Shown here piece by piece: positions 1 through 64,000 of a stretch of DNA of 64,000 nt. The stretch is from Thermoleophilia bacterium (GTDB taxonomy: Bacteria; Actinomycetota; Thermoleophilia; UBA2241). Both the position numbers and the translations under genes were made by a program. The notes under the pieces were generated by a model. The model saw only the letters and a list, made by a program, of their open reading frames with translations. It was not told the origin of the DNA and searched no databases. The stretch is taken from contig DASRZL010000154.1 in NCBI GenBank assembly GCA_035686425.1, positions 954 to 64,953 of the forward strand, in the 5' to 3' direction. Every line of letters begins with the position of its first letter. Positions within the stretch are counted from its first letter, which is position 1.

Positions 1-161
1 CCGACGAAGCACAGCTGCAGACGTGCGTCGCTCGCGGGATCGAGACCTGGGCAGCCGGAGGGCACCTGCCCCGGGCCGACCTCGTCGCAGGCGTGACGTG
101 CGGAGGTCGCGAAGGCATACACGGTCGTATCTCCCGGGCGCTTCAGGCGCCAGCCGGTCGC

Positions 162-1415
162 TCAGGCGTCGCCGGCGACGATCTCGCGTCGCAGCAGCAC
201 CAGCTCGTCGGCGAGCCAGTCTGCTCGCGCGCGCCGCATCTCCACGCCGGCCTCGCGCAGCACGTAGCTCGGCCCCTTGTTGACGTTGCGCACAGTGATC
301 AGTACGTCGATGCCATGCCCGACGAGCCATTCGGCCACGAGGATCCCCTTCTGCTTCTCGAGTGCGCGATGCGGGTTCTCGAGGATCTCCTGCCGCAGCA
401 CCCGACCGTCGGCCGTGCTGACCTCGGCGAGGCCGAAGTGGGGGGCCTCGCCGAACTCGTTGCCGATTGCGCCGTCGGGCGAAGCAAGGGGCAGCGCCAA
501 GCGGAGGATGTCGCGGCGGCGGGGCTCCAGATGAAGGTTCACCCGTTCCACGGCAGGGACCGCAACGCGGATCTGGGCCTCCAGGTCCTCGCTGACCGCA
601 TGCGCCTTGACGAGGTCGTCAGTGCGCAGGCGCAGGCTGGCCTCGACGAACACGTAGCGCCCGGCGTTGCGCACCGCCCGTCCGTCGACGTGTTCGACGA
701 GTGCTTCCGCCGTCAGGATCGTGTCGACGCGGGCGAGCGTCCCGGCGTCGACCGATGCGTCCAACAGGACCCTCATGCCGCTCACCAGCAGCCCCCAGCC
801 GGAGTAGACGGCGAACCCGAGGATCACGAGGGCGCCCGCGCGGTCTATGTTGAAACCGGCGTAGGTGGACACGACCGCGACCAGCGCGACGGCCGTCGAT
901 ACCACGTCAGTCTGGCGATGTTTGCCGTCCGCCACCAGGGCCGGCGACGAAACGCGCTTGCCCAGCCTCGTCGCGTACCAGCCGTAGGCCCACGTCGCCG
1001 CGATCGTGACCACGACACCGGCGATGACCAAGGGGTCGATGCTGGGTGTTGGTCGGCCGCTCACGAAAGCCTCCCGCGCGATCTCATACGAGGCGATGAA
1101 GATGAGCAGCGCTATGGCTACCTGCAGGAGGTTCTCGATCTTGTAGAGGCCGTAGGGGAAGGCGGTGGTCTTACGCTCCGAGAGCCTGAGGCCGAGCCAC
1201 AGCGCCAGCGCTGCCGCCACGTCGACCACACAGTCCACCGCCGTCGCAGTGAGCGCGAAGCTATGAGAGACCGCGGCGATGGTCACGGTCAAGGTCACCA
1301 GGGCCACGCTCACCAAGACACCCCATGTCGCGACCCGCGCCACCGCGTGACCCACGGCGGCGCGGTCGCCGTCCGCTCGACCGCCGGCGCGGGTCTCCCT
1401 CGTCGCCGGCCCGCT
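162..1415 (-). CDS. Cation diffusion facilitator (CDF) family metal transporter with a C-terminal NifX/NafY-like (dinitrogenase FeMo-cofactor family) domain. Alternative start at 1445.
   Basis: The ORF contains the CDF signature region (SHSFALTATAVDCVVD ... AFPYGLYKIENL) and six predicted TM helices. The C-terminal about 100 aa (GILVAEWLVGHGIDVLITVRNVNKGPSYVLREAGVEM) resembles the NifB/NifX/NafY family. GAGGTGG lies 8 nt upstream of the ATG at 1415. The first 115 codons of the long ORF are Arg-rich off-composition and are excluded. Confidence 0.7.
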   Translation of the reverse strand, partial: SGPATRETRAGGRADGDRAAVGHAVARVATWGVLVSVALVTLTVTIAAVSHSFALTATAVDCVVDVAAALALWLGLRLSERKTTAFPYGLYKIENLLQVAIALLIFIASYEIAREAFVSGRPTPSIDPLVIAGVVVTIAATWAYGWYATRLGKRVSSPALVADGKHRQTDVVSTAVALVAVVSTYAGFNIDRAGALVILGFAVYSGWGLLVSGMRVLLDASVDAGTLARVDTILTAEALVEHVDGRAVRNAGRYVFVEASLRLRTDDLVKAHAVSEDLEAQIRVAVPAVERVNLHLEPRRRDILRLALPLASPDGAIGNEFGEAPHFGLAEVSTADGRVLRQEILENPHRALEKQKGILVAEWLVGHGIDVLITVRNVNKGPSYVLREAGVEMRRARADWLADELVLLRREIVAGDA

Positions 1416-1639
1416 CATCGCCGCAGCCACCTCGGACGGCCACATGCGGGTGACCTGGACACATGGGACATCGCGCACCTCCAGTCCGTCGACTGTACTC
1501 CCGCCGCTGCACGTCGTGCCACTGCATCGGCGAGCGGGCCAGGAGCTGCTACGCGAGCGGCTGCTGCGGGCGTTCGCCCCGGTCGTGACGGGGTCTGAGC
1601 TGAGGCTGGCGTGGTCATGCCGGTGAGTGCGGGGAGAAG

Positions 1640-1670
1640 GAAGAGGGCCGCCCTTGGGGCGGCCCTCTTC
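1640..1670. terminator. GC-rich hairpin: perfect inverted repeat GAAGAGGGCCGCCC-TTGG-GGCGGCCCTCTTC. It lies between the convergent 3' end of the peroxiredoxin gene and the CDF gene start. No U-tract.
   Basis: A perfect 13-14 bp stem with a 4 nt loop is read directly from the sequence. It sits about 35 nt downstream of the Prx stop at 1703. Confidence 0.45.
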
Positions 1671-1702
1671 CTCGTGTCGAAGTCGGTGATCAACAAGGCA
1701 GA

Positions 1703-2314
1703 CTACTCGTCGTCCCTCGGCTGCCAGACCTCCCACACGCGTCCGACCAGGTCCGGTCCGGGCTTGAGCACCTTCTTGCCTGGCTCCCATCCGGAGGGCG
1801 TGACCTCCTTCCCCCCGGTGGCGCGCACGTGCTGGAACGCCTTGATCTGCCGCAGCGTCTCCGCGATCTTGCGACCGACGGGCGGGACGAGCACTTCCAT
1901 GGCCTGGATCACGCCGTCTGGGTCGATGATGAACCGGCCACGGATGTCGACGCCGGCCTCAGCGTCGTAAACACCGTAGGCGCTGCCCAGATGGCCCGCC
2001 GCGTCGGCGAGCATCGGGAAGGGCACGCCGCCCTCCGTCATCTTCGCGAGCTCGTTCTCATCCCACATCTTGTGGACGAACTGCGAATCCACGCTGGCCG
2101 ACAGCACTTCGGCGCCCAGCGCCTGGAACTCGTCGTACTTCTCGGCGACCGCCGAGATCTCGGTCGGTCACACGAAGGTGAAATCACCCGGGTAGAAGCA
2201 GAGGACCACCCACTTGCCCAGCAGGTCCGAGAGCTTGACCTGGGTGAAGACGCCCTTGTGGTAGGCGGGCGCGACGAAGTCCGGCGCCTTGCGGCCGACC
2301 ATGATGGTACTCAC
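1703..2314 (-). CDS. Typical 2-Cys-type peroxiredoxin (AhpC/Prx1 family) with an in-frame UGA (2168-2170) at the peroxidatic-Cys position. This is a candidate selenocysteine peroxiredoxin (PrxU-like). The resolving Cys is replaced by Thr.
   Basis: Two track ORFs (2168-2419 and 1703-2107) are in the same frame. They are separated only by the TGA at 2168-2170. Read-through gives ...[45 protein letters not shown].... This is the canonical Prx active-site motif with U in place of Cp. The C-terminal motif is KEVTPSGW instead of EVCPAGW. GTG at 2314 is preceded by AAGGAGA; the in-frame ATG is at 2302. Confidence 0.75.
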
Positions 2315-2552
2315 GCTCGTCTCCTTCGGTTCGCTGGCCTGTGCGTCGTCCTTCTTCGCCGGCTGCTCGCCGACGAGAGAGCCTGTAGGACGGGCACACC
2401 CGACGTCAGTTTCTTCCATGCCTTGCGCACCTCCCGTTTGTCGCTCGTTTGCGGGACCTGTGCTGCCGCAGTCTGTGCGCCGCCACGGACCTCAGCGGGA
2501 GCTCAGCACCGGTTCGAAAGGCCGCCTTTTGTGGGCCGCCGGCAGTTCCGCC

Positions 2553-2621
2553 GGGCAGGTCCTTCATGCCGTGGGTCGTCTTGACCGTTATCTCGGGGAA
2601 CCTGGCGCCCGGGAGCGGCAT
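2553..2621 (-). other. Short remnant resembling the N-terminus of a Prx6-type (1-Cys) peroxiredoxin (MPLPGARFPEITVKTTHGMKDLP). Similarity ends after about 23 codons.
   Basis: Translation of the minus strand from the ATG at 2621 matches the characteristic FPEhxVxTTHGKhKLPD start of 1-Cys Prx proteins. All three downstream frames lose similarity. Confidence 0.25.
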
Positions 2622-2912
2622 GTTCGGGGCGTATCCGTCGTCTGACACGAGGATCTCCTTCGCTGGTCCTTCGTGGTCCAACTGGAGGCCGCAGACTCAC
2701 AGGGCCACATTGCGATGCCGCCTGTTATGAGCGTATGCTCAGATCTACTCGTGAGTCAAGAATGCGGGCAGCGGTCGTTGCGCCGGCTGCGCCTCGCTGG
2801 GCTGGAGCGGGCGAGCTCGCCTGGGCCACGATCGGGCGCGAATGGAGATCGCGATACTGGGCAGGAAGCCGGAGACGGGCCGGGCCGTCACGGTGGACAA
2901 GGATGGGAGACG

Positions 2913-3275
2913 ATGAGCGTGCCTGACTTTGACGACTGGATCAGCGATGTGAAGTCGCAGCCGGGATCAGCTGCGATCGGCATGATTCTGGCCCACCAAG
3001 GCATCGTGCGTGGAACGTCCCGGTCGGGCGGACTCGTGAGGGGGATGACCCTCCGCACCGACGCCGGCCGGCTTGACGAGGCGCTCGCCGAGGCCGCGAC
3101 GTGGCCGGGCGTCTTCGCCGTGCGCGGCTGGGCCAACGAGGGGGAACTCTCGGTCGGCGACGACATCATGAAGGTGCTCGTCGCCGGCGACATCCGCGAG
3201 CACGTCTTCGCGGCCCTCCAGAGACTCGTGTCCCTGATGAAGACGGAGGTGCTGATGGAGTCGGAGCTGACCTGA
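2913..3275 (+). CDS. MoaE-like protein (molybdopterin synthase catalytic-subunit family), short form of 120 aa.
   Basis: The alignable motifs are GMILAHQGIVRG and WPGVFAVRGWANEGELSVGDDIMKVLVAGDIREHVFAALQRLVSLMK. They align to the MoaE GxVTFTGxVR and HRxGELxxGDxIVxVxVxSxHRxxAFxAxxxxMDxLK blocks. GGATGGGAG lies 4 nt upstream of the ATG. Confidence 0.45.
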   Translation: MSVPDFDDWISDVKSQPGSAAIGMILAHQGIVRGTSRSGGLVRGMTLRTDAGRLDEALAEAATWPGVFAVRGWANEGELSVGDDIMKVLVAGDIREHVFAALQRLVSLMKTEVLMESELT

Positions 3276-3346
3276 GACCTACGGCGCGGTCGTCTGTGGG
3301 AGAGGCTCCGCGCCCACGCCTCGTTCATTCCCGGGAGAGGAGCGAC

Positions 3347-3997
3347 ATGTACACGTGTGCCGAGTGTGGTCGTGTGTCCTGCGCTACCGGCGACGCAGCG
3401 TCCTACCCGCGCAACTGCCCGTCGCGCGAGTCATTCGAAGCGGAGGCGCTCGACCAGTATCGCGAAGGGGAAGACGGGCACCTGGCGCGAAACGCCGCCC
3501 TGGTGGAGGCGCAAGGGTACTGCCGGCTGACGCGCGTGGAGGAAATCATGGACTTCGCCCGCCGCTGCGGCTACTCGAAGCTGGGCCTCGCCTTCTGCAT
3601 CGGTCTTCAGGCCGAGGCCGCAGTCACCAGTCGGGTGCTCAGGGCGAACGGCTTCTCGGTCGACTCGGTGGCCTGCAAGAACGGCAGCCTCCCCAAGGAG
3701 GAGCTGGGTCTGGGTGACGAGGACAAAGTCACCCGGGGCGAGTTCGAAGGGATGTGTAACCCGATCGGCCAGGCGCGGGCCCTGGATCATGCCGGGACCG
3801 AGCTCAACCTGCTGCTCGGTCTGTGCGTCGGCCACGACAGCCTGTTCATGAAGCACTCAGTGGCTCCGGTGACCGTGCTGGCCGCCAAGGACAGAGTGCT
3901 GGGCCACAACCCGCTGGCGGCGATCTACATGGCGGACGGCTACTACTGTGACAAGCTGTTCCCGAAGGCGGACGACGCGGAGGGGGGCTGCGCCTGA
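3347..3997 (+). CDS. DUF1847-family Cys-rich metal-binding protein.
   Basis: The N-terminal MYTCAECGRVSCATGDAASYPRNCPS start and overall length are typical of DUF1847. A strong RBS (GGGAGAGGAG) is present. The first 82 codons of the track ORF are rejected as an Arg-rich upstream extension. Confidence 0.6.
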   Translation: MYTCAECGRVSCATGDAASYPRNCPSRESFEAEALDQYREGEDGHLARNAALVEAQGYCRLTRVEEIMDFARRCGYSKLGLAFCIGLQAEAAVTSRVLRANGFSVDSVACKNGSLPKEELGLGDEDKVTRGEFEGMCNPIGQARALDHAGTELNLLLGLCVGHDSLFMKHSVAPVTVLAAKDRVLGHNPLAAIYMADGYYCDKLFPKADDAEGGCA

Positions 3998-4043
3998 CTC
4001 GCTCTCCGGCCAGACCGGCCGCGCGCTGCCTGCGCCGGCCTGT

Positions 4044-4556
4044 CTATTTCGCGTGGTCGCGGTGCTCGCCGCGCCGCCGGAACGTCGTGTCGCTGACCCG
4101 GTCCGTCCAGCCGCCTCGTGTGTCCACGCGCAGGTCGAACTTCTCGACGTAGGGTTTGATATCGAGGAGCGGCGTGCCGTCAAGTATGTCGAGGTCCTCG
4201 ACCACGAGCACGTTCCCGCGCCGCTCCACCAGGCGCACGAGGCTCAGGCCGAGCGGGTTGGGACGCACGGGGGTCCGCGTCGCGAAGACGCCTCGGGGCA
4301 CGTCGTCCAGATAGGGGACGACCTTCAGCGGCGACGGGCCGGCGACCGAACTCACTACTTCGCCGGCCCGGTGCAGCCAGTAGATCAGGTGCAGGTGCGA
4401 GAAGCCCTCGATGTCATCGAGGGCGTCGGCGAACTGCGGGAAGATCTCGACCCAGCCGCGGCTGCCTTGAGCGCAGACCGGCTGGATTGGCGTGCGCGCA
4501 TGCTCGCGATGCTCGCTGTAGATGGTCCCTATCGGCTCGAGGATGAGCCTCTCCAT
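4044..4556 (-). CDS. TsaA/TrmO-like (YaeB family) tRNA methyltransferase.
   Basis: Family-typical blocks MERLILEPIGTIYSEHREHARTPIQP and ...PNPLGLSLVRLVERRGNVLVVEDLDILDGTPLLDIKPY are present. The start is placed at the internal ATG (4556) where similarity begins. Confidence 0.65.
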   Translation of the reverse strand: MERLILEPIGTIYSEHREHARTPIQPVCAQGSRGWVEIFPQFADALDDIEGFSHLHLIYWLHRAGEVVSSVAGPSPLKVVPYLDDVPRGVFATRTPVRPNPLGLSLVRLVERRGNVLVVEDLDILDGTPLLDIKPYVEKFDLRVDTRGGWTDRVSDTTFRRRGEHRDHAK

Positions 4557-4730
4557 GCGCACCTCCCACGTGGCTGCGGCAAAGCATACTCCGACGTGAG
4601 GACCCGCGCGGCCATGACGATGGGGCTTCGCGATCGAGTCGGAGCCCTTCGCTCGTATCGCGGGCTCGCTCTGCAGCTGAAGGAAGGGGCCGGCGGACTC
4701 GAGGACGGCGACGCCCCTCCACAACAGGAA

Positions 4731-4763
4731 CGGCCCGCGACCGTCTGAGACGGTCGCGGGCCG
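4731..4763. terminator. Strong GC hairpin (15 bp perfect stem CGGCCCGCGACCGTC / GACGGTCGCGGGCCG, loop TGA) about 90 nt downstream of the qmoC-like gene.
   Basis: The perfect inverted repeat is read directly. It sits at the 3' end of the seven-gene minus-strand cluster. Confidence 0.5.
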
Positions 4764-4853
4764 CTGTGCCGGGCGTCCCGTCGTCGCGAGTCCCGTCCCG
4801 GGTGGGATCCGCGAGGGCGGCCGCGTCCTTGCAGGCGCGGCCGCCCGCCGGGG

Positions 4854-5993
4854 TCAGGCCGCCTCGGCGGCCTTCTGCCCCGTGGCCGCCTCAGTCTCCT
4901 CGGCATGGACCTTCACGCGCGAGAAGTAGAGGGCCAGCGGCCGGTAGGCGAGGTGCGCCCACTTACCGAACGGCACCTCGAGGACCAGCATCGGGACGAT
5001 GCCCATGAGGTGGATGATGTACATCGCGTTCGCCGCCGCATCGAACCCCAGACGATGCAGGGCCGTCTGCAGCACGCCGGTGACGGCCACGTAGAGCAGC
5101 AGGTACAGGAACATCCAGTCGCTCTCGTGTGAGTGCGCGTGCTGCGGCGCGTCCTTCTTGAGGCGGCCGCGGATGTTCAGGATCACTGCGGCGATGAGGC
5201 CGATCGAGGCGAGGTAGCCGAACGCGTGCACCCGCCAGTCGATCTCCGGCCCGGCCTGCATGTAGCGCAGGAAGAACATGATGAGCACGAGCATGGTGAC
5301 GTAGCTCAGCATGAGCACCATGTGGACTGCCCACGGGCGTTTGCGATCGCACCTGCGCATCTTCGTCTGGGTGAAGAACTGGTAGGGCAACTGAGGCAGG
5401 GCGGCGAGATAGGAGCCGATCCCGGCCCCCGAGCCGCCCATGACGTTGCGCCACATGCGGAGCACGTTGATGCCCAGCAGGCCGACGAGGATGATCGCCA
5501 TCCCCCAGTCGAAGCGATGGACGTAGTGGCTCGGCAGGAAGGCGTTCTCGCCGTCGTAGACGCTGAAGCTCCCACCGTTCAAGATGCCGAACGCCACGAA
5601 CCCGATGCCGGTGAGGATCGCCGCGATGACGATAGCGATGATCTCCCAGGCGGGCGAGCGGTAGAACAAGCCGCTGAGGCCGCTGAAGTCGTACTTGGCC
5701 GTGAGCCAGCGGCGCATGCTCATCATGGTCTCGGCGGGGTCGGCCTCCTTGGGGCACTGCTCCGAGCACTCACCGCAGTAGTAGCAGAGCCAGGGCTCGA
5801 TATCGCCCTTGAGCTTGTCTTCGAGTCCGACCTGCACGGCGTGCAAGGGGCGGCGCGGGAGGATGTAGTCACCTTCGGAGTGCACGCACACGGCCGAGCA
5901 GTTCCCGCAGTTGAAGCACTTGTCGATGTCGGTCGCGCCGTACTCGTGGAGCTCGTCGGCGAGCCCCGGTTTGATCTGTATCGCCATCGTCAC
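4854..5993 (-). CDS. QmoC-like membrane subunit: an N-terminal HdrC-like domain with two 4Fe-4S clusters fused to an HdrE/NarI-like b-type cytochrome membrane domain.
   Basis: The N-terminus carries CFNCGNCSAVC and CYYCGECSEQC cluster motifs. These are followed by 5-6 hydrophobic helices with conserved His residues (SHYVHRF, WAVHMV, RVHAFG, YIIHLM, KWAHLA). That pattern is typical of di-heme NarI/HdrE anchors. Confidence 0.75.
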   Translation of the reverse strand: MTMAIQIKPGLADELHEYGATDIDKCFNCGNCSAVCVHSEGDYILPRRPLHAVQVGLEDKLKGDIEPWLCYYCGECSEQCPKEADPAETMMSMRRWLTAKYDFSGLSGLFYRSPAWEIIAIVIAAILTGIGFVAFGILNGGSFSVYDGENAFLPSHYVHRFDWGMAIILVGLLGINVLRMWRNVMGGSGAGIGSYLAALPQLPYQFFTQTKMRRCDRKRPWAVHMVLMLSYVTMLVLIMFFLRYMQAGPEIDWRVHAFGYLASIGLIAAVILNIRGRLKKDAPQHAHSHESDWMFLYLLLYVAVTGVLQTALHRLGFDAAANAMYIIHLMGIVPMLVLEVPFGKWAHLAYRPLALYFSRVKVHAEETEAATGQKAAEAA

Positions 5994-5998
5994 TCCAC

Positions 5999-6487
5999 CT
6001 AGATGAACAGGTTGACGTTGGCTTCATCGGCCTTGCCCAGATAGGCGGCGACGCCCTCGAACTCGATGTCGTCGATGAGCTCCTCCTCGGTGAAGCCGAG
6101 GATCTCCATCGACAGCGTGCAGGCGACGAACTTGACGTCCATCTCCCTGGCGCTGTCGAAGAGCTCCTCGAGCGACATGCCGCCGGCATCCTTCGTGGCC
6201 TTCCTCATCATGGGGCTGCCGGCGCCGGCGAAGTTCATCTTGGAAAGGCCGAGCTTCTTCGTGCCCTTGGGCATCATGCCGCCGAACATCTTCTGGAGGG
6301 TGCTCTTCTTGCCGTTCCCGTTCGACTTCACCTTCTCGGTCTTGCGCAGGATGTTGAGCCCCCAGAAGGTGCAGAAGATGGTGACGTCGTCGCCCATGGC
6401 GGCGGCGCCGTTGGCGATGATCAGGGCCGCCATGACCTTGTCGAAGTCGCCGCTGAACAGAATGATGGTCTTCTTGCTGGTATCCAT
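5999..6487 (-). CDS. DsrE/DsrF-like (DsrE2-type) sulfur-relay protein.
   Basis: The TIILFSGDFDKVMAALIIANGAAAMGDDVTIFCTFWGL ... VKFVACTLSMEIL blocks match the DsrE/TusD fold family. GAGAGGAA lies 6 nt upstream of the ATG at 6487. The start overlaps the upstream stop (TGATG). Confidence 0.7.
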   Translation of the reverse strand: MDTSKKTIILFSGDFDKVMAALIIANGAAAMGDDVTIFCTFWGLNILRKTEKVKSNGNGKKSTLQKMFGGMMPKGTKKLGLSKMNFAGAGSPMMRKATKDAGGMSLEELFDSAREMDVKFVACTLSMEILGFTEEELIDDIEFEGVAAYLGKADEANVNLFI

Positions 6488-6759
6488 CACGATTCCTCTC
6501 GTGGGACCGCTTGATAGGGGAAGTAGCCGTCGTCGTCGACCTCTTTGATCTCCGCGATCCAGCCGTACTTGCGCAGGCCCATCACCCAGAAGACGACCTC
6601 TCGGCTGGGCCTGCCCAGCGCCTCGGCTATCTGGGGAATGGTCAGCGGGCCGGACTCGAGCGCCTTGAGGATCCGGCCCCTCATGAACTGCTCATCGCGG
6701 ATGATCTCGCGGACGTCGCGGGGACGTGCCTCGAGCTGTGCCGTGTCGGTCGTGCTCAT
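6487..6759 (-). CDS. Small (90 aa) winged-helix-like protein of unknown function inside the cluster. Possibly a regulatory or assembly factor.
   Basis: The translation is MSTTDTAQLEARPRDVREIIRDEQFMRGRILKALESGPLTIPQIAEALGRPSREVVFWVMGLRKYGWIAEIKE. It is coupled at both ends: ATGA with the upstream gene and TGATG with the downstream gene. The first 69 codons of the track ORF are antisense junk. Confidence 0.5.
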   Translation of the reverse strand: MSTTDTAQLEARPRDVREIIRDEQFMRGRILKALESGPLTIPQIAEALGRPSREVVFWVMGLRKYGWIAEIKEVDDDGYFPYQAVPREES

Positions 6760-8498
6760 ACGCACACCACCTCCAGCATGCCGTCGATCATCGCCTTGAT
6801 CTGGGCGTCGGTGTAGCCCTGCAGGTCGATCGCGTCCGACGGGCAGACGGGGACGCAGCCGCCGCAGCCCTTGCAGGCGGTGCGGGAGATCGTCGCGATC
6901 TCCTTGCCGCCCTCCTCTACCTTGGCGATGGCGTCGTAGGGACAGGTGAACTCGCAGGCGCCGCACCAGGTGCAGGCGTCGGCGTCGACGGTGGCGACGA
7001 GCGGGTCGAGCTCGGCGTAGCCGCGCTTGAGGATAGCGGCGCTCTGGGTCACCGCGGCGAGCCCGGAGGCAACCGACTCGGACGAGGTCTTGGGACTTTG
7101 GCAGGCGCCGCAGATGTAGGCGCCGTCCACGACCGTCTCGACCGGGCGCAGCTTGGGGTGGATCTCGTTGTAGAAGCCGCTCTGACCCACCGGCAGCTTG
7201 AGCGTCTTGGTCAGTCCCTCGTTCTCCCGTGGCACCATGCCGGTGACCAGGACGACCAGGTCGGCGGCGAGCGCGACCTCCTCGCCCTCTGACAGGAGGT
7301 CGCGGGCCGTCACCGTGACGCCGCCGGACTTCGCGTCCTTCTCGACCGCCGGCGGCTCGTCGTCGGGGAACTTGACGAACGCAGAGCCCTTCTCGAGCGC
7401 ATCGGCGTACAGAAGTTCGTACTTCCCGTAGGTCCGCATATCGCGGTAGAAGTGGTACTGGTGGACGCGCCCGGGCCGGGCATCGACCTGGGTCGCCGCG
7501 TGCACGGCTGCCGTGCAGCAGTAGCGCGAGCAGTAGGTGTTGGCGCCCTCCACGCTCTCGTTCTGGCGGCTGCCCACGCAGTAGATGTAAGCGACCGTCT
7601 TGACGGGCCGGCCGTTGTACTTGAGCGGCCCATCCGTCTCGTCGAGGAGCTTCTTGAAGTCGGCGATGGTGACGACGCCGTCGATGCCGTAGCCGAGCTC
7701 GCCCTCCTCCGGCTTGTAGGTATCGAAGCCGGTGGCGATGACGATGGAGCCCACGTCGACGGTGATCGTCTCGAGGCGCTCGCCGTTCGTGACGGCGATC
7801 GTCGCCTCGTAGTTGCCGAAGCTGCCGCTCTTGGCGACCAGCTCCGCGCTCGTGAACACGGTGATCGCCGGGTGCGAGCGCACCTTCTTCTCGAGCTTCG
7901 CTATCAGCTCGCGGCCGTTGCGGCCCTGCGGGAACATCTCGCGGAAGCCTGCGACCCAGCCGCCGAGCCTGGCCTCCTTCTCCGCGAGGAACACGTGGAG
8001 GCCGACCTCGGCGAGGCCGAGGGCGGCGCGCAGGCCTGCGACCCCGCCGCCCACCACGAGGCTCTTCGGCGTCGTCTCGACGACGATCGGCTCGAGCGGG
8101 TCGGTGAGGCGCGTGCGGTTGATGCCGGCGCGGACGAGCCGCACCGCCTTGTCGGTCGCGCCCTCATGGTCGTCGGTGTGCGTCCACGAGCACTGCTCGC
8201 GCACGTTCACCTGCGTGTACTGAAACGGGTTCATGCCCGCGCGCTTGGCGACGTCGCGGAACGTGAAGGTGTGGAGCTTGGGCGAGCAGGAGGCGATGAC
8301 GAGCCCGTCCAGGCCCTGCTCGCGCGCATCCTCGATGATCTCGGTCTGGGTCGCGTCCGAGCAGGTGAACATGGCCGTCTTTGCCACAGTGACTCCCTGC
8401 TCCTTCTCGACCTCGGCGACGACCTCGTTCACGTCGACGTAGTCGCCGATGTTGCCGCCGCATTGGCAGACGTAGACACCGATCTTGTCGGCGCTCAT
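6756..8498 (-). CDS. Fusion flavoprotein: an N-terminal MvhD-like domain, an HdrA-like FAD/FeS core and a C-terminal 2x[4Fe-4S] ferredoxin domain. It is QmoB-like but with the MvhD module at the N-terminus.
   Basis: The MvhD-like block is IGVYVCQCGGNIG...FTCSDATQ...DGLVIASCSPKLHTF...REQCSW. The FAD fingerprint is LVVGGGVAGLRAALGLAE. The HdrA signature is YCVGSRQNESVEGANTYCSRYCC. The C-terminal ferredoxin motifs are CTWCGACEFTCP and CKGCGGCVPVCP. Confidence 0.8.
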   Translation of the reverse strand: MSADKIGVYVCQCGGNIGDYVDVNEVVAEVEKEQGVTVAKTAMFTCSDATQTEIIEDAREQGLDGLVIASCSPKLHTFTFRDVAKRAGMNPFQYTQVNVREQCSWTHTDDHEGATDKAVRLVRAGINRTRLTDPLEPIVVETTPKSLVVGGGVAGLRAALGLAEVGLHVFLAEKEARLGGWVAGFREMFPQGRNGRELIAKLEKKVRSHPAITVFTSAELVAKSGSFGNYEATIAVTNGERLETITVDVGSIVIATGFDTYKPEEGELGYGIDGVVTIADFKKLLDETDGPLKYNGRPVKTVAYIYCVGSRQNESVEGANTYCSRYCCTAAVHAATQVDARPGRVHQYHFYRDMRTYGKYELLYADALEKGSAFVKFPDDEPPAVEKDAKSGGVTVTARDLLSEGEEVALAADLVVLVTGMVPRENEGLTKTLKLPVGQSGFYNEIHPKLRPVETVVDGAYICGACQSPKTSSESVASGLAAVTQSAAILKRGYAELDPLVATVDADACTWCGACEFTCPYDAIAKVEEGGKEIATISRTACKGCGGCVPVCPSDAIDLQGYTDAQIKAMIDGMLEVVCV

Positions 8499-11263
8499 GC
8501 CGTCACCTCCACGGTCGCGGCCTCACTGACGGCGACTTCCGCCGTCCCATGCGCCTTCTCGATGTGCGCGGCGGCCTGGGCGACCGCGGCGCCGGCGTGG
8601 AGGATCGAGTCGGGGATGTCCTTGACGCCCGAGGCCGAGCCGGCGACGAACACGCCGGGCAGGTTGGTGCGTCCGGGGTCCAGGTCCTCGTCGGCCTCGC
8701 CGACGTAGAAGTACTCGTCGAGGCCGAGGGCGCCGTCCTCGAAGAGCCCGGCGACCTGGGTGTTGGGCTGCACGCCGACGGCGAGGACGACCATGTCGTA
8801 CTCGGCCTCGACGATGCCGCCGTCGCCCTCGACGTCCTCGTAGCGGACGATGAGGTCGCCGTTGTCCTTCTCGGTGATCTTGGCGACGCGCCCCTTGATG
8901 AACATGGAGCCCATGTCCACGGCCTGCTTGTAGAACTCGTCGTAGCCTTTGCCCACCGCGCGCACGTCCATGTAGTGGACGGTCACATCGGCGAGCGGCA
9001 GGGCGCCCATGATCAGCTGGTTGTGCTTGATGGAGTACATGCAGCAGATGCGCGAGCACAGGGGGTTGCCCACCTGCGCGTCGCGAGAGCCGGTGCACAT
9101 GATGAAGCCGATGCGATCGGGGACCTTGCCGTCGCCGGGACGCACCACGGAGTTGAACGGGCGCGTCGGGGCGAGCAGGCGGTCCATCTGCATGCCGGTG
9201 ATGACGTTGGCGAACTTTCCGTAGCCGTATTCCGGCTTGGCGTCGGCGGGGAAGAGCTTGAAGCCGGTGGCGAGCACGACGGCGTCGACGTCGACCTCGA
9301 TCTCCTCTTCGCGCATGTCGAAGTCGATGCAGTCGGCCGGGCAGGCGTCCACGCACGCGTGGCACTCAGAGCACACGCCGCAGTCGAGGCAACGGGCGGC
9401 GCCGAGGAAGGCTTCATCCTCGGTCATCGGCGCCTCGGTCTCGTTGAAGTCGGTCGGCGCGGCGTTCATCGCGGCATGGGACTCGAACGGCTCACGCTGG
9501 TCGTAGACGTCCTGCCGCGCGAGCACGCTCTTCTTGTCGGCGACCGGGAGCGCCTCGTCGAACGCATCCGCGTCCAGGGCCTCGCCCTGGAGGAAGCGGT
9601 CGATCATGAAGGCCGCGCGGCGGCCTTGGCCGACGGCGGTCGTGATCATGCTCGGGCCGGTGACGACGTCGCCGGCGGCGAAGACGTGCGGAGCCGACGT
9701 CTGCAGCGTGCCCGCGTCGGCCTTCAGGGTCCGGCTTGGGTTGGCCTCAAGGCCGAAGGACTCGGTGTCGGCGCCCATGCCTGCGGCGACGATGACGAGG
9801 TCGCACTCCACCGTCTGCTGCTGGCTCTCGTCGTACTCGGGAGCAAACTTGCCCGAGGGGTCGAAGACGCAGGTGCAGACCTTGAGCACGGCGCCCTCGA
9901 CCTCACCCTCGCCGGTGAAGTGGTTGACGCCCCAGCCGTCGTGCAGCGTGATGCCCTCGGCCTTGGCCTCCTCGACCTCGAAGTCGTGGGCAGGCATGTC
10001 TTCGCAGCACTCGAGGCTGGCCTGGTGGACCTCGGCGGCGCCGAGACGACGCGCTGTGCGCGCCGCGTCGATGGCCACGTTGCCGCCGCCGACCACGAGG
10101 ACCTTGCGGGCGGAGAGATCGACGTTCTTGCCGAGCTTGACGTCGGCGAGGAAGGTGAGGGCGCTCATGACGCCGCCCTTGTCCTCGCCGGGCACGCGCA
10201 GCTGCACGGCCTTGTGTGTGCCCGTCGCCACGAGGACGGCGTCGAAGCCCTCGTCGGTGAGCTTGGCGGGATCGTCGACCCTGACGCCGGTCTCGATCTC
10301 GACGCCGATGCCGGTGACGTTGGCGATGTCGTCGTCGACGACGTCGTTGGGCAGGCGGTACGCGGGGATGCCGAGTGCCAGGAAGCCGCCGGCGCGCTCG
10401 GCCTTCTCAAGGATCTTGACGCCGTAGCCCTTGCGGGCGAGCTGCCAGGCGGCGGTGAGACCTGCTGGGCCCGAGCCCACGACGGCGACCTTCTTGCCGT
10501 TCTGCTCGGGCTTCTCCGCGGCCTTGGACTCCGCCTGGCCGTACCGCTTGTCGGCGATGAAGCGCTTGAGGCGACGTATCGGCAGCGGGCCTTCGAGCTC
10601 GCCGCGGGTGCACTCGCCCTCGCAGGGCGCGTAGCACGCGCGCCCGAGCGAGCCGACCAGCGGCGTCGTCTCGAGCACCAGGTCGAAGGCCTGGTCGTAC
10701 TCGCCGCTGCGCACGCGCGCGACGTACCCGTGCGCCTTGATGCCCGCCGGGCACTCGTAGGTGCACGGCGAGACGCCTTCGCGGCTGATGACTGCTTTCT
10801 TGGGCACCGCCTGCGGGAAGGCGATGAAGGCCGCCCGCCGCGACACCATGTCGGCGTTGTACTCGTCCGGCACGGCGACGTTGCAGGCCATCTCGCACTG
10901 GCGGCAGCCGGTGCAGGCGGCCTCGTCGATGAACTTGGGCTTCTGCTTGATCTTCGCGTGGTAGCCGGCGGGGCCGCTGCCGTTGCCGTCGCCGCCGTTG
11001 CCGCGGATCGCTTCGACCTCCGCGTACGTGAGCACGTCGATGTTGGGGTGATGGATGGTGGCGCCCATCTTGGGCGTGGAGATGCAGCTGGCGCAGTCGA
11101 GCGTGGGGAAGACCTTGCTGAGCAAGATCATCTTGCCGCCGACGCTCGGCTCCTTCTCGACGACGAGGACCTTGTAGCCCATGTCGCCGAGTTTGAGCGC
11201 CGATTCCATGCCGCCGATGCCGCTGCCGACGACGAGGGCATCGTACTTGCGCTTCTCGCTCAT
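8495..11263 (-). CDS. Large (922 aa) HdrA-like flavoprotein with an inserted GltD/NfnB/SudA-like NAD(P)H-binding FAD module and additional 4Fe-4S motifs.
   Basis: The N-terminal FAD fingerprint is YDALVVGSGIGGMESA. The FeS motifs are CTGCRQCEMAC and CLDCGVCSECHACVDACP. The GltD-like block is KKVAVVGSGPAGLTAAWQLARKGYGVKILEKAERAGGFLALGIPAYRLP. The HdrA signature is CTGSRDAQVGNPLCSRICC. The ATG at 11263 overlaps the upstream stop (ATGA). Confidence 0.8.
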   Translation of the reverse strand: MSEKRKYDALVVGSGIGGMESALKLGDMGYKVLVVEKEPSVGGKMILLSKVFPTLDCASCISTPKMGATIHHPNIDVLTYAEVEAIRGNGGDGNGSGPAGYHAKIKQKPKFIDEAACTGCRQCEMACNVAVPDEYNADMVSRRAAFIAFPQAVPKKAVISREGVSPCTYECPAGIKAHGYVARVRSGEYDQAFDLVLETTPLVGSLGRACYAPCEGECTRGELEGPLPIRRLKRFIADKRYGQAESKAAEKPEQNGKKVAVVGSGPAGLTAAWQLARKGYGVKILEKAERAGGFLALGIPAYRLPNDVVDDDIANVTGIGVEIETGVRVDDPAKLTDEGFDAVLVATGTHKAVQLRVPGEDKGGVMSALTFLADVKLGKNVDLSARKVLVVGGGNVAIDAARTARRLGAAEVHQASLECCEDMPAHDFEVEEAKAEGITLHDGWGVNHFTGEGEVEGAVLKVCTCVFDPSGKFAPEYDESQQQTVECDLVIVAAGMGADTESFGLEANPSRTLKADAGTLQTSAPHVFAAGDVVTGPSMITTAVGQGRRAAFMIDRFLQGEALDADAFDEALPVADKKSVLARQDVYDQREPFESHAAMNAAPTDFNETEAPMTEDEAFLGAARCLDCGVCSECHACVDACPADCIDFDMREEEIEVDVDAVVLATGFKLFPADAKPEYGYGKFANVITGMQMDRLLAPTRPFNSVVRPGDGKVPDRIGFIMCTGSRDAQVGNPLCSRICCMYSIKHNQLIMGALPLADVTVHYMDVRAVGKGYDEFYKQAVDMGSMFIKGRVAKITEKDNGDLIVRYEDVEGDGGIVEAEYDMVVLAVGVQPNTQVAGLFEDGALGLDEYFYVGEADEDLDPGRTNLPGVFVAGSASGVKDIPDSILHAGAAVAQAAAHIEKAHGTAEVAVSEAATVEVTA

Positions 11264-11697
11264 GATGCCGCCTTCCTGGCCGGTCCAAGGCCCGACAAGG
11301 AGGCCGCGTACTCGTGCATGTAGTTGGTGAAGGGCTCTGCGCAGACGGAGCAGACCGCGGCCATGCGCACGCGCTGCGGCTCAAGGCCCTTCTCGACGAG
11401 CATGTCTTGCGCGGTCTGCATGATGCCGGAGGTGCGCTCGGCGCAGTCCGGAAGATACGCGCACTCCTCGCCGTCGGCGGCGATGAAGACGCCGTCGAAG
11501 CCCTGCTCCATGGCGTACACGATCCAGCTGGGCTTGACCGCGCTCGTGCAGGGCAGGTTGATGACCATCACCTTGGGCGAATAGTGCATGTGCGAGCTGC
11601 CGGCCAGGTCGATGCCCGGATCCGAGATGTTGTTTGTGCTGAAGACCAGGATCCGCGGGTCGTAGGCTTGGCCTTCGGGTGTTTCAGCCGCGGTCAT
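11260..11697 (-). CDS. MvhD/FlxD-like small FeS protein. It is a divergent form lacking the N-terminal Cys pair.
   Basis: RILVFSTNNISDPGIDLAGSSHMHYSPKVMVINLPCTSAVKPSWIVYAMEQGFDGVFIAADGEECAYLPDC aligns to the MvhD core. The CCNWCSY position reads STNNISD. The start is at the internal ATG (11697), 2 nt after the tusA stop. Confidence 0.6.
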   Translation of the reverse strand: MTAAETPEGQAYDPRILVFSTNNISDPGIDLAGSSHMHYSPKVMVINLPCTSAVKPSWIVYAMEQGFDGVFIAADGEECAYLPDCAERTSGIMQTAQDMLVEKGLEPQRVRMAAVCSVCAEPFTNYMHEYAASLSGLGPARKAAS

Positions 11698-11699
11698 CG

Positions 11700-11951
11700 T
11701 CACTTCATCTTCTTGACGAAGAGGCGCATGTAGCCGGGCTCCTCGACGACGCCGAGGTACTCGTGACCCATCTTCTTGCTCCACGCGGGGAGGTCCTTGG
11801 TGGTGCCGCTGTCGGTGGCCTGGACTTCCATGATCCCACCGACGGTCACGCTGGGGATGCCCTTCTTGGCGGCAAGGATCGGGCCGGGGCAGCTGGTGCC
11901 GCGGGCGTCGACGATCTTCTCTGCCTGGATGGTGCTGAGGTCCTCTGACAT
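11700..11951 (-). CDS. tusA: TusA-family sulfur carrier protein (CPxP motif).
   Basis: MSEDLSTIQAEKIVDARGTSCPGPILAAKK... carries the conserved CPGP. AAGGAG lies 6 nt upstream of the ATG at 11951. The upstream 20 codons of the track ORF are excluded. Confidence 0.75.
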   Translation of the reverse strand: MSEDLSTIQAEKIVDARGTSCPGPILAAKKGIPSVTVGGIMEVQATDSGTTKDLPAWSKKMGHEYLGVVEEPGYMRLFVKKMK

Positions 11952-12048
11952 GGTGATCTCCTTCGTGACGGGACGGTGTCGTGACGCTTGTGCTTGTGCT
12001 TTCTTTCGCAAGCGATGGCCTGATGACGCGCCGTTGCCTGCTGGTCCA

Positions 12049-12486
12049 CTAGGTCGTGTCTTCTCTCCCCTGGCTCGTTGGCGTCGGACTCAAGGTCTGC
12101 GCTGCAGCCTGCTGCGCGGCGTCGAGGAACTCGGCCGCTTGCAGCGACTCGCCCTGGGCCTGGTGCTGCTCCACCAGCGCCTGGCGGATCAGGGCGCATG
12201 CCTCCATGAACTTCTGGTTCGTGACGCGGTAGTAGACGGTCTGCCCCTCCTTGCGCGACGCGACGAGCCGGCGCTCCTTGAGGACGCGGAGGTGCTGCGA
12301 CACGTTGTGCACCGAGATGCCGATCTCGGCGGCGATGTCGCCGACGCTCCGCTCGTCGCTGCAGACGGTGTGCAGGATCGCCTGGCGGTGCTCGTTGGCC
12401 AGGGCCCGGCAGAGTTCCGCGTGCATGCGAAAGAGGGGCTTCAGGTCCGGGGGCGAGGCCGTTTTGGTGTCATTGCGTATTTGCAT
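12049..12486 (-). CDS. ArsR/SmtB-family transcriptional regulator with conserved Cys residues. sHdrR/SoxR-like; it is the probable regulator of the downstream tusA-hdrA-qmoC cluster.
   Basis: The HTH region is ELCRALANEHRQAILHTVCSDERSVGDIAAEIGISVHNVSQHLRVLKERRLVASRKEGQTVYYRV. The gene lies immediately upstream of tusA on the same strand. It diverges from the plus-strand gene at 12591. Confidence 0.75.
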   Translation of the reverse strand: MQIRNDTKTASPPDLKPLFRMHAELCRALANEHRQAILHTVCSDERSVGDIAAEIGISVHNVSQHLRVLKERRLVASRKEGQTVYYRVTNQKFMEACALIRQALVEQHQAQGESLQAAEFLDAAQQAAAQTLSPTPTSQGREDTT

Positions 12487-12590
12487 ACTTGCTTATATAC
12501 GACATCTGATGACCAAGTGCAAGTCTTCACAAGAAGAGGACAAATGCAGTCCGCATCACTCCGCGTCTGGTGCGATAGGCTTGCCCGGCC
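12487..12590. promoter_or_regulatory. Divergent intergenic region between the arsR-like gene and the hexapeptide-repeat gene. It is locally AT-richer (GCTTATATAC) and carries the inverted repeat ACTTGC-N31-GCAAGT.
   Basis: Sequence inspection only. No experimentally defined motif is known. Confidence 0.3.
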
Positions 12591-13115
12591 ATGACCGTGA
12601 GCAGCTTCGAGGGTAAGACGCCGCGGGTCGGAGAAGGGTGCTGGGTGCACCCGTCGGCCGACGTCTTCGGCGATGTGCGGCTTGGCGCCCGCTGCTGGAT
12701 TGGGCCGGGCGCCCGCCTGCGCGGCGACTACGGCAGCATCGTCCTCGGCGACTGCTGCGCGGTGGAAGACAACGCCGTCGTGCACGCGCGTCCGGGGGAG
12801 ACCTGTGCGATCGGCTCATGGGTGACCCTCGGTCACGGCTGCGTGGTCCACAACGTGACCCTGCTCGGCGACTTCGCCGTGGTCGGCATGAGCGCGGTGG
12901 TCAGCGACTGGGCAGAGGTCGGGGAGTGGGCGGTCGTTGCGGAGGGCGCCGTGGTGCCGCAGCGCGCCGTGGTGCCGCCGGCGAGGATCGCCGCCGGAGT
13001 CCCGGCTCGCCTCCTCGACCGCGAGGTCGACGACGAGTACCGCGCGGTATGGCGTGGCTTCAAGCAGATGTACGTCGACCTCTGCGCCCGGTATCGCGAG
13101 GGCTTCGGGAGCTGA
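12591..13115 (+). CDS. Left-handed beta-helix hexapeptide-repeat protein (gamma-carbonic-anhydrase / PaaY / YrdA-like).
   Basis: The repeated hexapeptide pattern is VHPSADVFGDVRLGARCWIGPGARLRGDYGSIVLGDCCAVEDNAVVH... with the conserved His positions. Confidence 0.7.
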   Translation: MTVSSFEGKTPRVGEGCWVHPSADVFGDVRLGARCWIGPGARLRGDYGSIVLGDCCAVEDNAVVHARPGETCAIGSWVTLGHGCVVHNVTLLGDFAVVGMSAVVSDWAEVGEWAVVAEGAVVPQRAVVPPARIAAGVPARLLDREVDDEYRAVWRGFKQMYVDLCARYREGFGS

Positions 13116-13168
13116 CCGCCCACCTCTGCGGGGGTTCTGATCTGGATCCGGGCGGGGACGAGAAAGCC

Positions 13169-13843
13169 ATGACCTGCGTCGCCCTCTTCAGAGCGATCAA
13201 CGTCTCGGGCCGGAACAGGATCCCGATGGCCGACCTGCGCGGCTTGCTCGAGCAACTCGGGCTGCGGCACGTCCGCACACACCTGCAGAGCGGCAACGCT
13301 GTCTTCGACGCGGACGAGGGCTCTGCGCAGGAGCTTGCGACCGCGATCGAGGTGCGCATCGAGCGCGATCTGGGGCCGAGGGTCGGCGTGCTCGTCCTGC
13401 CGGCGGACGCGTTTGCGGCGGTCGTGGCGGCAAACCCCTTCCTCGGCGCCGCGGGCTCCGCCGGGCCGGACGCCGCCGCGGAGGTCGCCGACGAGTCCAC
13501 GCTGCACGCGACCTTCCTCTTCGGATCCCAAGGTGAGTCTGACTTCGGCGAGGCGCCGGAGGCGGCCTACAGCGCGGTCTACGAGGCCGCCTTCAGAAGG
13601 CTCGAGCTGCCTGCGGCCGAGGACGAGGAGGCGGCGTTCGTGGGCGTGCCGCCGCTGGCGGAGCCGGTGGTCTACCTGACGCTGCCGCACGGCTACGGAC
13701 GCACGAAGCTCAACAACGCCTTCTTCGAGCGCAAGCTGGGCGCGGCCGCGACCACGCGCAACTGGCGCACAGTGCGTGCGCTGGTGGAGATGAGCACCGC
13801 CGGCGGGGCGCTCTCCGGCGGTGCGGCTCTCGCCGACGAGTGA
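13169..13843 (+). CDS. DUF1697-family protein.
   Basis: MTCVALFRAINVSGRNRIPMADLRGLLEQLGLRHVRTHLQSGNAVFD is the characteristic DUF1697 start. The long Arg-rich N-terminal extension of the track ORF is rejected. Confidence 0.6.
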   Translation: MTCVALFRAINVSGRNRIPMADLRGLLEQLGLRHVRTHLQSGNAVFDADEGSAQELATAIEVRIERDLGPRVGVLVLPADAFAAVVAANPFLGAAGSAGPDAAAEVADESTLHATFLFGSQGESDFGEAPEAAYSAVYEAAFRRLELPAAEDEEAAFVGVPPLAEPVVYLTLPHGYGRTKLNNAFFERKLGAAATTRNWRTVRALVEMSTAGGALSGGAALADE

Positions 13844-14000
13844 ACGGGGAGTGCAGCCTGCCTGCTCGCTGTCCGGCCTGCGGTCATTTCCGCAGCGGCC
13901 TTCCGTACGATCGGCTGGGTCGCGCCCTCGAGCGTCGGCGTGCCCGGCGAGATGCGCCCTGGGGCGCCCTCGGACCCTGTGCGGATGAGATACTCGACAC

Positions 14001-14945
14001 ATGCTAGTGAACGTCCTGTTCGTCATCATCGGGTTGCTGCTGCTCGCCCTGGGCGCCGAAGGGCTGGTCCGTGGCGCCGGCGCGGTCGCCCTCCGCCTCG
14101 GCGTGGCTCCGCTCGTCGTCGGTTTGACGATCGTCGCCTTTGGGACGGGCAGCCCGGAGCTCGTCCTCAGCGTCCAGGCCGCGGCGAGCGGCAACGGCGG
14201 CATCGCGCTCGGCAACGTGCTCGGCTCCAACATCAGCAACATCGCACTCGTCCTCGGCGTGGCGGCGCTCGTTCGGCCCTTGGCGGTGCAGGCGCGGCTG
14301 GTGCGGCGCGAAGTGCCGGTGATGATCGGGGCCTCCTTCGCCCTCTTCGCGCTTCTGGTGGACGGGGAGCTCAGCAGGCTGGACGGCGCCCTGCTTCTCG
14401 CGGCCGCGGTGGCCTACATGGCCTTTGCGTACCTGGGCGCCAAGGAGGGAGACGTGCCGGCCGTGACGGAGGAGTTCCACGAGGTTCTGGCGGAGGGCAG
14501 GCGCTCGCTGTGGAGTGACGTGCTCCTCGTGGGCGGCGGGCTCGGCGCTCTTGTCCTCGGCGCCACGGTGCTCCTCCACGGCGCCGTTGCGGTGGCGACG
14601 GAGCTGGGCGTGAGCGAGGTCGTCGTGGGGCTCTCGGTGATCGCCATCGGCACGAGTCTGCCGGAGTTGGCGACGTCGATATCGGCGGCCCGGCGCCGCC
14701 AAGCCGACGTCGCCTTCGGCAACGCGATCGGCTCCAACGTCTTCAACATCTTCGCCGTGCTGGGCGTCGCCGCGCTCGTGCAGCCGATCGCGACGACGGG
14801 TCTTCGGCCTCTGGACGTGGCCGTCTTCCTGCTGAGCGCCGTGCTCGTACTGCCGCTCATGGCCCGCGGCTCGGTGCTGAGCCGCCGGGAGGGCGCCGTG
14901 CTCGTCGCGGGCTACGTAGCCTACATCCTCTCGCTCGCCGTGTGA
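14001..14945 (+). CDS. Ca2+/cation antiporter (CaCA, YrbG-like sodium/calcium exchanger).
   Basis: Two alpha-repeat regions are present (GTGSPELVLSVQAA... and GTSLPELATSISAA...). There are about 10 TM helices. Confidence 0.8.
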   Translation: MLVNVLFVIIGLLLLALGAEGLVRGAGAVALRLGVAPLVVGLTIVAFGTGSPELVLSVQAAASGNGGIALGNVLGSNISNIALVLGVAALVRPLAVQARLVRREVPVMIGASFALFALLVDGELSRLDGALLLAAAVAYMAFAYLGAKEGDVPAVTEEFHEVLAEGRRSLWSDVLLVGGGLGALVLGATVLLHGAVAVATELGVSEVVVGLSVIAIGTSLPELATSISAARRRQADVAFGNAIGSNVFNIFAVLGVAALVQPIATTGLRPLDVAVFLLSAVLVLPLMARGSVLSRREGAVLVAGYVAYILSLAV

Positions 14946-14998
14946 CGCAGGCGCCGGCCGGGTGACACGTTGCGTGTCTCCCGGCCGGCGCCTGCGTC
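14944..14998. terminator. Nested perfect inverted repeat between convergent genes. The outer stem is 19 bp, GACGCAGGCGCCGGCCGGG / CCCGGCCGGCGCCTGCGTC. The inner hairpin is GACACG-TTG-CGTGTC. It is probably a bidirectional terminator.
   Basis: Read directly from the sequence. It starts at the last codon of the CaCA gene and ends 30 nt before the stop of the Fur-like ORF. Confidence 0.6.
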
Positions 14999-15027
14999 GT
15001 GGGTTGGTCTGCCGCCGGGGCCGCGGG

Positions 15028-15222
15028 TCAGCCCGCCGTCGCCGCCGCGAGCGTGCGGTAAACGGTTTCGAGCGAGTTCGTCGGGACTCGCTTGCGGACG
15101 GCCTCGTACACCGTCTCCACGTCCGGGTGCGTCTCGTCGGCGGCGACCACGCGAAGGATCTCGAGCCGCTGGTGCGTGAGGCGAAGGCCGGCGTCGCGGA
15201 TGCCCTGCGAGAGCTGCTGCAC
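15028..15222 (-). pseudogene. Fur-family regulator fragment. Only the N-terminal winged-helix DNA-binding domain (64 aa) is present. The metal-binding/dimerisation domain is missing.
   Basis: LRLTHQRLEILRVVAADETHPDVETVYEAVRKRVPTNSLETVYRTL is the Fur N-domain. The ORF stops immediately before the large hairpin. No Fur C-domain is found in any frame downstream. Confidence 0.4.
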
Positions 15223-15346
15223 CCAGCGCTCGACCTCCGCTGCAGGTACGGCCAGACTCCTTCCGGTCTGGTCGCGCCGGTTCCTGTACAGGAACTATTC
15301 GCCGGTACCCGTCCCGGAAGTGACGAAACCGGTGCTCGGTTGTGTA

Positions 15347-15904
15347 ATGTGTGGACTGATGGAGACCTTCACCGAGCCAAGGCCACTGGTAGCGAACGAC
15401 CGCTACGCCGACGAGCGGCGGACGGCCCTCGATGCCCTCGACCTGGCCGCCGTCGACGACCCGATCATCGACATCGTGGAGGCGTTCGAGCTGCTGCCGC
15501 ACTGCTTCACGCTCCAGTGCTGCTACGGGCACTTCGTGACCGCGGCGCGGCAGGACGAGCGCAGCCTGGCGGCGATCCCCGACGGTCACAGTGGGTCGGT
15601 CCGGTACCGGGTCGCCTACGTCGCCTTCTGCGTGGAGAACGGCGAGCGGGGCCGTGCGTTTCTCGACAAGCTGTCGCGGATCCCGGCCGCCGACCCGGCC
15701 TACATCCAATTCGGCTCCGCCGGCTGGTTCTGGGATCAATGGGTCAACTCCTACGTGCTCCAGGTGGAGCCGGCCGCGCACCGCTTCAAGGACCAGGCAG
15801 CGCTCGCGGCCGGCGAGGCCGTGCACACGCAGCGGGTCAGGGACGCCTTCTTCGCGGAGCTCCGGCAGGTGCTGGCGGAGGAGCTGGATCGGCTCGCGAC
15901 CTGA
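15347..15904 (+). CDS. Hypothetical protein (about 185 aa), divergent from the Fur-like fragment.
   Basis: A coherent non-Arg-rich translation begins at MCGLMETFTEPRPLVANDRYADERRTALDALDL... The 85 codons upstream in the track ORF are junk-like. Confidence 0.45.
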   Translation: MCGLMETFTEPRPLVANDRYADERRTALDALDLAAVDDPIIDIVEAFELLPHCFTLQCCYGHFVTAARQDERSLAAIPDGHSGSVRYRVAYVAFCVENGERGRAFLDKLSRIPAADPAYIQFGSAGWFWDQWVNSYVLQVEPAAHRFKDQAALAAGEAVHTQRVRDAFFAELRQVLAEELDRLAT

Positions 15905-16090
15905 CTGCCCACCGCTCTCGGGGTCGCGCCTGCGCCCGCGGGATCAGCATCGTGCGGGTCGTACCGTGGCCGCCCGGGGCCGGAGCGTCGTTCACGGTTT
16001 TGACCTCTCGCCGCCCAGGGCAGGACTCCGGAAGCAGGCCGATCGCCGCGGCCTCAACGGTGGAGATCCGCGGCAGAAGAGGACCTTCAC

Positions 16091-16327
16091 ATGATGACCA
16101 CTCAGGCAGATGGCCGAGGGACCCGGCGTCAGAGACTCTGTCGCCGGCCACGGCAACAGTGGATCGAGGAGGAGCGCCCCCTGATCGAGCGGCAGCACTT
16201 CTGCAACGCGGAGGTGGCGGCCACCGGATCCGTGGCCATCCGGGTGCCGTGCGACCACTCGGAGAACGACGCGAGTGCCGACAGCGAGGTCCTCGTCTGC
16301 GTTGCGCCCAAGGACGCGGTGGTCTGA
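16091..16327 (+). CDS. Small (78 aa) Cys-containing hypothetical protein. Its stop abuts the next start (TGAATG).
   Basis: AGAGGA lies 8 nt upstream of the ATG. It has four Cys residues (C17, C38, C54, C70). It ends at TGA 16325-16327, directly followed by the ATG at 16328. Confidence 0.3.
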   Translation: MMTTQADGRGTRRQRLCRRPRQQWIEEERPLIERQHFCNAEVAATGSVAIRVPCDHSENDASADSEVLVCVAPKDAVV

Positions 16328-16807
16328 ATGGCCGTCGACGTCTTCACAGAGATCGTCATCCGGCGCCCGCGCGATGAGGTAGCGGGCTACGTCGCGGACC
16401 CCGGCAACGCTCCCGAGTGGTATGTCAACATCGAGTCGGTCCGGTGGCAGACCGAGCCGCCCGCCCGCGTGGGGTCGCAGATCGCGTTCGTGGCCCAGTT
16501 CCTCGGGCGGCGCCTCGCCTACACCTACGAGATCGTCGAGTTCGCGCCCGGCGAGAGACTCGTGATGCGCACCGCCCAGGGGCCGTTCCCGATGGAGACG
16601 ATCTACACGTGGGAATCGACTCCGGAGGGCGACACGCGCATGGCGCTGCGCAATCGCGGGACTCCGGCCGGCTTCTCGACGCTGGCGGCGCCGCTGATGG
16701 CCGCCTCGATGCGCCACGCCAACAAGAAGGACCTGGCGCGGCTGAAGACATTCCTCGAGGGGCGGCCCCCGGCCCCGGGGGCCGGGAAGGGCAGGCGAGG
16801 GGCGTAA
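16328..16807 (+). CDS. SRPBCC-superfamily protein (polyketide cyclase/dehydrase-like).
   Basis: MAVDVFTEIVIRRPRDEVAGYVADPGNAPEWYVNIESVRW... has the typical SRPBCC N-terminal pattern and length. Confidence 0.7.
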   Translation: MAVDVFTEIVIRRPRDEVAGYVADPGNAPEWYVNIESVRWQTEPPARVGSQIAFVAQFLGRRLAYTYEIVEFAPGERLVMRTAQGPFPMETIYTWESTPEGDTRMALRNRGTPAGFSTLAAPLMAASMRHANKKDLARLKTFLEGRPPAPGAGKGRRGA

Positions 16808-17340
16808 TGGACGACGCGGCGGTGCTCAAGGCGACCGGGAAGGCGTGGGACGTGTGGTTCGCCATGCTCGACGAGCGCGAGGCGCGGTCGCTGCCTCACA
16901 AGGAGATCGCTCGCCTGTTGCGGGAGGACTGCGGCGTCTCGGGCTGGTGGAGCCAGAGCGTGACCGTGGAGTACGAGAAGTTCATCGGGCGCCGCGAGCC
17001 CGGCCAGCGGCAGGGCGGCGAGTTCGCGACCACGGTGAGCAGGACGCTCTCAGGGACGATGGACGAGGTGCTCGACCGCTGGCTCGCGCCGCTGTCGGCT
17101 CGCGCCGACGAACGCGCTTTCGACGGCGTGCCCTTCGCCGAGGAGCCGAGCGTCAAGCGGACGGACAAATGGCGCTACTGGCGTGCCCGGCTGACCGACG
17201 GCTCCAAGATCACCGTCTCGATCTCGGCCAAACCGGGCGGTGAGGCCTCGGTGCTGGCCGTCGAGACCGGCAAGCTCGACGACAAAGCAGACATCGGGCG
17301 CTGGAAGGCCTACTGGAAGGCGTATCTGGCGAAGCTCTGA
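16807..17340 (+). CDS. DUF4287/DUF5655-like hypothetical protein.
   Basis: Its start overlaps the upstream stop (TAATG). The N-terminal block is WDVWFAMLDEREARSLPHKEIARLLREDCGVSGWWSQSVTVEYEKFIG. Confidence 0.55.
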   Translation: MDDAAVLKATGKAWDVWFAMLDEREARSLPHKEIARLLREDCGVSGWWSQSVTVEYEKFIGRREPGQRQGGEFATTVSRTLSGTMDEVLDRWLAPLSARADERAFDGVPFAEEPSVKRTDKWRYWRARLTDGSKITVSISAKPGGEASVLAVETGKLDDKADIGRWKAYWKAYLAKL

Positions 17341-17438
17341 CGACCGCAGCGCGGAGCGGGTCGTCCATCGACGCCGGCCGCGAGCCGCGACCGCCCGCGC
17401 CGGTGTAGGCTGGTCGCCGGACGAACTGGAGGATATCC

Positions 17439-17711
17439 GTGGCAGAGCCGAAGACGACGCATGATGAGCCGCCGGGCGCAGAGCCACCGGCGGCTGCTGT
17501 GCAGGCGGCGGACGGGGGGCCGCCGGCGCCGCCAAGCGAGCAGAAGCTCAACGGTCCTCTTCACTTCGGCATGGGCGCGGCTATCGGCGTCGGCGCCGCT
17601 CTCGGCATCGCCTTGGGCTCGCTGCTCGGCAGCCTCGCGGTCGGGCTGGCCGTTGGCGCCGGTTTGGGGGTCGCAGCGGGAGCCGTCCTCGAGTCCCGCG
17701 GTCGCCGCTGA
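17439..17711 (+). CDS. Small glycine-zipper membrane protein (90 aa).
   Basis: It has a GTG start 5 nt after GGAGGA. The C-terminal half is GMGAAIGVGAALGIALGSLLGSLAVGLAVGAGLGVAAGAVL. Confidence 0.45.
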   Translation: MAEPKTTHDEPPGAEPPAAAVQAADGGPPAPPSEQKLNGPLHFGMGAAIGVGAALGIALGSLLGSLAVGLAVGAGLGVAAGAVLESRGRR

Positions 17712-17947
17712 AGGTCGACCGGAGCCCGGCGGCAGCCCTCGGAGACCCTGGTTCAGCCAGGGGGATCGGGTTCCTGGATCGCCGGCGCGGCGGCGGCCTG
17801 CGCATGCTCTCATCACCGAAGCCTGAACGATGCATCCGCGGGTGCCGCTGCGCCCTATACTCTCGTTGAGCAGAGCAGGCGACGGAGGCGACCAAGAGGC
17901 GCATCCCCGGCGGTCGTCGGGGGGCGAACGGCCCACCAGAGGAGGTA

Positions 17948-18349
17948 GTGATGCCGGTCAAGAAGAAGCCGGGACCCAACGAAGGAAGACCGGCGCCTAT
18001 TGAAGTGTGGCTGTGGGACCCGGATCAGAAGCGGCCTCCGTTCGGCCACACGACGACACCGCTAGAGTATCTCCCCGCCGACGCTCCACTGCCGCGGGCC
18101 GGGGACATCATCCACCTGCCGAGGAACGTCACTGGGGACACCAACAAGCAGGCGTTCGGCTACGGCGGCACGCGCACACCGTTCAGGGTCGTGGAGTACG
18201 GGCACATATACGCTCGCGAGAGGGGCGAGAAGGTCGACCCGCTCCACCCGACGTCGGCCGTCCACGTGAAGACCACGATGCACGTCAAGCGCATCAGCCA
18301 GAAAGAAGCCTACGACGATCGTGGCTGGGAGCGGGAGCCCGATGCCTGA
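17948..18349 (+). CDS. Hypothetical protein (133 aa).
   Basis: GGAGG lies 6 nt upstream of the ATG. The amino-acid composition is balanced. Confidence 0.5.
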   Translation: MMPVKKKPGPNEGRPAPIEVWLWDPDQKRPPFGHTTTPLEYLPADAPLPRAGDIIHLPRNVTGDTNKQAFGYGGTRTPFRVVEYGHIYARERGEKVDPLHPTSAVHVKTTMHVKRISQKEAYDDRGWEREPDA

Positions 18350-18725
18350 CAGACGTCGCCGCCGGACCCCGACCGGGGCGGACCGGCGGGGGACGAAGGA
18401 GACGCAGGATGTGCAGATGCACGCGGCGCCGCATTCTGCGGCGGGCCTGCTCGTCCTTCTGCCCGAGCCGGCTTTGTGGCGTGCACCGCCGACAAGGCCG
18501 CTCGCTTCGAGAGCGCGACTCCTCCGCAGGCCGCGTCCCCGGTGACGCCCGTCGCGGTCGTCACGCCGAGATGGGAGGGTGAAGAGAGTGCGCTGGCGGA
18601 GTACCGGAACGGGCTCGTAGGCCCTCGCTCCTGCTACAACGCCGCCGCGTCGCCCTGACCACGACCCCGTACTGCGACGATTGCGCCTAGGTGGTTCGCT
18701 TGCCTGCCCCATCGGTGACGAGGAC

Positions 18726-18775
18726 TTGACAGTTTAGTGACCACTCACTTATGGTATGCTGGTCACCATGAAAGC
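18726..18775 (+). promoter_or_regulatory. Putative sigma-70-like promoter for the TetR gene. It reads TTGACA-N17-TTATGG with a TATGGT -10 box. It overlaps the inverted repeat GTGACCA-N16-TGGTCAC.
   Basis: Motifs are read directly. The inverted repeat overlaps the -10 box and the start codon region, as expected for an autoregulatory TetR operator. Confidence 0.4.
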
Positions 18776-19391
18776 AACGACACGCATCAGCAAGGAAGAA
18801 CGGCGGCGCGAGATCGTCGAGGCCGCCACGCGAGAGTTCGCGGTCGGCGGCCTTCACGGTACGCCGGTGGCAGCGATCGCCAGGCAGGTCGGCGTGTCGC
18901 AGCCCTACCTCTTCCAGCTCTTCGGTACGAAGAAGGAGCTCTTCATCGCCGCCGTGCGGCGGACGTTCGAGCGCACCGTCGCGACGTTCCGCACGGCTGC
19001 CGCCGAAGCTGGAGACGACGCCGACGCGCAAGGCGTGCTCATGGCGATGGGCGTTGCGTACCAAGGCCTGCTTGCCGATCGCAGCCTCCTCCTCATGCAG
19101 ATGCAGGCCTACGTCGCGAGCGAGGACGAGGAGATCCGTGACGTCGTGCGCGACGAGATGCTGCGCCTTGTGAACTTCGTGCAATCCGCCTCCGGGGCGC
19201 CGGAAGCCGCGATCCGCGAGTGGCTTGCCTACGGCATGCTCATGAACGTCGTTGCCACGATGGACCTCACCGAGGTGGACGCCGACTGGGCGCGGATGAT
19301 GTGCCCGGTCAAAGGCACGGCGCTGGCGGCGATGGCCGCCGACGCCATCGGCAAGGCGGAGCGCACGGGTGAAGGGGCGCTGACGAAGTAG
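18756..19391 (+). CDS. TetR/AcrR-family transcriptional regulator.
   Basis: The HTH block is RREIVEAATREFAVGGLHGTPVAAIARQVGVSQPYLFQLFGTKKELFIAAV. Confidence 0.8.
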   Translation: MLVTMKATTRISKEERRREIVEAATREFAVGGLHGTPVAAIARQVGVSQPYLFQLFGTKKELFIAAVRRTFERTVATFRTAAAEAGDDADAQGVLMAMGVAYQGLLADRSLLLMQMQAYVASEDEEIRDVVRDEMLRLVNFVQSASGAPEAAIREWLAYGMLMNVVATMDLTEVDADWARMMCPVKGTALAAMAADAIGKAERTGEGALTK

Positions 19392-19417
19392 AAGAGGCAG
19401 GCCGGGCGTTCGGCTCC

Positions 19418-19440
19418 AGGCCGGACCCGGCCTTTTCTTT
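19418..19440 (+). terminator. Rho-independent terminator: stem AGGCCG/CGGCCT with loop GACC, followed by TTTTCTTT.
   Basis: This is one of the few hairpins in the window with a U-tract. It lies 27 nt after the TetR stop. Confidence 0.6.
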
Positions 19441-19541
19441 GGCTCACGAAAGTAAGTGATTACTAAGTCACAAGACAAGGGATCGTACAGGAATCGAGAC
19501 AGGGTTCTCGGGGCGGAGGCCACCGGAGGACCGCAAGGGAG

Positions 19542-21011
19542 ATGAGAAGTATGAGTGCAAGAGCAGTGACCATCTGGACCTTTGTGGTGACCAGCGTCGC
19601 CGTCTTCATGGTGTCGCTCGACAACCTGGTCGTGACCACCGCGTTGCCGGTGATCAAGGCCGACCTGGGCGCCTCGCTCTCGGGGCTCGAGTGGACGGTG
19701 AATGCCTACACCTTGACGTTCGCGGTACTGCTGCTCACCGGCGCCGCGCTGGGCGACCGGTTCGGGCGCAAGCGGATGTTCCTGGTGGGCCTTGCGATCT
19801 TCACAGCCGGCTCGGCGGCGGCGGCCCTGGCGCCGAGCATCGAGGCGCTCATCGCGGCCAGGGCCCTGCAGGGCGTCGGCGGCGCGATCGTCACACCGCT
19901 CACGCTGACGATCCTCTCGGGTGCGGTGCCGGCGGCTCGCCGCGGCCTCGCCCTCGGCATCTGGGGCGGCGTGAGCGGCCTCGCCGTCGCCCTCGGACCG
20001 GTCGTAGGCGGCGCCGTCGTCGAGGGCCTCAGCTGGCAGTGGATCTTCTGGCTCAACGTTCCGATCGGCTTCGTGCTGCTGCCGATCGCCCTGGTCCGTC
20101 TGACCGAGTCGAAGGGCCCCAATCGTTCGCTGGACCTCCCCGGGCTCGGCCTCGCCAGCTTCGGGCTGCTCGGGATCGTCTGGGGTCTCATCCGAGGCAA
20201 CGAAGACGGCTGGACCAGCCTCGGTGTCGCCGGCCCCATAGCCGCCGGCATCATTCTGCTGGGTGCGTTCGTCCTCTGGGAGCGGCGTGCGCCCGAGCCG
20301 ATGGTCCCGCTGCGCTTCTTCCGCAACCGCGCCTTCTCGGCGGCAAATGTGACCTCGCTGCTGATGAGCTTCGGGATGTTCGGCTCGATCTTCCTGCTGG
20401 CGCAGTTCTTCCAGATCGTGCAGGGATACTCGCCGCTCGAAGCCGGCCTGCGCACACTGCCCTGGACGGCGATGCCGATCCTGGTGGCGCCCATCGCCGG
20501 CATCTTCAGCGACCGCATCGGCGCCAGGCCGCTCCTGGTCGCCGGCATGGCGCTGATGGCGGCTGGGCTTGCGTGGATCGCCTTCGTCACCAGTCCGACG
20601 GTCGCCTACGCCCAGCTGATCCCCGCCTTCGTGATGGCCGGCGTCGGCATGAGTCTCTACTTCGCCCCGGTCGCCAACCTGGTGCTGAGCACCGTGCGGC
20701 GTAGAGAAGAGGGCAAGGCGAGCGGCGTCAACAACGCGGTCCGCGAGGTCGGCGGCGTGTTCGGCGTCGCGGTGCTGGCGAGCGTGTTCAGCGCCGCTGG
20801 CAGCTACCTGAGCCCGCAGTCGTTCGTGGACGGCATGGTCCCGGCGATCTGGGTCGGGGCAGGCGCAGTCGCCACGGCCGGCGTCGCCGCGGTGATGATC
20901 CCGCCGAAGGAAGACGTCGTGCTCGACTCGGTGTCGCTGCTGGAGCGCGGTGACCGTGAGGGCGGCGCGCTCGACGGCGAGCTGGCCTGCGAGCCGGAGG
21001 CGGCTGCCTGA
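19542..21011 (+). CDS. MFS drug:H+ antiporter, DHA2 (14-TMS, EmrB/QacA-like).
   Basis: Motif A GDRFGRKR is present with 14 hydrophobic segments. AAGGGAG precedes the ATG. Confidence 0.85.
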   Translation: MRSMSARAVTIWTFVVTSVAVFMVSLDNLVVTTALPVIKADLGASLSGLEWTVNAYTLTFAVLLLTGAALGDRFGRKRMFLVGLAIFTAGSAAAALAPSIEALIAARALQGVGGAIVTPLTLTILSGAVPAARRGLALGIWGGVSGLAVALGPVVGGAVVEGLSWQWIFWLNVPIGFVLLPIALVRLTESKGPNRSLDLPGLGLASFGLLGIVWGLIRGNEDGWTSLGVAGPIAAGIILLGAFVLWERRAPEPMVPLRFFRNRAFSAANVTSLLMSFGMFGSIFLLAQFFQIVQGYSPLEAGLRTLPWTAMPILVAPIAGIFSDRIGARPLLVAGMALMAAGLAWIAFVTSPTVAYAQLIPAFVMAGVGMSLYFAPVANLVLSTVRRREEGKASGVNNAVREVGGVFGVAVLASVFSAAGSYLSPQSFVDGMVPAIWVGAGAVATAGVAAVMIPPKEDVVLDSVSLLERGDREGGALDGELACEPEAAA

Positions 21012-21079
21012 GGGGCGCGCCGAAACGATCCTCGAGATGGCGGGGACCGGAGGCCGGAAGGGCCTCCGGTCCCCGCCGG

Positions 21080-22063
21080 CTACATGATCGAATCGCCCGC
21101 CGGCACGTAGCGGTCCAGGCGGGCGAAGGGCCGTGAGGCGCACAGCAGGCCCGCCGCTCCCTCGAACGCGAACCCGGCCTCCCAGAGAACGCGCTGGGCG
21201 GCGAGGTTCGGTCCCGGGACGACGACGGTCGCCCGTTCCTCCCCCCGCGCGGCGAGCTCGGCCACGACGAAGCGCAAGGCCGCGGCCTGGTCGCCGGGGC
21301 GCAGGGTGGCTACGGGGCCGACGGAGCCGGGACCTTCGGTCTCGTCGCCGCCCAGATAGCCGTAGCCGATCGGCCGGCCCCGCCGGCGGAACAGCCAGCC
21401 GGGGTGCCCCGGCCGGCTCAGGAACCAGAGATGGTCGGGGGTGCGGTCGAATCCGAGGGCTACCTCGTCGATGGCGCGGAGCTCGCCGACGTGCTCCGCT
21501 TCGAGAGGCTCCACATCGAGGCTGCGTGCGTGGCTGGCGGGTGGTCCGCCGGCCGCCGCCGCCGGCCCGCTGAGGACCAGCAGCGCATGCTGGGGATAGA
21601 TGCCGTGGCGTGCGTACAACCGGTTGGAGACGGGATTGGCGGCGCCGGAAGTGAGCGCCGTGACTCCGCCGGTGACCGGCAGACCCTCGAGCGCGGTCTC
21701 GAACAGCCGCCGCCCGAGTCCCCGCCCCTGCCACTCCGGCAGCACGAAGAGCCCGGCGCAGTAGGAGAACGCGCCCCGCACGAGACCGGCGCCGAACCCG
21801 ACCGGTCGTTCGCGGTCGTACGCCAGCACGAAACGGGCGCCGTCTGTCTCGATGACGTGGCGCAGGATGGGCGCGGCGTGGTCTTCCGGCTCCGTGAACG
21901 GGGGCAGTCCTTGCTTCCTCGCCAGATCCTTGAGAGCGACGGTGATGATCCGGGAGGCGGCTTCTGGGGCGTCGCGCTTCCCGCCGTCATCCATGTCCAC
22001 GGCTCGTTGGATCACCAGGCTCTGGGCGGTCTTGCGACTCCACCGGCCTTCTGCGGCGCTCAT
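21080..22063 (-). CDS. GNAT-family N-acetyltransferase with two GNAT-like halves (MshD-like architecture). Alternative start at 21994.
   Basis: The two acetyl-CoA-binding-like blocks are VLPEWQGRGLGRRLFE in the first half and RVLWEAGF in the second half. Confidence 0.65.
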   Translation of the reverse strand: MSAAEGRWSRKTAQSLVIQRAVDMDDGGKRDAPEAASRIITVALKDLARKQGLPPFTEPEDHAAPILRHVIETDGARFVLAYDRERPVGFGAGLVRGAFSYCAGLFVLPEWQGRGLGRRLFETALEGLPVTGGVTALTSGAANPVSNRLYARHGIYPQHALLVLSGPAAAAGGPPASHARSLDVEPLEAEHVGELRAIDEVALGFDRTPDHLWFLSRPGHPGWLFRRRGRPIGYGYLGGDETEGPGSVGPVATLRPGDQAAALRFVVAELAARGEERATVVVPGPNLAAQRVLWEAGFAFEGAAGLLCASRPFARLDRYVPAGDSIM

Positions 22064-22259
22064 GCGATCTCCAGTCGACGATGCAAGACGACGATGGCGG
22101 ACGAGGCGATTCTATCTGCCGCTGCCCAGCCGCGGTCTGGGCTGCGGACCCTATCGCCGGCCCGTGAGCCAGCGCTTCGCTCCCGGCCGGCTCGTTTGGC
22201 CGCGGCGCCACGGGGAATCCGGAAGGAGACGCCCGCCGAGGCGTCCGGAAGGAGACCCC

Positions 22260-22832
22260 ATGAGCGAGAGCCCCACTCGTCAGCTCGCCGCCGAGCACGA
22301 GTACGTCAAGCTGGTGGTGGGCGCGATGGAGGCGGAGGCCGCCTTCATCGAACGCACCGGCCGCATCCACGAGGAGCGCGTGATCCAGATGGTCGACTTC
22401 ACGCGTAACTTCACCGACGGCGACCATCACACCAAGGAGGAGGACCTTCTCTTCCCGCTGCTCGAGGAGCGGAGTGCTGCCGCAGGCGGCACCATCAGCG
22501 TCCTGTTGAGCGAGCACCAGGCGGCACGTGACTGCATCCGCGCGATCGATGCAGCGCTGCCCGAGGTGGCCGACCCCGACCCGGACCGCAGCGGGCCCGC
22601 TCGTGCCGTCATCGCCGAGAACCTGAAGCTCTATGCCAATCTGCTGCCGCTGCACATCGGCAAGGAGGACACCGTGCTCTTCCCGCTGACCGAACAGGTG
22701 CTCAGTGTCCGGGAGCAGGAGATGCTCGGCGAGGAGTTCACGCGTCTCTCGGCAGTTCCGGGGAGAGCCGCGACGGCCGAGCGCTACCACCACCTCGCGC
22801 ACGAGCTGTCTACGCCGCCGGTCGACGGCTGA
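22260..22832 (+). CDS. Hemerythrin HHE cation-binding domain protein.
   Basis: The H...E/H..D spacing is repeated (HEYVKL...HEERV...HHTKEED; SEHQAARD...HIGKEDTVLFP). A GGAAGGAGA RBS lies 4 nt upstream of the ATG. Confidence 0.65.
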   Translation: MSESPTRQLAAEHEYVKLVVGAMEAEAAFIERTGRIHEERVIQMVDFTRNFTDGDHHTKEEDLLFPLLEERSAAAGGTISVLLSEHQAARDCIRAIDAALPEVADPDPDRSGPARAVIAENLKLYANLLPLHIGKEDTVLFPLTEQVLSVREQEMLGEEFTRLSAVPGRAATAERYHHLAHELSTPPVDG

Positions 22833-22841
22833 GGGCCCGGC

Positions 22842-24188
22842 GTGAGCGAGGAACTGCTGCACAGCACCGCCGAGCGCGCGATCCGCTACCTGCGTGAGCT
22901 GCCTGAGAGGCGCGTCGCGCCGGACGCAGACGCTCTTGCGGCACTGGAGCGCTTTGACGAGCCGCTTCCCGACGGGCCGGACGACCCCGGGCGCGTCATC
23001 GCCCTGCTCGACGAGGTCGGATCACCGGCCACAGTGGCATCGGCCGGCCCCAGGTTCTTCGGCTTCGTGATCGGCGGTTCGCTCCCCGTCGCCCTGGCGG
23101 CGAACTGGTTGGCAGCGACTTGGGACCAGAATGTCCACTCCCTCACCACGTCACCGGTGGCGGTCACTCTCGAGCACATCGCGCGGCGGTGGCTGGTCGA
23201 GCTCTTCGGTCTGCCGTCCACGACCGTGGCGGGCTTCGTGACCGGAGCGACCATGGCCAACCTCACGGCGCTCGCCGCCGCTCGTCACGCCGTACTCGCG
23301 CAGGTGGGGTGGGACGTCGAGGCGCAGGGCCTTGCCGGGGCCCCGAGCATCTCCGTCATCACGGGCGATGAGGTCCACCCCTCCGTGATCAAGGGCCTGG
23401 GGCTGCTCGGGCTTGGACGCGAGCGCGTGCACCGGGTGCCGGTGGATGCGCAGGGCCGTATGCGCGTCGACGCGCTGCCGGCGATGTCCGGGCCTACGAT
23501 CGTATGCACGCAGGCAGGCAATGTGAACACCGGCGCATTCGACCCCATCGAGGAGCTGGCCGCCCGGGCGCACGAGGCCGGCGCCTGGGTCCACGTGGAT
23601 GGCGCCTTCGGCCTCTGGGCGGCGGTGGCGCCGGCCCGCGCGCACCTGGTGCGCGGCATCGCCGCGGCCGACTCCTGGGCGACCGACGCGCACAAGTGGC
23701 TCAACGTCCCGTACGACAGCGGGCTCGCCTTCGTGCGCGACCCCGAGCCGCTGCGCGCGGCCATGGGCGTCACCGCCGCCTACCTGCCCGACAGCATGAT
23801 GCGCGAGCCGGCGGCCCACACGCCCGAGCTCTCGCGCCGCGCGCGGGGAGTCGAGGTGTGGGCCGTCCTGCGCGCGCTCGGCAGGTCCGGGCTCGCCGAC
23901 CTGGTCGAGCGCGATTGCCGCCACGCGGCGCGCTTCGCCGAGGGACTGCGCGAGGCCGGCTTCGAGATACTGAACGACGTGCTGCTGAACCAGGTGCTGG
24001 TCTCGTTCGGGGACGAGGCGACGACTCACCGTGTGATCGCGGCGATCCAGGCCGACGGGACCTGTTGGAGCGGGGTCACCGTCTGGCGCGGGCGCACGGC
24101 GATGCGCATCAGCGTGTCGGGGTGGTCGACCACCGACGACGACGTCGAGCGCAGCCTAGCCGCCATGCTCCGTGCGGCGACGGAGTGA
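22842..24188 (+). CDS. PLP-dependent group II decarboxylase (aromatic amino acid / glutamate decarboxylase-like).
   Basis: The PLP lysine context is ATDAHKWLNVPYDSGLAFVR. The small-domain motifs and the length of 448 aa fit the family. Confidence 0.8.
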   Translation: MSEELLHSTAERAIRYLRELPERRVAPDADALAALERFDEPLPDGPDDPGRVIALLDEVGSPATVASAGPRFFGFVIGGSLPVALAANWLAATWDQNVHSLTTSPVAVTLEHIARRWLVELFGLPSTTVAGFVTGATMANLTALAAARHAVLAQVGWDVEAQGLAGAPSISVITGDEVHPSVIKGLGLLGLGRERVHRVPVDAQGRMRVDALPAMSGPTIVCTQAGNVNTGAFDPIEELAARAHEAGAWVHVDGAFGLWAAVAPARAHLVRGIAAADSWATDAHKWLNVPYDSGLAFVRDPEPLRAAMGVTAAYLPDSMMREPAAHTPELSRRARGVEVWAVLRALGRSGLADLVERDCRHAARFAEGLREAGFEILNDVLLNQVLVSFGDEATTHRVIAAIQADGTCWSGVTVWRGRTAMRISVSGWSTTDDDVERSLAAMLRAATE

Positions 24189-24389
24189 GACCCGGACCCC
24201 GGCCAGGCACAACGTGGAACGCGTCGGCGCGGCTCCGGCAAGCCCCTGCCGACGCGCCACCTGACGCCCGTCACCCGAGAGAGGCCGTGTGACGCGGTCG
24301 TCCCGGCGACGTCCGTGTTTCGCGGAAGGCTCACCGGGAAGGAGGACAAGAACGGTCCAGTTCTTTCCCTCCTCACGGAAGTGTCCTCC

Positions 24390-26018
24390 ATGAACGACCA
24401 AGCCTTGGTCGGCGCCGCCGACCCACCCCAGGACGGCGCGCACGTCCCCCGCCACCTCGGTCTCGCCCTGGTCGTGATCGCGGCGGCCCAGCTCATGATC
24501 GTCCTCGACGCGACCATCGTGAACGTCGCACTGCCGCAGATGCAGCGCTCACTCGGCATCAACGGAGCCGGGCTCGCATGGATCGTCACCGCGTACTCGC
24601 TCGCCTTCGGCAGTCTGCTGCTGCTCGGCGGCCGGCTCGGCGACCTGTACGGCCGCCGCCGCGTCTTCATCACCGGCGTGCTCGTCTTCGCTGTCGCCTC
24701 TCTGGTCGGCGGCTTCGCGACCACAGAGTGGTGGCTGCTGACAGCGCGCGCCGTGCAGGGCGCCGGAGCGGCTCTCGCCGCCCCCACGGCGCTGGCGCTC
24801 ATCGCGACGACGTTCCCGGCGGGGCAGCCGCGCAACCGAGCGCTCGGCGTCTGGGCCGGCATGGCCGGCGCCGGCGGCGCCATCGGCTTGCTGCTCGGCG
24901 GCATCCTGACCTCGTATGTGTCGTGGCGATGGGTGTTCTTCGTCAACGCTCCCATCGGCCTGGCCGTCGCCGGCCTCGCGCCCTTTGCTCTGGCGAAGAC
25001 GGCGCAGATCCGCGGCCGGCTCGACATCCCCGGCGTCATCACCAGCACGGCCGGCTTGGCCCTGCTCGTCTACGGCTTGACGCACGCCGCCGCCGGCCAG
25101 GACGGCGTGTCGCACTGGGGCGACGGCGTCACGATCGGCGCTCTCGGCGCCTCGGTCGTGCTCCTCATCGTCTTCGTGCTGATCGAGCGGCGCTCCCCGC
25201 ACGCCGAGCTGCCGCTTCACCTGTTCCGCTCCCGCCGCCGCTCTGGCGCCTACATCATGATGCTGCTGCTCGGTACGGCGATGTTCGCGGTGTTCTTCTT
25301 CCTCACCATCTACATCCAGACGGTGTGGGGCTACAGTCCGGTCAAGGCCGGCGTTGCCTGGCTCCCCTTCCCCATCTCCCTGATCGCCATCAACATCTTC
25401 GTGGCGCGCGTGCTGGTGACCAAGGTCGGAGTGAGACCGCTGCTCCTGGCCGGCCCGCTGTTCGCGGGGGCCGGCTTCCTGTGGTTGTCGCGACTGAGCG
25501 AGACGGGCGGGTACTGGAGCCACCTGCTGGCGCCCGTCATGCTCGTCAGCGTCGGCATGGGCCTGATGTTCGTGCCGCTGACACTGATGGTGGTCTCACA
25601 CGTGAGGAACGACGAGGCCGGCGCCGCCTCCGGCCTGCTCAACATCGGCCAGCAGGTCGGCGGCTCGATCGGCCTGGCCGCGATCGGGACGATCGCCTGG
25701 ACGTCCGTGGCCAACAGCGTGAGCAGCCAGATGGCGACCGCGGCAGCCGGCGGCGCCGGATCCGCGCAGGGAGCCGCCGGCGCTACCGCCTCGGGGGTCG
25801 CCAGCATTCCTCCGGCAGTCCTCTACGAAGGCCTCACGGTCGGCTTCTCGACCGGCCTCATGATCGCCGGGTTCGTCGCCCTCAGCGGCTTCTTCGTGGC
25901 GCTGGTCGCGACGCGGACGCCGGGCCGCGTGCGGCTGGCCTCGTCGCGCCACGGGCAAGAGCCCTCGTGTGACGAGGTGCTCGGGACCTGCGACCCGATG
26001 CCGGCGGCGACCGACTGA
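24390..26018 (+). CDS. MFS transporter, DHA2 family (14 TMS).
   Basis: Motif A GDLYGRRR is present, with LDATIVNVALP in TM1. The ATG at 24390 is where the hydrophobic core begins. The track ORF starts 25 codons earlier at a GTG. Confidence 0.8.
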   Translation: MNDQALVGAADPPQDGAHVPRHLGLALVVIAAAQLMIVLDATIVNVALPQMQRSLGINGAGLAWIVTAYSLAFGSLLLLGGRLGDLYGRRRVFITGVLVFAVASLVGGFATTEWWLLTARAVQGAGAALAAPTALALIATTFPAGQPRNRALGVWAGMAGAGGAIGLLLGGILTSYVSWRWVFFVNAPIGLAVAGLAPFALAKTAQIRGRLDIPGVITSTAGLALLVYGLTHAAAGQDGVSHWGDGVTIGALGASVVLLIVFVLIERRSPHAELPLHLFRSRRRSGAYIMMLLLGTAMFAVFFFLTIYIQTVWGYSPVKAGVAWLPFPISLIAINIFVARVLVTKVGVRPLLLAGPLFAGAGFLWLSRLSETGGYWSHLLAPVMLVSVGMGLMFVPLTLMVVSHVRNDEAGAASGLLNIGQQVGGSIGLAAIGTIAWTSVANSVSSQMATAAAGGAGSAQGAAGATASGVASIPPAVLYEGLTVGFSTGLMIAGFVALSGFFVALVATRTPGRVRLASSRHGQEPSCDEVLGTCDPMPAATD

Positions 26019-26021
26019 CGC

Positions 26022-26549
26022 ATGGTGATGGTGACTCGACCCGATCCACTTCGGCCCGACGCGCCGACGCTCGACCCCGGCACCGACATCGGCCACGTGC
26101 ATCTCAAGGTGGCGGATCTCGACCGCGCCTTGGGTTTCTACCAGGGTGTGCTCGGCTTCGAGCTCACCGGCAGGCTGGGCGGTCAGGCCGCCTTTGTGTC
26201 GGCGGGGGGCTATCACCACCACATCGGCCTCAACACGTGGGAGTCGCGCGGCGGCTCGCCGCCGCCGCGCGGGACGACCGGCCTCTACCACGTCGCCATC
26301 CGCTACCCGACGCGGCCGGCGCTGGCGCGCGCGTTGCGCACGCTCATCGATCGCGGCTACCCGATCGAAGGCGCGGCCGACCACGCCGTCAGCGAGGCCC
26401 TCTACCTGCACGACCCGGACGGCAACGGCCTCGAGCTCTACTGGGACCGGCCCCGCGACGAGTGGCCGGTCAATGCGGACGGCAGCTACGCCATGGTGGT
26501 CGAGGCGCTCGACCTCGAGGGACTGCTGGCGGAGGCGGCCAAGGACTGA
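26022..26549 (+). CDS. VOC-family (glyoxalase / extradiol-dioxygenase-like) protein.
   Basis: IGHVHLKVADLDRALGFYQGVLGFEL is the beta-alpha-beta-beta-beta module 1. A second module follows with YHVAIRYP ... LYLHDPDGNGLEL. Confidence 0.7.
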   Translation: MVMVTRPDPLRPDAPTLDPGTDIGHVHLKVADLDRALGFYQGVLGFELTGRLGGQAAFVSAGGYHHHIGLNTWESRGGSPPPRGTTGLYHVAIRYPTRPALARALRTLIDRGYPIEGAADHAVSEALYLHDPDGNGLELYWDRPRDEWPVNADGSYAMVVEALDLEGLLAEAAKD

Positions 26550-27072
26550 CGGCGGGCGTTGCGAGTCACCCCGACGTTCTTGACGCTGCGGTAGATGCGG
26601 TCGTGCTTCTTGAAGGCGTTGATCCCGGCATCGCCGAGATCGAGATTGGCGATCCTCACGCAGGGCCCGTCGTTGACGATAGCGTTGAGATCGGGCGCGC
26701 CGGTCTGCGTCATGGTTACGCTGATCAGTTCAGGGCTTGCCGGCCCATATCGTAGCGGGCGACAAGGAGACCGCCGGACTGTTTGATGAAGCCGGCAGTG
26801 GTCTTCGCGTCGACCCTTCCGGTGGTGATGGGGAAGGTATGGCGCGGCGTCCGAGATCGGGGCGACGGTGCTCGGCGCGACCGGAAGCGGGATGACGTCC
26901 GCGGCCCACAACGCTCCTGTGGTACCCGGGTCGGCGGTGGGCGTCTTGCGCAGGCCGTCGAGGCGGAGCTTGGCGGCTTGGCCCTGCGGGCCTTCGTATC
27001 GCTATGGATGAGTTCTTCCTGGTGAGACGCTCTCTCGTTGACTCGACCGGGCGAAGCCGGTTGATCACATCC

Positions 27073-27101
27073 TTGACTGGTCAATGTACCGGTTGTAAAG
27101 T
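27073..27101 (+). promoter_or_regulatory. Sigma-70-like promoter TTGACT-N17-TAAAGT upstream of the marR gene. The -35 box lies within the palindrome TTGAC-TG-GTCAA, a candidate MarR operator.
   Basis: The -35 box is at 27073-27078. The -10 box is at 27096-27101. The GTG start is 40 nt downstream. Confidence 0.5.
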
Positions 27102-27140
27102 AGCTCCAAGGACAAGTAACAGCCTGGAGGAGGGAAAGCG

Positions 27141-27590
27141 GTGAGCGGCTCAGAGCTTGACTACTCGGCCCGGGACGTCGCGATGGCGGTGCGCCGCCTC
27201 GACCTCATGATGGCGCGGATGCACCTCGAGATGAGTGAGCGTCTGGGCATGTCCGCGGGAGAGCTGCTGGCGCTGGCGTATCTCTCGGTCGACGGTCCGC
27301 TGGGGCCTACCGAGCTCACGCATCGGCTGCACATCACGACGGGGGCGATGACGGCGATGCTGGACAGGCTCGCGGAGCGCGACTACGTCGTCCGCGGGCC
27401 CCATGCCACCGACCGCCGCCGCATCACGGTCAGTCTCACGAAGAGCGGACGCGACCGGATCTTCACGCAGGTGCATGGGATGGCCGACGAGGTCGTGGCG
27501 TTGTCAGAGCGGCTCGACGCCGACCAGCGCAAGACCATCGGTCGCTACATCGATACGCTGTCGCTTGTGGTCGCAGCGCCGGAGAGCTGA
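27141..27590 (+). CDS. MarR-family transcriptional regulator.
   Basis: The wHTH block is LGMSAGELLALAYLSVDGPLGPTELTHRLHITTGAMTAMLDRLAERDYVVRGPHATDRRRITVSLTKSG. GGAGGGAAAG lies before the GTG start. Confidence 0.8.
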   Translation: MSGSELDYSARDVAMAVRRLDLMMARMHLEMSERLGMSAGELLALAYLSVDGPLGPTELTHRLHITTGAMTAMLDRLAERDYVVRGPHATDRRRITVSLTKSGRDRIFTQVHGMADEVVALSERLDADQRKTIGRYIDTLSLVVAAPES

Positions 27591-27645
27591 TCGCGCGCTC
27601 CGCGCGCGATACGGCTGCCGGCCGAGCTGAGGACGAGGTGATCTG

Positions 27646-28107
27646 ATGGAATCGGTCTGGGACTATCCGCGACCGCCGCGCGTGGAGGCAAGCCAGCGGC
27701 GCGTGCGCGTCGAGTTCGCCGGCGAGATGATCGCCGAGACGACGCGCGCCTTCAGGGTGCTCGAGACGAGTCACCCGCCCGTCTACTACATCCCGCCGGA
27801 GGACGTGCGCGGTGAGTTCCTGCGCCCGAGCCGGCGGCAGACCTACTGCGAGTTCAAGGGCGAGGCGAGCTACTACGACGTCGTCCTGGGCGAGCACGTG
27901 GTCAGCGACGCGGCCTGGTACTACCCAGAGCCCAGGTCACGATACGAAGCGATCCGGGGCTACGTCGCGTTCTATCCGGCCCGCGTCGACGCGGCCTTCG
28001 TCGATGACGAGCAGGTGCAGTCGCAGGCCGGCGATTTCTATGGTGGCTGGATCACCGCCGAGATCGAGGGGCCCTTCAAGGGTGGGCCGGGCACTGCCGG
28101 CTGGTAG
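27646..28107 (+). CDS. DUF427-domain protein.
   Basis: The family-typical pattern is ...RVEFAGEMIAETTRAFRVLETSHPPVYYIPPEDV...YCEFKGEASYY. Confidence 0.6.
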   Translation: MESVWDYPRPPRVEASQRRVRVEFAGEMIAETTRAFRVLETSHPPVYYIPPEDVRGEFLRPSRRQTYCEFKGEASYYDVVLGEHVVSDAAWYYPEPRSRYEAIRGYVAFYPARVDAAFVDDEQVQSQAGDFYGGWITAEIEGPFKGGPGTAGW

Positions 28108-28152
28108 CCGGCAGTGCCCGGCCGGCGCGCTCAGCCGCGCGGCGGCCGTCGG

Positions 28153-29358
28153 TCAGTAGTCGGTGAGCCGCTGCGGCCCGTCGGGGCCGCCGATCTGGGG
28201 CGCCTGGGAGCGGAGCTCGATGAGCTTCTGACGGAGCTCGACCTGCAGGCGCCCGATCTCGCCCTCGGCCTCGACGCGCTTGGCGCGGCCCTCCTCCTGG
28301 ATCTGGATCGTCTCTTCGAGCGTCGCCACCAGGTCGTCGTTGACCTTGCGCAGCGTCTCGACGTCGACGACGCCGCGCTCCACCTCGCGCCCGACCTTCG
28401 CCGAGCCGTCGCGGAGCAACTCCGCGTTCTTGGCCAGCAACTCGTTGGTCGTGTCCGTCACCTGCTTCTGCAGCTCGACCGCCTTCTGCTGGCGGTACAG
28501 GCTGATGGCGATGACGATCTGGTTCTTCCAGAGCGGCACCGTGGTCAGGATCGAGCTCTGGATCTTCTCGACGAGGTTCTGGTCGTTGCCCTGGATGAGG
28601 CGGATCTGCGGCGCCGACTGGATGGCGATCATGCGCGTGAGCTTGAGGTCGTGGAGGCGGCGCTCGAACCTGGTCGCGGCCTGCTGCAGGTCGGCCAGCC
28701 GCTGCGCGGCCATGACATCGCTGGTGGCCGCCACCTCTGCCTCGAGCGCGGGGATCTTCGTCTCGTGCAGTTCGCGCAGTGCCTGTTCTCCGGCGGCGAT
28801 GTAGACGTCGAGTTGCTTGAGGTAGTCCAGGTTGAGTTCGTACATCTTGTCGAGCACGGTCATGTCCTTGAGCAGCGCCATGCGCGAGCGCTCGAGCGCA
28901 TCGACGATCTTCTCGATGCTCGTCGCCACCTTCTGGTAGCGGGCGGCAAAGCGCTCGAAGGTGTTGGCGAAGCGGCCGATGATCGGGATCTTCGCCTTGC
29001 CGGTGCCGGCACTCAGCGCGTCGACGTCGAGCTCGCGGACCTTCTTGAGCAGCTCGTTGAGCGCTTCGCCCCCGCTGCCGGCGTCTTTGTTGCGGACGTC
29101 GCCGAGCAGGGAGTCGGCGAAGTTGGCGATGCGATTCTGGGCCGGAAGGCCGTAGGCGAGCACGGATTGGGAATCGCTCACGTCGACGGCGGCCTTGATC
29201 TCCGCGACCCGCTGGAGGTCGGTGGAGCTCAACGGGCCGGCGGCGGGCTGATCGCCTGCTGGAGCGCTGGTCACCACGTCGGGCACTGCGGGCACGTCCG
29301 GCGCCGCCGGGACGGACGGCTGCGCCGCCGCATCCTGCTTCTGGGTCTCGTCGCTCAT
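28153..29358 (-). CDS. TelA-family toxic-anion resistance protein.
   Basis: It is 401 aa with an extended coiled-coil. TelA-like N-terminal blocks are present (AEIKAAVDVSDSQSVLAYGLPAQNRIANFADSLL). Confidence 0.8.
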   Translation of the reverse strand: MSDETQKQDAAAQPSVPAAPDVPAVPDVVTSAPAGDQPAAGPLSSTDLQRVAEIKAAVDVSDSQSVLAYGLPAQNRIANFADSLLGDVRNKDAGSGGEALNELLKKVRELDVDALSAGTGKAKIPIIGRFANTFERFAARYQKVATSIEKIVDALERSRMALLKDMTVLDKMYELNLDYLKQLDVYIAAGEQALRELHETKIPALEAEVAATSDVMAAQRLADLQQAATRFERRLHDLKLTRMIAIQSAPQIRLIQGNDQNLVEKIQSSILTTVPLWKNQIVIAISLYRQQKAVELQKQVTDTTNELLAKNAELLRDGSAKVGREVERGVVDVETLRKVNDDLVATLEETIQIQEEGRAKRVEAEGEIGRLQVELRQKLIELRSQAPQIGGPDGPQRLTDY

Positions 29359-30329
29359 TGCAGCTCCCCGGTCTGGGTGTACATGGTCTCGCTGCGCACG
29401 GTGCGCTCGAGCAGTTCGATCTCACTTTCGAGGTCGAGGGCGCGGTCCTCGAGCACGTTCGCCAGCTGCCGGTCGAAGGCCTGCTGGACGACCTTGAGGG
29501 AGGCCTCCGCCCGGTCCAGCGTCTGGTTGATCTCGGCCGTGGAGCTGCCGCGCTGCCCGAGGTTCACGTAGCCCTCGACGATGCGCTGCGCGGCGTCGAG
29601 GTAGTAGGTGAGAAAGCCGCGCGCGGCGTCGAGCTTGCGCGGCTGCGTCGCGAGTTCGGCGATGATCTGGTCGGCGGTGGCGCAGAGGCCCACCACTTCG
29701 TCGCGCACGGCCGGCTTGCCGATGGAGCCCGCCGTGCGCAGGATCGCGTCCACCTGGCGGCGCGCCGGCTGCAGCACTTCGGCGGCGCGCTCGTCGATGT
29801 TCTTCGGCAGCTGCGGCCGCGCCCCCGCCGCCAGCGCCGGCGGCTGCGGTGGGGCCGGCAGCGACCGCGGTGAGGCGTCGCCGAACATGATCGCTCTGTA
29901 GTAGGGACGGATGTACAGAGCGTTCACCACCGACGCCGCAGAGGCCAGCAGCTGGATGACGATCGCCGCCTGCAGCAGCGGGGTCCCGATGGCGAGGATC
30001 GTCAGGACCAGCGGCACCATGTAGGCGAAGCCGAGCAGGGTCCACGGGGTGTGCCGCGCCCTCACGCCCACGTAGATGAAGGCGAGCCAGTTCATGAAGC
30101 CGAGCGTGAGCGTCCAGCCGATCCACAGGGAGTGGCGCCACCACCAGCGGAACCGCGCCCGCCGCGGACCCTCGTCGACGATCTCGCCGACGAGCACGTC
30201 GGAGTCGGCCTGCGGCCTCAGTTGCTGGACGTCCTTGACGGCGAGCGCAGGGTGACCATTCTGGCATTCGCCGTAGGGCGTGAGCCAGACCCAGCGCTGA
30301 CAGACGGTGCAGTAGCCGCCGAGCGGCAT
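29355..30329 (-). CDS. XpaC/YaaN-like 5-bromo-4-chloroindolyl phosphate hydrolysis-type protein. It has an N-terminal zinc-ribbon-like CxxC...C pair and 2 TM helices, and is coupled to telA.
   Basis: It begins MPLGGYCTVCQRWVWLTPYGECQNGHP, followed by two hydrophobic helices and the XpaC-like C-domain. AAGGGGG precedes the ATG at 30329. Its stop overlaps the telA start (ATGA). The upstream 470 codons of the track ORF are antisense junk. Confidence 0.6.
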   Translation of the reverse strand: MPLGGYCTVCQRWVWLTPYGECQNGHPALAVKDVQQLRPQADSDVLVGEIVDEGPRRARFRWWWRHSLWIGWTLTLGFMNWLAFIYVGVRARHTPWTLLGFAYMVPLVLTILAIGTPLLQAAIVIQLLASAASVVNALYIRPYYRAIMFGDASPRSLPAPPQPPALAAGARPQLPKNIDERAAEVLQPARRQVDAILRTAGSIGKPAVRDEVVGLCATADQIIAELATQPRKLDAARGFLTYYLDAAQRIVEGYVNLGQRGSSTAEINQTLDRAEASLKVVQQAFDRQLANVLEDRALDLESEIELLERTVRSETMYTQTGELQ

Positions 30330-30471
30330 GCGGGGCCCCCTTGTGGGTCGTGAGCACTGCGAGTCCTCGCGTTCAGGATAGCCCGCAGAGCCGAGAAAGG
30401 CACCTGCAAGGACGGCGCCGTCACTGGCGGTGTAGGCTTGCCACTCCACTTGGGAAGGACTGAGGAAGACG

Positions 30472-30861
30472 ATGAACGACGAAGAACGGCAGATCCTCCG
30501 TATCGCGGTACCGTCCGACGAGCCCGGCGGGTTGGACGCGGCGCGCTCCGGGCGCTTCGGCCGCAGCCCGTGTTTCACCATCGTCGACGTCATCGACGAC
30601 GTGATGGTCAACGTCCTCGTCGTCGCCAATGAACGGCACGACAAGGGCGACGACTGCATCACACCGATCCTCACCCTCGGCGAGAACTTCGTCGACGTCG
30701 TCATCGTCGCCGGCATCGGGCGCCGGCCGCTGCTCCACTGCGTGCAGGCCGGCATGCGCGTGTTCGCTGGCGAGGACCGGCCCGACGTCCGCTCGGTGAT
30801 CGAGGCGTTCATGGACGCCGAGCTCGAGCCGGTCGGGCACGACGCCACCCGCTCGCACTGA
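30472..30861 (+). CDS. Stand-alone NifX/NafY/NifB-C-terminal-like domain protein (dinitrogenase FeMo-cofactor family fold).
   Basis: ILRIAVPSDEPGGLDAARSGRFGRSPCFTIVDV ... VDVVIVAGIGRRPLLHCVQAGMRVFAG matches the family blocks. Confidence 0.65.
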   Translation: MNDEERQILRIAVPSDEPGGLDAARSGRFGRSPCFTIVDVIDDVMVNVLVVANERHDKGDDCITPILTLGENFVDVVIVAGIGRRPLLHCVQAGMRVFAGEDRPDVRSVIEAFMDAELEPVGHDATRSH

Positions 30862-30923
30862 GCGAACGGCGGGCGTGAAGGACCCGCCCTCGCGGGAATA
30901 GTCGGCGCAAGGGCTCGTCCAGC

Positions 30924-31421
30924 TTGATGTGGGCCCGTCTGCACACCGGCACACGCACGCGGGAGGCTCCCGTCATGGAGGCGCCGACACAGATCGAGCC
31001 GACCGGGCTCGCCGACTATCTCGACGTGCTCACTCGCGCCGTCTTCCAGAGCGGCTTGAGCTGGCGCGTGGTCGAGGCCAAGTGGAGCGGCTTTCGCGAA
31101 GCGTTCTCCGACTTCGACCCGGGCACGGTCGCGGCGCTCACCGACGACGACGTCGAGCGACTGGCGACAGACACGCGCATCATCCGCAACCGGCGCAAGA
31201 TCGAGGCGACGATCACCAACGCGGAAACCATGGTCGCTTTGGACGGCCAGCCCGGCGGGTTCGTCGGCTGGCTGCGATCGCGTGGCGACTTCGACGCCAC
31301 CGTCGCCGCCCTGCGGGGGGAGTTCCGCTTTCTCGGCGACATGGGTGCGTACTACCTGCTGTACGTCGTGAAGGAGCCCGTTCCGACCCACGAGGAGTGG
31401 GCCAAGACCCACCAGAAGTGA
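30924..31421 (+). CDS. tag: DNA-3-methyladenine glycosylase I (Tag)-like protein. The N-terminus is shorter than E. coli Tag. Alternative start at 30975.
   Basis: VFQSGLSWRVVEAKWSGFREAFSDFDPGTVAALTDDDVERLATDTRIIRNRRKIEATITNA aligns well to the Tag core. Confidence 0.65.
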   Translation: MMWARLHTGTRTREAPVMEAPTQIEPTGLADYLDVLTRAVFQSGLSWRVVEAKWSGFREAFSDFDPGTVAALTDDDVERLATDTRIIRNRRKIEATITNAETMVALDGQPGGFVGWLRSRGDFDATVAALRGEFRFLGDMGAYYLLYVVKEPVPTHEEWAKTHQK

Positions 31422-31436
31422 TCCAGGGAGGTCCCT

Positions 31437-31889
31437 GTGAACGTCAATGACAAGGACGACGCCGAGCTGCGGGAGAAGCTCACCCCCATGCAGTACAACG
31501 TGACCCAGCGTGAGGGCACCGAGGCCCCGTTCGCCAACGAGTATTGGAACGAGCACCGTGACGGCATCTATGTGGACGTGGTCAGTGGCGAGCCCCTGTT
31601 CAGCAGCCGTGACAAGTACGACTCCGGCACGGGGTGGCCGAGCTTCACGAGGCCGCTGCGTGACGAGTTCGTGACCACGCGGGAGGACCACAAGCTCTTC
31701 AGCACGCGCACCGAGGTCCGCAGCACGGCGAGCGATTCGCACCTCGGCCACGTCTTCCCTGATGGCCCCAAGCCGACGGGGCAGCGCTTCTGCATGAACT
31801 CGGCGGCGTTGCGTTTCGTGCCTCGGGAGGACCTCGGCGCGGAGGGCTACGGCGAGTACGCGGCTCTGTTCGGCGACGAGGAGAAGTAG
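31437..31889 (+). CDS. msrB: Peptide-methionine (R)-S-oxide reductase MsrB. It lacks the Zn-binding CxxC pairs.
   Basis: The SelR blocks are [44 protein letters not shown] ... [24 protein letters not shown] with the catalytic Cys in RFCMNS. GGAGG lies 6 nt before the GTG start. Confidence 0.85.
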
Positions 31890-31915
31890 CCGGAGCGGCG
31901 CGGTACCATCGGGTC

Positions 31916-32758
31916 ATGGGCAGTTACCGCAACGACGATGAGGCGCTGATCGGTCTGGCGCGCCAGCTCGCCGACGCTTACGGTGAGGCGCGCACGCGCG
32001 AGGACCAGGACTACGCCTGCGACTCGATCGCGGAGTACCTCTCCGAATTCCGGGAGACGGCGCCGGGCGAGGCCCTGCTGGCCATCTTCGACCTGCCGCT
32101 GACGGTGGAGACGTATCCTCTGGTGGACGAGGCGCAGACAGCCCTCGCGGCCCGCGGGCCGAGCATCGTCGAGTTGCTGCTCGAGGCCGCCCTGGGCGAG
32201 GTCTACGACCCGGACGGGCCCGGTTCGGAGCGGGCGGCCGAGACGCTCGACTCCATGGACCTCGGCGAGGTCTCCGCGGGTCTCACCGGGGTGCTCTGTG
32301 GCCGCGCCGACGGCCAGCTCAAGGGCGCCGCCATCGATGCGCTCGTTGCGCTGGGCGGCGTGGCCGAGCCCGATCTCGTGGTCTCGCTGGACGACCCTGT
32401 GGGCGGCGAGTGGGCGCGCGCGGCGCTGGAGCAGCTGCGCTATGCACGCGAGCACCCGGGCGCCGCGGACGACGAGGAGCCGGACGACGCCGCTGCCGAA
32501 GACGCCGGCGGGGACGTCGTCGCCGAGACCGCCGCCGAGACCGCCGCCGAGACCGCCGCCGAGCCCTCTGCCGATGACGATACTTGTGCTGCCGCCGGCG
32601 ACGAGAGCGGTGGACGGGGGCCGTCCGCCGAAGGCCGGCCGGCCGGCCCGGACAAGGACCTCGTCGACGACGCCTACGAGGGCTTTCTCCGCCGCTTCGA
32701 GCAGGAATCCGGCGGCGGCGCTCTCGGAGACGCTACCGGGGACTCAACCGCGCCCTAA
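31916..32758 (+). CDS. Acidic low-complexity hypothetical protein. It contains the ETAA x3 tandem repeat.
   Basis: It is Asp/Glu/Ala-rich and has no recognisable domain. The start has only a weak RBS. Confidence 0.4.
   Translation: MGSYRNDDEALIGLARQLADAYGEARTREDQDYACDSIAEYLSEFRETAPGEALLAIFDLPLTVETYPLVDEAQTALAARGPSIVELLLEAALGEVYDPDGPGSERAAETLDSMDLGEVSAGLTGVLCGRADGQLKGAAIDALVALGGVAEPDLVVSLDDPVGGEWARAALEQLRYAREHPGAADDEEPDDAAAEDAGGDVVAETAAETAAETAAEPSADDDTCAAAGDESGGRGPSAEGRPAGPDKDLVDDAYEGFLRRFEQESGGGALGDATGDSTAP
32522..32566 (+). repeat. 12-nt tandem repeat GCCGAGACCGCC x3.7, in-frame, encoding ETAA repeats.
   Basis: Three perfect copies plus a partial copy are read directly. Confidence 0.7.
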
Positions 32759-33091
32759 CGTCGCGCAACGCGCTCTGAACACGGTCTTCATATTCGCTTG
32801 AGATAGTGTGCCCAAGCCATCAACGGCGGCGACGGTTGCCCCCCCGACCGTCCCAGGGTCCGGCTGTAGTACGGTGCGCCCCCACCGAGCCGACCGCCCG
32901 TCAGCCCGGCGCGCCTTCCTCCTGGCGCCCGAGTGCCGTTGGCCCCTCTGGGCCGCGGCGAGCGCACGGCGCTCGCCGCGGCCCATCCTCCTTTCTTGAC
33001 CTGGTCGGCCACGTCCCTACTGCTCCGTTTGCGGCTCCTTGCGATCGCATCCTCGTTCGCAGCCAGTCCGGTCGCCCGTCCCATGCCCGGC

Positions 33092-33131
33092 TTGACACTG
33101 CCCGCTGGCAGCCCTAGAGTGAACAGTGTTC
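33092..33131 (+). promoter_or_regulatory. Promoter TTGACA-N17-TAGAGT for the tetR-MMPL pair. Immediately after the -10 box is the palindromic operator GAACA-G-TGTTC, and a third half-site TGTTCAC lies 16 nt further on.
   Basis: The -35 box is at 33092-33097. The -10 box is at 33115-33120. The palindrome is at 33121-33131. A TGTTCAC repeat is at 33146-33152. The ATG is at 33165. Confidence 0.5.
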
Positions 33132-33164
33132 GCATAGCGGAATACTGTTCACGATGGAGCAGTC

Positions 33165-33797
33165 ATGCCACTGACCAGCCGCCAGGACAAGCGCCATCAG
33201 GAGACCCGGGACGAGATCCTGGAGGCGGCACGCGCCCTCGTCGTGGAGAAGGGCGCGCACGCCCTGACCGTCCGTGAGCTCGCAGCCCGTGTCGACCTGA
33301 CGGCGCCGGCTCTCTACCGTTACTTCGCCGACGGCAAGGACGAGATCCTGCTCGCCCTCGCCGCCCAGGATCTGGACCATCTCTCTGCCCACCTGCTCAC
33401 CGTTCCCGCCACATTGCCGGTCGACGAGCGCCTCATCGAGCTGGGGCTGGCGTACATCCAGTTCGCGCGCGAGCATCCGGCAGAGCTTGACCTGCTGTTC
33501 GAGAGCCTCGGGGCGCTGTCGCGGGATACCCAGAACGGCAGCCTCGAGCCGCTCACGCCAACGCCGCTGTTCACCATCATCCAGGACGTGCTCGAGGAAG
33601 GCATCGCGCAGGGAGTTCTCTTCGCCCGAGGTGAGGACGACGTGATCCTCATGTGGCACGGAGCGTGGGCCCTGGTCCACGGCCTCACGGCCGTCGAGCG
33701 AACCCATCAGCACCACGACGAGTTGTTCCGGGCGCGCGCCCGCGACGTGCTGCGCGCCTTCGTGAACGGCCTCAAGACCGATTGGACGAGCGGCTAG
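33165..33797 (+). CDS. TetR-family transcriptional regulator. It is the probable repressor of the adjacent MMPL transporter.
   Basis: The HTH block is TRDEILEAARALVVEKGAHALTVRELAARVDLTAPALYRYFADGKDEILLAL. Confidence 0.8.
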   Translation: MPLTSRQDKRHQETRDEILEAARALVVEKGAHALTVRELAARVDLTAPALYRYFADGKDEILLALAAQDLDHLSAHLLTVPATLPVDERLIELGLAYIQFAREHPAELDLLFESLGALSRDTQNGSLEPLTPTPLFTIIQDVLEEGIAQGVLFARGEDDVILMWHGAWALVHGLTAVERTHQHHDELFRARARDVLRAFVNGLKTDWTSG

Positions 33798-33897
33798 GCC
33801 GATCGCGACGCGAACCAGCAACCGTGCGGGGCGGCGCAGCCACCACGCACAGGCCCGGACGGGGCAGCTGTGCCCCGCCATCCCCAGGGAGACCGAG

Positions 33898-36375
33898 ATG
33901 CGACGTACGCCCCTGACACACAGACTCGCTCGCGCCTGCGCCCACCGGCCGTGGCTCACCGTCGCCGCGTGGCTGGCCGTCATCGCGGTCGCGGGCGGCC
34001 TGCTGGTCGCCTACGGCGACTCTCTGCAGGCCTCCGACGACTTCATCGGCCGGCCGGAGTCGAAACAGGCGGAAGAGGTGCTCGCCGAGCGGCTCCCCGG
34101 CTCCGACGCCGACACGGAGATCGTGGTCGTCCGTGCGGAAGGTCTAACCGTGGAGGATGCCGCCTTCGAGGCACGCGTCCGGAGCCTCGCCGCGTCGATC
34201 CGCGCCCTGGTGCCGAAGGACGTGCGCGCCGTGGCGACTTACTACGACGCGCGGGCGGCCGCGATGCAGGCAGCAGACCAGGCGCGGACTGCGGAGGCGA
34301 CGCCGGCAGGCGCGGATGCGGCGTCGTTGAAGGCCGCCGAGGCGGCTGCCCAGGCGGCGGATCTCGTCTCCACCGACCGCCGCACGACCATCCTCGCGGT
34401 CACGATGGCGGCGGCCTCTGCAGACGTCGATGAGCACATGGCCGGCCTCCACGAACTGGTGAGCGCCTCCGACGGCGAGGACGGCTTCACCGTGGTCCTC
34501 ACGGGGAGCGGCGCCTGGGAGCGTGACGCCTCCGCTATCGCCGAGAGCGACCTGCGCCGCGGCGAGGCGATCGGTATCCCCATCGCGCTGGTGATCCTCA
34601 TCATCGTGTTCGCCTCACTCGTCGCGGCGATGGTCCCGCTGGCGCTCGGCGTCGTCGCCATCGTCGTCGGGGCGGCGCTCACCGCGCTGCTCGGCGAGGG
34701 CTTCACGGTCTCGGTGTTCGCGCTCAACATCGTCACCGTGATGGGACTCGCCGTGGGCATCGATTACACGCTCTTCATCGTCTCGCGCTTCCGCGAGGAG
34801 CTGGCGGCCGGCCGCGCGGCGCCCGATGCGGTCGGTCGGGCTGCGGCCACGGCCAGTCGCGCCGTCCTCTTCAGCGGCATGACCGTGGTGCTCGCGCTCT
34901 GCGGCATGCTGGTCGTGCCATTCACGATCTTCACGAGCCTCGGCGCCGGGGCGATCCTGGTCGTGATGGTCGCTGTGGCCGCGGCGCTCACGCTGCTCCC
35001 TGCGGTTCTCGTACTCCTCGGCCACCGGATCAATGCCCTGCGGCTGCCCGTCGGGCGTCTCGCACGACGCCACAGCGGAGCGGCTCCGGACACCGCCGGC
35101 GGCGCTCCAGCGCGCCAGGCGAGCGGCTTCTGGGCCAGGACCGCCGACGTGATCATGAGGCGTCCGGTCGTGAGCCTCGTCATCGGCGGTGGCATCCTCG
35201 TGCTGCTTGCCGCGCCCGGATTCACCATGCAGCGCGGCGAGTCCGGCATCTCCGGGCTGCCCGAAGATCTGGGCACGCGGCGCGGCTACGAGATCCTCGC
35301 CGCGGAGTTCTCGGCGGGCATGACGTCGCCGATCCTGGTCGTCGTCGACGGCGACCTCGCCGATCCGCGGGTCGCGGCGGCGGTGGAGAAGCTCAAGACG
35401 GCCGCTCTGGCGGACGGCCGCTTCTCCCTCACCGGCTTCGAGAGCAGCGAGGACGGCCGCCTCGGCCTGCTCAGCCTGGCCGCGAACACCGATGGGACGG
35501 GAGCCGAGGCGGCGCAAGCAGTGCGTGACCTGCGCGGCGACATCATCCCCGCGGCCGTCGACGGCGCGCCGCTGCGGGCTCTCGTCGGCGGCAGCCCGGC
35601 GGCGTTCGCCGACATGATCGACCTCGTCGACCTCTACACACCCATCGTGATCGGCGCGGTGCTGCTCCTCAGCTGCATCCTGCTGCTTGTCGCCTTCCGT
35701 TCGCTCGTGATCGCCGTCACGGCGGTCTTCATGAATCTGCTCAGCGTCGGCGCGGCCTTCGGCCTCCTCACGCTGGTCTTCCAGAAGGGCGTCGGCGCGA
35801 GCCTGCTCGGCTTCCACCAGACCGACGTGATCGAGTCCTGGGTGCCGCTGCTGCTCTTCTGTATCCTCTTCGGGCTCTCGATGGACTATCAGGTGTTCCT
35901 GCTGAGCCGCATCCGCGAGCGCTACGACCAGCGCGGCGACACCACGGAGGCGGTGGCGTTCGGCATCCAGTCCACCGCCGGCATCATCACGGGCGCGGCG
36001 CTGATCATGGTCGCCGTGTTCGCCGGGCTCGCCGCCGGCGAGATGGTCATGTTCCAGGAGATCGGCTTCGGGCTGGCCGTGGCGGTGGCGCTCGACGCGA
36101 CCCTGGTCAGGGTCGTCGTGGTGCCCGCGACCATGGCGCTGCTGGGACGCTGGAACTGGTACCTGCCCAAGTGGCTGCAGTGGCTGCCGCAGTTGAGCCT
36201 GGATGAAGGGACCGTGGGGGACGGGGCGGCGGAGCCCTCCGGGCCCGCCCCGCTTGCAGATGCCGGTGCGGTTGCCGTAGAGGCCGTCAGCCCTGAGCGT
36301 CCGCTGCGGATCGCCTCGCGAACCGCCGCGCCGGCTCCGGCGCGTCCTCAGCCAGCGGACCCTTCGTCTCCGTGA
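33898..36375 (+). CDS. MMPL-family (RND superfamily) membrane transporter.
   Basis: It is 825 aa, with two 6-TM bundles each preceded by a periplasmic domain. GGGAGACCGAG precedes the ATG. Confidence 0.85.
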   Translation: MRRTPLTHRLARACAHRPWLTVAAWLAVIAVAGGLLVAYGDSLQASDDFIGRPESKQAEEVLAERLPGSDADTEIVVVRAEGLTVEDAAFEARVRSLAASIRALVPKDVRAVATYYDARAAAMQAADQARTAEATPAGADAASLKAAEAAAQAADLVSTDRRTTILAVTMAAASADVDEHMAGLHELVSASDGEDGFTVVLTGSGAWERDASAIAESDLRRGEAIGIPIALVILIIVFASLVAAMVPLALGVVAIVVGAALTALLGEGFTVSVFALNIVTVMGLAVGIDYTLFIVSRFREELAAGRAAPDAVGRAAATASRAVLFSGMTVVLALCGMLVVPFTIFTSLGAGAILVVMVAVAAALTLLPAVLVLLGHRINALRLPVGRLARRHSGAAPDTAGGAPARQASGFWARTADVIMRRPVVSLVIGGGILVLLAAPGFTMQRGESGISGLPEDLGTRRGYEILAAEFSAGMTSPILVVVDGDLADPRVAAAVEKLKTAALADGRFSLTGFESSEDGRLGLLSLAANTDGTGAEAAQAVRDLRGDIIPAAVDGAPLRALVGGSPAAFADMIDLVDLYTPIVIGAVLLLSCILLLVAFRSLVIAVTAVFMNLLSVGAAFGLLTLVFQKGVGASLLGFHQTDVIESWVPLLLFCILFGLSMDYQVFLLSRIRERYDQRGDTTEAVAFGIQSTAGIITGAALIMVAVFAGLAAGEMVMFQEIGFGLAVAVALDATLVRVVVVPATMALLGRWNWYLPKWLQWLPQLSLDEGTVGDGAAEPSGPAPLADAGAVAVEAVSPERPLRIASRTAAPAPARPQPADPSSP

Positions 36376-36737
36376 CGAGGCAGCGCAGGACGTCCGGGTA
36401 GACCTGTAGGCCCCGGCCCACGAGGTCATCTCCGACCTTGACGCCGCCGTCCGGATACAGCCGGGCGTTGACCTCGTTCCTGGCCGGATCGGGGCCGAGG
36501 GGGCCGTAGGAGTCGAAGAGGAAGATCCGGGCGCCGGCGAGGGGACCTGCGGCAACCTTCCTCGCGAAGCTTCGCGTGCGCCGGCTCATGTTCTTCATCC
36601 GCATCGGTCCGCCGACGCCGAGGAAGTCCGCGCCGGCCACCTGGAACGTGGCGCCGGACCAGCTGTCGCAGAGGAACGCCGTTCATGACGCGCGTATCTC
36701 AGAAGGGCGCGCCGTGTCACGCGACCGCGCCGTGTCG

Positions 36738-36953
36738 TCAGGCGACGGCGACCTCGTGGACCGCGGCCGCGATGCGCTCTCGCAGGGCCTTGCGTTCCGG
36801 AGAGTCATGGTCGCCGATAGCAGCCGTGTACGCGTCCGGGTGTTCGTAGCGCACGTGGGCGATGATGCCGAACTCGAGGCGCTCGAGCGAAAAGGCCATG
36901 AGATCGAAGTCGCAGTCGGTCAGGGCCAGTTCTCGACAAGACACTTCGTACAT
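36738..36953 (-). CDS. Small hypothetical protein (71 aa).
   Basis: GGAGG lies 6 nt upstream of the ATG at 36953. The translation is MYEVSCRELALTDCDFDLMAFSLERLEFGIIAHVRYEHPDAYTAAIGDHDSPERKALRERIAAAVHEVAVA. Confidence 0.4.
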   Translation of the reverse strand: MYEVSCRELALTDCDFDLMAFSLERLEFGIIAHVRYEHPDAYTAAIGDHDSPERKALRERIAAAVHEVAVA

Positions 36954-37431
36954 GCCGTCCCTCCTCCCGTCGGCCACGCATGTGCGGTGATGGCACCCAC
37001 CTAGAGTATGCCCTCTGCGTCGCCGACTGCGGGGCCTGGAGGGGGAATCAGGTCCGTCCCCGGGGCAATCTGGGGTGGTCACCGGACCCCGGGGAAGGGC
37101 TCGGGCCTCGGTGTCCGCAGGCCGGTCAAGCTGACGGGCGAGGACCTCCGCCGCGCACGCGAAGTCCCGGCGCGGAGCCATGCGCGGATCCGGCGTTCGG
37201 TTCAACCGCGTCACACCCGTGCGCGAGCGCCCGCTCGGCGTTCAGGAGCGCTTCCCGGCGGTCCCCGGAGTTCAGCATCGAGACGCGGGCAGAGCGCAGC
37301 TGCGGCCTGACCCTCATGCGACGAGTCATCATGGCCGGTACATCCTCACGCCCCCGTGTTAGCGTTGCGTGAGATGCCGCCGAGGCGACGGTGAATCTTG
37401 TCGGCGGTGACAATGGACGCGGGGAGATGAG

Positions 37432-37716
37432 ATGGGCTGTTGTCTGATCGTGGGAGTGCTCGCGGCGTCGCCGCGCATCATCCTGTTCGGCCTCTGGCTG
37501 TTCACCGACTACCTGAGCCGCATCGGCCTGCCCTTCATGTGGGGCTTCATCGGTTTCCTCTTCGTGCCGTGCACGACCATCGCGTACGCGATCGCCGAGA
37601 ACTCGTTCGGTGGCCTCGAGGGATGGGGGACCGTGGTCTTCGCCGCAGGCATCGCCCTCGACATCCTGCTCTACTCGAGCGGTCGCAGGAGCCGGCGGGA
37701 GCGGCGCGCGGGCTGA
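37432..37716 (+). CDS. Small membrane protein (94 aa, 3 TM helices).
   Basis: GGGGAGATGAG precedes the ATG. The hydrophobic segments are well defined. Confidence 0.45.
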   Translation: MGCCLIVGVLAASPRIILFGLWLFTDYLSRIGLPFMWGFIGFLFVPCTTIAYAIAENSFGGLEGWGTVVFAAGIALDILLYSSGRRSRRERRAG

Positions 37717-37747
37717 CGATGCGGCCGCGGCGGCCCGCCGCCGCGTG

Positions 37748-39052
37748 TCACGCGCTGGTGTGAGGCGCGGCTCCGGCCGGCGGCGCCCCGCCGGCGTCGC
37801 CGGCCAGTATCGCCGCCGGCTGCAGCCGCCAGACGTCCTTGACGAGCAGTACCCAGAAGGCGGCCAGCAGCCCGAGCCCTCCGGTTACCCAGCACATGGT
37901 CGTCACCCCGAACGCCTCGGCGAGCGGGCCGGCGACCGCCAAGCCGACCGGCCACAGCGCCAGCGACGCCATCCAGTCCCACGCCGTCACACGGCCGAGC
38001 GACTCCTCAGCGATCTGCGTCTGCAACGTCGTGTTCCACACTGCGACGAGGATGCCGACGGCCACTCCCCGCAGGATGTAGACGCCGCCAAGGACCCACG
38101 GATCCGCGAAGATGGCGAGTGCCAGCGGCGCCGCCACTGCGGTACTGCCGGTCAGGGTGACTGTGATCATGGGCCGCTTGGACCGGTAGCGCATGGCGAT
38201 CGCCATGCCGACGATCATGCCGGCGCTGAAGACCGCCTGCAGCCAGCCCCACGCCACGGCGCCATAGCCCTCCTCGAGCAGTCCGAGCGGCCCCAGGATC
38301 TGGAAGGGCGCGATCACGATGCACAGCACCAGGCAGACGCGAAGCAGCATCACCCAGAGCCAAGTGCGTGACTTCACCTCTCGCCAGCCGGCGCGCAGCT
38401 CGTCGAGAAACCCTTGGGCGGCCTCTGTCGTCTTCGCGATCGCCGGCACGTGCAGTCTGGCGAGGAAGGCGGCGCTCACGAGGAACGTCGCGCCGTCGAT
38501 GGCGATCGCGCCGCCGGAGCCGATGACGGCGACGAGCACGCCGGCCACCGCCGGTCCGACCATCCAGCCGAAGTTGTCGCTCATGCCCATGAGCGCGTTC
38601 GCCTGCTGCAACTGCCCCGGCGGTACGAGCTGCGGCAGGATCGCTCCGGCCGCCGGACGGAAGAACGCCTCGGCGGCGCCGTGCAGGGCGGCGAGCACGG
38701 CGAGCTGCCAGATCTGCGCCGCGCCCGTCAGCAGAAGCACAGCGGCCGTGATCTGCACCGCCGCTCGGACGAGGTCGCTGCCCATCATGAGGGCGGCGCG
38801 CGGCAGCCTGTCCGCCCACACGCCGCCGACCAGCGCCAGGAGGACCAGCGGCACGCTCTGCGCCGCCAGGACGATACCGAGGTCGGTGCCCGATCCGGTC
38901 AGGTCGAGGACGGCGAAGGTGAGTGCGACCGGCGTGATGCCGTCACCGAACACCGAGACGCTCTGTGCGAGGAGCACGTTGCGGAAGTCACGCCGGCGCA
39001 CGACGCCGGCGCCCTCGCGAAGGCGCGCGGGGAGGAGGCGGGAGAGGCGCAT
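37748..39052 (-). CDS. MFS transporter (EntS/YbdA-like, 12 TMS).
   Basis: The N-terminus FRNVLLAQSVSVFGDGITPVALTFAVLDLTGS is typical of enterobactin-exporter-type MFS proteins. Confidence 0.8.
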   Translation of the reverse strand: MRLSRLLPARLREGAGVVRRRDFRNVLLAQSVSVFGDGITPVALTFAVLDLTGSGTDLGIVLAAQSVPLVLLALVGGVWADRLPRAALMMGSDLVRAAVQITAAVLLLTGAAQIWQLAVLAALHGAAEAFFRPAAGAILPQLVPPGQLQQANALMGMSDNFGWMVGPAVAGVLVAVIGSGGAIAIDGATFLVSAAFLARLHVPAIAKTTEAAQGFLDELRAGWREVKSRTWLWVMLLRVCLVLCIVIAPFQILGPLGLLEEGYGAVAWGWLQAVFSAGMIVGMAIAMRYRSKRPMITVTLTGSTAVAAPLALAIFADPWVLGGVYILRGVAVGILVAVWNTTLQTQIAEESLGRVTAWDWMASLALWPVGLAVAGPLAEAFGVTTMCWVTGGLGLLAAFWVLLVKDVWRLQPAAILAGDAGGAPPAGAAPHTSA

Positions 39053-39108
39053 GCCCCGAGTCTACAGGGGCGACGCGTGGCGCGAACAGGACGAAGCGGT
39101 CGACCCGC

Positions 39109-39866
39109 CTACGACATCTTGGTCGCTCCCCGTGCCGCCCAGAGAGCCATGATCCCCGTCGCCGTCGCGAACCCGAAGGTCACGCCGAACCCGACGAGGA
39201 GCGACGTCCAGTCCCAGCCGGTGTTCAGCAGCGAGCGCATCGAGTCGAAGACGTAGGTCGTCGGATTGATCGTCGCCGCCACTTTGAGCCATCCCGCTGT
39301 GACGTACTCCTTGGGTACGAAGGTGTAGCTCAGGAAGATGAGCGGGAAGAAGGCGAAGGTCGCCGCCTGGGCCGCGGCCGCGTTCTTGGTCTTGAGCGCC
39401 ATGAAGGCCGCGTACCCTGCGAACGCCATCCCCCAGAGAAAGGCCAGCACCACCACGAGCGCGAACCCGGCGGGTCCGGCCGCGACCTTCAGCCCCAGCG
39501 CCAGGGCGATCAGCATGACCAGCACGACCTGGGCCGTCAGCACGATCGCGCTCGCGATCATCGGCCCCCAGATCACCGCGAGCCTCCGTGTGGGCGTCAG
39601 GAGGAGCTTGGTGAAGTAGCCGTTGTCGATGTCCTTGATGAGCGTCTGCCCGGCGAGGCCGGCGCCGCCGACCGCCGCCGAGACGATGGCGACCGGGAGG
39701 ATGAAGCCGAGATACGTGCCCTGGAACCCCGGCAACTCGGCGACCGATGAGAGGCCGCTGTTGTAGACGAAGAGGAAGAAGACGCTGATAGCGATGTTGG
39801 GGAGGACCGTCAGCGGCTCACGCAAGGTGTTCCGCAGCGAGCGGCCGATGAGGAGCAGGGTGTCGT

Positions 39867-39870
<4 letters not shown>
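39109..39870 (-). CDS. ABC-2 type transporter permease.
   Basis: It has six TM helices and the ABC-2 pattern. It is coupled to the upstream ATPase gene (ATGA overlap). Confidence 0.75.
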
Positions 39871-40883
<1,013 letters not shown>

Positions 40884-40997
40884 GCGATTCTCCCTCCATC
40901 GATTGCACAGATGCTGGGGGCGGGATTCCCCGCGTTGCCACCGGCTAATCCAGCGGCGGCGTGGGTATGACCCCCACAACGAGTGAGGAGCGGTCCG

Positions 40998-42365
40998 ATG
41001 CCGGTCTTCGAGTGGCGCAGCATGATGCCGGCCTCGGCCGACGAGGTGTTCACCTACCATGCCCGGTCGGGCGCCTTCCGGCGGTTGGCGCCGCCCTGGC
41101 AGAAGCTGCGCGTGCTGGAGGAGACCGGGGACGTCAGCGGCGGGCGCGTCGCCTTCGACGTCTGGTTCGGACCGGTCAAGCGACACTGGGTCGCGGAGAT
41201 GGGCAGTGCGGTGCCGGGGCGGCAGTTCGTCGACCGGCAGATCGACGGCCCGTTCGCTTCTTGGGAGCACACGCACCGTTTCGCGCCCGAGTCTGCCGAC
41301 CGGAGCGAGCTCATCGACCACATCGAGTACAGCTTGCCGGCCGGCGTTCTCACCGACATGGTCGGTGAGGGGCCGGCCGGCAAGACGCTCTCGCGCCTGT
41401 TCCGCTTCCGTCACGAGCGTACGCTGATGGATCTCGAGCGGCATGCTGTCTGGGGAGAGCGCCCGGCGCTGACCGTGGCCATCGCCGGCGCGAGCGGGCT
41501 GATCGGTGCGCACCTCGCCGACTACCTGACGACTGCCGGCCACCGGGTCGTCCGGCTGGTCCGGCGCGCCGATGCGGGACCGGGCGAGATCCCCTGGGAT
41601 CCGGCTGCCGGGGCGCTCTATCCAGCCGCCCTCGAGGGCGTCGACGCCGTCGTGAACCTGGCCGGCGTGACCCTGGCCGGCGTCTGGACGTCGAGCCGCA
41701 AGCGGGCGATCCTCGAGAGCCGCGTGCAGGCGACGCAGACGTTGGTCGGCGCGATCGCCCGGATGGACGCCCCGCCTCCGGTGCTGGTGAACACCTCCGC
41801 CGTGGGCGCCTACGGCTCTCGCGGCGGCGACGCCATCACCGAACGGACCGAGCTCGGATCAGGCTTCCTCGCCGACGTCTGCCGCGCCTGGGAGGGCGCT
41901 GCGGCGCCCGTCCGTGACGCCGGCGTCCGCCTCGTGACCACGCGCGTCGGCATCGTCGTCAGCGCGGCGGGCGGGGCGCTCGCCAGCATGCTCCCCGCCT
42001 TCAAGGCAGGCCTCGGCACGCGGTTCGGCGCCGGCGACCAATACTGGGCGTGGGTGAGCCTCGACGACGTGCTCGCCGCGATCGAGTGGGCGATCCACGA
42101 CGAAGAGATCGATGGAGTCGTCAACGTGACTGCTCCCGAGCCGGTGACCAACCGCGAGTTCACCAAGACTCTCGGCCGCGTGCTGCGCCGCCCGGCTGCG
42201 CTGGCGGCGCCGGGCTTCGTCCTCCGGCACGGTCTCGGTGGCATGGGCGACGAGATGTTCCTCGCCAGCCAGCGCGCCTTGCCGGCACGGCTCCAGGACC
42301 AGGGACTCCGCTTCGCCTTTCCGGAGCTCGAGAGCGCGCTGCGCTACGAGCTCGGCCGCAGCTGA
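40998..42365 (+). CDS. Two-domain protein: an N-terminal SRPBCC (polyketide-cyclase-like) domain fused to a TIGR01777/YfcH-type NAD-dependent epimerase/dehydratase domain with a DUF1731-like C-terminus.
   Basis: Residues 1-150 form a cyclase/dehydrase-like domain. The Rossmann block is LTVAIAGASGLIGAHLADYL. The C-terminal block is DQYWAWVSLDDVLAAIEWAIHDEEIDGVVNVTAPEPVTNREFTKTLG. GAGGAG lies 7 nt before the ATG. Confidence 0.75.
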   Translation: MPVFEWRSMMPASADEVFTYHARSGAFRRLAPPWQKLRVLEETGDVSGGRVAFDVWFGPVKRHWVAEMGSAVPGRQFVDRQIDGPFASWEHTHRFAPESADRSELIDHIEYSLPAGVLTDMVGEGPAGKTLSRLFRFRHERTLMDLERHAVWGERPALTVAIAGASGLIGAHLADYLTTAGHRVVRLVRRADAGPGEIPWDPAAGALYPAALEGVDAVVNLAGVTLAGVWTSSRKRAILESRVQATQTLVGAIARMDAPPPVLVNTSAVGAYGSRGGDAITERTELGSGFLADVCRAWEGAAAPVRDAGVRLVTTRVGIVVSAAGGALASMLPAFKAGLGTRFGAGDQYWAWVSLDDVLAAIEWAIHDEEIDGVVNVTAPEPVTNREFTKTLGRVLRRPAALAAPGFVLRHGLGGMGDEMFLASQRALPARLQDQGLRFAFPELESALRYELGRS

Positions 42366-43006
42366 GGGGCGCGGAACACCCAGTCGCGTGTGGCGTCAGC
42401 CATCGGGATCCTGACCTCGCGCGTCCAACCGAGCTCATCGAGCGCGGCGAGCTGGCGCGCGTCATCGCTCGCCGCCGTCCACCAGAGCTCGGGGAACGCC
42501 CACTCCGGTCCGGTCAGCCAGCCGGTCACGACACCGAGGAAGCGCAGCTCCAGCACCTCCGGCTCGTCGCGTCGCACCCACCCGCGGATGCAGGGGGTGT
42601 CGTCGCCGGCCCGGTCTGGGTCCGCCGGCGGCTCCACGCCGCGCGTGCGCAGCATGTCGCGCAATGGTCGCACGTAGACGCACCCGAGTACGCGGCGCTC
42701 GACCGCGTCGAGCAAGCTGTACGTCAGAGCGACGCGCGCCGCGTGCTCCTCGTCGTGCCAGCCGAGCTCCCTCCGGTTCTCCCCGACGGTGAAGTCGTCC
42801 GCCGGCCAATCGCTATCTGACCAGCGTCGCAGGTAGGGGGCGCTGGCCATCAACGCCGCATGGTCGAGCTCCGCGTGCACGGCGGTGAGCCTTGCGAGCA
42901 CCAGGCCTTGACTGGAATGCCGCCGCGGCGCCGGGCCGGCGTACCATTCTCCCGGGGTCCTGCCGCCGTCTGGGGGCGGCGCCGGGTCGTCGAGGGTGTT
43001 CGCCAT
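42344..43006 (-). CDS. Putative GNAT-family acetyltransferase-like protein.
   Basis: Weak GNAT-like blocks are present (AARVALTYSLLDAVERRVLGCVYVRPL). It is convergent with the upstream gene and overlaps it by about 20 nt. Confidence 0.4.
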   Translation of the reverse strand: MANTLDDPAPPPDGGRTPGEWYAGPAPRRHSSQGLVLARLTAVHAELDHAALMASAPYLRRWSDSDWPADDFTVGENRRELGWHDEEHAARVALTYSLLDAVERRVLGCVYVRPLRDMLRTRGVEPPADPDRAGDDTPCIRGWVRRDEPEVLELRFLGVVTGWLTGPEWAFPELWWTAASDDARQLAALDELGWTREVRIPMADATRDWVFRAPQLRPSS

Positions 43007-43023
43007 CGTTCCTCCGGGCGTCG

Positions 43024-43659
43024 TCAGTAGGCGACGGCCACCGCGTGGCCGACGTCGGTGCGAAGCGTCAGCTGGTCGAGCATGTACTCGGCCATGTCGG
43101 CGCGGGAGATCCGCCGGCCGCCGGGAAGCGAGTAGCCAGGCTCGGCGCGGTACTCGCCACGGGGTGGTCCGTCCGTGAGGGCTCCTGATGCGCGTACGAT
43201 GGTCCAGTCCAGCTCGCTCTGGCGCACGCTGATCTCCATCCGCCGCAGGTCGGCGTAGGCGTGCTTGAAGAAGAGCGGCTTGACGACCCGCTCATACACC
43301 CACGGGAGGTTGGGGTCCCGCCCGGGATGGGTCCCGCTGGCGGACAAGACGATGAGCCGTCGCACCCGGTAGCGCTGCATGGAGCGGATCACGTTGAGCG
43401 TCCCGAGAGCGTTGACCGCGGGCTCGCTCTTCTTGTGCGCCGCGCTGAGGGCGACGAGCACGGCGTCCTGGCCGTCGACCGCGTCGCTCACCACGCCGCC
43501 GTCGAGCACGTCACCGGCGACGACCCGGACCTTCCCGGCCAGGTCGCCGAGCTTCTCTGGGGCGCGGACGAGCGCGGTCACGTCGTGACCGCGCTCCAGC
43601 GCGCCGTTCATCAACAACCGCCCGGTGCGGCCCGTCGCTCCGACGATGAGCAGCTTCAT
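43024..43659 (-). CDS. NAD(P)H-binding protein (NmrA/BVR-B-like atypical SDR).
   Basis: MKLLIVGATGRTGRLLMNGALERGHDVTALVR is a Rossmann start. Confidence 0.7.
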   Translation of the reverse strand: MKLLIVGATGRTGRLLMNGALERGHDVTALVRAPEKLGDLAGKVRVVAGDVLDGGVVSDAVDGQDAVLVALSAAHKKSEPAVNALGTLNVIRSMQRYRVRRLIVLSASGTHPGRDPNLPWVYERVVKPLFFKHAYADLRRMEISVRQSELDWTIVRASGALTDGPPRGEYRAEPGYSLPGGRRISRADMAEYMLDQLTLRTDVGHAVAVAY

Positions 43660-43820
43660 GCCCGCATGGTACCCGGACGCGCGCATTCGCGCGTCCGGGC
43701 CCGCGCGACACCCACCCTCGGCGGGCGACCGCACGGACGAGAACACGCGTGTTGTCAGAGCAGGCGGCGGGTCTGGGCGTCCGAGCGGCCGCCGCCGGTC
43801 CTCTCGGGTAGCATGAGGTC

Positions 43821-44507
43821 GTGGGTACCGACCTGGGGGGCAGAGTCGTCCTCGTCACGGGGGCGAGCATCGGCATCGGGCGCGAGATCGCGCTGCGATT
43901 CGCCGCCGCCGGGTGCCGGCTGGCGCTCACCTACTTCGAGCATCGCGCCGAGGCCGAGGAGGTCGCCGCGCGTTGCCGCGGCCTCGGCTCTCCGGACGTC
44001 GCTCTTTGCTCCCTGCAACTCGCCGATGAGGACAGCATCCGCACGGTGGTCGAGTGCGTCATCGACCGCTTCGCCGCCGTCGACGTCATGGTGAACAACG
44101 CCGGCGTGATCAGCTGGAAGCCGTTCCTCGAGCAGGACTTCGGTGAGGTAGATGACCAGGTCAACGTGAACCTGCTGGGCGTGATGAAGCTCACGTGGTG
44201 CTTCCTGCCTCTGGTGGCCGACGCGGTGATCACCATCGGCAGCACCGCGGCCCTCCACCAGTCGCGCACACCGCCCACGTACTGCGCGACCAAGTGGGGC
44301 CTGCGCGGCTTCGTGAAGGCGCTGGCTCTCGAGCATCCGGACAAGCGGATGGTGAGCGTGCACCCTACGGTGACGGCGACACGCATGAACGACATGCACG
44401 GCATGTCGCCGGAGCGCGTCGCCGAGGTCGTCTTCCAGGTTGCCTCCGGAGATATCGAGGTGGAGCCCGGCGGCGACGTCGATCTGCGCGACTTCGTGAC
44501 AGCGTGA
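43821..44507 (+). CDS. SDR-family short-chain dehydrogenase/reductase.
   Basis: VVLVTGASIGIGREIAL is the TGxxxGIG motif. NNAG is present, and YCATKWG is the catalytic YxxxK. Confidence 0.8.
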   Translation: MGTDLGGRVVLVTGASIGIGREIALRFAAAGCRLALTYFEHRAEAEEVAARCRGLGSPDVALCSLQLADEDSIRTVVECVIDRFAAVDVMVNNAGVISWKPFLEQDFGEVDDQVNVNLLGVMKLTWCFLPLVADAVITIGSTAALHQSRTPPTYCATKWGLRGFVKALALEHPDKRMVSVHPTVTATRMNDMHGMSPERVAEVVFQVASGDIEVEPGGDVDLRDFVTA

Positions 44508-44628
44508 AGGCCGGGGCGGCTGGCGCCGCCCCGGCCTTCAGCATCGGGCCCAAGCTCCAGAGGGAAGAGCCAAGCCGTCTCCGGGTCGCGGCCGTCACCC
44601 CCGAGGGTGCCGGCCGCGACCCCGTCTT

Positions 44629-47172
44629 CTACTCGTACTGGATCGCTTCGAGGATGCGCGTGCCCGCGGCGCGGCGCGCCGGCAGCACCGCCGCGACCAC
44701 GCCGACCACCACGGCGAGCACCAGGAACACGCCCAGCTGCGTCCACGGCAGGCTGAAGACCAGCCCGTCGCCGCCGAGCTGCGTGACGAGCACGTAGCCC
44801 ATGGCGATGCCGACCAGGGTGCCGAGCACGCCGCCGATCACGGCGGTGATCACGCTCTCGTAGCGGACCATCTGGCGCAGCTGTCGCCGGGTCGCGCCGA
44901 TGGCGCGCAGCATGCCGATCTCGCGGGTCCGCTCGTGCACGCTCAGCACCAGGGTGTTGACGATGCCGAAGATCGAGATGAGCACGCTCATCGCGAGCAG
45001 GCCGTAGAACATCATCAGGATCTGGTCCACCATCCGGTTGATGGAGTCGAGGTACTCGGACTTGGTCTCGACCTTCTGCGTCGGGTACTGCGCGAGCGCC
45101 TTCTGAACGGCCACCTGGGCGCCGGCGCTGCCGTCGGTGCGCACCAGCGTCATGCCGGCCGCGGTGGGGACGTCCAGCTTCTCGAGCGCGTCGAGGCTGA
45201 CCATCATGCCGGAGTAGGCCATCTGGTCGCGGTAGAAGCCGAGCACGGTGAGCCCGGTCGTCTTGCCGCTCTGGCTGGTGACCGTGATGCTCTCGCCGGC
45301 CTCGACCGTGGCGGCGATCGGCGAGCCGTCCTCGAGGATGACGTGGCTCGCGTCGAGCTGGGCGTAGAGGGCGTCGCTGCCGCCGCGCCGCCAGTCGGGA
45401 CCCCAGACCTTCGTCCACACGGCGGGGTCCACGGCGTTGGCGGTGACGCCGCCGCCGCCCTTGACCTTGAGCGGCGCCCAGGCGACGCCGGCGGCCGCTT
45501 CGACGCCGGGGACGTCCTCGAGGGAGCGCACGGTCTTCTGGGGCACGGTGAGGTACGCCGTGTTGTCCTGCGCGACCAGGTCGGCGCGCGTGGAGGTGCT
45601 GATCGCGCCGCCGAACGAGCCCTTCATCGCCTGCGCGAACACGGCGATGAACACGACCATGGCGAGGCCGATCATGAGCGCCGCGGCCGTCGCGGCCGTG
45701 CGGCTCGGGTTGCGGCCGGCGTTGTCGCGCGCCAGGCGGCCGCTGGTGGGCGCCAGCTTCTCCAGCGGCCAGCCGATGATCCGGCTCGCCGGCCGCACCA
45801 CGAACTTGGCCAGCATGGCGATGGCGACGAAGAGCAGCAGCGCGCCGAGGCCCATGAACAGGAGGCGGCCGCTTGTCCCCCCGTCGGCGAAGATGCCGTA
45901 GGCGAGTGAGCCGCCGCCGAGGGCCGCGAAGGCGAGGGCGATCGCCGTCGTGAACCTCGCGAAGCGCGTCGGCGGCAGGGCGGCGCCCTCCTGGAGGGCG
46001 GCCACCGGCGGCACGCGCGTGGCGCGCAGGGCCGGGGTGAGCGCCGAGAGCAGGGTGACGCCGACGCCGACGATGGCGGCGATGAGGATGGTCCGCGGCT
46101 CGAGCGCGATGCCGGCGGTGGGGATGTCCACGCCGAGGGCCTTGAAGAGCAGGTTGATGCCCTTGGCGACGCCGAGGCCGGCGGCGATGCCGACGGCGGA
46201 GGCGAGCAGGCCCAGGGCGAGCGCCTCGGCGACCACCGAGGTGAGCACCTGGCGGCGGCTGGCGCCGAGGGCGCGCAGCATCGCGAACTCGCGGCGCCGC
46301 TGGGCGACGGTGATGCTGAAGGCGTTGAAGATGATGAACGCGCCGACGAAGACGGAGACGCCGGCGAACGCCAGGAGCACCGGCGTGAGGAAGGAGCCGA
46401 TCGCGTCGGCCGTCTCGGCGGTCGCGTCGGCGGCGGCCTGCTCGCCGGTCTTGACGCTGACGCCGGCCGGCATCGCGGCCTTGACGTCCGCGGCCAGCTG
46501 CTTGGGCGTCACGCCGGGAGCGGCGGAGACCGAGATGGCGCTGATCCTGCCGGGCTCGCCGCCCCAGCGCTGCACGTCCTGCAGGCGGCCGGCGACGACG
46601 ATGGTGCCGCCCATAGAGCCCGACTCGCCCCACTCGAAGACGCCGGTGACCTGCACTTCTTCAAGGCCGGCCGGGGCGGCGACGGTGAAGCTGTCCCCGG
46701 GCTGAAGGCCGGCCTTGTCGGCGAAGCTCTTGATGATCGCCACTTCGTTGCGCCCCTGGATCTCGCGGCCGGCGACCAGGGTCGCCTGGTTGAAGGGCGC
46801 GCCCGGGTTGGTCGTGAGCAGCGTGGGCGAGCCGCCGGTCTCGACGGGCTCTCCGTCGACGATCGCGGCGCCCACCGTCTCGTAGACGCCGGCGGCCTTC
46901 TCGACGCCGGGGACCGCGAGCACCTGGGCGACGAGCTCGTCGCTCATCGTCTGGGCCGCATCGCCCTCGAGGCTGGTGAACGAGCTCTTCGGCTCGACCT
47001 GCACGGCCGTGCCCTTGAACGAGGTCTCGAAGATGTTGGCGAAGCCGTTGTCGATCTGATCGGTCAGCACGTAGGTGCCGGTGATCATCGCCACGCCGAG
47101 CAGGATCGCCAGCAGCGTGAGGACGGTCCGGAGCGGCCGGCTGGCCAGGCTGCGGAAGGCGAGGCGCGTCAT
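44629..47172 (-). CDS. ABC transporter permease with two FtsX-like domains (MacB/YknZ-type, 847 aa).
   Basis: Each of the two 4-TM FtsX modules is preceded by a large periplasmic domain. It is coupled to the upstream ATPase gene (ATGA). Confidence 0.8.
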   Translation of the reverse strand: MTRLAFRSLASRPLRTVLTLLAILLGVAMITGTYVLTDQIDNGFANIFETSFKGTAVQVEPKSSFTSLEGDAAQTMSDELVAQVLAVPGVEKAAGVYETVGAAIVDGEPVETGGSPTLLTTNPGAPFNQATLVAGREIQGRNEVAIIKSFADKAGLQPGDSFTVAAPAGLEEVQVTGVFEWGESGSMGGTIVVAGRLQDVQRWGGEPGRISAISVSAAPGVTPKQLAADVKAAMPAGVSVKTGEQAAADATAETADAIGSFLTPVLLAFAGVSVFVGAFIIFNAFSITVAQRRREFAMLRALGASRRQVLTSVVAEALALGLLASAVGIAAGLGVAKGINLLFKALGVDIPTAGIALEPRTILIAAIVGVGVTLLSALTPALRATRVPPVAALQEGAALPPTRFARFTTAIALAFAALGGGSLAYGIFADGGTSGRLLFMGLGALLLFVAIAMLAKFVVRPASRIIGWPLEKLAPTSGRLARDNAGRNPSRTAATAAALMIGLAMVVFIAVFAQAMKGSFGGAISTSTRADLVAQDNTAYLTVPQKTVRSLEDVPGVEAAAGVAWAPLKVKGGGGVTANAVDPAVWTKVWGPDWRRGGSDALYAQLDASHVILEDGSPIAATVEAGESITVTSQSGKTTGLTVLGFYRDQMAYSGMMVSLDALEKLDVPTAAGMTLVRTDGSAGAQVAVQKALAQYPTQKVETKSEYLDSINRMVDQILMMFYGLLAMSVLISIFGIVNTLVLSVHERTREIGMLRAIGATRRQLRQMVRYESVITAVIGGVLGTLVGIAMGYVLVTQLGGDGLVFSLPWTQLGVFLVLAVVVGVVAAVLPARRAAGTRILEAIQYE

Positions 47173-48011
47173 CGGGCCACCTCCAGGTCCTTGATCGTGT
47201 CGTAGATGTGGTCGCGGGTCATGCGGTCCTCGTCCAGCTCGATGCGCCCGTCCTTGAGGAAGACGACGCGGTCGGCGATGCTGGCGGCGCCGGCGTCGTG
47301 CGTGACCATGATCACGGTCTGGCCGAACTCGTCGACGCTGCGGCGCAGCAGGTCGAGGACCTCGCCGCCGGTGCGCGAGTCGAGGTTGCCGGTGGGCTCG
47401 TCGGCGAAGAGCACGGCCGGCCGGGTGATGAGCGCCCGGGCGACGGCGACGCGCTGCTGCTGGCCGCCGGAGAGCTCGGACGGGCGGTGCGTGAGGCGGT
47501 CCTGCAGGCCGACGGCCTCGATCACGGTGCGCCGCCAGGCCTCGTCCGCGCTGCGGCGGGCGAGCGAGAGCGGCAGCACGATGTTCTCGTCGGCGGTCAG
47601 CGTCGCCAGCAGGTTGAAGCTCTGGAAGATGAAGCCGATCTTGTCGCGGCGCAGCTGCGTGAGCTGCTTCTCCTTGAGCCGGGTGATCTCGGTGCCGTCG
47701 ATGCTGACGCGGCCGCCGCTCGGCTGGTCGAGGCCGGCGAGGATGTGCATGAGCGTGCTCTTGCCGGAGCCGGAGGGGCCCATGATCGCCGTGAGCCGGC
47801 CCTCGGTGATGTCGATGTCGACGTCGCGCAGGGCGTGCACGGTGGCGTCGCCCTTGCCGTAGGTGCGGCTGAGGCCGCGGGCGGTCACGACGGCGCGGGC
47901 GTCGTCGCGCTGGGCGACGGGCGACTCGCTGCTGAACTCGTGCTCGAGCTGGGCGAGCGCCTCGCGCGCCTCGTCGATGTGTTCGCGCTCGGGTATCGTC
48001 GTGGTTCGCAT
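47169..48011 (-). CDS. ABC transporter ATP-binding protein (MacB/LolD-like).
   Basis: Walker A is GPSGSGKST. The signature is LSGGQQQRV. Walker B is VLFADEPTGNLD. A GAGGAGGA RBS is present. Confidence 0.85.
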   Translation of the reverse strand: MRTTTIPEREHIDEAREALAQLEHEFSSESPVAQRDDARAVVTARGLSRTYGKGDATVHALRDVDIDITEGRLTAIMGPSGSGKSTLMHILAGLDQPSGGRVSIDGTEITRLKEKQLTQLRRDKIGFIFQSFNLLATLTADENIVLPLSLARRSADEAWRRTVIEAVGLQDRLTHRPSELSGGQQQRVAVARALITRPAVLFADEPTGNLDSRTGGEVLDLLRRSVDEFGQTVIMVTHDAGAASIADRVVFLKDGRIELDEDRMTRDHIYDTIKDLEVAR

Positions 48012-48424
48012 CGTTTGTCCTCCTCAGATATGCCGTGAGGAGAGGCTACGGCGGGCGTCTCGCGGGCGAATCGCCCGGCGGTGGTGGATGTGTCGGCGCC
48101 GCGGAGGGATATTGATGCGCCGTCGCGGGCCACCGTGGGGGGAGCCCGCGGCTACCCCGGAGGAGGCTGCATCCATCCACGAGGGTAGGACGGTCGCGCG
48201 CCTCGAGCGTCGCCACATCCCATCAGGCTCGGGAGGGGCCGCCCAGGGCTACCCCCCCTGCGGTAGCCTGCCGCCCCGAGAGGCGAGGCCGTCGGTCCCG
48301 TGGAGACGCGCCACCGTGGCTCGGCGGGCGCCGCACTCGCCGCAATCAACTGCCGGCGCAACGCTGCCCGCCGCTTCGCAGAGAACCGGTGGGCAGCGTC
48401 GCCGCGCCCGGGGTCGCCGTCGGC

Positions 48425-51106
48425 CTACGCCGTGACCCGGCAGCCGCAGACCTTGAACTCGGGGATCTTGGCCATCGGGTCTCGCGCCGTGTTGGTGAGC
48501 CGGTTGGCCGGCGCCTCCCAGAAGTGGAAGGGCACGAACACCGTGCCGGGCCGGACCCTCGACGTCACATTGGCGGGAGTCTTGATCGTCCCGCGCCGGG
48601 TCTCGACCGTCACCTCGACGCCATGGGTGACGCCGAGGCGCGCGGCGTCGTCGGGATGCACCTCGACGAAGCCCGTCGGGACGAGCTCGTTGAGCCCATC
48701 GGAGCGGCGCGTCATCGTCCCGGTGTGGTAGTGCTCCAGCATGCGCCCCGTCGTCAGCGTGAGGGGGTAGTCGTCGTCCGCGACCTCGTCCGGGGACTGG
48801 TAGGCAACGGGGAAGAACTTGCCCTTGCCGCGCGTGAACCGACCGATGTGGAGGATCGGCGTGCCGGGGTGCTCCGTGTCCGGGCACGGCCAGCAGATGC
48901 CGCCGTTCTCGTCCAGCCGGTCCCAGGTGATGCCGGCGTAGGATGGGGTGAGCTCGTTGATCTCATCCAGGATGTCCTGCGGGTCGCGGTAGTCCCAGCC
49001 GCCCGCGGCGCCCATTCGCCGTGCGAGGTCGACGATGATCTCCCAGTCCGGCCGGGCCTCGCCGGGACTCGGGACGGCGGCGCGCACGCGCTGCACCTTG
49101 CGCTCGGTGTTGGTGAAGGTGCCGTCCTTCTCGGCGAAGCTCGCCGCCGGCAACACCACATCGGCGAGCTGCGCCGTCTCGCTCAGGAAGATGTCCTGGA
49201 CGACGAGGAAATCAAGACCGCGGAAGGCTTCCTCGACGTGGGTCAGGTCCGGGTCGGACAGCAGCGGGTTCTCGCCGACCACGTACAGTCCCCTGAGGGT
49301 GCCGGCTTGCATGCCGTCGACGACCTCGGTGACGGTGAGCCCGGGCTTGTCCGGCAGGGTGACGCCCCAGGCCGTGTTGAAGCGCTCCTGTGCGGCGGCG
49401 TCTCCGACCGACTGGTAGCCGGTGTAGACGTTGGGGAGCGCGCCCATATCGCACGCCCCCTGGACGTTGTTCTGGCCGCGCAGTGGATTGACGCCGACGC
49501 CGGCGCGCCCGAGGTTGCCGGTCATGAGCGCCAGGTTGCTGAGAGAGATCACGTGCTCGGTGCCGTGAGAATGCTGCGTGACGCCCATGGAGTAGAAGAT
49601 GGCGCCCTTGGCGGCGGTCGCGAAGATCCTCGCCGCCTCCCGGATCTTGTCCGCCGGCACGCCGGAGATCTGCTCGACGAACTCCGGCGTGTACGTCGCC
49701 AGCACCTCGGGCAGCTCGTCGAAGTCTTCGGTGCGCTCGGCGATAAAGTCCGTGTCGGTGAGGCCTTCTTCGATGATGACGTGCATGAGGCCGTTGACGA
49801 CGGCGACGTTGGTGCCGGGCAGGAGCTGCAGGTGGATGTCCGCTCGCCGCGCCATGTCGATGCGGCGGGGATCGACGACGATCAGCTTGGCGCCCTTGCG
49901 CATCGCCTTCTTGATGTGCAGCGCGCCGATCGGGTGCGCCTCGCTCGTGTTGGACCCGATGATGAGGACGGCGTCGGCGTCCTCGAGGTCCTTGAAGGAA
50001 TTGGTCATGGCACCGCTGCCGAGCGACTGGAGCAGGCCGGTGACGGTGCTCGCGTGACAGAGGCGCGCGCAGTGGTCGACGTTCTGCGTGCCGAGGACGG
50101 CGCGCACGAACTTCTGGAACACGTAGTTGTCTTCGTTGGTGCAGCGCGCGGACGAGAATCCGGCGAGCGCGTCGGGGCCGTGCTCGGCCTTGATGGCGCC
50201 GAGCTTCTCGACCACGAGGCCCAGCGCCTCGTCCCATGTGGCCGGCACGAGCTCTCCGTCCTTGCGCACCAGCGGCTGCGTGAGGCGGTCGGGATGGCCG
50301 ATGAACTGGAAGCCATAGCGACCCTTGACGCACAGGTTGCCCTCACCGGCGCCCAGGCCCACTGGCGACGATATCTGGACGACCTTCCCGTCCTTGACGT
50401 GCAGGTCGAGGGTGCAGCCGCAGCCGCAGAAGGGGCAGACGCTGCGTACGACCTGGGCGTCCCAGACGCGGCACTGCTGGCGGCTGAGCTTGTCTTGCAG
50501 CGCCCCCGTGGGGCAAGTGCTCACGCAGTTGCCGCACATCTCGCAGGCGGTGTCGAGCATGGAGCGCCCGAACGAGGTGGTGATGTACGAATCGAAGCCG
50601 CGCTCGGCAACATCGAGCACATGACAGCCCTGGACTTCCTGGCACATGGCGACGCAACGACCGCAAAGGATGCACTTGCCGGGATCGTACGCGATGAACG
50701 GCGTGTCTTCGCGGGTGTCGTAGGCGCGCTTCTCGCCGGCGTAGGTCGTCTCGGGGACGTCGTAGCGGTACGCCATCTCCTGCAGGCGGCAGCCACCCGC
50801 CTGATCGCAGACGATGCAGTCGTTGTGGTGGTCGCTGAGAAGCAGGTCGATGAGGGTCCGGCGCTGCTCGGCGAGATCCTCGGTCTCGGTGGTGACCACC
50901 ATGCCGTCGCGGACTTCGGTGTCGCAGGCCACGAGTGGCGTCCGCGCGCCCTCGACCTCCACGAGGCACAGGCGGCAGGCGGCGATAGGATCGAGCCTGT
51001 CGTCCTGGCAGAGGGTCGGAATGTCGATGCCGGCGCCGCGCGCCGCCTGCAAGATCGTCGTACCGGGTTCGGCGGCCACCTGCCGCCCGTCGATGCTGAG
51101 CTCCAC
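48425..51106 (-). CDS. fdhA: Formate dehydrogenase catalytic (alpha) subunit. It belongs to the Mo/W-bisPGD family and has an N-terminal NuoG-like 2Fe-2S plus 4Fe-4S extension. It is a Cys-type enzyme, not a selenocysteine enzyme.
   Basis: The ferredoxin-like N-terminal domain is followed by the Mo-bisPGD 4Fe-4S motif RSVCPFCGCGC. The active-site block NVDHCARLCHASTV has Cys where E. coli FdhF has Sec. The track ORF starts at a TTG. The preferred start is the GTG at 51106, 6 nt after GAGGAGA. Confidence 0.85.
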   Translation of the reverse strand: MELSIDGRQVAAEPGTTILQAARGAGIDIPTLCQDDRLDPIAACRLCLVEVEGARTPLVACDTEVRDGMVVTTETEDLAEQRRTLIDLLLSDHHNDCIVCDQAGGCRLQEMAYRYDVPETTYAGEKRAYDTREDTPFIAYDPGKCILCGRCVAMCQEVQGCHVLDVAERGFDSYITTSFGRSMLDTACEMCGNCVSTCPTGALQDKLSRQQCRVWDAQVVRSVCPFCGCGCTLDLHVKDGKVVQISSPVGLGAGEGNLCVKGRYGFQFIGHPDRLTQPLVRKDGELVPATWDEALGLVVEKLGAIKAEHGPDALAGFSSARCTNEDNYVFQKFVRAVLGTQNVDHCARLCHASTVTGLLQSLGSGAMTNSFKDLEDADAVLIIGSNTSEAHPIGALHIKKAMRKGAKLIVVDPRRIDMARRADIHLQLLPGTNVAVVNGLMHVIIEEGLTDTDFIAERTEDFDELPEVLATYTPEFVEQISGVPADKIREAARIFATAAKGAIFYSMGVTQHSHGTEHVISLSNLALMTGNLGRAGVGVNPLRGQNNVQGACDMGALPNVYTGYQSVGDAAAQERFNTAWGVTLPDKPGLTVTEVVDGMQAGTLRGLYVVGENPLLSDPDLTHVEEAFRGLDFLVVQDIFLSETAQLADVVLPAASFAEKDGTFTNTERKVQRVRAAVPSPGEARPDWEIIVDLARRMGAAGGWDYRDPQDILDEINELTPSYAGITWDRLDENGGICWPCPDTEHPGTPILHIGRFTRGKGKFFPVAYQSPDEVADDDYPLTLTTGRMLEHYHTGTMTRRSDGLNELVPTGFVEVHPDDAARLGVTHGVEVTVETRRGTIKTPANVTSRVRPGTVFVPFHFWEAPANRLTNTARDPMAKIPEFKVCGCRVTA

Positions 51107-51195
51107 TGCGCGTCTCCTCGGTGATCGCTTCCGCGCGTCCAGATGAGCCAAGTGTACTCGCGCGTCAAGCGCGACGGAAACTGCGCCGCCCGCCC

Positions 51196-52317
51196 TCAGT
51201 ACTCCCGCAGCGCGTCCAGCCGCACGGCGAGGAAGCGCGCGAGGCCGGCGCCGTCCTCGAGCCCGAAGCGGTGCTCGTGCTCGAGCTCGGCGTCGGTGAC
51301 CAGGGCGAGCGCCTCACCCGGGGCGCAGAGCGGCTCGGTGTGCCCGGCGCCGGCGCGGAAGAGTTCGACGCGGTGCGGGGCGCTGCGCTTGTAGCCCTCG
51401 GCGACGACCAGGTCGAAGCCGGCGAAGAAGCGGCGCGCGATCGCGGTGAGCTCCAGCTCCTCGTCGAGGCGGGTGATGAAGGCGAGCCGCTCGGGTGAGG
51501 CGATGGCGTAGGCGCTGGCCCCGGCGCGTCCGTGCCGCCAGGAGTCCTTGCCGGGGTGGTCGATCTCGAAGGAGTGGGCGTCGTGCTTGACGGTGCCGAC
51601 GCGCAGCCCCAGGCGCACCAGCTCGGGGACGAGCTTCTCGATCAGCGTCGTTTTGCCGGCGTCGCTCTTGCCGACGACGGCGACCAGGGCCGGCTGGGCG
51701 GCCGCCGCGGGCGCGCCCTGCGCCCGGGCCTCGCGCTGCGCCTCCCGGAAGTCGTCCATGGTGTTGATGTTACGAAAGCGCGCCTCGTCTGGGAAGGGCA
51801 CCTCGACGGTACGGACCGCGGGCAGGATGTGGACGATGCGGTGGCGGCCGGCGTCGAGCACGGCGGCCATCGGCACCAGGCAGGCGGGGCCGTAGGCCGC
51901 GAACAGAGGCTGATGGAACTGCCCTCCGATGGCCGGCAGGGCGGCGTCGTGACCAGGAAAGGCGGCGAGGACCCTCAGGGCCGACTCCCTGTCCGGCCGC
52001 GCGATGTCGACGGCGAGCGCGAACACCGGCTCGTGGAAGTGCCGCAGGGCGGTCGCGATGCCGGCGAGCGGCGAGCCCGTTGGCCAGGCATCGTGGAGTA
52101 TCACATCCGCGCGCGCGTCGCCGAGATCGATGTCCTGGTCGTGGCCGAGCACGATCGCGACGCGTGGGAAGAGCTCGCGCAGAAAGGCGAGGTTGCGCAG
52201 CAGCAGCGTGCGGCCCTCGATCACGAGGAAGCGCTTGTCGATGCCGGCGCGGCGGCTGCTGCCGCCGGCGACGAGGACACCGACGTCGATCTGCGGAGTT
52301 CCAGGCGGCTCGGTCAT
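51196..52317 (-). CDS. MobA-MobB fusion. It combines molybdenum cofactor guanylyltransferase with the MGD-biosynthesis adapter/GTPase-like domain.
   Basis: The N-terminal block VGVLVAGGSSRRAGIDKRFLVIEGRTLL is MobA. The C-terminal block LVAVVGKSDAGKTTLIEKLVPELVRLGLRVGTVKHDAHSFEIDHPGKDSWRH is MobB. Confidence 0.75.
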   Translation of the reverse strand: MTEPPGTPQIDVGVLVAGGSSRRAGIDKRFLVIEGRTLLLRNLAFLRELFPRVAIVLGHDQDIDLGDARADVILHDAWPTGSPLAGIATALRHFHEPVFALAVDIARPDRESALRVLAAFPGHDAALPAIGGQFHQPLFAAYGPACLVPMAAVLDAGRHRIVHILPAVRTVEVPFPDEARFRNINTMDDFREAQREARAQGAPAAAAQPALVAVVGKSDAGKTTLIEKLVPELVRLGLRVGTVKHDAHSFEIDHPGKDSWRHGRAGASAYAIASPERLAFITRLDEELELTAIARRFFAGFDLVVAEGYKRSAPHRVELFRAGAGHTEPLCAPGEALALVTDAELEHEHRFGLEDGAGLARFLAVRLDALREY

Positions 52318-52397
52318 GGTGGAGTCAGTGTACCTGTGGCGAGCAGGCGCGTACCCTGCCGGGCGAACGGCGGTTCAGGCAACTCCCGCGAGTCCGG

Positions 52398-53078
52398 TCA
52401 GGCTTCGCTCGCGGCACGCTCAGCCCTGGCTCGGGTGCCGCGCAGCATGCCCTCTTCCATGATGAAGTGGGCCGGTTCGAGCATGAGAACGCGCGCGAAG
52501 GTCGCCGGCACGGTCGGCCGCCAGGCCGCGCGCGAGCGGACGATGAGGCGCGTGGACGCCGCGTCGATCGGTTCCAGATAGAACCCCCAGCTCCAGGCGA
52601 GCTCGCCGCGGAAGAAGTCGCCTGCCGATTGGGGTGGCTCGCCCGGCGCTCCGCTGCGGACGACGAACGCTCGCGGCTGCTCAAGGACGGCGATGGTCAT
52701 CTTCATGGTCTCGTCCGGATCGAGTGTCAGGTAGTCCTCGCCGGCGCGAACGTCCTGCCACTCCGGGTGGATGCGGTCTGCGCTACGGACCTTGAGTCCG
52801 GCGGCATTCTCGAGCACGTCATAGGTGTAGAATCCGCCGCGGTTCTGCCCGATCTGGACGATCCACGGCCATACGGCGCCCGCCGGCGCTCGTACCGTGA
52901 CGGCGTGGGTCGTGATGTAGGAGGCATCGTCGACGAGGTCGTCGCCGGGCAGGGTGCGCGCGACCTCTTCGGCGGTCGCACCCCAGCGGCGCAGGCGCGG
53001 CAGGACGAGAAAGGAGTAGGCCGCGCCGATCGCCTCGACGGCGACAGCGGCCAAGGCGATCTTGTGCAGGCGCTTCAT
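52398..53078 (-). CDS. SRPBCC-like hypothetical protein with an N-terminal signal peptide or TM segment.
   Basis: GGAGG lies 6 nt upstream of the ATG. It carries a WPWIVQIGQNRGGFYTYD motif. It is coupled to the upstream SGNH gene (ATGA). Confidence 0.55.
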   Translation of the reverse strand: MKRLHKIALAAVAVEAIGAAYSFLVLPRLRRWGATAEEVARTLPGDDLVDDASYITTHAVTVRAPAGAVWPWIVQIGQNRGGFYTYDVLENAAGLKVRSADRIHPEWQDVRAGEDYLTLDPDETMKMTIAVLEQPRAFVVRSGAPGEPPQSAGDFFRGELAWSWGFYLEPIDAASTRLIVRSRAAWRPTVPATFARVLMLEPAHFIMEEGMLRGTRARAERAASEA

Positions 53079-53671
53079 GGGTCGACCTCCGCTTCGGATT
53101 CGGCGATGACTGATGCGAACGCCCGGGCGACCACCTCCGCGCCGGCGTCGGTGAAGTGCACGCCGTCGGTCGTGAAGGGGCCTTCACCCTCCCCGGCGGC
53201 TGTGACGAAGGCGGGGCGCAGGTCGAGATCCCGGCAGGTGCGGCGCGCGGCCGCGAGTCCCGCCAGCGCCTCGCCGACCTCCTCCGCTCGCTCCTCCCAG
53301 AGCGAGCCGTTCGCCTCGAGGATGAGCGGGCGCACCACGATGAGTCGCGGCGCCCGCGCCTCCGTCCACTCGAGCAGCTCGTCGTAGTCGCCGACGAGGT
53401 GCGCGAGCCGCTCCGGCCAGCTCCAGCCGCTGCCGGGGACGGACGCATCCCAGGCGCCGATCACCGCGTCGTTGGCGCCGACCCAGATGAAAGCGAGGTC
53501 GACCGGCTCGAGCCCCTCGAGCTGCATCCGCGTCCAGAGGTCGGCGACCGTGTCGCCGGCCTTGCCGCGGTTGAGCAGCTCGTGTCGCGGCACGCGCCGG
53601 TCGAGCAGCGGGAAGTAGGCGGCGCCGGGCCACCCTTCGGTCAGGCTGTCACCGAGAAAGGCGATGAGCAT
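53075..53671 (-). CDS. SGNH/GDSL-family hydrolase.
   Basis: Block I is FLGDSLTEG. Block III is GANDA. DGVHFT is the catalytic His block. Confidence 0.7.
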   Translation of the reverse strand: MLIAFLGDSLTEGWPGAAYFPLLDRRVPRHELLNRGKAGDTVADLWTRMQLEGLEPVDLAFIWVGANDAVIGAWDASVPGSGWSWPERLAHLVGDYDELLEWTEARAPRLIVVRPLILEANGSLWEERAEEVGEALAGLAAARRTCRDLDLRPAFVTAAGEGEGPFTTDGVHFTDAGAEVVARAFASVIAESEAEVDP

Positions 53672-53797
53672 GGCTGCAGTCTACGCTGCCGCGGCGGGGA
53701 ATCCATGCCACTTCCAGAGGCGTAGAGGTGGATGTAGGCTGTCTGAGGGGGGTGGACCGCCGAGCGGACACCTTGACGATCGCGTGAAGGAGGGCGG

Positions 53798-53974
53798 ATG
53801 AAGAAGACGATCCTGGATATCGTCGGCTTGGTCGTATGAGTGGCGATCGTGGTTGCCGTGTGCAACTGGCTCAACGCCCCCGCGTGGATCACGTGGGGAC
53901 TCCCGCTCATCATCTGCGGCGGAACGGCCGTCGGCTGGGTGGTCCGAGCCGGTCGTCGGTCCGGGACGACATGA
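53798..53974 (+). other. Small ORF with a strong RBS (GAAGGAGGG) that encodes a hydrophobic peptide interrupted by an in-frame TGA (53837-53839): MKKTILDIVGLVV-TGA-VAIVVAVCNWLNAPAWITWGLPLIICGGTAVGWVVRAGRRSGTT.
   Basis: Codons were read directly from the sequence. The hydrophobic helix continues across the TGA. A GTG follows the TGA in frame, so a separate 44-aa peptide is an alternative. Confidence 0.25.
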
Positions 53975-53975
53975 G

Positions 53976-54581
53976 GTGAGCGGCGTCGCCCCTGGAGGGC
54001 CCGGGTCTCCGTTCCCGGAGCCGGGACGCGCCGACGTCCTGGCGACTCGCGTCATCATGAACGGGCTGCTCGGCCCTCTGTACGGCCGTTACGTGGACCA
54101 GATGGGTCTCCGCGGTGACGAGCGTGTGCTCGACTACGGTAGCGGCAGCGGGGCGGCCGCTCGCCACCTCGTGAGGCGACTGGATGCGGGCGGCCATCTC
54201 ACCTGCATGGACGTCTCACTGCGCTGGCAGGCGGTGCTCCGCAAAGTCCTGCGCTCCTGTCCGGAGGTGGAGTACCGGCTCGGCGACGTGCGCACGATGG
54301 GGTTGTCGGAGGGGAGCTTCGACGTCGTACTCGTGCACTGGATGCTGCACGACGTCGCTCCTGCCGACAGGCCGTCGATCGTGGCTGAGCTCGCGCGTCT
54401 GCTGCGCCCTCGCGGGCGCCTGTTCACGCGCGAGCCCATCGCCAACAAGCACGGGATCGCGGCAGCGGAGGTGCGTGCGCTGCTGGCCGGAGCCGGCCTC
54501 ACCGAGACGCTGGGCACCGAGGGCTGGGCGCCGTTCATCGGTGCGCACTATCGCGCCGTCTGGACCAGACCCACCGCGTGA
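53976..54581 (+). CDS. Class I SAM-dependent methyltransferase. Alternative ATG start at 54057.
   Basis: Motif I is VLDYGSGSGAAARHL. Motif post-I is CMDVS. Motif II is DVVLVHWMLHDV. The GTG at 53976 follows the small upstream ORF stop by 1 nt. Confidence 0.7.
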   Translation: MSGVAPGGPGSPFPEPGRADVLATRVIMNGLLGPLYGRYVDQMGLRGDERVLDYGSGSGAAARHLVRRLDAGGHLTCMDVSLRWQAVLRKVLRSCPEVEYRLGDVRTMGLSEGSFDVVLVHWMLHDVAPADRPSIVAELARLLRPRGRLFTREPIANKHGIAAAEVRALLAGAGLTETLGTEGWAPFIGAHYRAVWTRPTA

Positions 54582-54698
54582 CGTGCTCGCGCGGGCATGG
54601 CCCGCGCGCCGCCGCGTGCCGCGCCGGCCGAGGGCGGGACCACCGACCGGGGCACCATTGCCTGTCAGGAACTCGCCGGAAACCCCGCCCGCAGCGAG

Positions 54699-55742
54699 TC
54701 AGGCGACCGGCTGCTGCTGGGTGATGCAGTGGACGTTGCCATCCGACTTCGCCAGCTCCAGCGTGGGGACCTGGACGACCGTGCGGCCGGGGAAGAGGCG
54801 CGCGACGATGTCGCGCGCCACGTTGTCCGCGGGGTCGCCGAAGGCGGGCATCACGACGGCCCTCTCGGCGAGGTAGAAGTTCACGTAGCTGGGTGAGAGC
54901 CGGCGCCCCCGGTACTCGTATCGCGCCGGCATCGGCAGCTCCACCACCTCGAGCGCGCGGCCGTGGGCGTCGGTCGCCGCGCGCAGTCGCGCCAGGTTCT
55001 CGTGCACCGCGGTGAACTGCGGGTCGTCGCGGTCGGCGCAGCCGAGCGCCGCGACGACGCCCGGCGCCGTGAAGCAGGCGAGGTTGTCCACGTGGCCGCC
55101 GGTGTTGTCGTGGTCGAGGGCCGAGGTCAGCCAGATCACTCTCTCGGCGCCCAGGTAGTCGCAAAGGATCTGCTCGGCCATGTCCCTCTGGAGCCCGGGG
55201 TTCCGCCGCGGGTCGAGCACGACGTCGGTCGTCGTCAACACCGTGCCCTCGCCGTCGACATGGACGGCGCCGCCCTCGAGGACCAGCGGTGCGGCGAAGC
55301 GCCTCACCCCGAGCAGGTCGAGGATCCGCCTCGTCATGTTGCGCGTGCGCCCGTACTCCTCGTAGATGCCGCCGTAGGCGTTGAAGCGCCAGTCCACGCC
55401 GGCGAGCCCGCCGCGGCCATCGACCACGAAGGTCGGCGCCGTGTCGCGGGCCCAGGAGTCGTCGCTGGGCACGACCACCACGTCGGCCTCAGGCACGCCG
55501 GCGAGCGCGCTTCGCGCCGCGCCGGCGTCCTGCGCGTTGGCGGTCATGGTGACCGGCTCGAAGTCGGCCACGACGCGCGCGACGGAGGCGTAGGTCGCGC
55601 GCGCCTTCTCGATGTCGTCCCAGTTCTCCGGCCGGCACGGCCAGGCCATCCAGCAGCAGGCGTGCCGCGCCCACTCGGACGGCATGAAGAATCCAGCCTC
55701 ACGCGGCGTCGCCAAGGTCACCTCCAGGGTCCGGCAGAGCAT
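54699..55742 (-). CDS. aguA: Agmatine deiminase (porphyranase-type peptidylarginine deiminase family, AguA). Alternative start at 55685.
   Basis: It begins FFMPSEWARHACCWMAWP and has the C-terminal catalytic GNVHCITQQ. Confidence 0.8.
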   Translation of the reverse strand: MLCRTLEVTLATPREAGFFMPSEWARHACCWMAWPCRPENWDDIEKARATYASVARVVADFEPVTMTANAQDAGAARSALAGVPEADVVVVPSDDSWARDTAPTFVVDGRGGLAGVDWRFNAYGGIYEEYGRTRNMTRRILDLLGVRRFAAPLVLEGGAVHVDGEGTVLTTTDVVLDPRRNPGLQRDMAEQILCDYLGAERVIWLTSALDHDNTGGHVDNLACFTAPGVVAALGCADRDDPQFTAVHENLARLRAATDAHGRALEVVELPMPARYEYRGRRLSPSYVNFYLAERAVVMPAFGDPADNVARDIVARLFPGRTVVQVPTLELAKSDGNVHCITQQQPVA

Positions 55743-55826
55743 AGCTCACAACCTACGACGCGAAGCTCGCCCGCCGGGTCGTTCCTCGGCCAGCGGGTAG
55801 AGTAGCGGGGTCGACCGGGAGGGATC

Positions 55827-56426
55827 ATGCGCGTCGAAACGCAGCTGCTCAGCGCCCGCTCCGTACGTTGGCTGGACGTCGGGGTCGCGATCTGGATCGG
55901 CGTCTGGATCGTGCTCGGCGTGCTCGTCTGGAACGACCTCCGCACGCAGGCTCGGCTCAGCAGCGACGTGATCAAGGTGGGAACCGCGGTCAAGGACACC
56001 GGCCAGGCGCTGGGCGTGGTCGGAGGTCTGCCGCTGGTGGGTGACCGGATCGGTGAGTTCGCCGAACGGATCGAGACCATGGGCACGGAGGTCGAGACGA
56101 GCGGTCAGGACAGCCGTTCCGCCATCGAGCGCACCGCCGTTGTCGCGGGGCTGTGCGTCGGGGTCCTCCCGGCGGCGATGGCCCTGCTCCTGTACCTGCC
56201 CGCGCGGCTCCGCTGGAAGCGGTACGTGGGCGCGATCGCGACGGCGCTGCCGGGCGCCTCGGGCGATCCGGCGTTCGAGCAGTACCTGGCGCGCCGGGCT
56301 GCGGACGCCTTGCCTTGGGACAGTCTGCGTGCGATCAGTGCCGACCCCTGGCGCGACATCGACCGCGGGGAGTTCCGGGCGCTCGCCGACGCCGAGCTGG
56401 AGCGGCTCGGGTTGCGACGGCAGTAG
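55827..56426 (+). CDS. Hypothetical membrane protein.
   Basis: GGGAGGGATC precedes the ATG. There are two to three TM segments. Confidence 0.5.
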   Translation: MRVETQLLSARSVRWLDVGVAIWIGVWIVLGVLVWNDLRTQARLSSDVIKVGTAVKDTGQALGVVGGLPLVGDRIGEFAERIETMGTEVETSGQDSRSAIERTAVVAGLCVGVLPAAMALLLYLPARLRWKRYVGAIATALPGASGDPAFEQYLARRAADALPWDSLRAISADPWRDIDRGEFRALADAELERLGLRRQ

Positions 56427-56637
56427 GCCGGCGGCGGCGTCGCCGGTCGTGCGATGGTACGGCGTCGTCGGCCTGCCCCCGCGCACGCTCGCGGCGCGTG
56501 TCGCGATGGGCCTGGAGCAGACTCCCCCGTCGCCGCGCCCGACCGACGACGCTCAACGTCTGGCGGCGGATCGCCGGCCGCGGTGGTAGAGTCACGGCGA
56601 GGCGCGCCGGGGCGGCGCGCCGGTCGCGGGAGGACGC

Positions 56638-58554
56638 TTGCGCATGGTCGGGTCGAGGGTCGGACGGCACGGCGGGCTACGGGTGCGACGCCAGTTGCTC
56701 AGTCTCTGCGTGCTGGTGGCCGTGGCTGCCGGCCTCGCGGGCTTGACGGCCGGCCCCGCGGCGGCCAAGGAGTTCTCGATCACGAGCGTCCGCGTGGACG
56801 CGACGGTGCAGCCCAGCGGCGACGTGCGCATCACCGAAACGCGCACGCTCGACTTCGCCGGTACTTTCCACTTCGTCTACTGGGATCTTTCCACGAAGGG
56901 CTCGCAGGGGATCAGCGTACTCGGCGCCAGCGGCCCGGCCCCGGCTGATCCCGCGACGACGATGCCGTACGAGCTGTCGTCGTTCCCCGCCGTACGCTCG
57001 AACATCGGCGAGATCGGGACCTACGGCGTTTCGGACGGGGACGGCGTCGTCACCGTCCAGCTCAACTTCGAGCTCACGGACACGACCGGCAGCTTCACCG
57101 TTGACTACGTCGCCAGGGGCGCCGCAAAGCGCTGGAGCGACACGGCCGAGCTGTACTGGAAGTTCATCGGCGACGAGACGGCGCTCGAGTCCCGAGACGT
57201 GCGGGTGACGGTCCACCTCCCCGAAGACGTGACCAGCGATCAGGTGCGCGCGTGGGCGCACGGCCCGCTGTGGGGCACGGTCACTATCGAGCCTGACGCC
57301 AGCGTCGTCATGGCCGTGGACCCGCTGCCGGCCTACACGTTCGTGGAGGGCCGCATCCTGTTCCCCGCCACGGCCCTCAGCACGGCGTCGGCGAGCACGA
57401 CGCCCAAACTCGACGAGGTCCTCGCCGAGGAGAAGCGCCTCGCCGATGAGGCCAACCGCTCGCGTCTCTGGGCGCGTGTCAAGAGCGTCCTCTGGGGCAT
57501 CCTCGGCGTGGGTCTGCCGGTCGTCGCCCTCGTGCTCGTCCTGGTCCTCTACTTCCGCCACGGTCGCGAACCCAAGACGCAGTTCAAGGCCCAGTATCTC
57601 CGCGACTTCCCCCAGCCGCAGCTCCCACCGGCGCTGGCGGCGTTCATCTGGCGGATGGGCAGCGTCGGTCGCGACGACGCCACGGCGACGCTGCTCGATC
57701 TCGTGAACCGCAAGGTCATCGACCTCGAGCGCGTCACGGTCCACAAGGAGAAGCTGTTCGGCAAGGACGAGACGACCACGTACAGACTGACGTTGCACGA
57801 CGAGCGGATCGGAGACCTGCTCCCCTTCGAGCAGCAGCTCGTCGAGTTCCTCTTCCACGACGTCGCCGATGGCTCGCAGTTCGTCCTCAGCGAACTCAAG
57901 GACCTCGCCAAGAAGCACCGGACCGCGTTCGCCAAAGGCTACTCGACATGGACGAACAAGGTGCGGGAGGAGGGCCGCGATCGCGGCTACCTCGACTCGC
58001 ACGCCGACACCATGGCGTTCTTCGCGGCGAGTCTCGCCTTCGTCGCCATCGTCGGCGCGGGGGCCGCCGCGGTCTTCAGTGGGTTCTACTGGTTCTTCCT
58101 TGGCGTCCCTGTCGGCGTCGTGCTCATCTTCTTCGCGCGCGCGGTCAAGCGACGCTCGCAGGAGGCGGCGGAGCTGCACGCTCAGTACGAGGCGCTCGAG
58201 CGGTACCTCAAGGACTTCGGCCGGCTCGACGAGAAGCCACCGGACGCGGTGGTGCTCTGGGAGCAGTTCCTCGTGTACGCGGTCGTGTTCGGCATCGCCG
58301 ACCAGGTCGTGAAGGCGATGAGCGTCAAGGTCCCGGAGGTCATGAGCGACCCGGCCTTCCGCACCTCCTACTACATCTGGTTTGCAGCGCCCGGCGACGG
58401 CGGCGGGCTATCGGCCTTCAGCGAGATGCACGAGAGCTTCGGCCAAGCCGTGGCTGTGGCGACTTCCTCCTCGTCGTCCGGGTCCGGCGGCGGGGGCGGG
58501 TTCTCCGGCGGCGGCGGCGGCGGAGGCGGCGGGGGCGGCTTCGGCGCAGGCTGA
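56638..58554 (+). CDS. DUF2207-family membrane protein with a C-terminal Gly-rich tail.
   Basis: It has a signal peptide, a large extracytoplasmic N-domain and TM helices. A C-terminal region follows, ending in SSSSGSGGGGGFSGGGGGGGGGGGFGAG. This tail is typical of DUF2207. Confidence 0.75.
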   Translation: MRMVGSRVGRHGGLRVRRQLLSLCVLVAVAAGLAGLTAGPAAAKEFSITSVRVDATVQPSGDVRITETRTLDFAGTFHFVYWDLSTKGSQGISVLGASGPAPADPATTMPYELSSFPAVRSNIGEIGTYGVSDGDGVVTVQLNFELTDTTGSFTVDYVARGAAKRWSDTAELYWKFIGDETALESRDVRVTVHLPEDVTSDQVRAWAHGPLWGTVTIEPDASVVMAVDPLPAYTFVEGRILFPATALSTASASTTPKLDEVLAEEKRLADEANRSRLWARVKSVLWGILGVGLPVVALVLVLVLYFRHGREPKTQFKAQYLRDFPQPQLPPALAAFIWRMGSVGRDDATATLLDLVNRKVIDLERVTVHKEKLFGKDETTTYRLTLHDERIGDLLPFEQQLVEFLFHDVADGSQFVLSELKDLAKKHRTAFAKGYSTWTNKVREEGRDRGYLDSHADTMAFFAASLAFVAIVGAGAAAVFSGFYWFFLGVPVGVVLIFFARAVKRRSQEAAELHAQYEALERYLKDFGRLDEKPPDAVVLWEQFLVYAVVFGIADQVVKAMSVKVPEVMSDPAFRTSYYIWFAAPGDGGGLSAFSEMHESFGQAVAVATSSSSSGSGGGGGFSGGGGGGGGGGGFGAG

Positions 58555-58706
58555 TGCGGCCGGACGCCGGCCCCCGGCCTCTGCCAGGATTCTTTACACT
58601 GCCACCGTAGGGTTTACCCCCGTGCACCCCCGGGAACATCCACCGCGAAAGCGAGCGACGCTCCCAGGGCTCCGGAAGGCTTGCGGGGAGTGCGAGGAGG
58701 ACCACC

Positions 58707-59135
58707 ATGGCACGACCTGTCCCCATCACCTTCGGTGAGAAATACCATCGCGTCCAGAAGGCGGTCGCGGCCGCGACAAGCGCCGACCGCCGTCACTTCG
58801 ACTTCACCGGCGAGGTAGAGCCCGGCGTGCGTCTCGTGCTCAGCGAGGCGGGCGGCACGCCGCTCGCGTTCTCCCTCTGGAGCTACCCCCAGGACATCAC
58901 CGAGCTCTGCAGTGATGCGAGCGTGCCGGCCACGGCGGCGCTCCTCGCGATCGACGGGCAGCAGGCGCGGGCGGCCACAGCCGCGGGTCTCACCGTCGAC
59001 CTTGCGCAGTTCACGCGCAGCCAGTCCCGGCCGGACGTCTACTACACGCTGTTCGACTACGCGAGCCGGCGCCAGATCCACACGGTGCTGCACCGGCTCG
59101 TCCCCGCCCTGGAGTCGCACGCGGTGGCCGCCTGA
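58707..59135 (+). CDS. Hypothetical protein (142 aa).
   Basis: GAGGAGGA lies 5 nt before the ATG. Confidence 0.5.
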   Translation: MARPVPITFGEKYHRVQKAVAAATSADRRHFDFTGEVEPGVRLVLSEAGGTPLAFSLWSYPQDITELCSDASVPATAALLAIDGQQARAATAAGLTVDLAQFTRSQSRPDVYYTLFDYASRRQIHTVLHRLVPALESHAVAA

Positions 59136-59401
59136 GCGGCCGACCGCGGACCTGTGAACGACGCCAGCGCAGCGACACCATCTTCGACCTGCCTTCCGGC
59201 AGCCCGGCGGCCGCGCCCCGCGAGAGCGGGCGCGCGGCCGTCAAGCGCGCCTGCCACGCGACCGGTCGACAGGTCGCCGCCAGCCAACGGCGATCGCCGT
59301 TTCCATTGGTAGCATAGGGGTCCATCCGACGGACCCATCCGAGACCGGGCGCGCCGCCTTCTGCCGGGCCGCGCCCTACGAAAGAGGAGGAGCACGCGAA
59401 C

Positions 59402-59947
59402 ATGACCGAATCCTACAAGAACACGCCGCCGGCACCCGAGGACAAGGGCGCAATGACGGCCGAGAACATCGCCGCCGCGCTGGCCGGCGAGAGCCAAGCC
59501 TCGCAGAAGTACCTGGCGTTCGCCGACGTCGCCGACGCCGAGGGCTACCCGAACGTCGCCCGCCTCTTCCGCGCCGTGGCCTATGCAGAGAGCACGCATG
59601 CCCGCAACCACCTCAGTGTGCTCGGCGGCATCGGCACCACGGCCGAGAACCTCAAGGCGGCCTGGGGCGGCGAGACGTTCGAGATCGACGAGATGTACCC
59701 GGCATACGACGCCGTCGCCGAGCTCCAGGGCAATGAATCTGCGCGCGTGTCGATCAGGTACGCCCTGAAGGCCGAGACGGATCACCAGGACATCTACGAC
59801 ACCACGCTCAAGGGCATCGAGGGCGAGAAGGACCTCGATGATGCCCGCGTCTATGTCTGCCCCATCTGCGGCCACACGGTGATCGGCAAAGCGCCTGCCT
59901 ACTGCACGCAGTGCGGCACCACCGCCGAGTTCTTCAAGGAGTTCTGA
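59402..59947 (+). CDS. Rubrerythrin-family protein: a ferritin-like di-iron domain plus a C-terminal rubredoxin-like CxxC...CxxC.
   Basis: The di-iron ligand helices are E..A...Y, E..H and E..H. The C-terminal motif is CPICGHTVIGKAPAYCTQCG. An AGAGGAGGAG RBS is present. Confidence 0.85.
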   Translation: MTESYKNTPPAPEDKGAMTAENIAAALAGESQASQKYLAFADVADAEGYPNVARLFRAVAYAESTHARNHLSVLGGIGTTAENLKAAWGGETFEIDEMYPAYDAVAELQGNESARVSIRYALKAETDHQDIYDTTLKGIEGEKDLDDARVYVCPICGHTVIGKAPAYCTQCGTTAEFFKEF

Positions 59948-60492
59948 TGGAGGAAGCCCTGGAGAAGCGCCTCCCCAAGACCGAGGACCTCGGCGCCATG
60001 ACCGAGGAGAGCCTCAAGGCCGCCTTCGCCGGGGAGAGCCAGGCGGCCGAGAAGTACCTCGTCTGGGCCGACCAGGCCGAGGACGAAGGCTACCCCAACG
60101 TGGCCAAGCTGTTCCGCGCCATCTCGTTCGCCGAGACGCGTCACGCGCGCAACCACCTGCGCGTCATGGGCGGCATCGGCGCCACCGCCGACAACCTCCT
60201 CGCGGCGTTCGGCGGCGAGAGCTTCGAGGTCGACGAGATGTATCCGGCCTACCATTCCATCGCCAAGAAGCAGGGCAACAACCAGGCCGTGCGCAGCATC
60301 AACTACGCGCTCAAGTCCGAGGTCGACCACAAGGGGATGTACACCGACGCTCGCGAGCAGGTGCTCGACGGCAAGGACGTCGCCGACCAGCAGGTGCACG
60401 TGTGCCTCGTCTGCGGTCACACCGTCATCGGCGACGCTCCGGACAAGTGTCCCTATTGCGCCGCCGGCAAGGAGCTCTACAAGACGTTCTGA
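59947..60492 (+). CDS. Second rubrerythrin paralogue, translationally coupled to the first (TGATG).
   Basis: It has the same architecture and ends in CLVCGHTVIGDAPDKCPYCA. Confidence 0.85.
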   Translation: MEEALEKRLPKTEDLGAMTEESLKAAFAGESQAAEKYLVWADQAEDEGYPNVAKLFRAISFAETRHARNHLRVMGGIGATADNLLAAFGGESFEVDEMYPAYHSIAKKQGNNQAVRSINYALKSEVDHKGMYTDAREQVLDGKDVADQQVHVCLVCGHTVIGDAPDKCPYCAAGKELYKTF

Positions 60493-60612
60493 AGCGCGGC
60501 AGCGAAGACCGAACGACCCCGACGGGGCCGGCCGCCGCTACGGCGGGCCGGCCCCGTCGCACGTTCGGCCCGATGGTCGCGCGCCCGGCGGCTGAGGACG
60601 CCGGCGGCGTCC

Positions 60613-61350
60613 TCAGCCGCCGCTGCCCTGTGCGGCCGCTGGTGACGGCGAGGCCAGCAGCTCCGCGGGGTCGTAGCCTGCCGCGTACTCGACCCCGAGG
60701 GCCTTCAACCGCTCGACGATCCAAGCCTTCCAGAGCTCCTGCTTCGCGGAGTCGAGGAGTGTCGCGCGGATCACACCGGTGGCCTTCGCCAAGGTCGCCG
60801 TCGCCTTCTTCTCGCTCAGCTGGTCCTTGTTCGCGTCCCAGTAGGCCTGCACATCGGCGTCGCTCACGGAGGCCTCCTTGACCACGGTCGCGGCGACCTT
60901 CCGAGTCAGCGCCTGCGATCGGAGTGAGCGCTTGAGGAGCTCCATGCTCATTCCCTGCTCTTCGAGGAGCGCGCGTACCTTCTCCTCGCCGCCGAAGTCC
61001 TTCCTGATCTGCGCGATCTGGTCGTTCACTTCCTCGTCGCTCACGGACACGCCGAGATCGCCGGCGCTCTGCGCCACGATCTGCTCCTGCACCAGGTAGT
61101 CGACGATCTGTCCGACGTACTGGTCGTACTCGGAGGTGCCTTCGGGCGGGAAAGCGGAGCCCTGAGCCTTCACCTGCGTCTTGGCCTGCGTCAGCAGTTC
61201 CTGGAGGTCGGCCGTGGTCACACTGGTGTCGCCGACAGTCGCCACCGCATCGCTGGGGACATCGCCGCCGCAGCCGGCGGTGAGCAGACCCGCTGCCGGG
61301 ATGCCGAGCACCGCCAGCACGGCGAGAACGACGACGGTGGTGCGCTTCAT
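60613..61350 (-). CDS. Lipoprotein with a SurA N-terminal-like chaperone domain.
   Basis: The signal peptide is MKRTTVVVLAVLAVLGIPAAGLLTAGC. It has a lipobox and the SurA_N-like layout (PpiC-less). Confidence 0.65.
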   Translation of the reverse strand: MKRTTVVVLAVLAVLGIPAAGLLTAGCGGDVPSDAVATVGDTSVTTADLQELLTQAKTQVKAQGSAFPPEGTSEYDQYVGQIVDYLVQEQIVAQSAGDLGVSVSDEEVNDQIAQIRKDFGGEEKVRALLEEQGMSMELLKRSLRSQALTRKVAATVVKEASVSDADVQAYWDANKDQLSEKKATATLAKATGVIRATLLDSAKQELWKAWIVERLKALGVEYAAGYDPAELLASPSPAAAQGSGG

Positions 61351-61653
61351 GGAGGGTCCTCTCTTCGGGGGGAAGCATCGGCGGCGGCCGTCACCCGGTC
61401 ACGCCGCCTGCGGCGGAGCATAGCCGCGATGGCTGAGCATCCGCTGAAGCGCGGCTGAGAGCAACCTGAGAGCGCGCTTCGGACGGTCTTCAGCATCGGC
61501 GGTCTCGATCGCGTCCTCCCGCCGTGCTGCAGCAGGCCGGAGGTCCCGGCCTGCACCGCCGCGTGCCGTCGCCGCCAGCTCGTAGCGCCCTTTGATACAC
61601 TCGCCCCTGACACGCGCGGGCCTCGCCCGCGACACCGTCAGGAGGTTCCCGAC

Positions 61654-62106
61654 GTGGGATACGACTTCGGCGTCGGCCGCGAAGCGCCGACCTTCACTCT
61701 CAGCGCCGTCGACGGCAACGAGATCAGGCTCAATCAGTACCGTGGCGACTGGTTCCCGGTGCTCGTGTTCATCCAGACACAGGCGCCGGACGCCGCACAG
61801 ACGCTTCAACGGCTGAGCTCGGCGGCGGACTCGCTCTGGGGTCTGCGCGGCCAGCTCGTCGGCATCTGCGACGCCGGCCGCGACGACGTCAAGGCCCTGG
61901 CCGACGGCGTGCCCGGTCTCGCATTCCCCCTGCTGCCGGACGACGGCAGCGTCGCGCAGCTCTACGGCGCGCTGCGCAAGGACGGCGCTACCCGGCCGAT
62001 GGCCTTCATCATCGATCGCTCCGGCAAGATCGTGTGGACCGGTGAAGGAGAGGCGGCGCTCGAGGCCCCCAATCTCATCGCCGCCTTCCGCCGGGTGGTG
62101 CGCTGA
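61654..62106 (+). CDS. AhpC/TSA-family (redoxin fold) protein lacking the catalytic cysteine.
   Basis: The family N-terminal pattern is APTFTLSAVDGNEIRLNQYRGDWFPVLVF. Where FxPxDFTFVCPTE would normally be, it reads IQTQAPDAAQ. GGAGG lies 8 nt before the GTG start. Confidence 0.6.
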   Translation: MGYDFGVGREAPTFTLSAVDGNEIRLNQYRGDWFPVLVFIQTQAPDAAQTLQRLSSAADSLWGLRGQLVGICDAGRDDVKALADGVPGLAFPLLPDDGSVAQLYGALRKDGATRPMAFIIDRSGKIVWTGEGEAALEAPNLIAAFRRVVR

Positions 62107-62170
62107 TCCGTTCCATCCGGGCGCTTGCGGGTACAACTGGCTGTGCAGTCTCCGCAAAGGAGTGAGCTCG

Positions 62171-62539
62171 ATGTTGATCGGTCAGACCATGTTCAGCGTC
62201 CGCAAAGGCACGGAGCACCGTGCCGAACGGGCGCTTCAGGAGCTCGCCGGCTACCTCCAGGGTGCGCCGGGACACACAGGCCATCGCGTGCTGCGGTCGT
62301 TCGGCATGTCGCCGCTCGGCAGTGCGCTCCGCGACGAGGGCAGAGAGGCGACGCTCGGCGACGTCCACTTCATCTTCGAGACGCAGTGGGAGTCGCTCGC
62401 CCTGCACGATGAGTTCTACCAGAGTCCGCCCGTGCAGCGGATCTACGGCACACTGCAGTCGATCTTCACGAGCGGTCCTTTCGAGGTGCTCTACGACACA
62501 CTTGTCGAAGAGCCCCAGCACGACAACGCCGCCGTCTGA
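62171..62539 (+). CDS. Hypothetical protein with an ABM/Dabb-like fold.
   Basis: AAGGAG lies 8 nt upstream of the ATG. It is 122 aa. Confidence 0.45.
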   Translation: MLIGQTMFSVRKGTEHRAERALQELAGYLQGAPGHTGHRVLRSFGMSPLGSALRDEGREATLGDVHFIFETQWESLALHDEFYQSPPVQRIYGTLQSIFTSGPFEVLYDTLVEEPQHDNAAV

Positions 62540-62560
62540 CGGTCGGGGCGATCAGCGACG

Positions 62561-62920
62561 ATGTGGCCCTTCAGCAGCAAGCGACGCGCCGGCGACGGCC
62601 CTGCCGCACAGGTGCCGACGATCGAGGTGAAGGAGGCGTTCGCGCGCGCCAAGCGCGGCGCCAAGCTCATCGACGTGCGCTCGCCGCGCGAGTATGCGCA
62701 CTCCGGTCACCCCAAGGGCGCGCGCAGCGTGCCGCCGAAGCTCATCAAGACGGACCAAACGGGGCTCGATCGCGACGACGACATCCTCGTGATCTGTCTG
62801 AGCGGGCACCGCAGTCCCCGGCAGGCGAAAGTGCTCGCCGAGATGGGTTTCGCGAAGGTGACGAACGTAGACGGCGGCCTCATGGCCTGGAAGAAGGCGG
62901 GACTGCCGGTCAAACGGTAG
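62561..62920 (+). CDS. Single-domain rhodanese-like sulfurtransferase.
   Basis: The active-site loop CLSGHRS is present, with the rhodanese-fold blocks LIDVRSPREYAHSGHPKGA. Confidence 0.8.
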   Translation: MWPFSSKRRAGDGPAAQVPTIEVKEAFARAKRGAKLIDVRSPREYAHSGHPKGARSVPPKLIKTDQTGLDRDDDILVICLSGHRSPRQAKVLAEMGFAKVTNVDGGLMAWKKAGLPVKR

Positions 62921-62948
62921 GGCGCGTCACGCGCGCCCGTCAGACGCC

Positions 62949-63161
62949 TCAGCCGCCTCCCGCGGCGATGCGCACGTCGCCGCCTTCTTCGACGATCACC
63001 GGCACGACGTTCATGCCGCCGGTGATCTCGGCGAGCTGCTCGAGGGCGCCGGGACTGGTGTACACGTCGATCTCGTCGTAGTCGACGCCGCGCGCCTCGA
63101 GGTCCTGCTTCGCGGCGGTGCAGTACGGACAGCCTGGCTTGGTGTAGATGATCGTGGTCAA
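62949..63161 (-). CDS. Glutaredoxin / NrdH-like redoxin (70 aa).
   Basis: The CPYC active site is in IYTKPGCPYCTAAK. The TTG start at 63161 lies 5 nt after AAGGGAGG. The upstream 12 codons of the track ORF are excluded. Confidence 0.75.
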   Translation of the reverse strand: MTTIIYTKPGCPYCTAAKQDLEARGVDYDEIDVYTSPGALEQLAEITGGMNVVPVIVEEGGDVRIAAGGG

Positions 63162-63171
63162 GGTTCCTCCC

Positions 63172-64000
63172 TTAGCGACGGTACAAGCGTAGTCCATTCG
63201 CGGTCACGATGAGAGAGGTACCCATGTCGGCGAACACCGCCAGCCAGAGGCTCACCAGGCCCAGCGGGGCGAGGACCAGGAACACCGCCTTCACGGCGAT
63301 CGAGAAGACGATGTTCTGCCAGATCACGCGGGTGGTGCGGCGGGCGAGCCGGATGGTCTCGGGGACGGCCGCCAGGTCGTCACCCATGAGGGCGATATCG
63401 GCGGTCTCGAGGGCGGCGTCGGTGCCGGCCGCGCCCATGGCGATGCCGAGGGTCGCCGCCGCAAGAGCGGGGGCGTCGTTGACGCCGTCGCCGATCATGG
63501 CGACCGCACCCGCGCGGTCGCGGAGCTCGGCGACGGCGGCGACCTTCTGCTCGGGCAGCAGCCCGGCGCGCACGTCAGTCACGCCGGCCTCGGCGGCCAC
63601 GGCCGCCGCAGTCTCAGGGTTGTCGCCGGTGAGCATGGCCACCTCGCCGATGCCGAGCGCGCGCAGCTCAGCGACCACCTCGCCGGCTCCTGCACGCAGG
63701 GGGTCGCTGACGGCGATAACGCCGAGCGCGCCGTTCTCGTCCCCGACGACGACGGCCGTCTTGCCCTGACGTTCGAACCGCTCGACGGCGTCGGTCACTC
63801 CAGCATCCGCGGCGTGCGAGCCGAGCAGATCCGGGCGGCCGACGAAGTGAAGCCGGCCGCTCAGCTCGGCCCGCACGCCGCGCCCGGGAATCGCGCGGAA
63901 GCGCTCGATGTCCGGACCGTGCGGCCCTGAGAGGTGGCCATGGGCGGAGTCGCGTCTGTTCACTCCGGACTCCTCCCAGTCGCGATCGTGTCGTCCGGCC
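63172..64000 (-). CDS. Heavy-metal P-type (P1B) ATPase, C-terminal portion only (nucleotide-binding/P-domain end plus the last two TM helices). Either it is a truncated gene with its own GTG start at 63963, or the 5' end lies beyond the window.
   Basis: FRAIPGRGV, MLTGDNPETA, GDGVNDAPALAAA and the terminal TM pair are present. TGE, CPx and DKTGT are absent. GGGAGGAG lies 5 nt upstream of the GTG at 63963. There is no in-frame stop in the remaining 37 nt. Confidence 0.6.
   Translation of the reverse strand, partial: AGRHDRDWEESGVNRRDSAHGHLSGPHGPDIERFRAIPGRGVRAELSGRLHFVGRPDLLGSHAADAGVTDAVERFERQGKTAVVVGDENGALGVIAVSDPLRAGAGEVVAELRALGIGEVAMLTGDNPETAAAVAAEAGVTDVRAGLLPEQKVAAVAELRDRAGAVAMIGDGVNDAPALAAATLGIAMGAAGTDAALETADIALMGDDLAAVPETIRLARRTTRVIWQNIVFSIAVKAVFLVLAPLGLVSLWLAVFADMGTSLIVTANGLRLYRR

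Follow-up and report, generated by a model that had tools for sequence, protein, structure and literature searches.

A probable selenocysteine-containing peroxiredoxin gene (prxU) with a conserved in-frame UGA codon and a covarying downstream hairpin in a Thermoleophilia-like actinobacterium

We analysed a 64-kb stretch of DNA, in the following called the window, which has a GC content of 69.5% and whose closest relatives, among the best 80 of 357 relatives, are Thermoleophilia MAGs. On its minus strand an ORF at 2419..2168 is followed by an open frame at 2167..1703. Both parts belong to one and the same frame, which is split solely by a TGA codon at 2170..2168 and contains neither a frameshift nor a second stop. 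A preliminary description of this DNA had likewise seen two same-frame ORFs on the minus strand that are parted by a single TGA. The features of the locus, which we refer to as prxU, are collected in Table 1.

Table 1. Features of the prxU locus and of a further stress-gene region, with positions in the window.
Feature	Position	Strand	Description
prxU CDS, long form	1703..2419	minus	ATG 2419 to TAG 1705..1703; 238 codons; putative Sec is codon 84
UGA codon, putative Sec residue 84	2168..2170	minus	Peroxidatic position, FTFV-U-PTE
Putative SECIS hairpin UCUCGGC-GGUC-GCCGAGA	2140..2157	minus	7-bp stem (2157..2151 with 2146..2140), loop GGUC 2150..2147
Shine-Dalgarno-like GGGAGG	2430..2435	minus	10 nt upstream of ATG 2419
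Internal AAGGAG and GTG	2312..2326	minus	AAGGAG 2326..2321, 6 nt, GTG 2314..2312; would give a short form of ~203 aa
N-terminal motif G-C-A-R-P-T-G	2381..2401	minus	Residues 7-13, Cys8 at 2398..2396; candidate substitute resolving Cys
Cys74 in LCFYP	2198..2200	minus	10 residues before Sec; invariant (81/81); Phe in Prx2 (VVLFFYP)
Thr207	1799..1801	minus	Canonical C-terminal resolving-Cys site; EVTPSGW vs EVCPAGW, Prx2 alignment
Perfect 16-nt inverted repeat, 3-nt spacer	1638..1672	minus	Starts 31 nt past the prxU stop; terminator-like, no T tract
Rubrerythrins/MsrB region	59318-60492; 31422-31889	plus	

With the TGA translated as Cys, the joined product was recognized as an AhpC/TSA peroxiredoxin (Pfam PF00578, 6e-39; 1-cysPrx_C, 1e-8), and its best match in the PDB was human Prx2 (7kj1, 7e-48). 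In the Prx2 alignment the TGA column coincided with the peroxidatic Cys of FTFVCPTE, which is exactly where the preliminary description had located it. The product furthermore contains the PxxxTxxU motif as defined in PMC13188914, with P77, T81 and U84 as its fixed positions.

A comparison of the joined product with PrxU and AhpC, which had been proposed at the outset, favoured PrxU. Taking U as C, the 238-aa product reached 397.3 bits against the NCBIfam equivalog model NF040737 "peroxi_PrxU" (cut-off 270), which describes a thioredoxin-dependent peroxiredoxin, covering profile positions 2-232 of 233. The 199-aa core alone obtained 374.8 bits and covered profile positions 38-232 only. With 194.5 bits the score for the AhpC equivalog model TIGR03137 stayed below its cut-off of 272; the gene has TGA as codon 84, and its product has Thr as residue 207. 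The models for 1-Cys Prx (Prx6-type) also gave scores below their cut-offs, namely 113.9 vs 211 bits for NF009668 and 127.5 vs 261 bits for NF009669.

The conservation of the TGA codon was followed in contigs representing one genome per species, a scan of which provided 357 relatives. The best 80 of these were kept and come from at least ten phyla. In all of them (80/80) a TGA was found at the Sec codon, embedded in the motif GDF[TS][FY]V-U-[PAT]TE, and the frame beyond the TGA ran on for about 150 conserved codons. Among these best 80, relatives from Thermoleophilia/Actinomycetota MAGs had identities of 83-91%, and identities of 68-80% were found for members of the Coriobacteriia, Desulfobacterota, Acidobacteriota, Anaerolineales, Synergistales, Cloacimonadota, Spirochaetota and others. 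A chance stop at this very codon, which the preliminary description had judged unlikely, is difficult to reconcile with 80 of 80 sequences from this set. Its statement that the similarity continues undisturbed past the TGA also agrees with our data: the amino-acid identity of 68-91% continued beyond the codon in the best 80 of the 357 relatives, and for the 150 codons that follow it we obtained dN/dS values of 0.07-0.27 at dS values of 0.35-0.66 against the closest relatives (in this comparison one sequence, L011, was misaligned through an indel). Purifying selection acts on the gene both before and after the TGA.

A sequencing or assembly error that turned TGC or TGT into TGA would involve only a single-base difference. 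The 723-nt gene including its TGA was, however, base-for-base identical in the ENA assemblies ERZ27256827 and ERZ27256828, which were obtained from two other samples and whose loci are overall 99.8-99.9% identical to the window, not 100%. Together with the TGA found in 80 of the best 80 relatives, the two independent assemblies rule out the error at 2168-2170 that had been raised as a concern, such that its probability is negligible. TGA is moreover an ordinary stop codon here and ends 38 of the 56 coding-like frames of the window. From the invariant TGA among the best 80 relatives, the dN/dS values, the identical assemblies and the use of TGA as a normal stop it follows that a sequence error and a recent pseudogenisation, as well as an alternative genetic code, are excluded or very unlikely.

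A pseudogene deserves closer consideration. It could have arisen by a nonsense mutation in a Cys-peroxiredoxin or by a recent loss of the Sec trait, and translation would then end after 83 residues. This would be in line with the public gene calls of this contig (L081, 16080-16796), in which automatic callers split prxU into products of 83 aa and 134 aa, and with the lack of recognizable Sec machinery in the window and its flanks. A decaying gene is, however, not expected to share the TGA at the same codon with 80 out of the best 80 of 357 relatives, to be free of frameshifts and second stops, and to keep dN/dS after the TGA at the low values given above over the dS range separating it from its nearest relatives. 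In addition the hairpin downstream of the TGA (see below) is intact in the window and identical to that of the relatives. Overall we consider a pseudogene to be very improbable.

Bacterial Sec insertion involves a SECIS hairpin, and a hairpin was found right behind the TGA of prxU, with its apical loop 17 nt away from the UGA. Its conservation was evaluated in an ungapped alignment of 80 sequences that covered positions -3 to +44 relative to the TGA. In this alignment 94% of the stem cells were paired, compared to 29-75% when the 3' partner was slid by 1-3 columns. The pairing was maintained by different base combinations: pair 18:33 occurred as GC (22), AU (16), UA (16) and CG (11), and pair 21:30 as GC (51), AU (15), UA (3) and CG (2). 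The covariation score was reached by none of 500 shuffles, and RNAalifold independently recovered the same stem. Several of the compensatory changes are synonymous third positions (Ser TCN together with Ala GCN), and one toggles between Glu and Asp, keeping the pair. A possible loop-closing pair swaps G-C for A-U, which gives GGUC in 48 and AGUU in 23 sequences. Within the loop G25 was invariant and U26 was present in more than 90% of the 80 sequences.

The hairpin was furthermore compared to the consensus used by bSECISearch (PMC13188914, Fig. 2A), which describes an apical loop of 3-9 nt on an upper stem of 4-16 bp, a G at the first or second position of the loop that is usually followed by G or U, a distance of 16-37 nt from the UGA to the apical loop and an energy of -7.5 kcal/mol or lower. 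The prxU hairpin agrees with all four constraints: it has a 4-nt loop on a stem of 6-7 bp, a loop G, a distance of 17 nt and an energy of -12.2 kcal/mol. An energy of -7.5 kcal/mol or lower was also obtained for 73 of the 80 relatives. As negative control we used genuine Cys forms with TGC (n=2), in which the peptide encoded by the hairpin region reads IAATSA or VSALAA instead of ISAVAE and the loop motif is lost. A search of the whole window with Rfam at gathering thresholds gave no match, a result which alone does not show that the bacterial SECIS is modelled in Rfam.

The best known bacterial element for comparison is the SECIS of E. coli fdhF, whose sequence we verified by finding it with 100% identity within the fdhF gene of more than 5,400 genomes. 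Like this element, the prxU hairpin lies within the coding sequence right after the UGA and exposes an apical GGUC, at 17 nt compared to 18 nt in fdhF. Unlike in fdhF, the stem sequence is unrelated and no bulged U was identified in the prxU hairpin. About a third of the prxU relatives carry AGUU instead of the fdhF-like GGUC loop. In the fdhF loop G23 and U24 contact SelB.

A different hairpin, GACCG-A-CCGA/UCGG-CGGUC at 2147-2169 (minus), would sequester both the UGA and the loop of the SECIS hairpin. It was the minimum free energy (MFE) structure of an isolated 35-nt RNA (-14.4 vs -12.2 kcal/mol for the SECIS hairpin) and of short fragments within this high-GC clade. In a 46-nt context the SECIS stem was the MFE structure and the UGA-pairing hairpin was gone. 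We rejected the latter as a functional element, since it showed no covariation and 488 of 500 shuffles scored as high.

The hairpin also bears on a possible UGA read-through without selenium, in which near-cognate or suppressor decoding would insert Cys or Trp in a host without Sec machinery. Such a mechanism would be in agreement with the database translations of some family members (P0002, P0028, P0035 and P0047), which have W at the Sec position, as well as with the lack of visible Sec machinery in the DNA searched. The W entries are, however, apparently an artefact: they are most simply accounted for if the genes on short contigs were called using a UGA=Trp table. Trp can moreover not act as a peroxidatic residue, and a general read-through of UGA is at odds with the 38 of 56 coding frames of the window that are terminated by TGA. 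Selenium-free decoding would also leave unexplained why a hairpin that is conserved, covaries and carries a GGUC loop like that of fdhF is located at SECIS distance. We therefore assign it a probability as low as that of a pseudogene.

Finally, the two parts of the frame could be two functional genes, whose N-terminal fragment of 83 aa and C-terminal fragment of 134 aa would constitute a split peroxiredoxin. The public annotation lists two genes, and a GTG codon is available at 2107 as a start for the second one. Yet the stretch of 20 codons from the TGA to this GTG is conserved in frame across phyla, and the peroxidatic residue would be contained in neither of the fragments. The Cys forms of the family are, in addition, single proteins of 237-240 aa. 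A split peroxiredoxin is thus even less probable than the selenium-free read-through.

The start of the gene was assigned from the conservation of its N-terminal part. Nearly all relatives have an N-terminal extension that consists of the motif GC[AG][RK]PTG followed by a variable linker rich in acidic residues and lysine. In the codons of this extension the synonymous sites vary freely, and the amino acids are kept. The extension is therefore translated, and the N-terminus of prxU is likely the ATG at 2419, giving 238 aa, rather than the GTG at 2314, giving 203 aa. In most relatives across phyla an internal start of the Prx domain is preceded, at a distance of 5-10 nt, by an SD-like AAGGAG(G), which encodes Lys-Glu, and this sequence persists even in relatives whose genomes have a GC content of 34-40%. 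Given this conservation of the internal Shine-Dalgarno sequence, a form of about 203 aa that starts from GTG 2314 may also be made. This suggests, as a hypothesis, that two isoforms of 238 aa and about 203 aa would be generated by internal initiation. The length of 203 aa that had been given in the preliminary description is accordingly unlikely to be that of the main product, but could correspond to the short form. The PrxU of Eubacterium acidaminophilum is reported to have 203 aa and to be without a second Cys.

With regard to its fold, its PxxxTxxC and Arg motifs and a similarity of 45-50%, the product is like typical 2-Cys peroxiredoxins such as AhpC and human Prx2. Unlike these, it has Sec in place of the peroxidatic Cys, Thr in place of the C-terminal resolving Cys, an extra N-terminal tail of about 39 aa with a Cys, and Cys in place of Phe at position -10. 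Thr or Met occupied the canonical resolving site in 67 of the 76 readable relatives among the best 80 of 357. It had been stated that the resolving Cys is absent, which is correct for the canonical site; two other cysteines that come into question, the conserved Cys8 near the N-terminus and the invariant Cys74, are nevertheless present.

The GCARPTG motif with Cys8 sits on the variable tail of about 39 aa, which is rich in acidic residues and Lys and which in our reading is predicted to be flexible. The tail Cys was present in the relatives wherever the tail could be assessed, and it was found in every relative that has Thr or Met at the canonical site together with an assessable N-terminus. 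Three relatives (L035, L067 and L069) have no tail, with a stop upstream, and all of them keep EVCPSGW at the canonical site. These three loci may perhaps represent one evolutionary event only. Tentatively, Cys8 (or Cys74) could form a selenenylsulfide in place of the C-terminal resolving Cys, and in combination with two isoforms this could lead to oligomers that mix subunits with and without the tail; judged from the sequence pattern we regard this scheme as a possible but rather doubtful one. That a resolving thiol can be placed on the N-terminal side of the peroxidatic residue is exemplified by yeast Ahp1 of the Prx5 subfamily. Ahp1 belongs to a different Prx subfamily, and its Cys lies within the fold and not on a disordered tail, such that a functional analogy of the prxU tail Cys to an Ahp1-type N-terminal resolving Cys would be hypothetical. 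Such a recycling route would differ from those described for AhpC/Prx1-type peroxiredoxins, and in the literature searched here we found no description of a recycling route of prxU via an N-terminal Cys combined with two isoforms.

Sec decoding depends on further genes, which we searched for in the window and beyond. Using Pfam and NCBIfam profiles on about 55 coding frames, selA, selB and selD were not found in the 64-kb window, and ARAGORN detected no tRNA-Sec either in the window or in 85 fetched loci. This is in accordance with the earlier statement that sel genes are absent from the window. Neither these genes nor a tRNA-Sec were found within the 10 kb past the right end of the window, which are covered by the parent 114-kb ENA contig. 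A literature search for Thermoleophilia together with selenocysteine revealed nothing relevant. In the locus L089 (Desulfoferula mesophila, AP028679.1) a genuine TGC Cys-form PrxU with the same N-terminal tail is located at 6001-6723, and an AIRS/AIRS_C gene resembling selD is found 2.3 kb away from it at 9061-10107.

Two scans for in-frame TGA codons, of which the first asked for long flanks with coding-like GC3 and the second for short flanks with motifs of the CxxU/UxxC type, provided no second selenoprotein candidate in the window that could serve as independent evidence of the Sec trait. The same-frame TGA junctions at 16325, 22830 and 31419 were rejected as selenoproteins because they turned out to be ordinary gene boundaries. 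The alpha subunit of an NAD-type formate dehydrogenase (FDH) with a NuoG-like N-terminus is encoded at 48425-51313 (minus) and is adjoined by a fused MobA-MobB gene at 51196-52374. It has a Cys at the Sec position of E. coli FdhH (HCARLCHAST), just as had been described. To conclude from this that the organism employs Sec for a peroxidase and not for FDH goes too far, since just one FDH was seen in 64 kb.

The neighbourhood of prxU contains a CDF transporter with a fused NifX-like domain, a MoaE-like gene, DUF1847 and TrmO. The inverted repeat that follows prxU is positioned between the stop of the gene, which looks convergent, and the region of the CDF transporter; it was not caught by a terminator scan that relies on T tails. 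Beyond these neighbours, a cluster on the minus strand (4854-11951) comprises TusA, FlpD (MvhD-like), a 922-aa HdrA/GltD-like flavoprotein, a 580-aa HdrA-like protein, a 90-aa ORF, DsrE2 and a 377-aa Fe-S membrane protein. Several of the families in this cluster have Sec forms elsewhere, and all of them are Cys forms here.

Just upstream of prxU, within an ORF at 2681..2406, 22 codons at 2550-2615 (minus) encode LPGARFPEITVKTTHGMKDLPG. This stretch resembles the extreme N-terminus of an archaeal-type Prx6 (PDB 6iu0, residues 3-24, E=0.05), after which the frame degenerates. It was seen in the contigs of this strain only and in none of the relatives examined. It could conceivably be what is left of a Cys-peroxiredoxin gene that was displaced, or else a chance match. 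At the other end of the window (61654-62106, plus strand) a 150-aa AhpC/TSA-like ORF encodes a Cys-less protein with a redoxin fold, which has no Cys at the peroxidatic position either (VLVFIQTQAPDAAQTL); it adjoins genes for a rhodanese and a glutaredoxin.

The window also holds further genes linked to oxidative stress, namely those for two tandem rubrerythrins, MsrB, a hemerythrin and a glutaredoxin. In one relative (L005, 860-2834) a catalase and a Fur-family regulator immediately precede prxU. This context and the stress genes of the window fit a role of prxU in peroxide defence.

In summary, the region 2419..1703 on the minus strand most probably (with a probability of roughly 0.93) constitutes a single gene, prxU, which encodes an AhpC/Prx1-type peroxiredoxin with thioredoxin fold and Sec as peroxidatic residue. 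The preliminary description had already proposed a Sec-containing protein of the PrxU type, and this reading gains support from the conserved TGA, the covarying SECIS hairpin, the purifying selection, the identical assemblies and the NF040737 score above cut-off. From the gene we infer that Sec is inserted, that selA, selB, selC and selD are located elsewhere in the genome, that the product is active as a peroxidase and that one of its thiols acts as resolving partner. Considering the intact and constrained gene and its SECIS hairpin, the host very likely has the Sec-decoding trait, with a residual uncertainty of about 5-7%.

During translation, the UGA would accordingly not be decoded as a stop. 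The hairpin 17 nt downstream would act as a bacterial SECIS that recruits SelB with Sec-tRNA(Sec), such that Sec would be placed at residue 84. Within P77-x3-T81-x2-U84 and an Arg pocket the selenolate would then reduce H2O2 or organic hydroperoxides and be converted to the selenenic acid. The latter would be recycled by thiols, most likely through a selenenylsulfide with Cys8 (or Cys74) and finally by thioredoxin. The C-terminal resolving Cys of typical 2-Cys peroxiredoxins would not be involved, because this position is Thr here.

Peroxiredoxin (PF00578, TxxU) is listed among the known prokaryotic selenoproteins in a 2026 review, which refers to the purified enzyme from Eubacterium acidaminophilum (PMC13188914), i.e. 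the Sec-containing PrxU of Eubacterium (Peptoclostridium) acidaminophilum (Sohling et al. 2001, as cited in PMC13188914). In a survey from 2006, Sec-Prx was the fifth most common bacterial selenoprotein family, with 12 genes, of which one came from Symbiobacterium, then placed with the Actinobacteria (PMC1794560). Like the E. acidaminophilum PrxU family, the gene described here has a UGA-encoded putative Sec at the peroxidatic TxxU and a non-Cys residue, here Thr, at the C-terminal resolving site. Unlike for the E. acidaminophilum enzyme, the host is not a clostridium but an uncultured Thermoleophilia-like actinobacterium of 69.5% GC. The gene is an additional member of the known and curated PrxU family and is not novel as a kind.

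For the biology of the family little changes, since a Sec-peroxiredoxin was purified in 2001 and the NCBI model is curated; model NF040737 already includes the N-terminal extension. The conserved Cys tail, Cys74 and the internal start are possibly new with respect to the literature searched, and they provide clues to the recycling of a 1-Sec peroxiredoxin that lacks the usual resolving Cys. For annotation the locus is of value because the splitting of prxU in public gene calls and the W at the Sec position of related entries hide a selenoprotein. As a marker, prxU indicates that a Thermoleophilia-like population with Hdr/DsrE, rubrerythrin and FDH genes is very likely Sec-decoding.

Follow-up and report, generated by a model that had tools for sequence, protein, structure and literature searches.

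Sohling et al. reportedly described a selenocysteine-containing PrxU of Eubacterium acidaminophilum in 2001. Twelve Sec-peroxiredoxins were counted in 2006 (PMC1794560). PrxU is listed among the experimentally verified prokaryotic selenoproteins, and the motif PxxxTxxU defines the Sec-peroxiredoxins (PMC13188914). Bacterial SECIS elements are summarised as having a stem of 6-8 bp and a G that is conserved some 20 nt 3' of the UGA (PMC4605307). In the bSECISearch consensus model (Zhang and Gladyshev 2005, as summarised in PMC13188914), the apical loop has 3-9 nt, the upper stem has 4-16 bp, and at least one of the first two loop positions is a G, as a rule with G or U after it. The distance from the UGA to the apical loop is 16-37 nt in this model and the minimum free energy (MFE) is -7.5 kcal/mol or lower (PMC13188914). 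The minimal SECIS of Escherichia coli fdhF is an upper stem-loop of 17 nt (nt 15-31) at a distance of about 11 nt from the UGA. Its GGUC motif occupies nt 22-25, of which G23 and U24 are essential (PMC8659212). The fdhF SECIS sequence is confirmed in 5,419 of 5,426 complete E. coli genomes.

The prxU gene analysed here is on the minus strand near one end of the window, which is the whole stretch of 64,000 nucleotides that was analysed. The gene and its signals are as follows:

1703..2314, minus strand: prxU coding sequence, 203 codons plus a TAG stop (1705..1703), reading through an in-frame TGA
2321..2327, minus strand: Shine-Dalgarno-like GAAGGAG, 6 nt 5' of the GTG start, a putative ribosome-binding signal
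2170..2168, minus strand: in-frame TGA, the predicted Sec codon, at the peroxidatic-Cys position (PGDFTFV-U) and followed by C (UGA-C)

The most likely start codon is the GTG at 2314..2312, and the alternatives are ATG 2302 and ATG 2419. When the TGA is read as Cys, the 203-residue product contains the Pfam domains AhpC-TSA (6.4e-39) and 1-cysPrx_C. The full-length product scores 378.5 bits against the curated equivalog model NF040737 (peroxi_PrxU, NCBIfam), above the cut-off of 270. The TGA coincides with the U of the PxxxTxxU motif (P-GDF-T-FV-U). By its sequence, the minus-strand gene 2314..1703 is a PrxU-type peroxiredoxin. The UGA at 2170..2168 would be its Sec codon, with Sec insertion itself being predicted. 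This agrees with the sequence-only reading, which had proposed the same codon for Sec; it is in frame, at the catalytic position, and conserved in at least 120 species.

Gene callers split prxU into an 83-aa piece and a 134-aa piece, and the AhpC-TSA match is present in both. The two automatically called ORFs favour a reading in which translation really ends at the TGA, either as a true stop or through an inactivating mutation. Under it, prxU would be a pseudogene, or else a pair of small ORFs, and the hairpin downstream of the TGA would be a by-product of GC-rich Ala/Val codons. This reading is very unlikely. Across those species the TGA is exactly at the catalytic residue and both flanking frames are intact. 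GC3 is 0.94 in the 50 codons either side of the TGA (window GC is 69.5%), and a truncated gene is also at odds with a full-length product that passes the curated PrxU equivalog model. Six independent metagenome assemblies, with 99.7-99.9% identity to the window, carry exactly this TGA and hairpin, so the TGA is not a sequencing error. Most ORFs in the window end in TGA; it is therefore an ordinary stop codon here and has not been reassigned. Recognising the UGA and its SECIS joins the two called fragments into one predicted 203-residue, 22-kDa selenoenzyme.

A GC3-based screen of all TGAs in the 64-kb window contains no other convincing in-frame Sec candidate. The TGAs at 16325, 22830 and 31419 were considered in this screen and rejected, as all three resemble normal boundaries between genes, such as that from Tag to MsrB. 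One further feature is present downstream of prxU:

1640..1670, minus strand: perfect 13-bp inverted repeat GAAGAGGGCCGCC-CCAAG-GGCGGCCCUCUUC, 33 nt past the stop codon

This repeat is probably a transcription terminator, though it is without a U-run. It is not reported by a consensus terminator scan because it has no T tail. An exact-protein look-up of the neighbouring DrsE_2 ORF returned no match, probably because of a different called start; the 134-aa Prx fragment did return matches.

According to ARAGORN, neither the 64-kb window nor any of 18 related loci contains a tRNA, tRNA-Sec included. Pfam scans of approximately 50 window ORFs contain no selA, selB or selD. A 'SelR' Pfam match was considered as Sec machinery and rejected, since it is MsrB. 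Approximately 8 kb of extra flank beyond the window start, represented by six related metagenome contigs, contain no tRNA-Sec, selA, selB or selD. That no Sec machinery is seen within the window is a point in favour of the TGA being a true stop. Because neither the window nor the flank contains a Sec machinery gene, Sec decoding by this organism is inferred from prxU itself, and selA, selB, selC and selD are presumably elsewhere in the genome. The FdhA-like gene in the window has Cys (ARLCHAS) at the Sec position, which counts against the Sec reading. With its recoded prxU, the organism, which has a high GC content and is represented by metagenomes only, is probably a Sec user.

On the mRNA (minus strand), the UGA is followed by CCGACCGAGAUCUCGGCGGUCGCCGAG..., which is identical to the sequence quoted in the sequence-only reading. 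This region can form two hairpins, H1 and H2:

2169..2147, minus strand: H1, GACCG-A-CCGA[GAUC]UCGG-CGGUC, an alternative fold that is mutually exclusive with H2
2158..2167, minus strand: spacer CCGACCGAGA, 10 nt, single-stranded between the UGA and the SECIS stem, seen in the sequence and in constrained folds
2157..2140, minus strand: H2, UCUCGGC[GGUC]GCCGAGA, a perfect 7-bp stem, separated from the UGA by 10 nt (5' arm UCUCGGC 2157..2151, loop GGUC 2150..2147, 3' arm GCCGAGA 2146..2140)
2147..2150, minus strand: apical loop GGUC of H2, nt 21-24, with G21:C24 as a covarying closing pair

The region is very probably the SECIS of prxU, and the predicted functional element is H2 (2157..2140, minus strand) rather than H1. 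Counted from the U of the UGA, H2 occupies nt 14-31 and its loop nt 21-24. The H2 region encodes (I)SAVAE(K). The loop residues G22-U23 are presumed, by analogy, to be the contact for SelB.

In RNAfold, H1 contains the pairs G2-C24, A3-U23, C4-G22, C5-G21 and G6-C20, a bulged A7, the pairs C8-G19, C9-G18, G10-C17 and A11-U16, and the loop GAUC. Its energy is -14.4 kcal/mol (z = -3.4), and 1 of 200 shuffles folds equally well. In fragments of 27, 51 and 71 nt, the MFE structure is H1. H2 has an energy of -12.2 kcal/mol (z about -1.7 to -2.2, with 6 to 11 of 200 shuffles folding equally well) and is contained in the MFE structure of the 60-nt context. The ensemble shares in 60 nt are approximately 0.70 for H1 and 0.30 for H2, and H1 is slightly more stable in free RNA. 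In constrained folding, H2 is the only structure left once the first 9 or more nt, starting at the U of the UGA, are kept unpaired. This is the situation of a ribosome on the UGA. The 60-nt MFE structure of the window has weak lower pairs beneath H2. A conserved lower helix like that of fdhF was considered and rejected, as these lower pairs are absent from the family consensus.

The stability and rank of H1 and a loop that begins with G favour a reading in which H1 (2169..2147, loop GAUC) is itself the SECIS. This reading is extremely improbable. Only 8 nt separate the UGA from the apical loop of H1, too few for the 16-37 nt that the bSECIS consensus requires. H1 also ties up two bases (G and A) of the UGA, a codon that has to be unpaired when in the A site, and it places GGUC inside its 3' arm. 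The family comparison given below is also against H1.

The sequence-only reading had proposed a stable hairpin just 3' of the UGA as a candidate SECIS. Such a hairpin does form, and the SECIS is located in the approximately 30 nt after the UGA; the hairpin that was drawn, H1, is the wrong one, and the conserved element is H2. The details of the drawing are also altered. CGACCG paired with CGGUCG cannot enclose the self-complementary CCGAGAUCUCGG, since both use C8-C9-G10 and cannot form together; the first register alone has an energy of -8.3 kcal/mol. H1 starts inside the UGA, at G2, and not 4-6 nt after it. The GGUC element that had been singled out does matter, as the apical loop of H2, but in H1 it is in the stem and not in a loop. 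The 71-nt region as a structured whole does not fold unusually well (z = -1.06). The proposal was to fall if neither MFE nor suboptimal RNAfold structures contained a hairpin with a well-spaced apical loop; H2 is such a fold, and so the proposal stands in this respect.

The sequence of the window by itself gives H2 a limited degree of distinction. When the window is recoded synonymously with its own codon usage, a hairpin as stable as H2 appears in 5% of trials, and a full stem with a GGUC or AGUU loop appears in 3.9%. An Rfam search over the whole window reports no family at the gathering threshold, and at E values up to 10 the interval 2050..2250 contains chance-level matches only. The single-sequence evidence for H2 is modest and the family comparison is decisive.

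For the family comparison, one genome per species was scanned for GAYTTYACNTTYGTN-TGA-CCNACNGA (D-F-T-F-V-UGA-P-T-E), which gave at least 120 loci. The same TGA is present at the same position in 121 loci from at least 120 species. All usable copies (121 of 121) are in frame and have peroxiredoxin sequence on both sides. The hosts include Anaerolineae and other Chloroflexota, Desulfobacterota and other 'Deltaproteobacteria', Bacillota, Zixibacteria, Ignavibacteria, Actinomycetota and others. Among the matches listed in species genomes, the closest PrxU is 78% identical and belongs to Desulfovermiculus. The 51-nt region around the UGA was aligned without gaps in the 121 sequences.

In this alignment, H2 together with the 21:24 loop pair has 85.2% of cells paired, compared with 73.3% in column shuffles. 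Double changes occupy 138 cells against 42.7 expected. The covariation score is 0.380, compared with 0.169 in shuffles and at most 0.161 with slid 3' partners. None of 500 shuffles reaches the observed H2 values. Pair 18:27, in which both members are synonymous wobble positions, is GC in 76 sequences, AU in 27 and GU in 5. Pair 15:30, also composed of two synonymous positions, is GC in 72, GU in 11, AU in 9 and CG in 7. The loop is GGUC in 53 of the 121 sequences and AGUU in 51 (together 104 of 121), and pair 21:24 is correspondingly GC in 53 and AU in 51. Positions 21 and 24 thus switch jointly between G..C and A..U around an invariant G-U, since the loop is nearly always GGUC or AGUU.

RNAalifold with RIBOSUM scoring recovers exactly the seven H2 pairs, both in all 121 sequences and in the 97 sequences of the majority class, with no conserved lower helix. 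With default scoring, part of H2 is recovered in the 97 majority sequences and no structure is found in the full heterogeneous set of 121. The latter result is due to minority clades with different SECIS variants, which break the consensus. H2 is under purifying and compensatory selection, specifically in the Sec forms. The RNA has also shaped the peptide that it encodes here, (L/I)-(A/S/T)-A-V-A. The 121 PrxU genes give the constraints on the element: a stem of 6-8 bp at a fixed distance from the UGA, a two-base G-U tip, and a covarying R:Y closing pair.

H1 does not share this pattern. Across the 121 Sec-Prx genes, 70.7% of H1 cells are paired, compared with 70.0% in column shuffles, and the covariation score is 0.074 compared with 0.068. 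This pairing is at the level of the shuffles and contains no real covariation. The variable positions 5:21, 9:18 and 11:16 pair in 29-46% of cases. All nine H1 pairs are possible in only 9% of family members, and members with an AGUU loop are unable to form the outer helix. The shuffle-level pairing, the lack of covariation and the small share of members able to form H1 speak against it as the SECIS. Wherever a UCG Ser codon is present, the invariant UGA-CCG and the GGUC loop yield H1 as an automatic consequence.

The same results bear on a further reading, in which H1 and H2 together form a conformational switch that is actuated by the ribosome. In the idle mRNA, H1 would hide the UGA and the GGUC loop that SelB would bind. 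The two hairpins are mutually exclusive and nearly isoenergetic (shares of 0.70 and 0.30), and H2 is the sole fold once a ribosome covers the 5' arm of H1, as a switch would require. A switch is nonetheless quite unlikely, as H1 is neither conserved nor covarying, 91% of the family is without it, and it is an automatic product of UGA-CCG and GGUC given the UCG Ser codon. If there were a switch, the arrival of the ribosome would expose H2 and adjust how much SelB is bound or how efficiently the UGA is recoded. Recruitment of SelB would be confined to mRNA under translation, and untranslated prxU mRNA would sequester less SelB and Sec-tRNA.

Codons for Ala-Ala-Val-Ala-Ala pair easily with each other, and Cys-form controls were collected for this reason. 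Sliding the H2 partner by -3 leaves 82% pairing. This ease of pairing among GCN-GCN-GUN-GCN codons favours the reading of the TGA as a true stop with a by-product hairpin. That reading is opposed by the covariation at synonymous wobble positions, which is missing from the slid controls, and by the Cys forms. Cys forms with the same peptide, F-V-C-P-T-E-L-[AST]-A-V-A, were taken from metagenomes (22 loci, 19 distinct sequences). The median local dG (nt 12-34) is -4.1 kcal/mol in the Cys forms and -10.5 kcal/mol in the 97 Sec forms that share the peptide (Mann-Whitney p = 1.4e-6 for all 22 and 3e-5 for the 19 distinct sequences). Most of these same-peptide Cys forms are without the hairpin, and their loops are varied (CGUG, GGUG, AGUU and others).

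In three Cys forms (L138, L139 and L142), the TGC codon is still followed by a perfect hairpin of the H2 type, whose loop is AGUU. By analogy, these three look like recent Sec-to-Cys conversions. Fossil SECIS-like hairpins are described in Cys homologues derived from Sec forms, among them FdhA and HesB-like proteins (Zhang et al. 2006, PMC1794560). L138, L139 and L142 resemble these fossils. They are relatives of the window gene, which differs from them in having TGA and not TGC.

The preferred reading, with H2 as the SECIS, suggests a sequence of events on the mRNA. With a ribosome at the UGA (2170..2168), the following 10 nt would lie in the mRNA channel, H1 would be melted and H2 would be at the channel entrance; the placement of the 10-nt spacer in the channel follows the SelB/ribosome model of PMC4605307. 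SelB with Sec-tRNA(Sec) and GTP would bind the G-U tip of the GGUC loop through its C-terminal winged-helix domains. Sec-tRNA(Sec) would then be delivered to the UGA in competition with RF2, and with Sec delivered at the UGA the peroxidatic residue would become selenocysteine. The invariant C after the UGA, which belongs to a Pro codon, may further disfavour termination.

The predicted protein contains a single cysteine:

2198..2200, minus strand: TGC codon, Cys39 (position U-10), the only cysteine of the PrxU protein

A Cys is present at U-10 in 95 of 122 Sec forms (78%), and also in the three Cys forms with a fossil SECIS. The canonical resolving-Cys position is Thr in the window PrxU (VTPSGW). 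Possibly the U-10 Cys takes over the resolving role in a non-canonical way, by forming a selenenyl-sulfide.

H2 is located in the coding region directly 3' of the in-frame UGA, as is expected of a bacterial SECIS. It also has the compensatory conservation in Sec orthologues and the dispensability in Cys homologues that a SECIS should have. All five bSECIS constraints are present in H2, which has a 4-nt loop (GGUC), a 7-bp stem, a spacing of 17 nt (positions 4-20) and an energy of -12.2 kcal/mol. The loop of the prxU family is the tightest version of the consensus, N1-G-U-N2, in which the closing pairs are purine:pyrimidine only (G:C or A:U). The generic bSECIS pattern has one more nucleotide between G[G/U] and N2 than this loop. 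H2 also fits the general description of bacterial SECIS elements (PMC4605307), with loop G residues at nt 21-22.

The comparison with the fdhF SECIS, for which the sequence-only reading had called, is favourable in position and loop and unfavourable in one structural detail. Both elements are in coding sequence just 3' of the UGA, and the upper stem-loops occupy nearly the same positions (15-31 in fdhF, 14-31 in H2). The GGUC tetraloops are identical, with G23/U24 of fdhF corresponding to G22/U23 of H2. In both systems, the lower region that contains the UGA can pair in free RNA and needs to be melted by the ribosome. E. coli SelB requires the bulged U17 of the fdhF SECIS, whereas H2 is without a bulge. 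The fdhF stem is 6 bp plus the bulge; the H2 stem is a perfect 7-bp helix and its loop is 1 nt nearer to the UGA. The fdhF element belongs to a formate dehydrogenase gene, whereas H2 is in a peroxiredoxin gene and has no conserved lower helix. Because the bulged U17 is absent, H2 is not of the strict E. coli type, though it is predicted to work in an fdhF-like manner.

The window PrxU and the PrxU of E. acidaminophilum belong to the same family at equivalog level (NF040737). Both have Sec (predicted in the window) at the peroxidatic position and no canonical resolving Cys. They differ in that the host of the window gene is uncharacterised, has 69.5% GC in the window and is represented by metagenomes only. 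H2 and its prxU confirm the current understanding of bacterial Sec insertion without changing it. The window prxU with its SECIS is an ordinary new addition to the long-known PrxU selenoprotein family.

Three of the metagenome contigs that carry Cys forms of the peroxiredoxin gene (L138, L139 and L142) have a TGC codon in place of the Sec TGA, followed by a perfect hairpin of the H2 type, the SECIS hairpin found 3' of the prxU UGA. These hairpins have an AGUU loop and folding energies of -14.2 to -14.7 kcal/mol. The three genes are probably recent Sec-to-Cys conversions that still carry a fossil SECIS.

The same three genes share a cysteine ten residues ahead of the active site (U-10) with the PrxU protein of the window, in which it is the sole cysteine:

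2198..2200, minus strand: TGC codon for Cys39 (U-10), 10 residues ahead of Sec

Among the matches listed, 95 of 122 Sec forms keep the cysteine at U-10. In 17 Cys forms that lack a full H2 hairpin, this position is a tyrosine. The canonical position of the resolving cysteine (VCP..W) is a threonine in the window PrxU, where the C-terminal motif reads VTPSGW. Cys39 could be a non-canonical resolving residue.

The peptide pattern FVCPTEL[AST]AVA with Cys has just 22 matches in a large metagenome collection, as against more than 120 loci for the Sec version of the pattern in a scan of species genomes. This difference suggests that the A-V-A peptide 3' of the active site is itself kept by the SECIS, although the two collections and patterns are not strictly comparable.

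Not all Sec-Prx genes carry a hairpin of the H2 type. In five loci from the '...ISHIAVGY' clade (L061, L077, L113, L114 and L119), the SECIS hairpin is displaced in the 3' direction, with the sequence CAUAGCC[GUN]GGCUAUG and a loop approximately 24 nt 3' of the UGA. A similarly shifted hairpin with different sequences is present in L014, L037 and L120. The hairpins of the Prx1-like '...I.AFSDR' clade (L004, L074, L076, L079 and L101) are unrelated or unclear. RNAalifold with default scoring returned no structure for the full Sec-Prx alignment because these minority classes were included.

Two features lie close to prxU, and a conserved gene cluster adjoins it:

2550..2624, minus strand: short ORF fragment encoding MPLPGARFPEITVKTTHGMKDLPGG, between prxU and a MoaE-like gene
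1640..1670, minus strand: GC-rich inverted repeat whose 13-bp arms match perfectly around a 5-nt loop, with no U-tail, 33 nt 3' of the prxU stop
4854..about 12000, minus strand: conserved gene cluster, also at locus L145 (1..7254)

The ORF fragment resembles the N-terminus of 1-Cys (Prx6-type) peroxiredoxins (NCBIfam NF009670, E = 0.007). The match covers residues 5-29 of 215, beyond which the similarity is lost. The fragment may be the leftover of an older peroxiredoxin gene, truncated directly upstream of prxU. The inverted repeat is a probable terminator of a type missed by the consensus scan.

Together the cluster genes make up an Hdr-like module of sulfur or disulfide redox chemistry, and none of them contains an in-frame TGA. 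The cluster holds TusA, a FlpD/MvhD-like protein, two flavoproteins (one GltD/HdrA-like, of 922 aa, and one HdrA-like with Fe-S, of 580 aa), a 90-aa ORF, DrsE_2 and an HdrC/E-like membrane Fe-S protein of 377 aa. At one flank there is an ArsR regulator, and TrmO-, DUF1847- and MoaE-like genes separate the cluster from prxU.

Several other genes lie further along the window:

59318..60489, 61459..62103, 31422..31886 and 21765..22829, all plus strand: oxidative-stress genes, in the order in which they are named below
48425..51313, minus strand: FdhA/NuoG-like molybdopterin oxidoreductase (Fer2_4, NADH-G_4Fe-4S_3, Molybdopterin, Molydop_binding)
51196..52374: MobA-MobB fusion gene, adjoining the FdhA/NuoG-like gene

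The oxidative-stress genes are consistent with an oxygen-sensitive lifestyle. Rubrerythrin is encoded twice in tandem, and the set further includes another AhpC/TSA-family protein, MsrB and a hemerythrin-domain protein. The Pfam 'SelR' match is MsrB and not a gene of the Sec machinery. The FdhA/NuoG-like protein has a cysteine (HCARLCHAS) at the site that is Sec in many formate dehydrogenases.

Follow-up and report, generated by a model that had tools for sequence, protein, structure and literature searches.

QmoABC of sulfate reducers and some sulfur oxidisers, including the "type II" Qmo clade that occurs with or without Apr/Dsr (Neukirchen et al., 2023; PMC10504309), combines two HdrA-related flavoproteins with an MvhD module and QmoC, a fusion of an HdrC-like domain and an HdrE-like cytochrome b. 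Menaquinol alone was considered insufficient to drive Qmo, and a confurcation was proposed in which a hydrogenase, an NADH dehydrogenase or ferredoxin donates electrons alongside it (PMC3333476). Fusions of HdrA and GltD adjoining mvhD are known as HdrL; in HdrL-MvhD of Desulfobacterium autotrophicum (Strittmatter et al., 2009; PMC2702500), HdrA is fused to the glutamate synthase small subunit, an NADH-binding site is present and mvhD lies next door. The electron-bifurcating heterodisulfide/DsrC reductases MvhAGD-HdrABC and FlxABCD-HdrABC are built from an HdrA flavin core, an MvhD relay and a swappable H2 or NADH donor, and DsrC, a protein of a sulfur-carrier family, is given as the physiological partner of Flx-Hdr in work cited in PMC10504309. 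The sHdr system (sHdrAB1C1B2C2, LbpA, TusA, DsrE3, sHdrR) contains an HdrA-type flavoprotein together with TusA, a DsrE-family carrier and an ArsR-family regulator (PMC11094781, PMC10451225).

Features of all these systems were found in an operon of an uncultured soil or sediment actinobacterium of the class Thermoleophilia, located in a window of 64 kb (the whole stretch of DNA analysed). Judged by its sequence, the operon is real and conserved and encodes an electron-transfer complex of the Qmo/heterodisulfide-reductase type that is membrane-bound and has an NADH-binding module of its own. It differs from QmoABC in that AprA, AprB and Sat had no match across the whole window, that MvhD has its own gene rather than forming the QmoB C-terminus, that an NADH-binding NfnB/GltD module of 460 aa is nested in the QmoA-like subunit, and that tusA, dsrE and a winged-helix gene lie inside the operon, with arsR upstream. 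Described HdrL proteins, whose function is itself only putative, differ from that of the window in being soluble, often containing selenocysteine and being encoded beside dsrABC, fdh or other genes. Where the Mvh- and Flx-linked Hdr complexes have the CCG-domain catalytic site of HdrBC, the operon has QmoC, implying a quinone as the high-potential partner, and its donor module is a GltD/NfnB insertion instead of FlxA or MvhAG. Compared with sHdr, the HdrB/HdrC pair and LbpA are absent, DsrE is DsrE2B/3pnx-like rather than DsrE3, the regulator does not have the conserved Cys50/Cys116-type pair, and there is, in addition, a membrane QmoC as well as an NADH module. The redox logic proposed here (NADH, quinone and a low-potential acceptor) is also that of EtfABCX/FixABCX, whose protein families are unrelated; the likeness appears functional only. 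In the sequence-only reading the architecture appeared novel, which was too strong, HdrA::GltD next to mvhD having been named HdrL in 2009 and type II Qmo noted in 2023; the operon adds a variant, so far undescribed, to a modular enzyme family that is already known, and does not represent a system of a new kind. In the literature, no description was found of its combination with tusA, dsrE, a small winged-helix gene and arsR, nor of an HdrL accompanied by a membrane-bound QmoC, another HdrA, TusA or DsrE.

The eight minus-strand ORFs reported earlier (arsR-tusA-mvhD-hdrL-hdrA-wHTH-dsrE-qmoC; all coordinates below refer to the minus strand) were borne out, with matching coordinates and coding-type GC3 values of 0.85–0.96, and independent calling on three identical metagenome contigs gave the same genes. 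HMM annotation agreed with the domains assigned, matching TusA, MvhD, the HdrA halves and GltD, DsrE, QmoC and ArsR. At the mvhD/hdrL, hdrL/hdrA and hdrA/wHTH junctions the genes overlap in ATGA, wHTH and dsrE meet in TGATG, and the gaps between tusA and mvhD and between dsrE and qmoC are 2 nt and 5–11 nt, respectively; qmoC more probably starts with the ATG at 5987 than with the GTG at 5993. On the same strand, arsR lies 97 nt upstream of tusA. Two GC-rich hairpins right behind the qmoC stop (4731..4855; 4806–4855 and 4731–4763), based on inverted repeats of 20 and 16 nt with 80% and 100% complementarity, respectively, probably mark the operon end.

By alignment, the NfnB/GltD module of the 922-aa HdrL is nested within the inserted ferredoxin domain of HdrA, and the insertion point is exact. 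Residues 1–162 (10778..11263) lack the N-terminal domain of HdrA and begin with its thioredoxin-reductase-like FAD domain, of which they cover the first half: residues 9–162 align with HdrA 146–291 of solved HdrA structures, the motif FPTLDC57ASC60 is present and conserved, and C117/120/123/127, kept in 12 of 12 orthologues, supply the inserted ferredoxin domain with its first cluster motif. Residues ~163–625 (9389..10777; PRK12771, 446 bits; Fer4_20; Pyr_redox_2) contain two [4Fe-4S] motifs and one Rossmann fold each for FAD and NAD(P)H, with PDB matches to NfnA/NfnB, Stn and GltD over residues 164–636. The remainder of the HdrA FAD domain follows in residues 626–922 (8495..9388), of which 626–905 align with HdrA 296–576; the cysteines of the second cluster motif in the inserted ferredoxin domain (C625 to C641) and of a C723-x12-C736-x3-CC motif are invariant, and the C-terminal ferredoxin domain is absent. 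An insert-free 421-aa orthologue aligns contiguously with HdrA2 141–556. The earlier claim of an HdrA with an inserted NAD(P)H module is upheld by the HdrA halves flanking the PRK12771 match, and the large proteins are not ordinary paralogues of glutamate synthase or NADH oxidase. S416-L417-E418, invariant in 33 sequences, stands in alignments where NADPH-dependent relatives have YRR, and this replacement suggests a preference for NADH. The HdrL architecture is widespread, many proteins of 900–1500 aa aligning with residues 8–905 at 35–49% identity.

The second flavoprotein, the 580-aa HdrA (6756..8498; HdrA2, 468 bits; PDB 5odc, 374 bits), comprises N-terminal [4Fe-4S], FAD and C-terminal 2x[4Fe-4S] ferredoxin domains; it has neither a DCxxC motif nor the ferredoxin domain inserted in other HdrA proteins such as HdrL. 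It had been described as an MvhD-HdrA fusion, which was rejected: its N-terminus is an ordinary HdrA N-terminal domain (residues 5–234 cover positions 1–230 of the NCBIfam HdrA2 model end to end), FlpD scored 13.5 bits against a cutoff of 22.3, and BLASTP against the cluster's own MvhD gave one 27-residue match only. Residues 241–576 match HdrA 320–652. MvhD itself is a separate 145-aa MvhD/FlpD-like [2Fe-2S] electron-transfer protein (11260..11697; PF02662 (FlpD), 101 bits), which also matches the C-terminal part of HdrA2 and has five cysteines conserved across close orthologues. The HdrA domain sets of the two flavoproteins are complementary, with the inserted ferredoxin domain in HdrL and the N- and C-terminal cluster domains in the 580-aa HdrA, as a predicted heterodimer would require.

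QmoC (4854..5993; NF038018, 177 bits) joins an HdrC-like 2x[4Fe-4S] domain to an HdrE/NarI-like membrane domain with approximately six transmembrane segments by hydropathy, and would tie the complex to the quinone pool. Among 78 sequences, conservation is 100% for eight cysteines and at least 99% for H159/224/256/289/328/347, candidate ligands for two haems b. It is 51–57% identical to the apr-linked QmoC of loci L068 and L020; that of L068 also scored 177 bits with NF038018, and the two therefore belong to one sub-cutoff QmoC clade.

The active-site cysteine C21 of the CPxP motif of TusA (11700..11951; 83 aa; PF01206, 69 bits), located in RGTSCPGPIL, was kept in 19 of 19 orthologues, as was C123 of the 162-aa DsrE2B-like sulfur-carrier protein DsrE (5999..6487; PF13686, 197 bits), whose PDB matches were 3pnx (130 bits) and 2qs7 (DsrE2B, 58 bits). 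The cysteine-free 90-aa protein encoded between hdrA and dsrE (6487..6759) had been taken for a winged helix, in agreement with its AF2 model (pLDDT 86, pTM 0.74) and with Foldseek matches to ArsR/MarR/Z-alpha-type folds at E values of 1e-3 or weaker. Its family numbers approximately 344 proteins and has no Pfam model; the protein may have a structural or adaptor role in the complex, or may regulate the operon alongside ArsR. The upstream ArsR/SmtB-family regulator (12049..12486; 145 aa; HTH_5, 40 bits; NF033788, 82 bits) had been likened to sHdrR/SoxR, a resemblance that stands at the level of the ArsR family only. It does have conserved cysteines: C26 and C97 are invariant in 13 of 13 orthologues, whereas C42 is kept in 3 of 13. 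Assignment to the SqrR/BigR/SoxR/sHdrR type was rejected because C26 and C97 do not map onto the conserved cysteine pair there; the BigR model gave 46.6 against a cutoff of 155, and the best PDB matches were HlyU, Rv0081, NolR and SmtB.

QmoC relatives were present in at least 586 species genomes, and the survey covered the 80 loci most similar in QmoC. These had a conserved HdrA-QmoC-HdrA core with one of four partner modules: the Mvh [NiFe] hydrogenase (mvhDGA) in approximately 47 loci, a FlxABCD-like NADH module in approximately eight, AprBA and Sat in three (L020, L034 and L068; aprA 912 bits), and TusA/winged-helix/DsrE in 24. Sister clusters of the window QmoC carry the Mvh or Flx modules of the MvhAGD- and FlxABCD-HdrABC complexes, and the Mvh, Flx-type and AprBA-Sat partners are of the types proposed for Qmo in 2012 (PMC3333476). 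Among the 80 loci, tusA, wHTH and dsrE never occurred with the other modules, the winged-helix gene was found in 24/24 TusA-type loci and in none of the other classes, and every taxonomically named TusA-type locus was from Actinomycetota. The GltD insert was present in 21 of the TusA-type loci and missing from three; in L037, L038 and L041, NADH and H2 modules are both lacking, which leaves the sulfur carriers as the sole cluster-specific soluble partners there.

The absence of HdrB/CCG, AprAB and LbpA genes from the cluster, part of the sequence-only reading, was also confirmed. No CCG motif occurred in any high-GC3 ORF of the window, DsrAB, Sox and AprAB genes were absent from it, and precomputed Pfam calls gave no GCV_H/LbpA-type gene within ~6 kb on the arsR side and ~7.7 kb on the qmoC side. 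AprAB, a hydrogenase or DsrC may be an unlinked partner encoded outside the 64-kb window.

The best explanation, to which we give an even chance, is a type II Qmo-like, menaquinone-interacting HdrA complex performing flavin-based bifurcation or confurcation with TusA/DsrE-bound sulfur as partner. The soluble electron donor would be built into it: the NfnB/GltD-type module of HdrL, with FAD and 2[4Fe-4S], would take NADH, MvhD would add a [2Fe-2S] relay, and the HdrA flavin would couple NADH, menaquinone/menaquinol and a third partner, probably TusA/DsrE-bound sulfur in the place of AprAB, or ferredoxin. Since TusA and DsrE are the cluster-specific partners where relatives have AprBA, Mvh or Flx, sulfane sulfur (persulfide, polysulfide or thiosulfonate) on their invariant cysteines would most likely replace the substrate of AprAB. 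NADH and menaquinol would reduce the carrier-bound sulfur by confurcation, or the reaction would run in reverse, with the Cys-X2-Cys motif beside the HdrL flavin as candidate site; in methanogen HdrA, this motif next to the flavin is Cys/Sec. ArsR, which has two invariant cysteines, would switch the operon on upon a thiol-reactive signal, e.g., reactive sulfur. The domains and their cofactor motifs are complete and have been conserved, the parts list fits the quinone-interacting HdrA/Qmo-type complex with NAD(P)H input proposed earlier, and the bifurcation or confurcation reading gains weight from the recurrence of the core with Mvh hydrogenase, Flx NADH dehydrogenase or AprBA-Sat. Throughout the family, the binding of haem and flavin, the assembly into a complex and the choice of nucleotide are predictions from sequence, and we infer the TusA/DsrE persulfide as redox partner. 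Against this reading, the operon encodes no subunit with a recognised sulfur-substrate site (HdrB/DsrK CCG domain, sirohaem, molybdopterin or rhodanese) at which carrier-bound sulfur could exchange electrons, and the need for a quinone link and bifurcation is not obvious because NADH-to-persulfide reduction is already exergonic alone.

The C-terminal 2x[4Fe-4S] domain retained by the 580-aa HdrA could instead serve ferredoxin, in a bifurcating enzyme functionally like FixABCX/EtfABCX that passes electrons from NADH to menaquinone (exergonic) and ferredoxin (endergonic), with TusA, DsrE and the winged-helix protein as accessories in sulfur supply, regulation or assembly rather than redox substrates. 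This possible, if somewhat unlikely, alternative has a precedent in EtfABCX as presented in PMC10734219, is consistent with the missing sulfur catalytic subunit, and gives the simplest account of the hydrogenase- and Flx-linked sister clusters, both of which do without sulfur carriers. However, it leaves unexplained the translational coupling of tusA, dsrE and wHTH inside the operon and their occurrence in all 24 loci of the type and nowhere else, and three loci with no NADH or H2 module still keep them. A conventional QmoABC whose APS reductase is encoded elsewhere in the genome, with tusA and dsrE as mere neighbours, would agree with the identity of QmoC to its apr-linked relatives, but is scarcely credible, as apr and sat are absent in 64 kb, gene order and GltD insertion are unlike those of aprBA-qmoABC-sat loci, and tusA, wHTH and dsrE are strictly inherited together and show translational coupling inside the operon.

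Sulfur-directed alternatives start from the same carriers. In reactive-sulfur-species homeostasis, a thiol-sensing ArsR repressor would induce an NADH-dependent persulfide/polysulfide reductase acting on carrier-bound sulfur, analogous to detoxification genes under CstR or SqrR, with only a secondary role for the quinone link. Enzymes formerly assayed as "sulfide dehydrogenase" are relatives of the NfnB-type flavin module, a TusA/DsrE carrier pair is encoded, and the ArsR immediately upstream has two invariant cysteines and weak family-level matches to BigR, SqrR and HlyU, which are persulfide-responsive regulators (PMC10451225). We nevertheless consider this unlikely, since the cysteine pair does not match that of SqrR/BigR/SoxR, at least five redox subunits with ~12 predicted Fe-S clusters, three flavins and a dihaem anchor go far beyond known detoxification reductases, and no SQR, persulfide dioxygenase or rhodanese was found near the cluster. 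Run oxidatively, a Qmo-based analogue of the sHdr pathway would oxidise sulfane sulfur delivered by TusA/DsrE and bifurcate the electrons to menaquinone and NAD+, yielding NADH without reverse electron transport. Midpoint potentials would permit this direction, carriers and regulator family are as in sHdr clusters (PMC11094781), and sulfur oxidisers run Qmo oxidatively (PMC10504309); it is very unlikely, though, as an HdrB-type non-cubane-cluster subunit and LbpA are not encoded near the cluster, and the window, with no DsrAB, Sox or AprAB, lacks a plausible catalyst beyond the persulfide level.

A conserved DNA element, CGTATATAAGCAAGTATGCAAA, overlaps the annotated arsR start (12480..12501). 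Its columns were invariant in seven aligned orthologous upstream regions that were otherwise just 49% identical, and because the arsR ATG within it is itself replaced in two loci, the conservation lies at the DNA level. The element probably serves as the −10 box of an arsR transcript without a leader, and may double as an operator.

The cluster (4854-12486, minus strand) comprised eight ORFs in the order arsR-tusA-mvhD-hdrL-hdrA-wHTH-dsrE-qmoC, where hdrL encodes a 922-aa HdrA::GltD fusion, hdrA a second, 580-aa HdrA and wHTH a 90-aa winged-helix protein. The ORFs had GC3 values of 0.85–0.96 and the same genes were obtained from independent gene callers. Junctions consisted of ATGA or TGATG overlaps (4 nt at mvhD/hdrL) or of spacers of 2–11 nt, in agreement with the tightly coupled operon that the sequence-only reading had described. 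The gap from arsR to tusA, on the same strand, was 97 nt, and the qmoC stop codon was followed by two GC-rich hairpins. A scan for sigma-70 and terminator consensus sequences gave nothing meaningful in this DNA of 68% GC (68–70% for the window). The cluster region was identical to parts of the metagenome contigs ENA ERZ27256827 (114 kb), ENA ERZ27256828 and JGI 3300031673, and its proteins were 96–97% identical to those of the MAG 'uncultured Thermoleophilia bacterium MFD09779.bin.2.149'. The cluster was abundant in metagenome data, with HdrL represented by more than 120 clusters (90% identity) at an identity of at least 78%.

Both large proteins were HdrA homologues, with HdrA2 model scores of 447 bits (922 aa) and 468 bits (580 aa) and matches to HdrA chains of known structure (E values between 1e-98 and 1e-110); they represent the two HdrA-homologous FAD/Fe-S subunits by which QmoABC is recognized. 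Plain glutamate synthase or NADH oxidase paralogy, a possibility that had been left to a domain check, was ruled out because both proteins carry full HdrA signatures. Residues 9–162 of HdrL aligned with residues 146–291 of a solved methanogen HdrA, including the flavin-adjacent FPTxDCxxC motif, and residues 626–905 aligned with HdrA 296–576. Residues 164–636 matched NfnB, NfnA, Stn and GltD chains, with a PRK12771 match of 446 bits located between the HdrA halves. These alignment blocks place an NAD(P)H/FAD/2[4Fe-4S] module inside the inserted ferredoxin domain, whose two cluster motifs flank it. The AlphaFold2 model of HdrL, built with 33 close homologues, was unusable (mean pLDDT 59, pTM 0.39, Fe-S regions below 50), and the insertion topology was therefore taken from the sequence alignments. 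All cluster cysteines of HdrL were invariant among 12 orthologues. The second position of the Cys-X2-Cys motif is printed as X in one solved HdrA chain, which we take to be selenocysteine. A preference of HdrL for NADH is inferred because S-L-E (S416, L417 and E418, invariant in 33 sequences) stands where five NADPH-dependent relatives have Y-R-R after the second Rossmann strand.

The 580-aa HdrA combined an N-terminal cluster domain (residues 5–234, equivalent to HdrA2 1–230) with an FAD domain and a C-terminal 2x[4Fe-4S] ferredoxin domain, and had neither the inserted ferredoxin domain nor the DCxxC motif. Its initial description as an MvhD-HdrA fusion did not hold, since FlpD scored 13.5 bits vs. 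a cutoff of 22.3 and BLASTP against the MvhD of the operon returned a single 27-residue match. MvhD (MvhD/FlpD, 101 bits, Pfam/NCBIfam) is encoded by its own 145-aa gene, located upstream of hdrL. All elements of a bifurcating HdrA (FPTxDCxxC, Cx(n)CSxxCC, and the N-terminal, inserted and C-terminal Fe-S domains) were present, split over the two subunits: DCxxC and the inserted domain in HdrL, and the N- and C-terminal domains in the 580-aa HdrA. The accessory domains of the two are complementary, as a QmoA/QmoB-like heterodimer would need. In QmoC, eight invariant cysteines formed two CxxCxxCxxxC motifs, about six hydrophobic (TM) segments were present, and six histidines were conserved at 99% or more in 78 sequences. 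This composition is that of a Qmo-type membrane subunit, with an HdrC-like 2x[4Fe-4S] part and an HdrE-like putative dihaem membrane domain.

The window QmoC scored 177 bits on NF038018, the curated qmoC model, vs. a cutoff of 300. An equal score of 177 bits was obtained for the QmoC of an apr-linked cluster, aprB-aprA-qmoA-qmoB-qmoC-sat, in a Myxococcales MAG (L068:2898-12448), in which aprA, aprB and sat scored 912, 214 and 404 bits, respectively, and QmoB carried a fused MvhD-like C-terminal domain. The sub-cutoff value therefore marks a clade and is not evidence against Qmo relatedness; NF038018 misses this 'type II' QmoC clade. The clade is consistent with the 'type II Qmo' that Neukirchen et al. 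(2023; PMC10504309) described as occurring with or without Apr/Dsr and as needing experiments to establish its role.

A scan for QmoC-like proteins, with one genome per species, yielded at least 586 loci, and synteny was analyzed in the best 80 by tblastn with spot Pfam/NCBIfam checks. These 80 loci shared a core of hdrA, qmoC, hdrA and a fused or adjoining mvhD, paired with four mutually exclusive partner sets. The arrangement aprB-aprA-qmoA-qmoB(MvhD)-qmoC-sat was found at three loci (L020, L034 and L068). A hycI-mvhD-mvhG-mvhA [NiFe] hydrogenase set was present at about 47, from Acidobacteriota, Krumholzibacteriota, Myxococcota, Bacteroidales, Aminicenantes, Latescibacterota and some Thermoleophilia. 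Widespread clusters of the type hycI-mvhD-mvhG-mvhA-hdrA-qmoC-hdrA (L075:4520-12907; others include L014, L017 and L021-L027) encoded a group-3c-type [NiFe] hydrogenase, two HdrA and QmoC, with no HdrBC. This gene content suggests an H2:menaquinone(/ferredoxin) complex, and no description of such a cluster was found in the literature searched. About eight loci carried an FlxABCD-like set (FlpD, two Fer4 proteins and an FAD_binding_6/NAD_binding_1/DHODB-type Fe-S protein), which in FlxDCBA-like order preceded hdrA-qmoC-hdrA at L018:4686-12882 and recurred at L015, L028, L044, L049, L058, L060 and L070; it is a second, independent means of equipping the QmoC core with an NADH module.

The fourth set, (arsR)-tusA-mvhD-hdrA'-hdrA-wHTH-dsrE/qmoC, includes the window cluster and is referred to here as TusA-type. 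The gene order, which the sequence-only reading had proposed to seek in other genomes, was found at 24 loci among the best 80 of at least 586, and all taxonomically labelled ones belonged to Actinomycetota (Thermoleophilia, Gaiellales). It is thus kept in at least 24 species-level genomes. The GltD insertion was present in 21 of these 24 loci; the other three (L037, L038 and L041) encoded a 421-aa QmoA-like protein contiguous with HdrA2 141–556 and contained neither the insertion nor another donor module. In a neighbour-joining tree of 78 QmoC sequences, with short deep branches and no support values, TusA-type loci fell in two groups among hydrogenase-linked ones. Clustering of the flanks of 21 TusA-type loci showed nothing outside the eight-gene unit that was kept in more than about five loci. 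The recurring genes (aldo-keto reductase, OsmC, NifB/X-like protein, second ArsR or TusA) each occurred in up to about five, so that the flanks gave no functional clue. At several TusA-type loci, a second tusA paralogue (53–62% identical) and/or a shorter second arsR (~35%) lay a few kb downstream of qmoC, sometimes accompanied by an OsmC-like gene (L006:11682-13400, L009:17584-19365 and L004:20350-20650). At L007, L008, L009 and L069, the hdrL or hdrA frames were split into two or three tblastn pieces, most likely through assembly indel errors and not as pseudogenes.

The combination of an HdrA with a GltD-type NAD(P)H/FAD module and an adjoining mvhD is shared with HdrL, an HdrA/glutamate-synthase fusion with an NADH site that was named in 2009 in Desulfobacterium autotrophicum and proposed, without test, as a route for NADH electrons into sulfur reduction (PMC2702500). 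An exhaustive HMMER search recovered many proteins of 900–1500 aa aligning to HdrL residues 8–905 at 35–49% identity, and the fusion itself is common. Calling the architecture novel was therefore an overstatement; the underlying observation was real and mostly accurate and its interpretation reasonable in outline, but two details were wrong. The joining of tusA, dsrE, wHTH and arsR to HdrL-HdrA-QmoC was undescribed in the full-text literature searched, the coverage of which was incomplete, so that an earlier description is possible. The cluster is best described as a modular Qmo/HdrA system of type II in which an HdrL-type NADH subunit is combined with sulfur carriers.

The cluster resembled QmoABC in its two HdrA-type subunits and QmoC-type membrane subunit, but MvhD was not fused to the QmoB C-terminus and no AprAB/Sat link existed: tblastn with the AprA, AprB and Sat sequences of L068 as queries gave no match at any TusA-type locus or in the 64-kb window. 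With sHdr it shared TusA and DsrE-family transferases with invariant active-site cysteines, whereas CCG-domain HdrB1/HdrB2 and LbpA were missing from its vicinity and its DsrE was not of the DsrE3A type. No CCG motif was found in high-GC3 ORFs across the window, and the called genes of the cluster itself and within ~6 kb on the arsR side and 7.7 kb on the qmoC side contained no CCG-domain, GCV_H or APS-reductase families. The absence of HdrB, AprAB and a lipoate-binding protein reported from the sequence was thus upheld over these ranges. Unlike in FlxABCD-HdrABC, neither a FlxA-type flavoprotein (FAD_binding_6/NAD_binding_1) nor HdrBC was encoded in the window; Flx-like genes flank sister loci such as L018.

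TusA (69 bits) and the DsrE-family protein (PF13686, DrsE_2, 197 bits) were both recognized by Pfam/NCBIfam models, and TusA C21 and DsrE C123 were invariant in all 19 orthologues. The DsrE protein was nearest to 3pnx and DsrE2B. The 90-aa protein was a confidently predicted winged helix (pLDDT 86) with only generic ArsR/MarR/Z-alpha-type matches; it contains no cysteine and belongs to a family of ~344 proteins with no Pfam model. DsrD, considered as an analogue of this cysteine-free protein, was absent from the 50 Foldseek matches listed. Homologue searches for the two proteins reached close relatives only, at identities of at least 85% (DsrE) and at least 70% (winged-helix protein).

The regulator scored 82 bits as ArsR/SmtB (NCBIfam). 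The SoxR/sHdrR/SqrR/BigR subgroup has two conserved cysteines forming a polysulfide bridge (Cys50 and Cys116 in SoxR, 66 residues apart; PMC10451225). In the operon ArsR, C26 and C97, 71 residues apart, were invariant in 13 of 13 orthologues, and C42 was not. The likeness to sHdrR/SoxR noted earlier stood at the family level only; the cysteine pair differs and the BigR model scored 46.6 bits vs. a cutoff of 155. The closest structural relatives were HlyU, Rv0081, NolR and SmtB, and the sensing cysteine of the HlyU 'ILC' motif aligned with H39. Thiol-based sensing by this regulator is plausible. A 22-nt element, CGTATATAAGCAAGTATGCAAA (12480-12501, minus strand), overlapped the annotated arsR start codon and was invariant across seven orthologous loci with otherwise divergent upstream regions. 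Because the arsR ATG itself was mutated in two of the seven, the annotation may misplace the true arsR start or the start of leaderless transcription. The element resembles a -10 box from which a leaderless mRNA would be transcribed, and it may also act as an operator. No palindrome of the operator type emerged when the region upstream of arsR was searched for inverted repeats.

How Qmo links the quinone pool with sulfur chemistry in the cytoplasm has been a question since 2003–2012. Ramos et al. (2012; PMC3333476) argued that menaquinol alone cannot reduce APS via Qmo, and the favoured idea, which they proposed, is confurcation with a co-donor such as a hydrogenase, NADH dehydrogenase or ferredoxin. 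The partner types of the four cluster classes are exactly those of this proposal, with the co-donors (Mvh hydrogenase, Flx-type module, NADH module) inside the gene clusters. In the window, the redox-cofactor motifs form a complete and conserved set, predicted to lead from the site for NAD(P)H, via Fe-S domains and the two HdrA flavins, to the membrane dihaem-type subunit. The redox subunits are accompanied by two sulfur carriers with a single cysteine each and by an ArsR that bears cysteines. At an HdrA flavin, the complex would link NADH and menaquinone with a third partner. This third partner is most likely carrier-bound sulfane sulfur (TusA/DsrE), because TusA, DsrE and the winged-helix protein were confined to TusA-type loci and kept where NADH or H2 modules were missing. 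Carrier sulfur would then take the place held by AprAB in apr-linked relatives, and HdrL, the QmoA-like subunit with the spliced-in NADH module, would be the QmoA-equivalent contact for the carriers, with the Cys-X2-Cys beside its flavin as a candidate reaction site only.

The weak point of the carrier-sulfur reading is that the cluster encodes no recognized sulfur-catalytic subunit. The chief alternative is an enzyme that bifurcates electrons from NADH to menaquinone and ferredoxin; it would reduce TusA and DsrE to accessories despite their retention at the three loci with no donor module. Such an enzyme would still be a new NADH:quinone(/ferredoxin) HdrA complex, if a less surprising one. 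A canonical Qmo serving an unlinked AprAB is less likely, with no apr or sat match in the 64-kb window; a detoxification role, or an oxidative direction of the reaction, is likewise less likely. That HdrA-type flavoproteins exchange electrons directly with TusA/DsrE sulfane sulfur without an HdrB/DsrK-type CCG subunit, perhaps at the flavin-adjacent Cys-X2-Cys (Cys/Sec) motif, seems to us rather improbable. If true, the complex would act as a confurcating reductase of carrier persulfide, with NADH and menaquinol as donors, or, in reverse, as a sulfane-sulfur-driven NAD+ and quinone reductase. It would add an unrecognized type of dissimilatory sulfur metabolism, present in uncultured but widespread Thermoleophilia and Gaiellales, and would supply a natural case of the 'third partner' mechanism long postulated for Qmo. 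The cluster suggests an unrecognized NADH-menaquinone-sulfur carrier link, and with it sulfur-linked energy metabolism, in soil and sediment Thermoleophilia, and the natural module swaps provide a compact set for biochemical tests of the bifurcation/confurcation hypothesis.

The remaining window genes encoded transporters, a TelA protein, an FdhA-type molybdoenzyme with MobA/B, and housekeeping functions. The molybdoenzyme, an FdhA/NuoG-type molybdopterin oxidoreductase (48425-52317, minus strand; Fer2_4, NADH-G 4Fe-4S, Molybdopterin and Molydop_binding domains), lay beside a MobA-MobB fusion, and MoaE and DUF1847 genes were located just downstream of the Qmo-like operon, at about 2.7–4.0 kb of the window. 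A 2-Cys peroxiredoxin (AhpC-TSA + 1-cysPrx_C; 1703-2419, minus strand) had a continuous frame apart from one in-frame TGA codon (2168-2170), which coincides exactly with the position of the peroxidatic cysteine (FTFV*PTE). The split at this TGA recurred in independent assemblies, and the gene probably encodes a selenocysteine peroxiredoxin (PrxU-like) and is not a pseudogene. A hairpin began at the UGA, with a fold z-score of only -1.4, and the 64-kb window contained no tRNA genes of any kind. A cation-diffusion-facilitator transporter (Cation_efflux + ZT_dimer; 162-1790, minus strand) was fused to a C-terminal NifB/X-like domain, that is, a dinitrogenase FeMo-cofactor-binding domain, which recurred as a stand-alone gene near several TusA-type loci.
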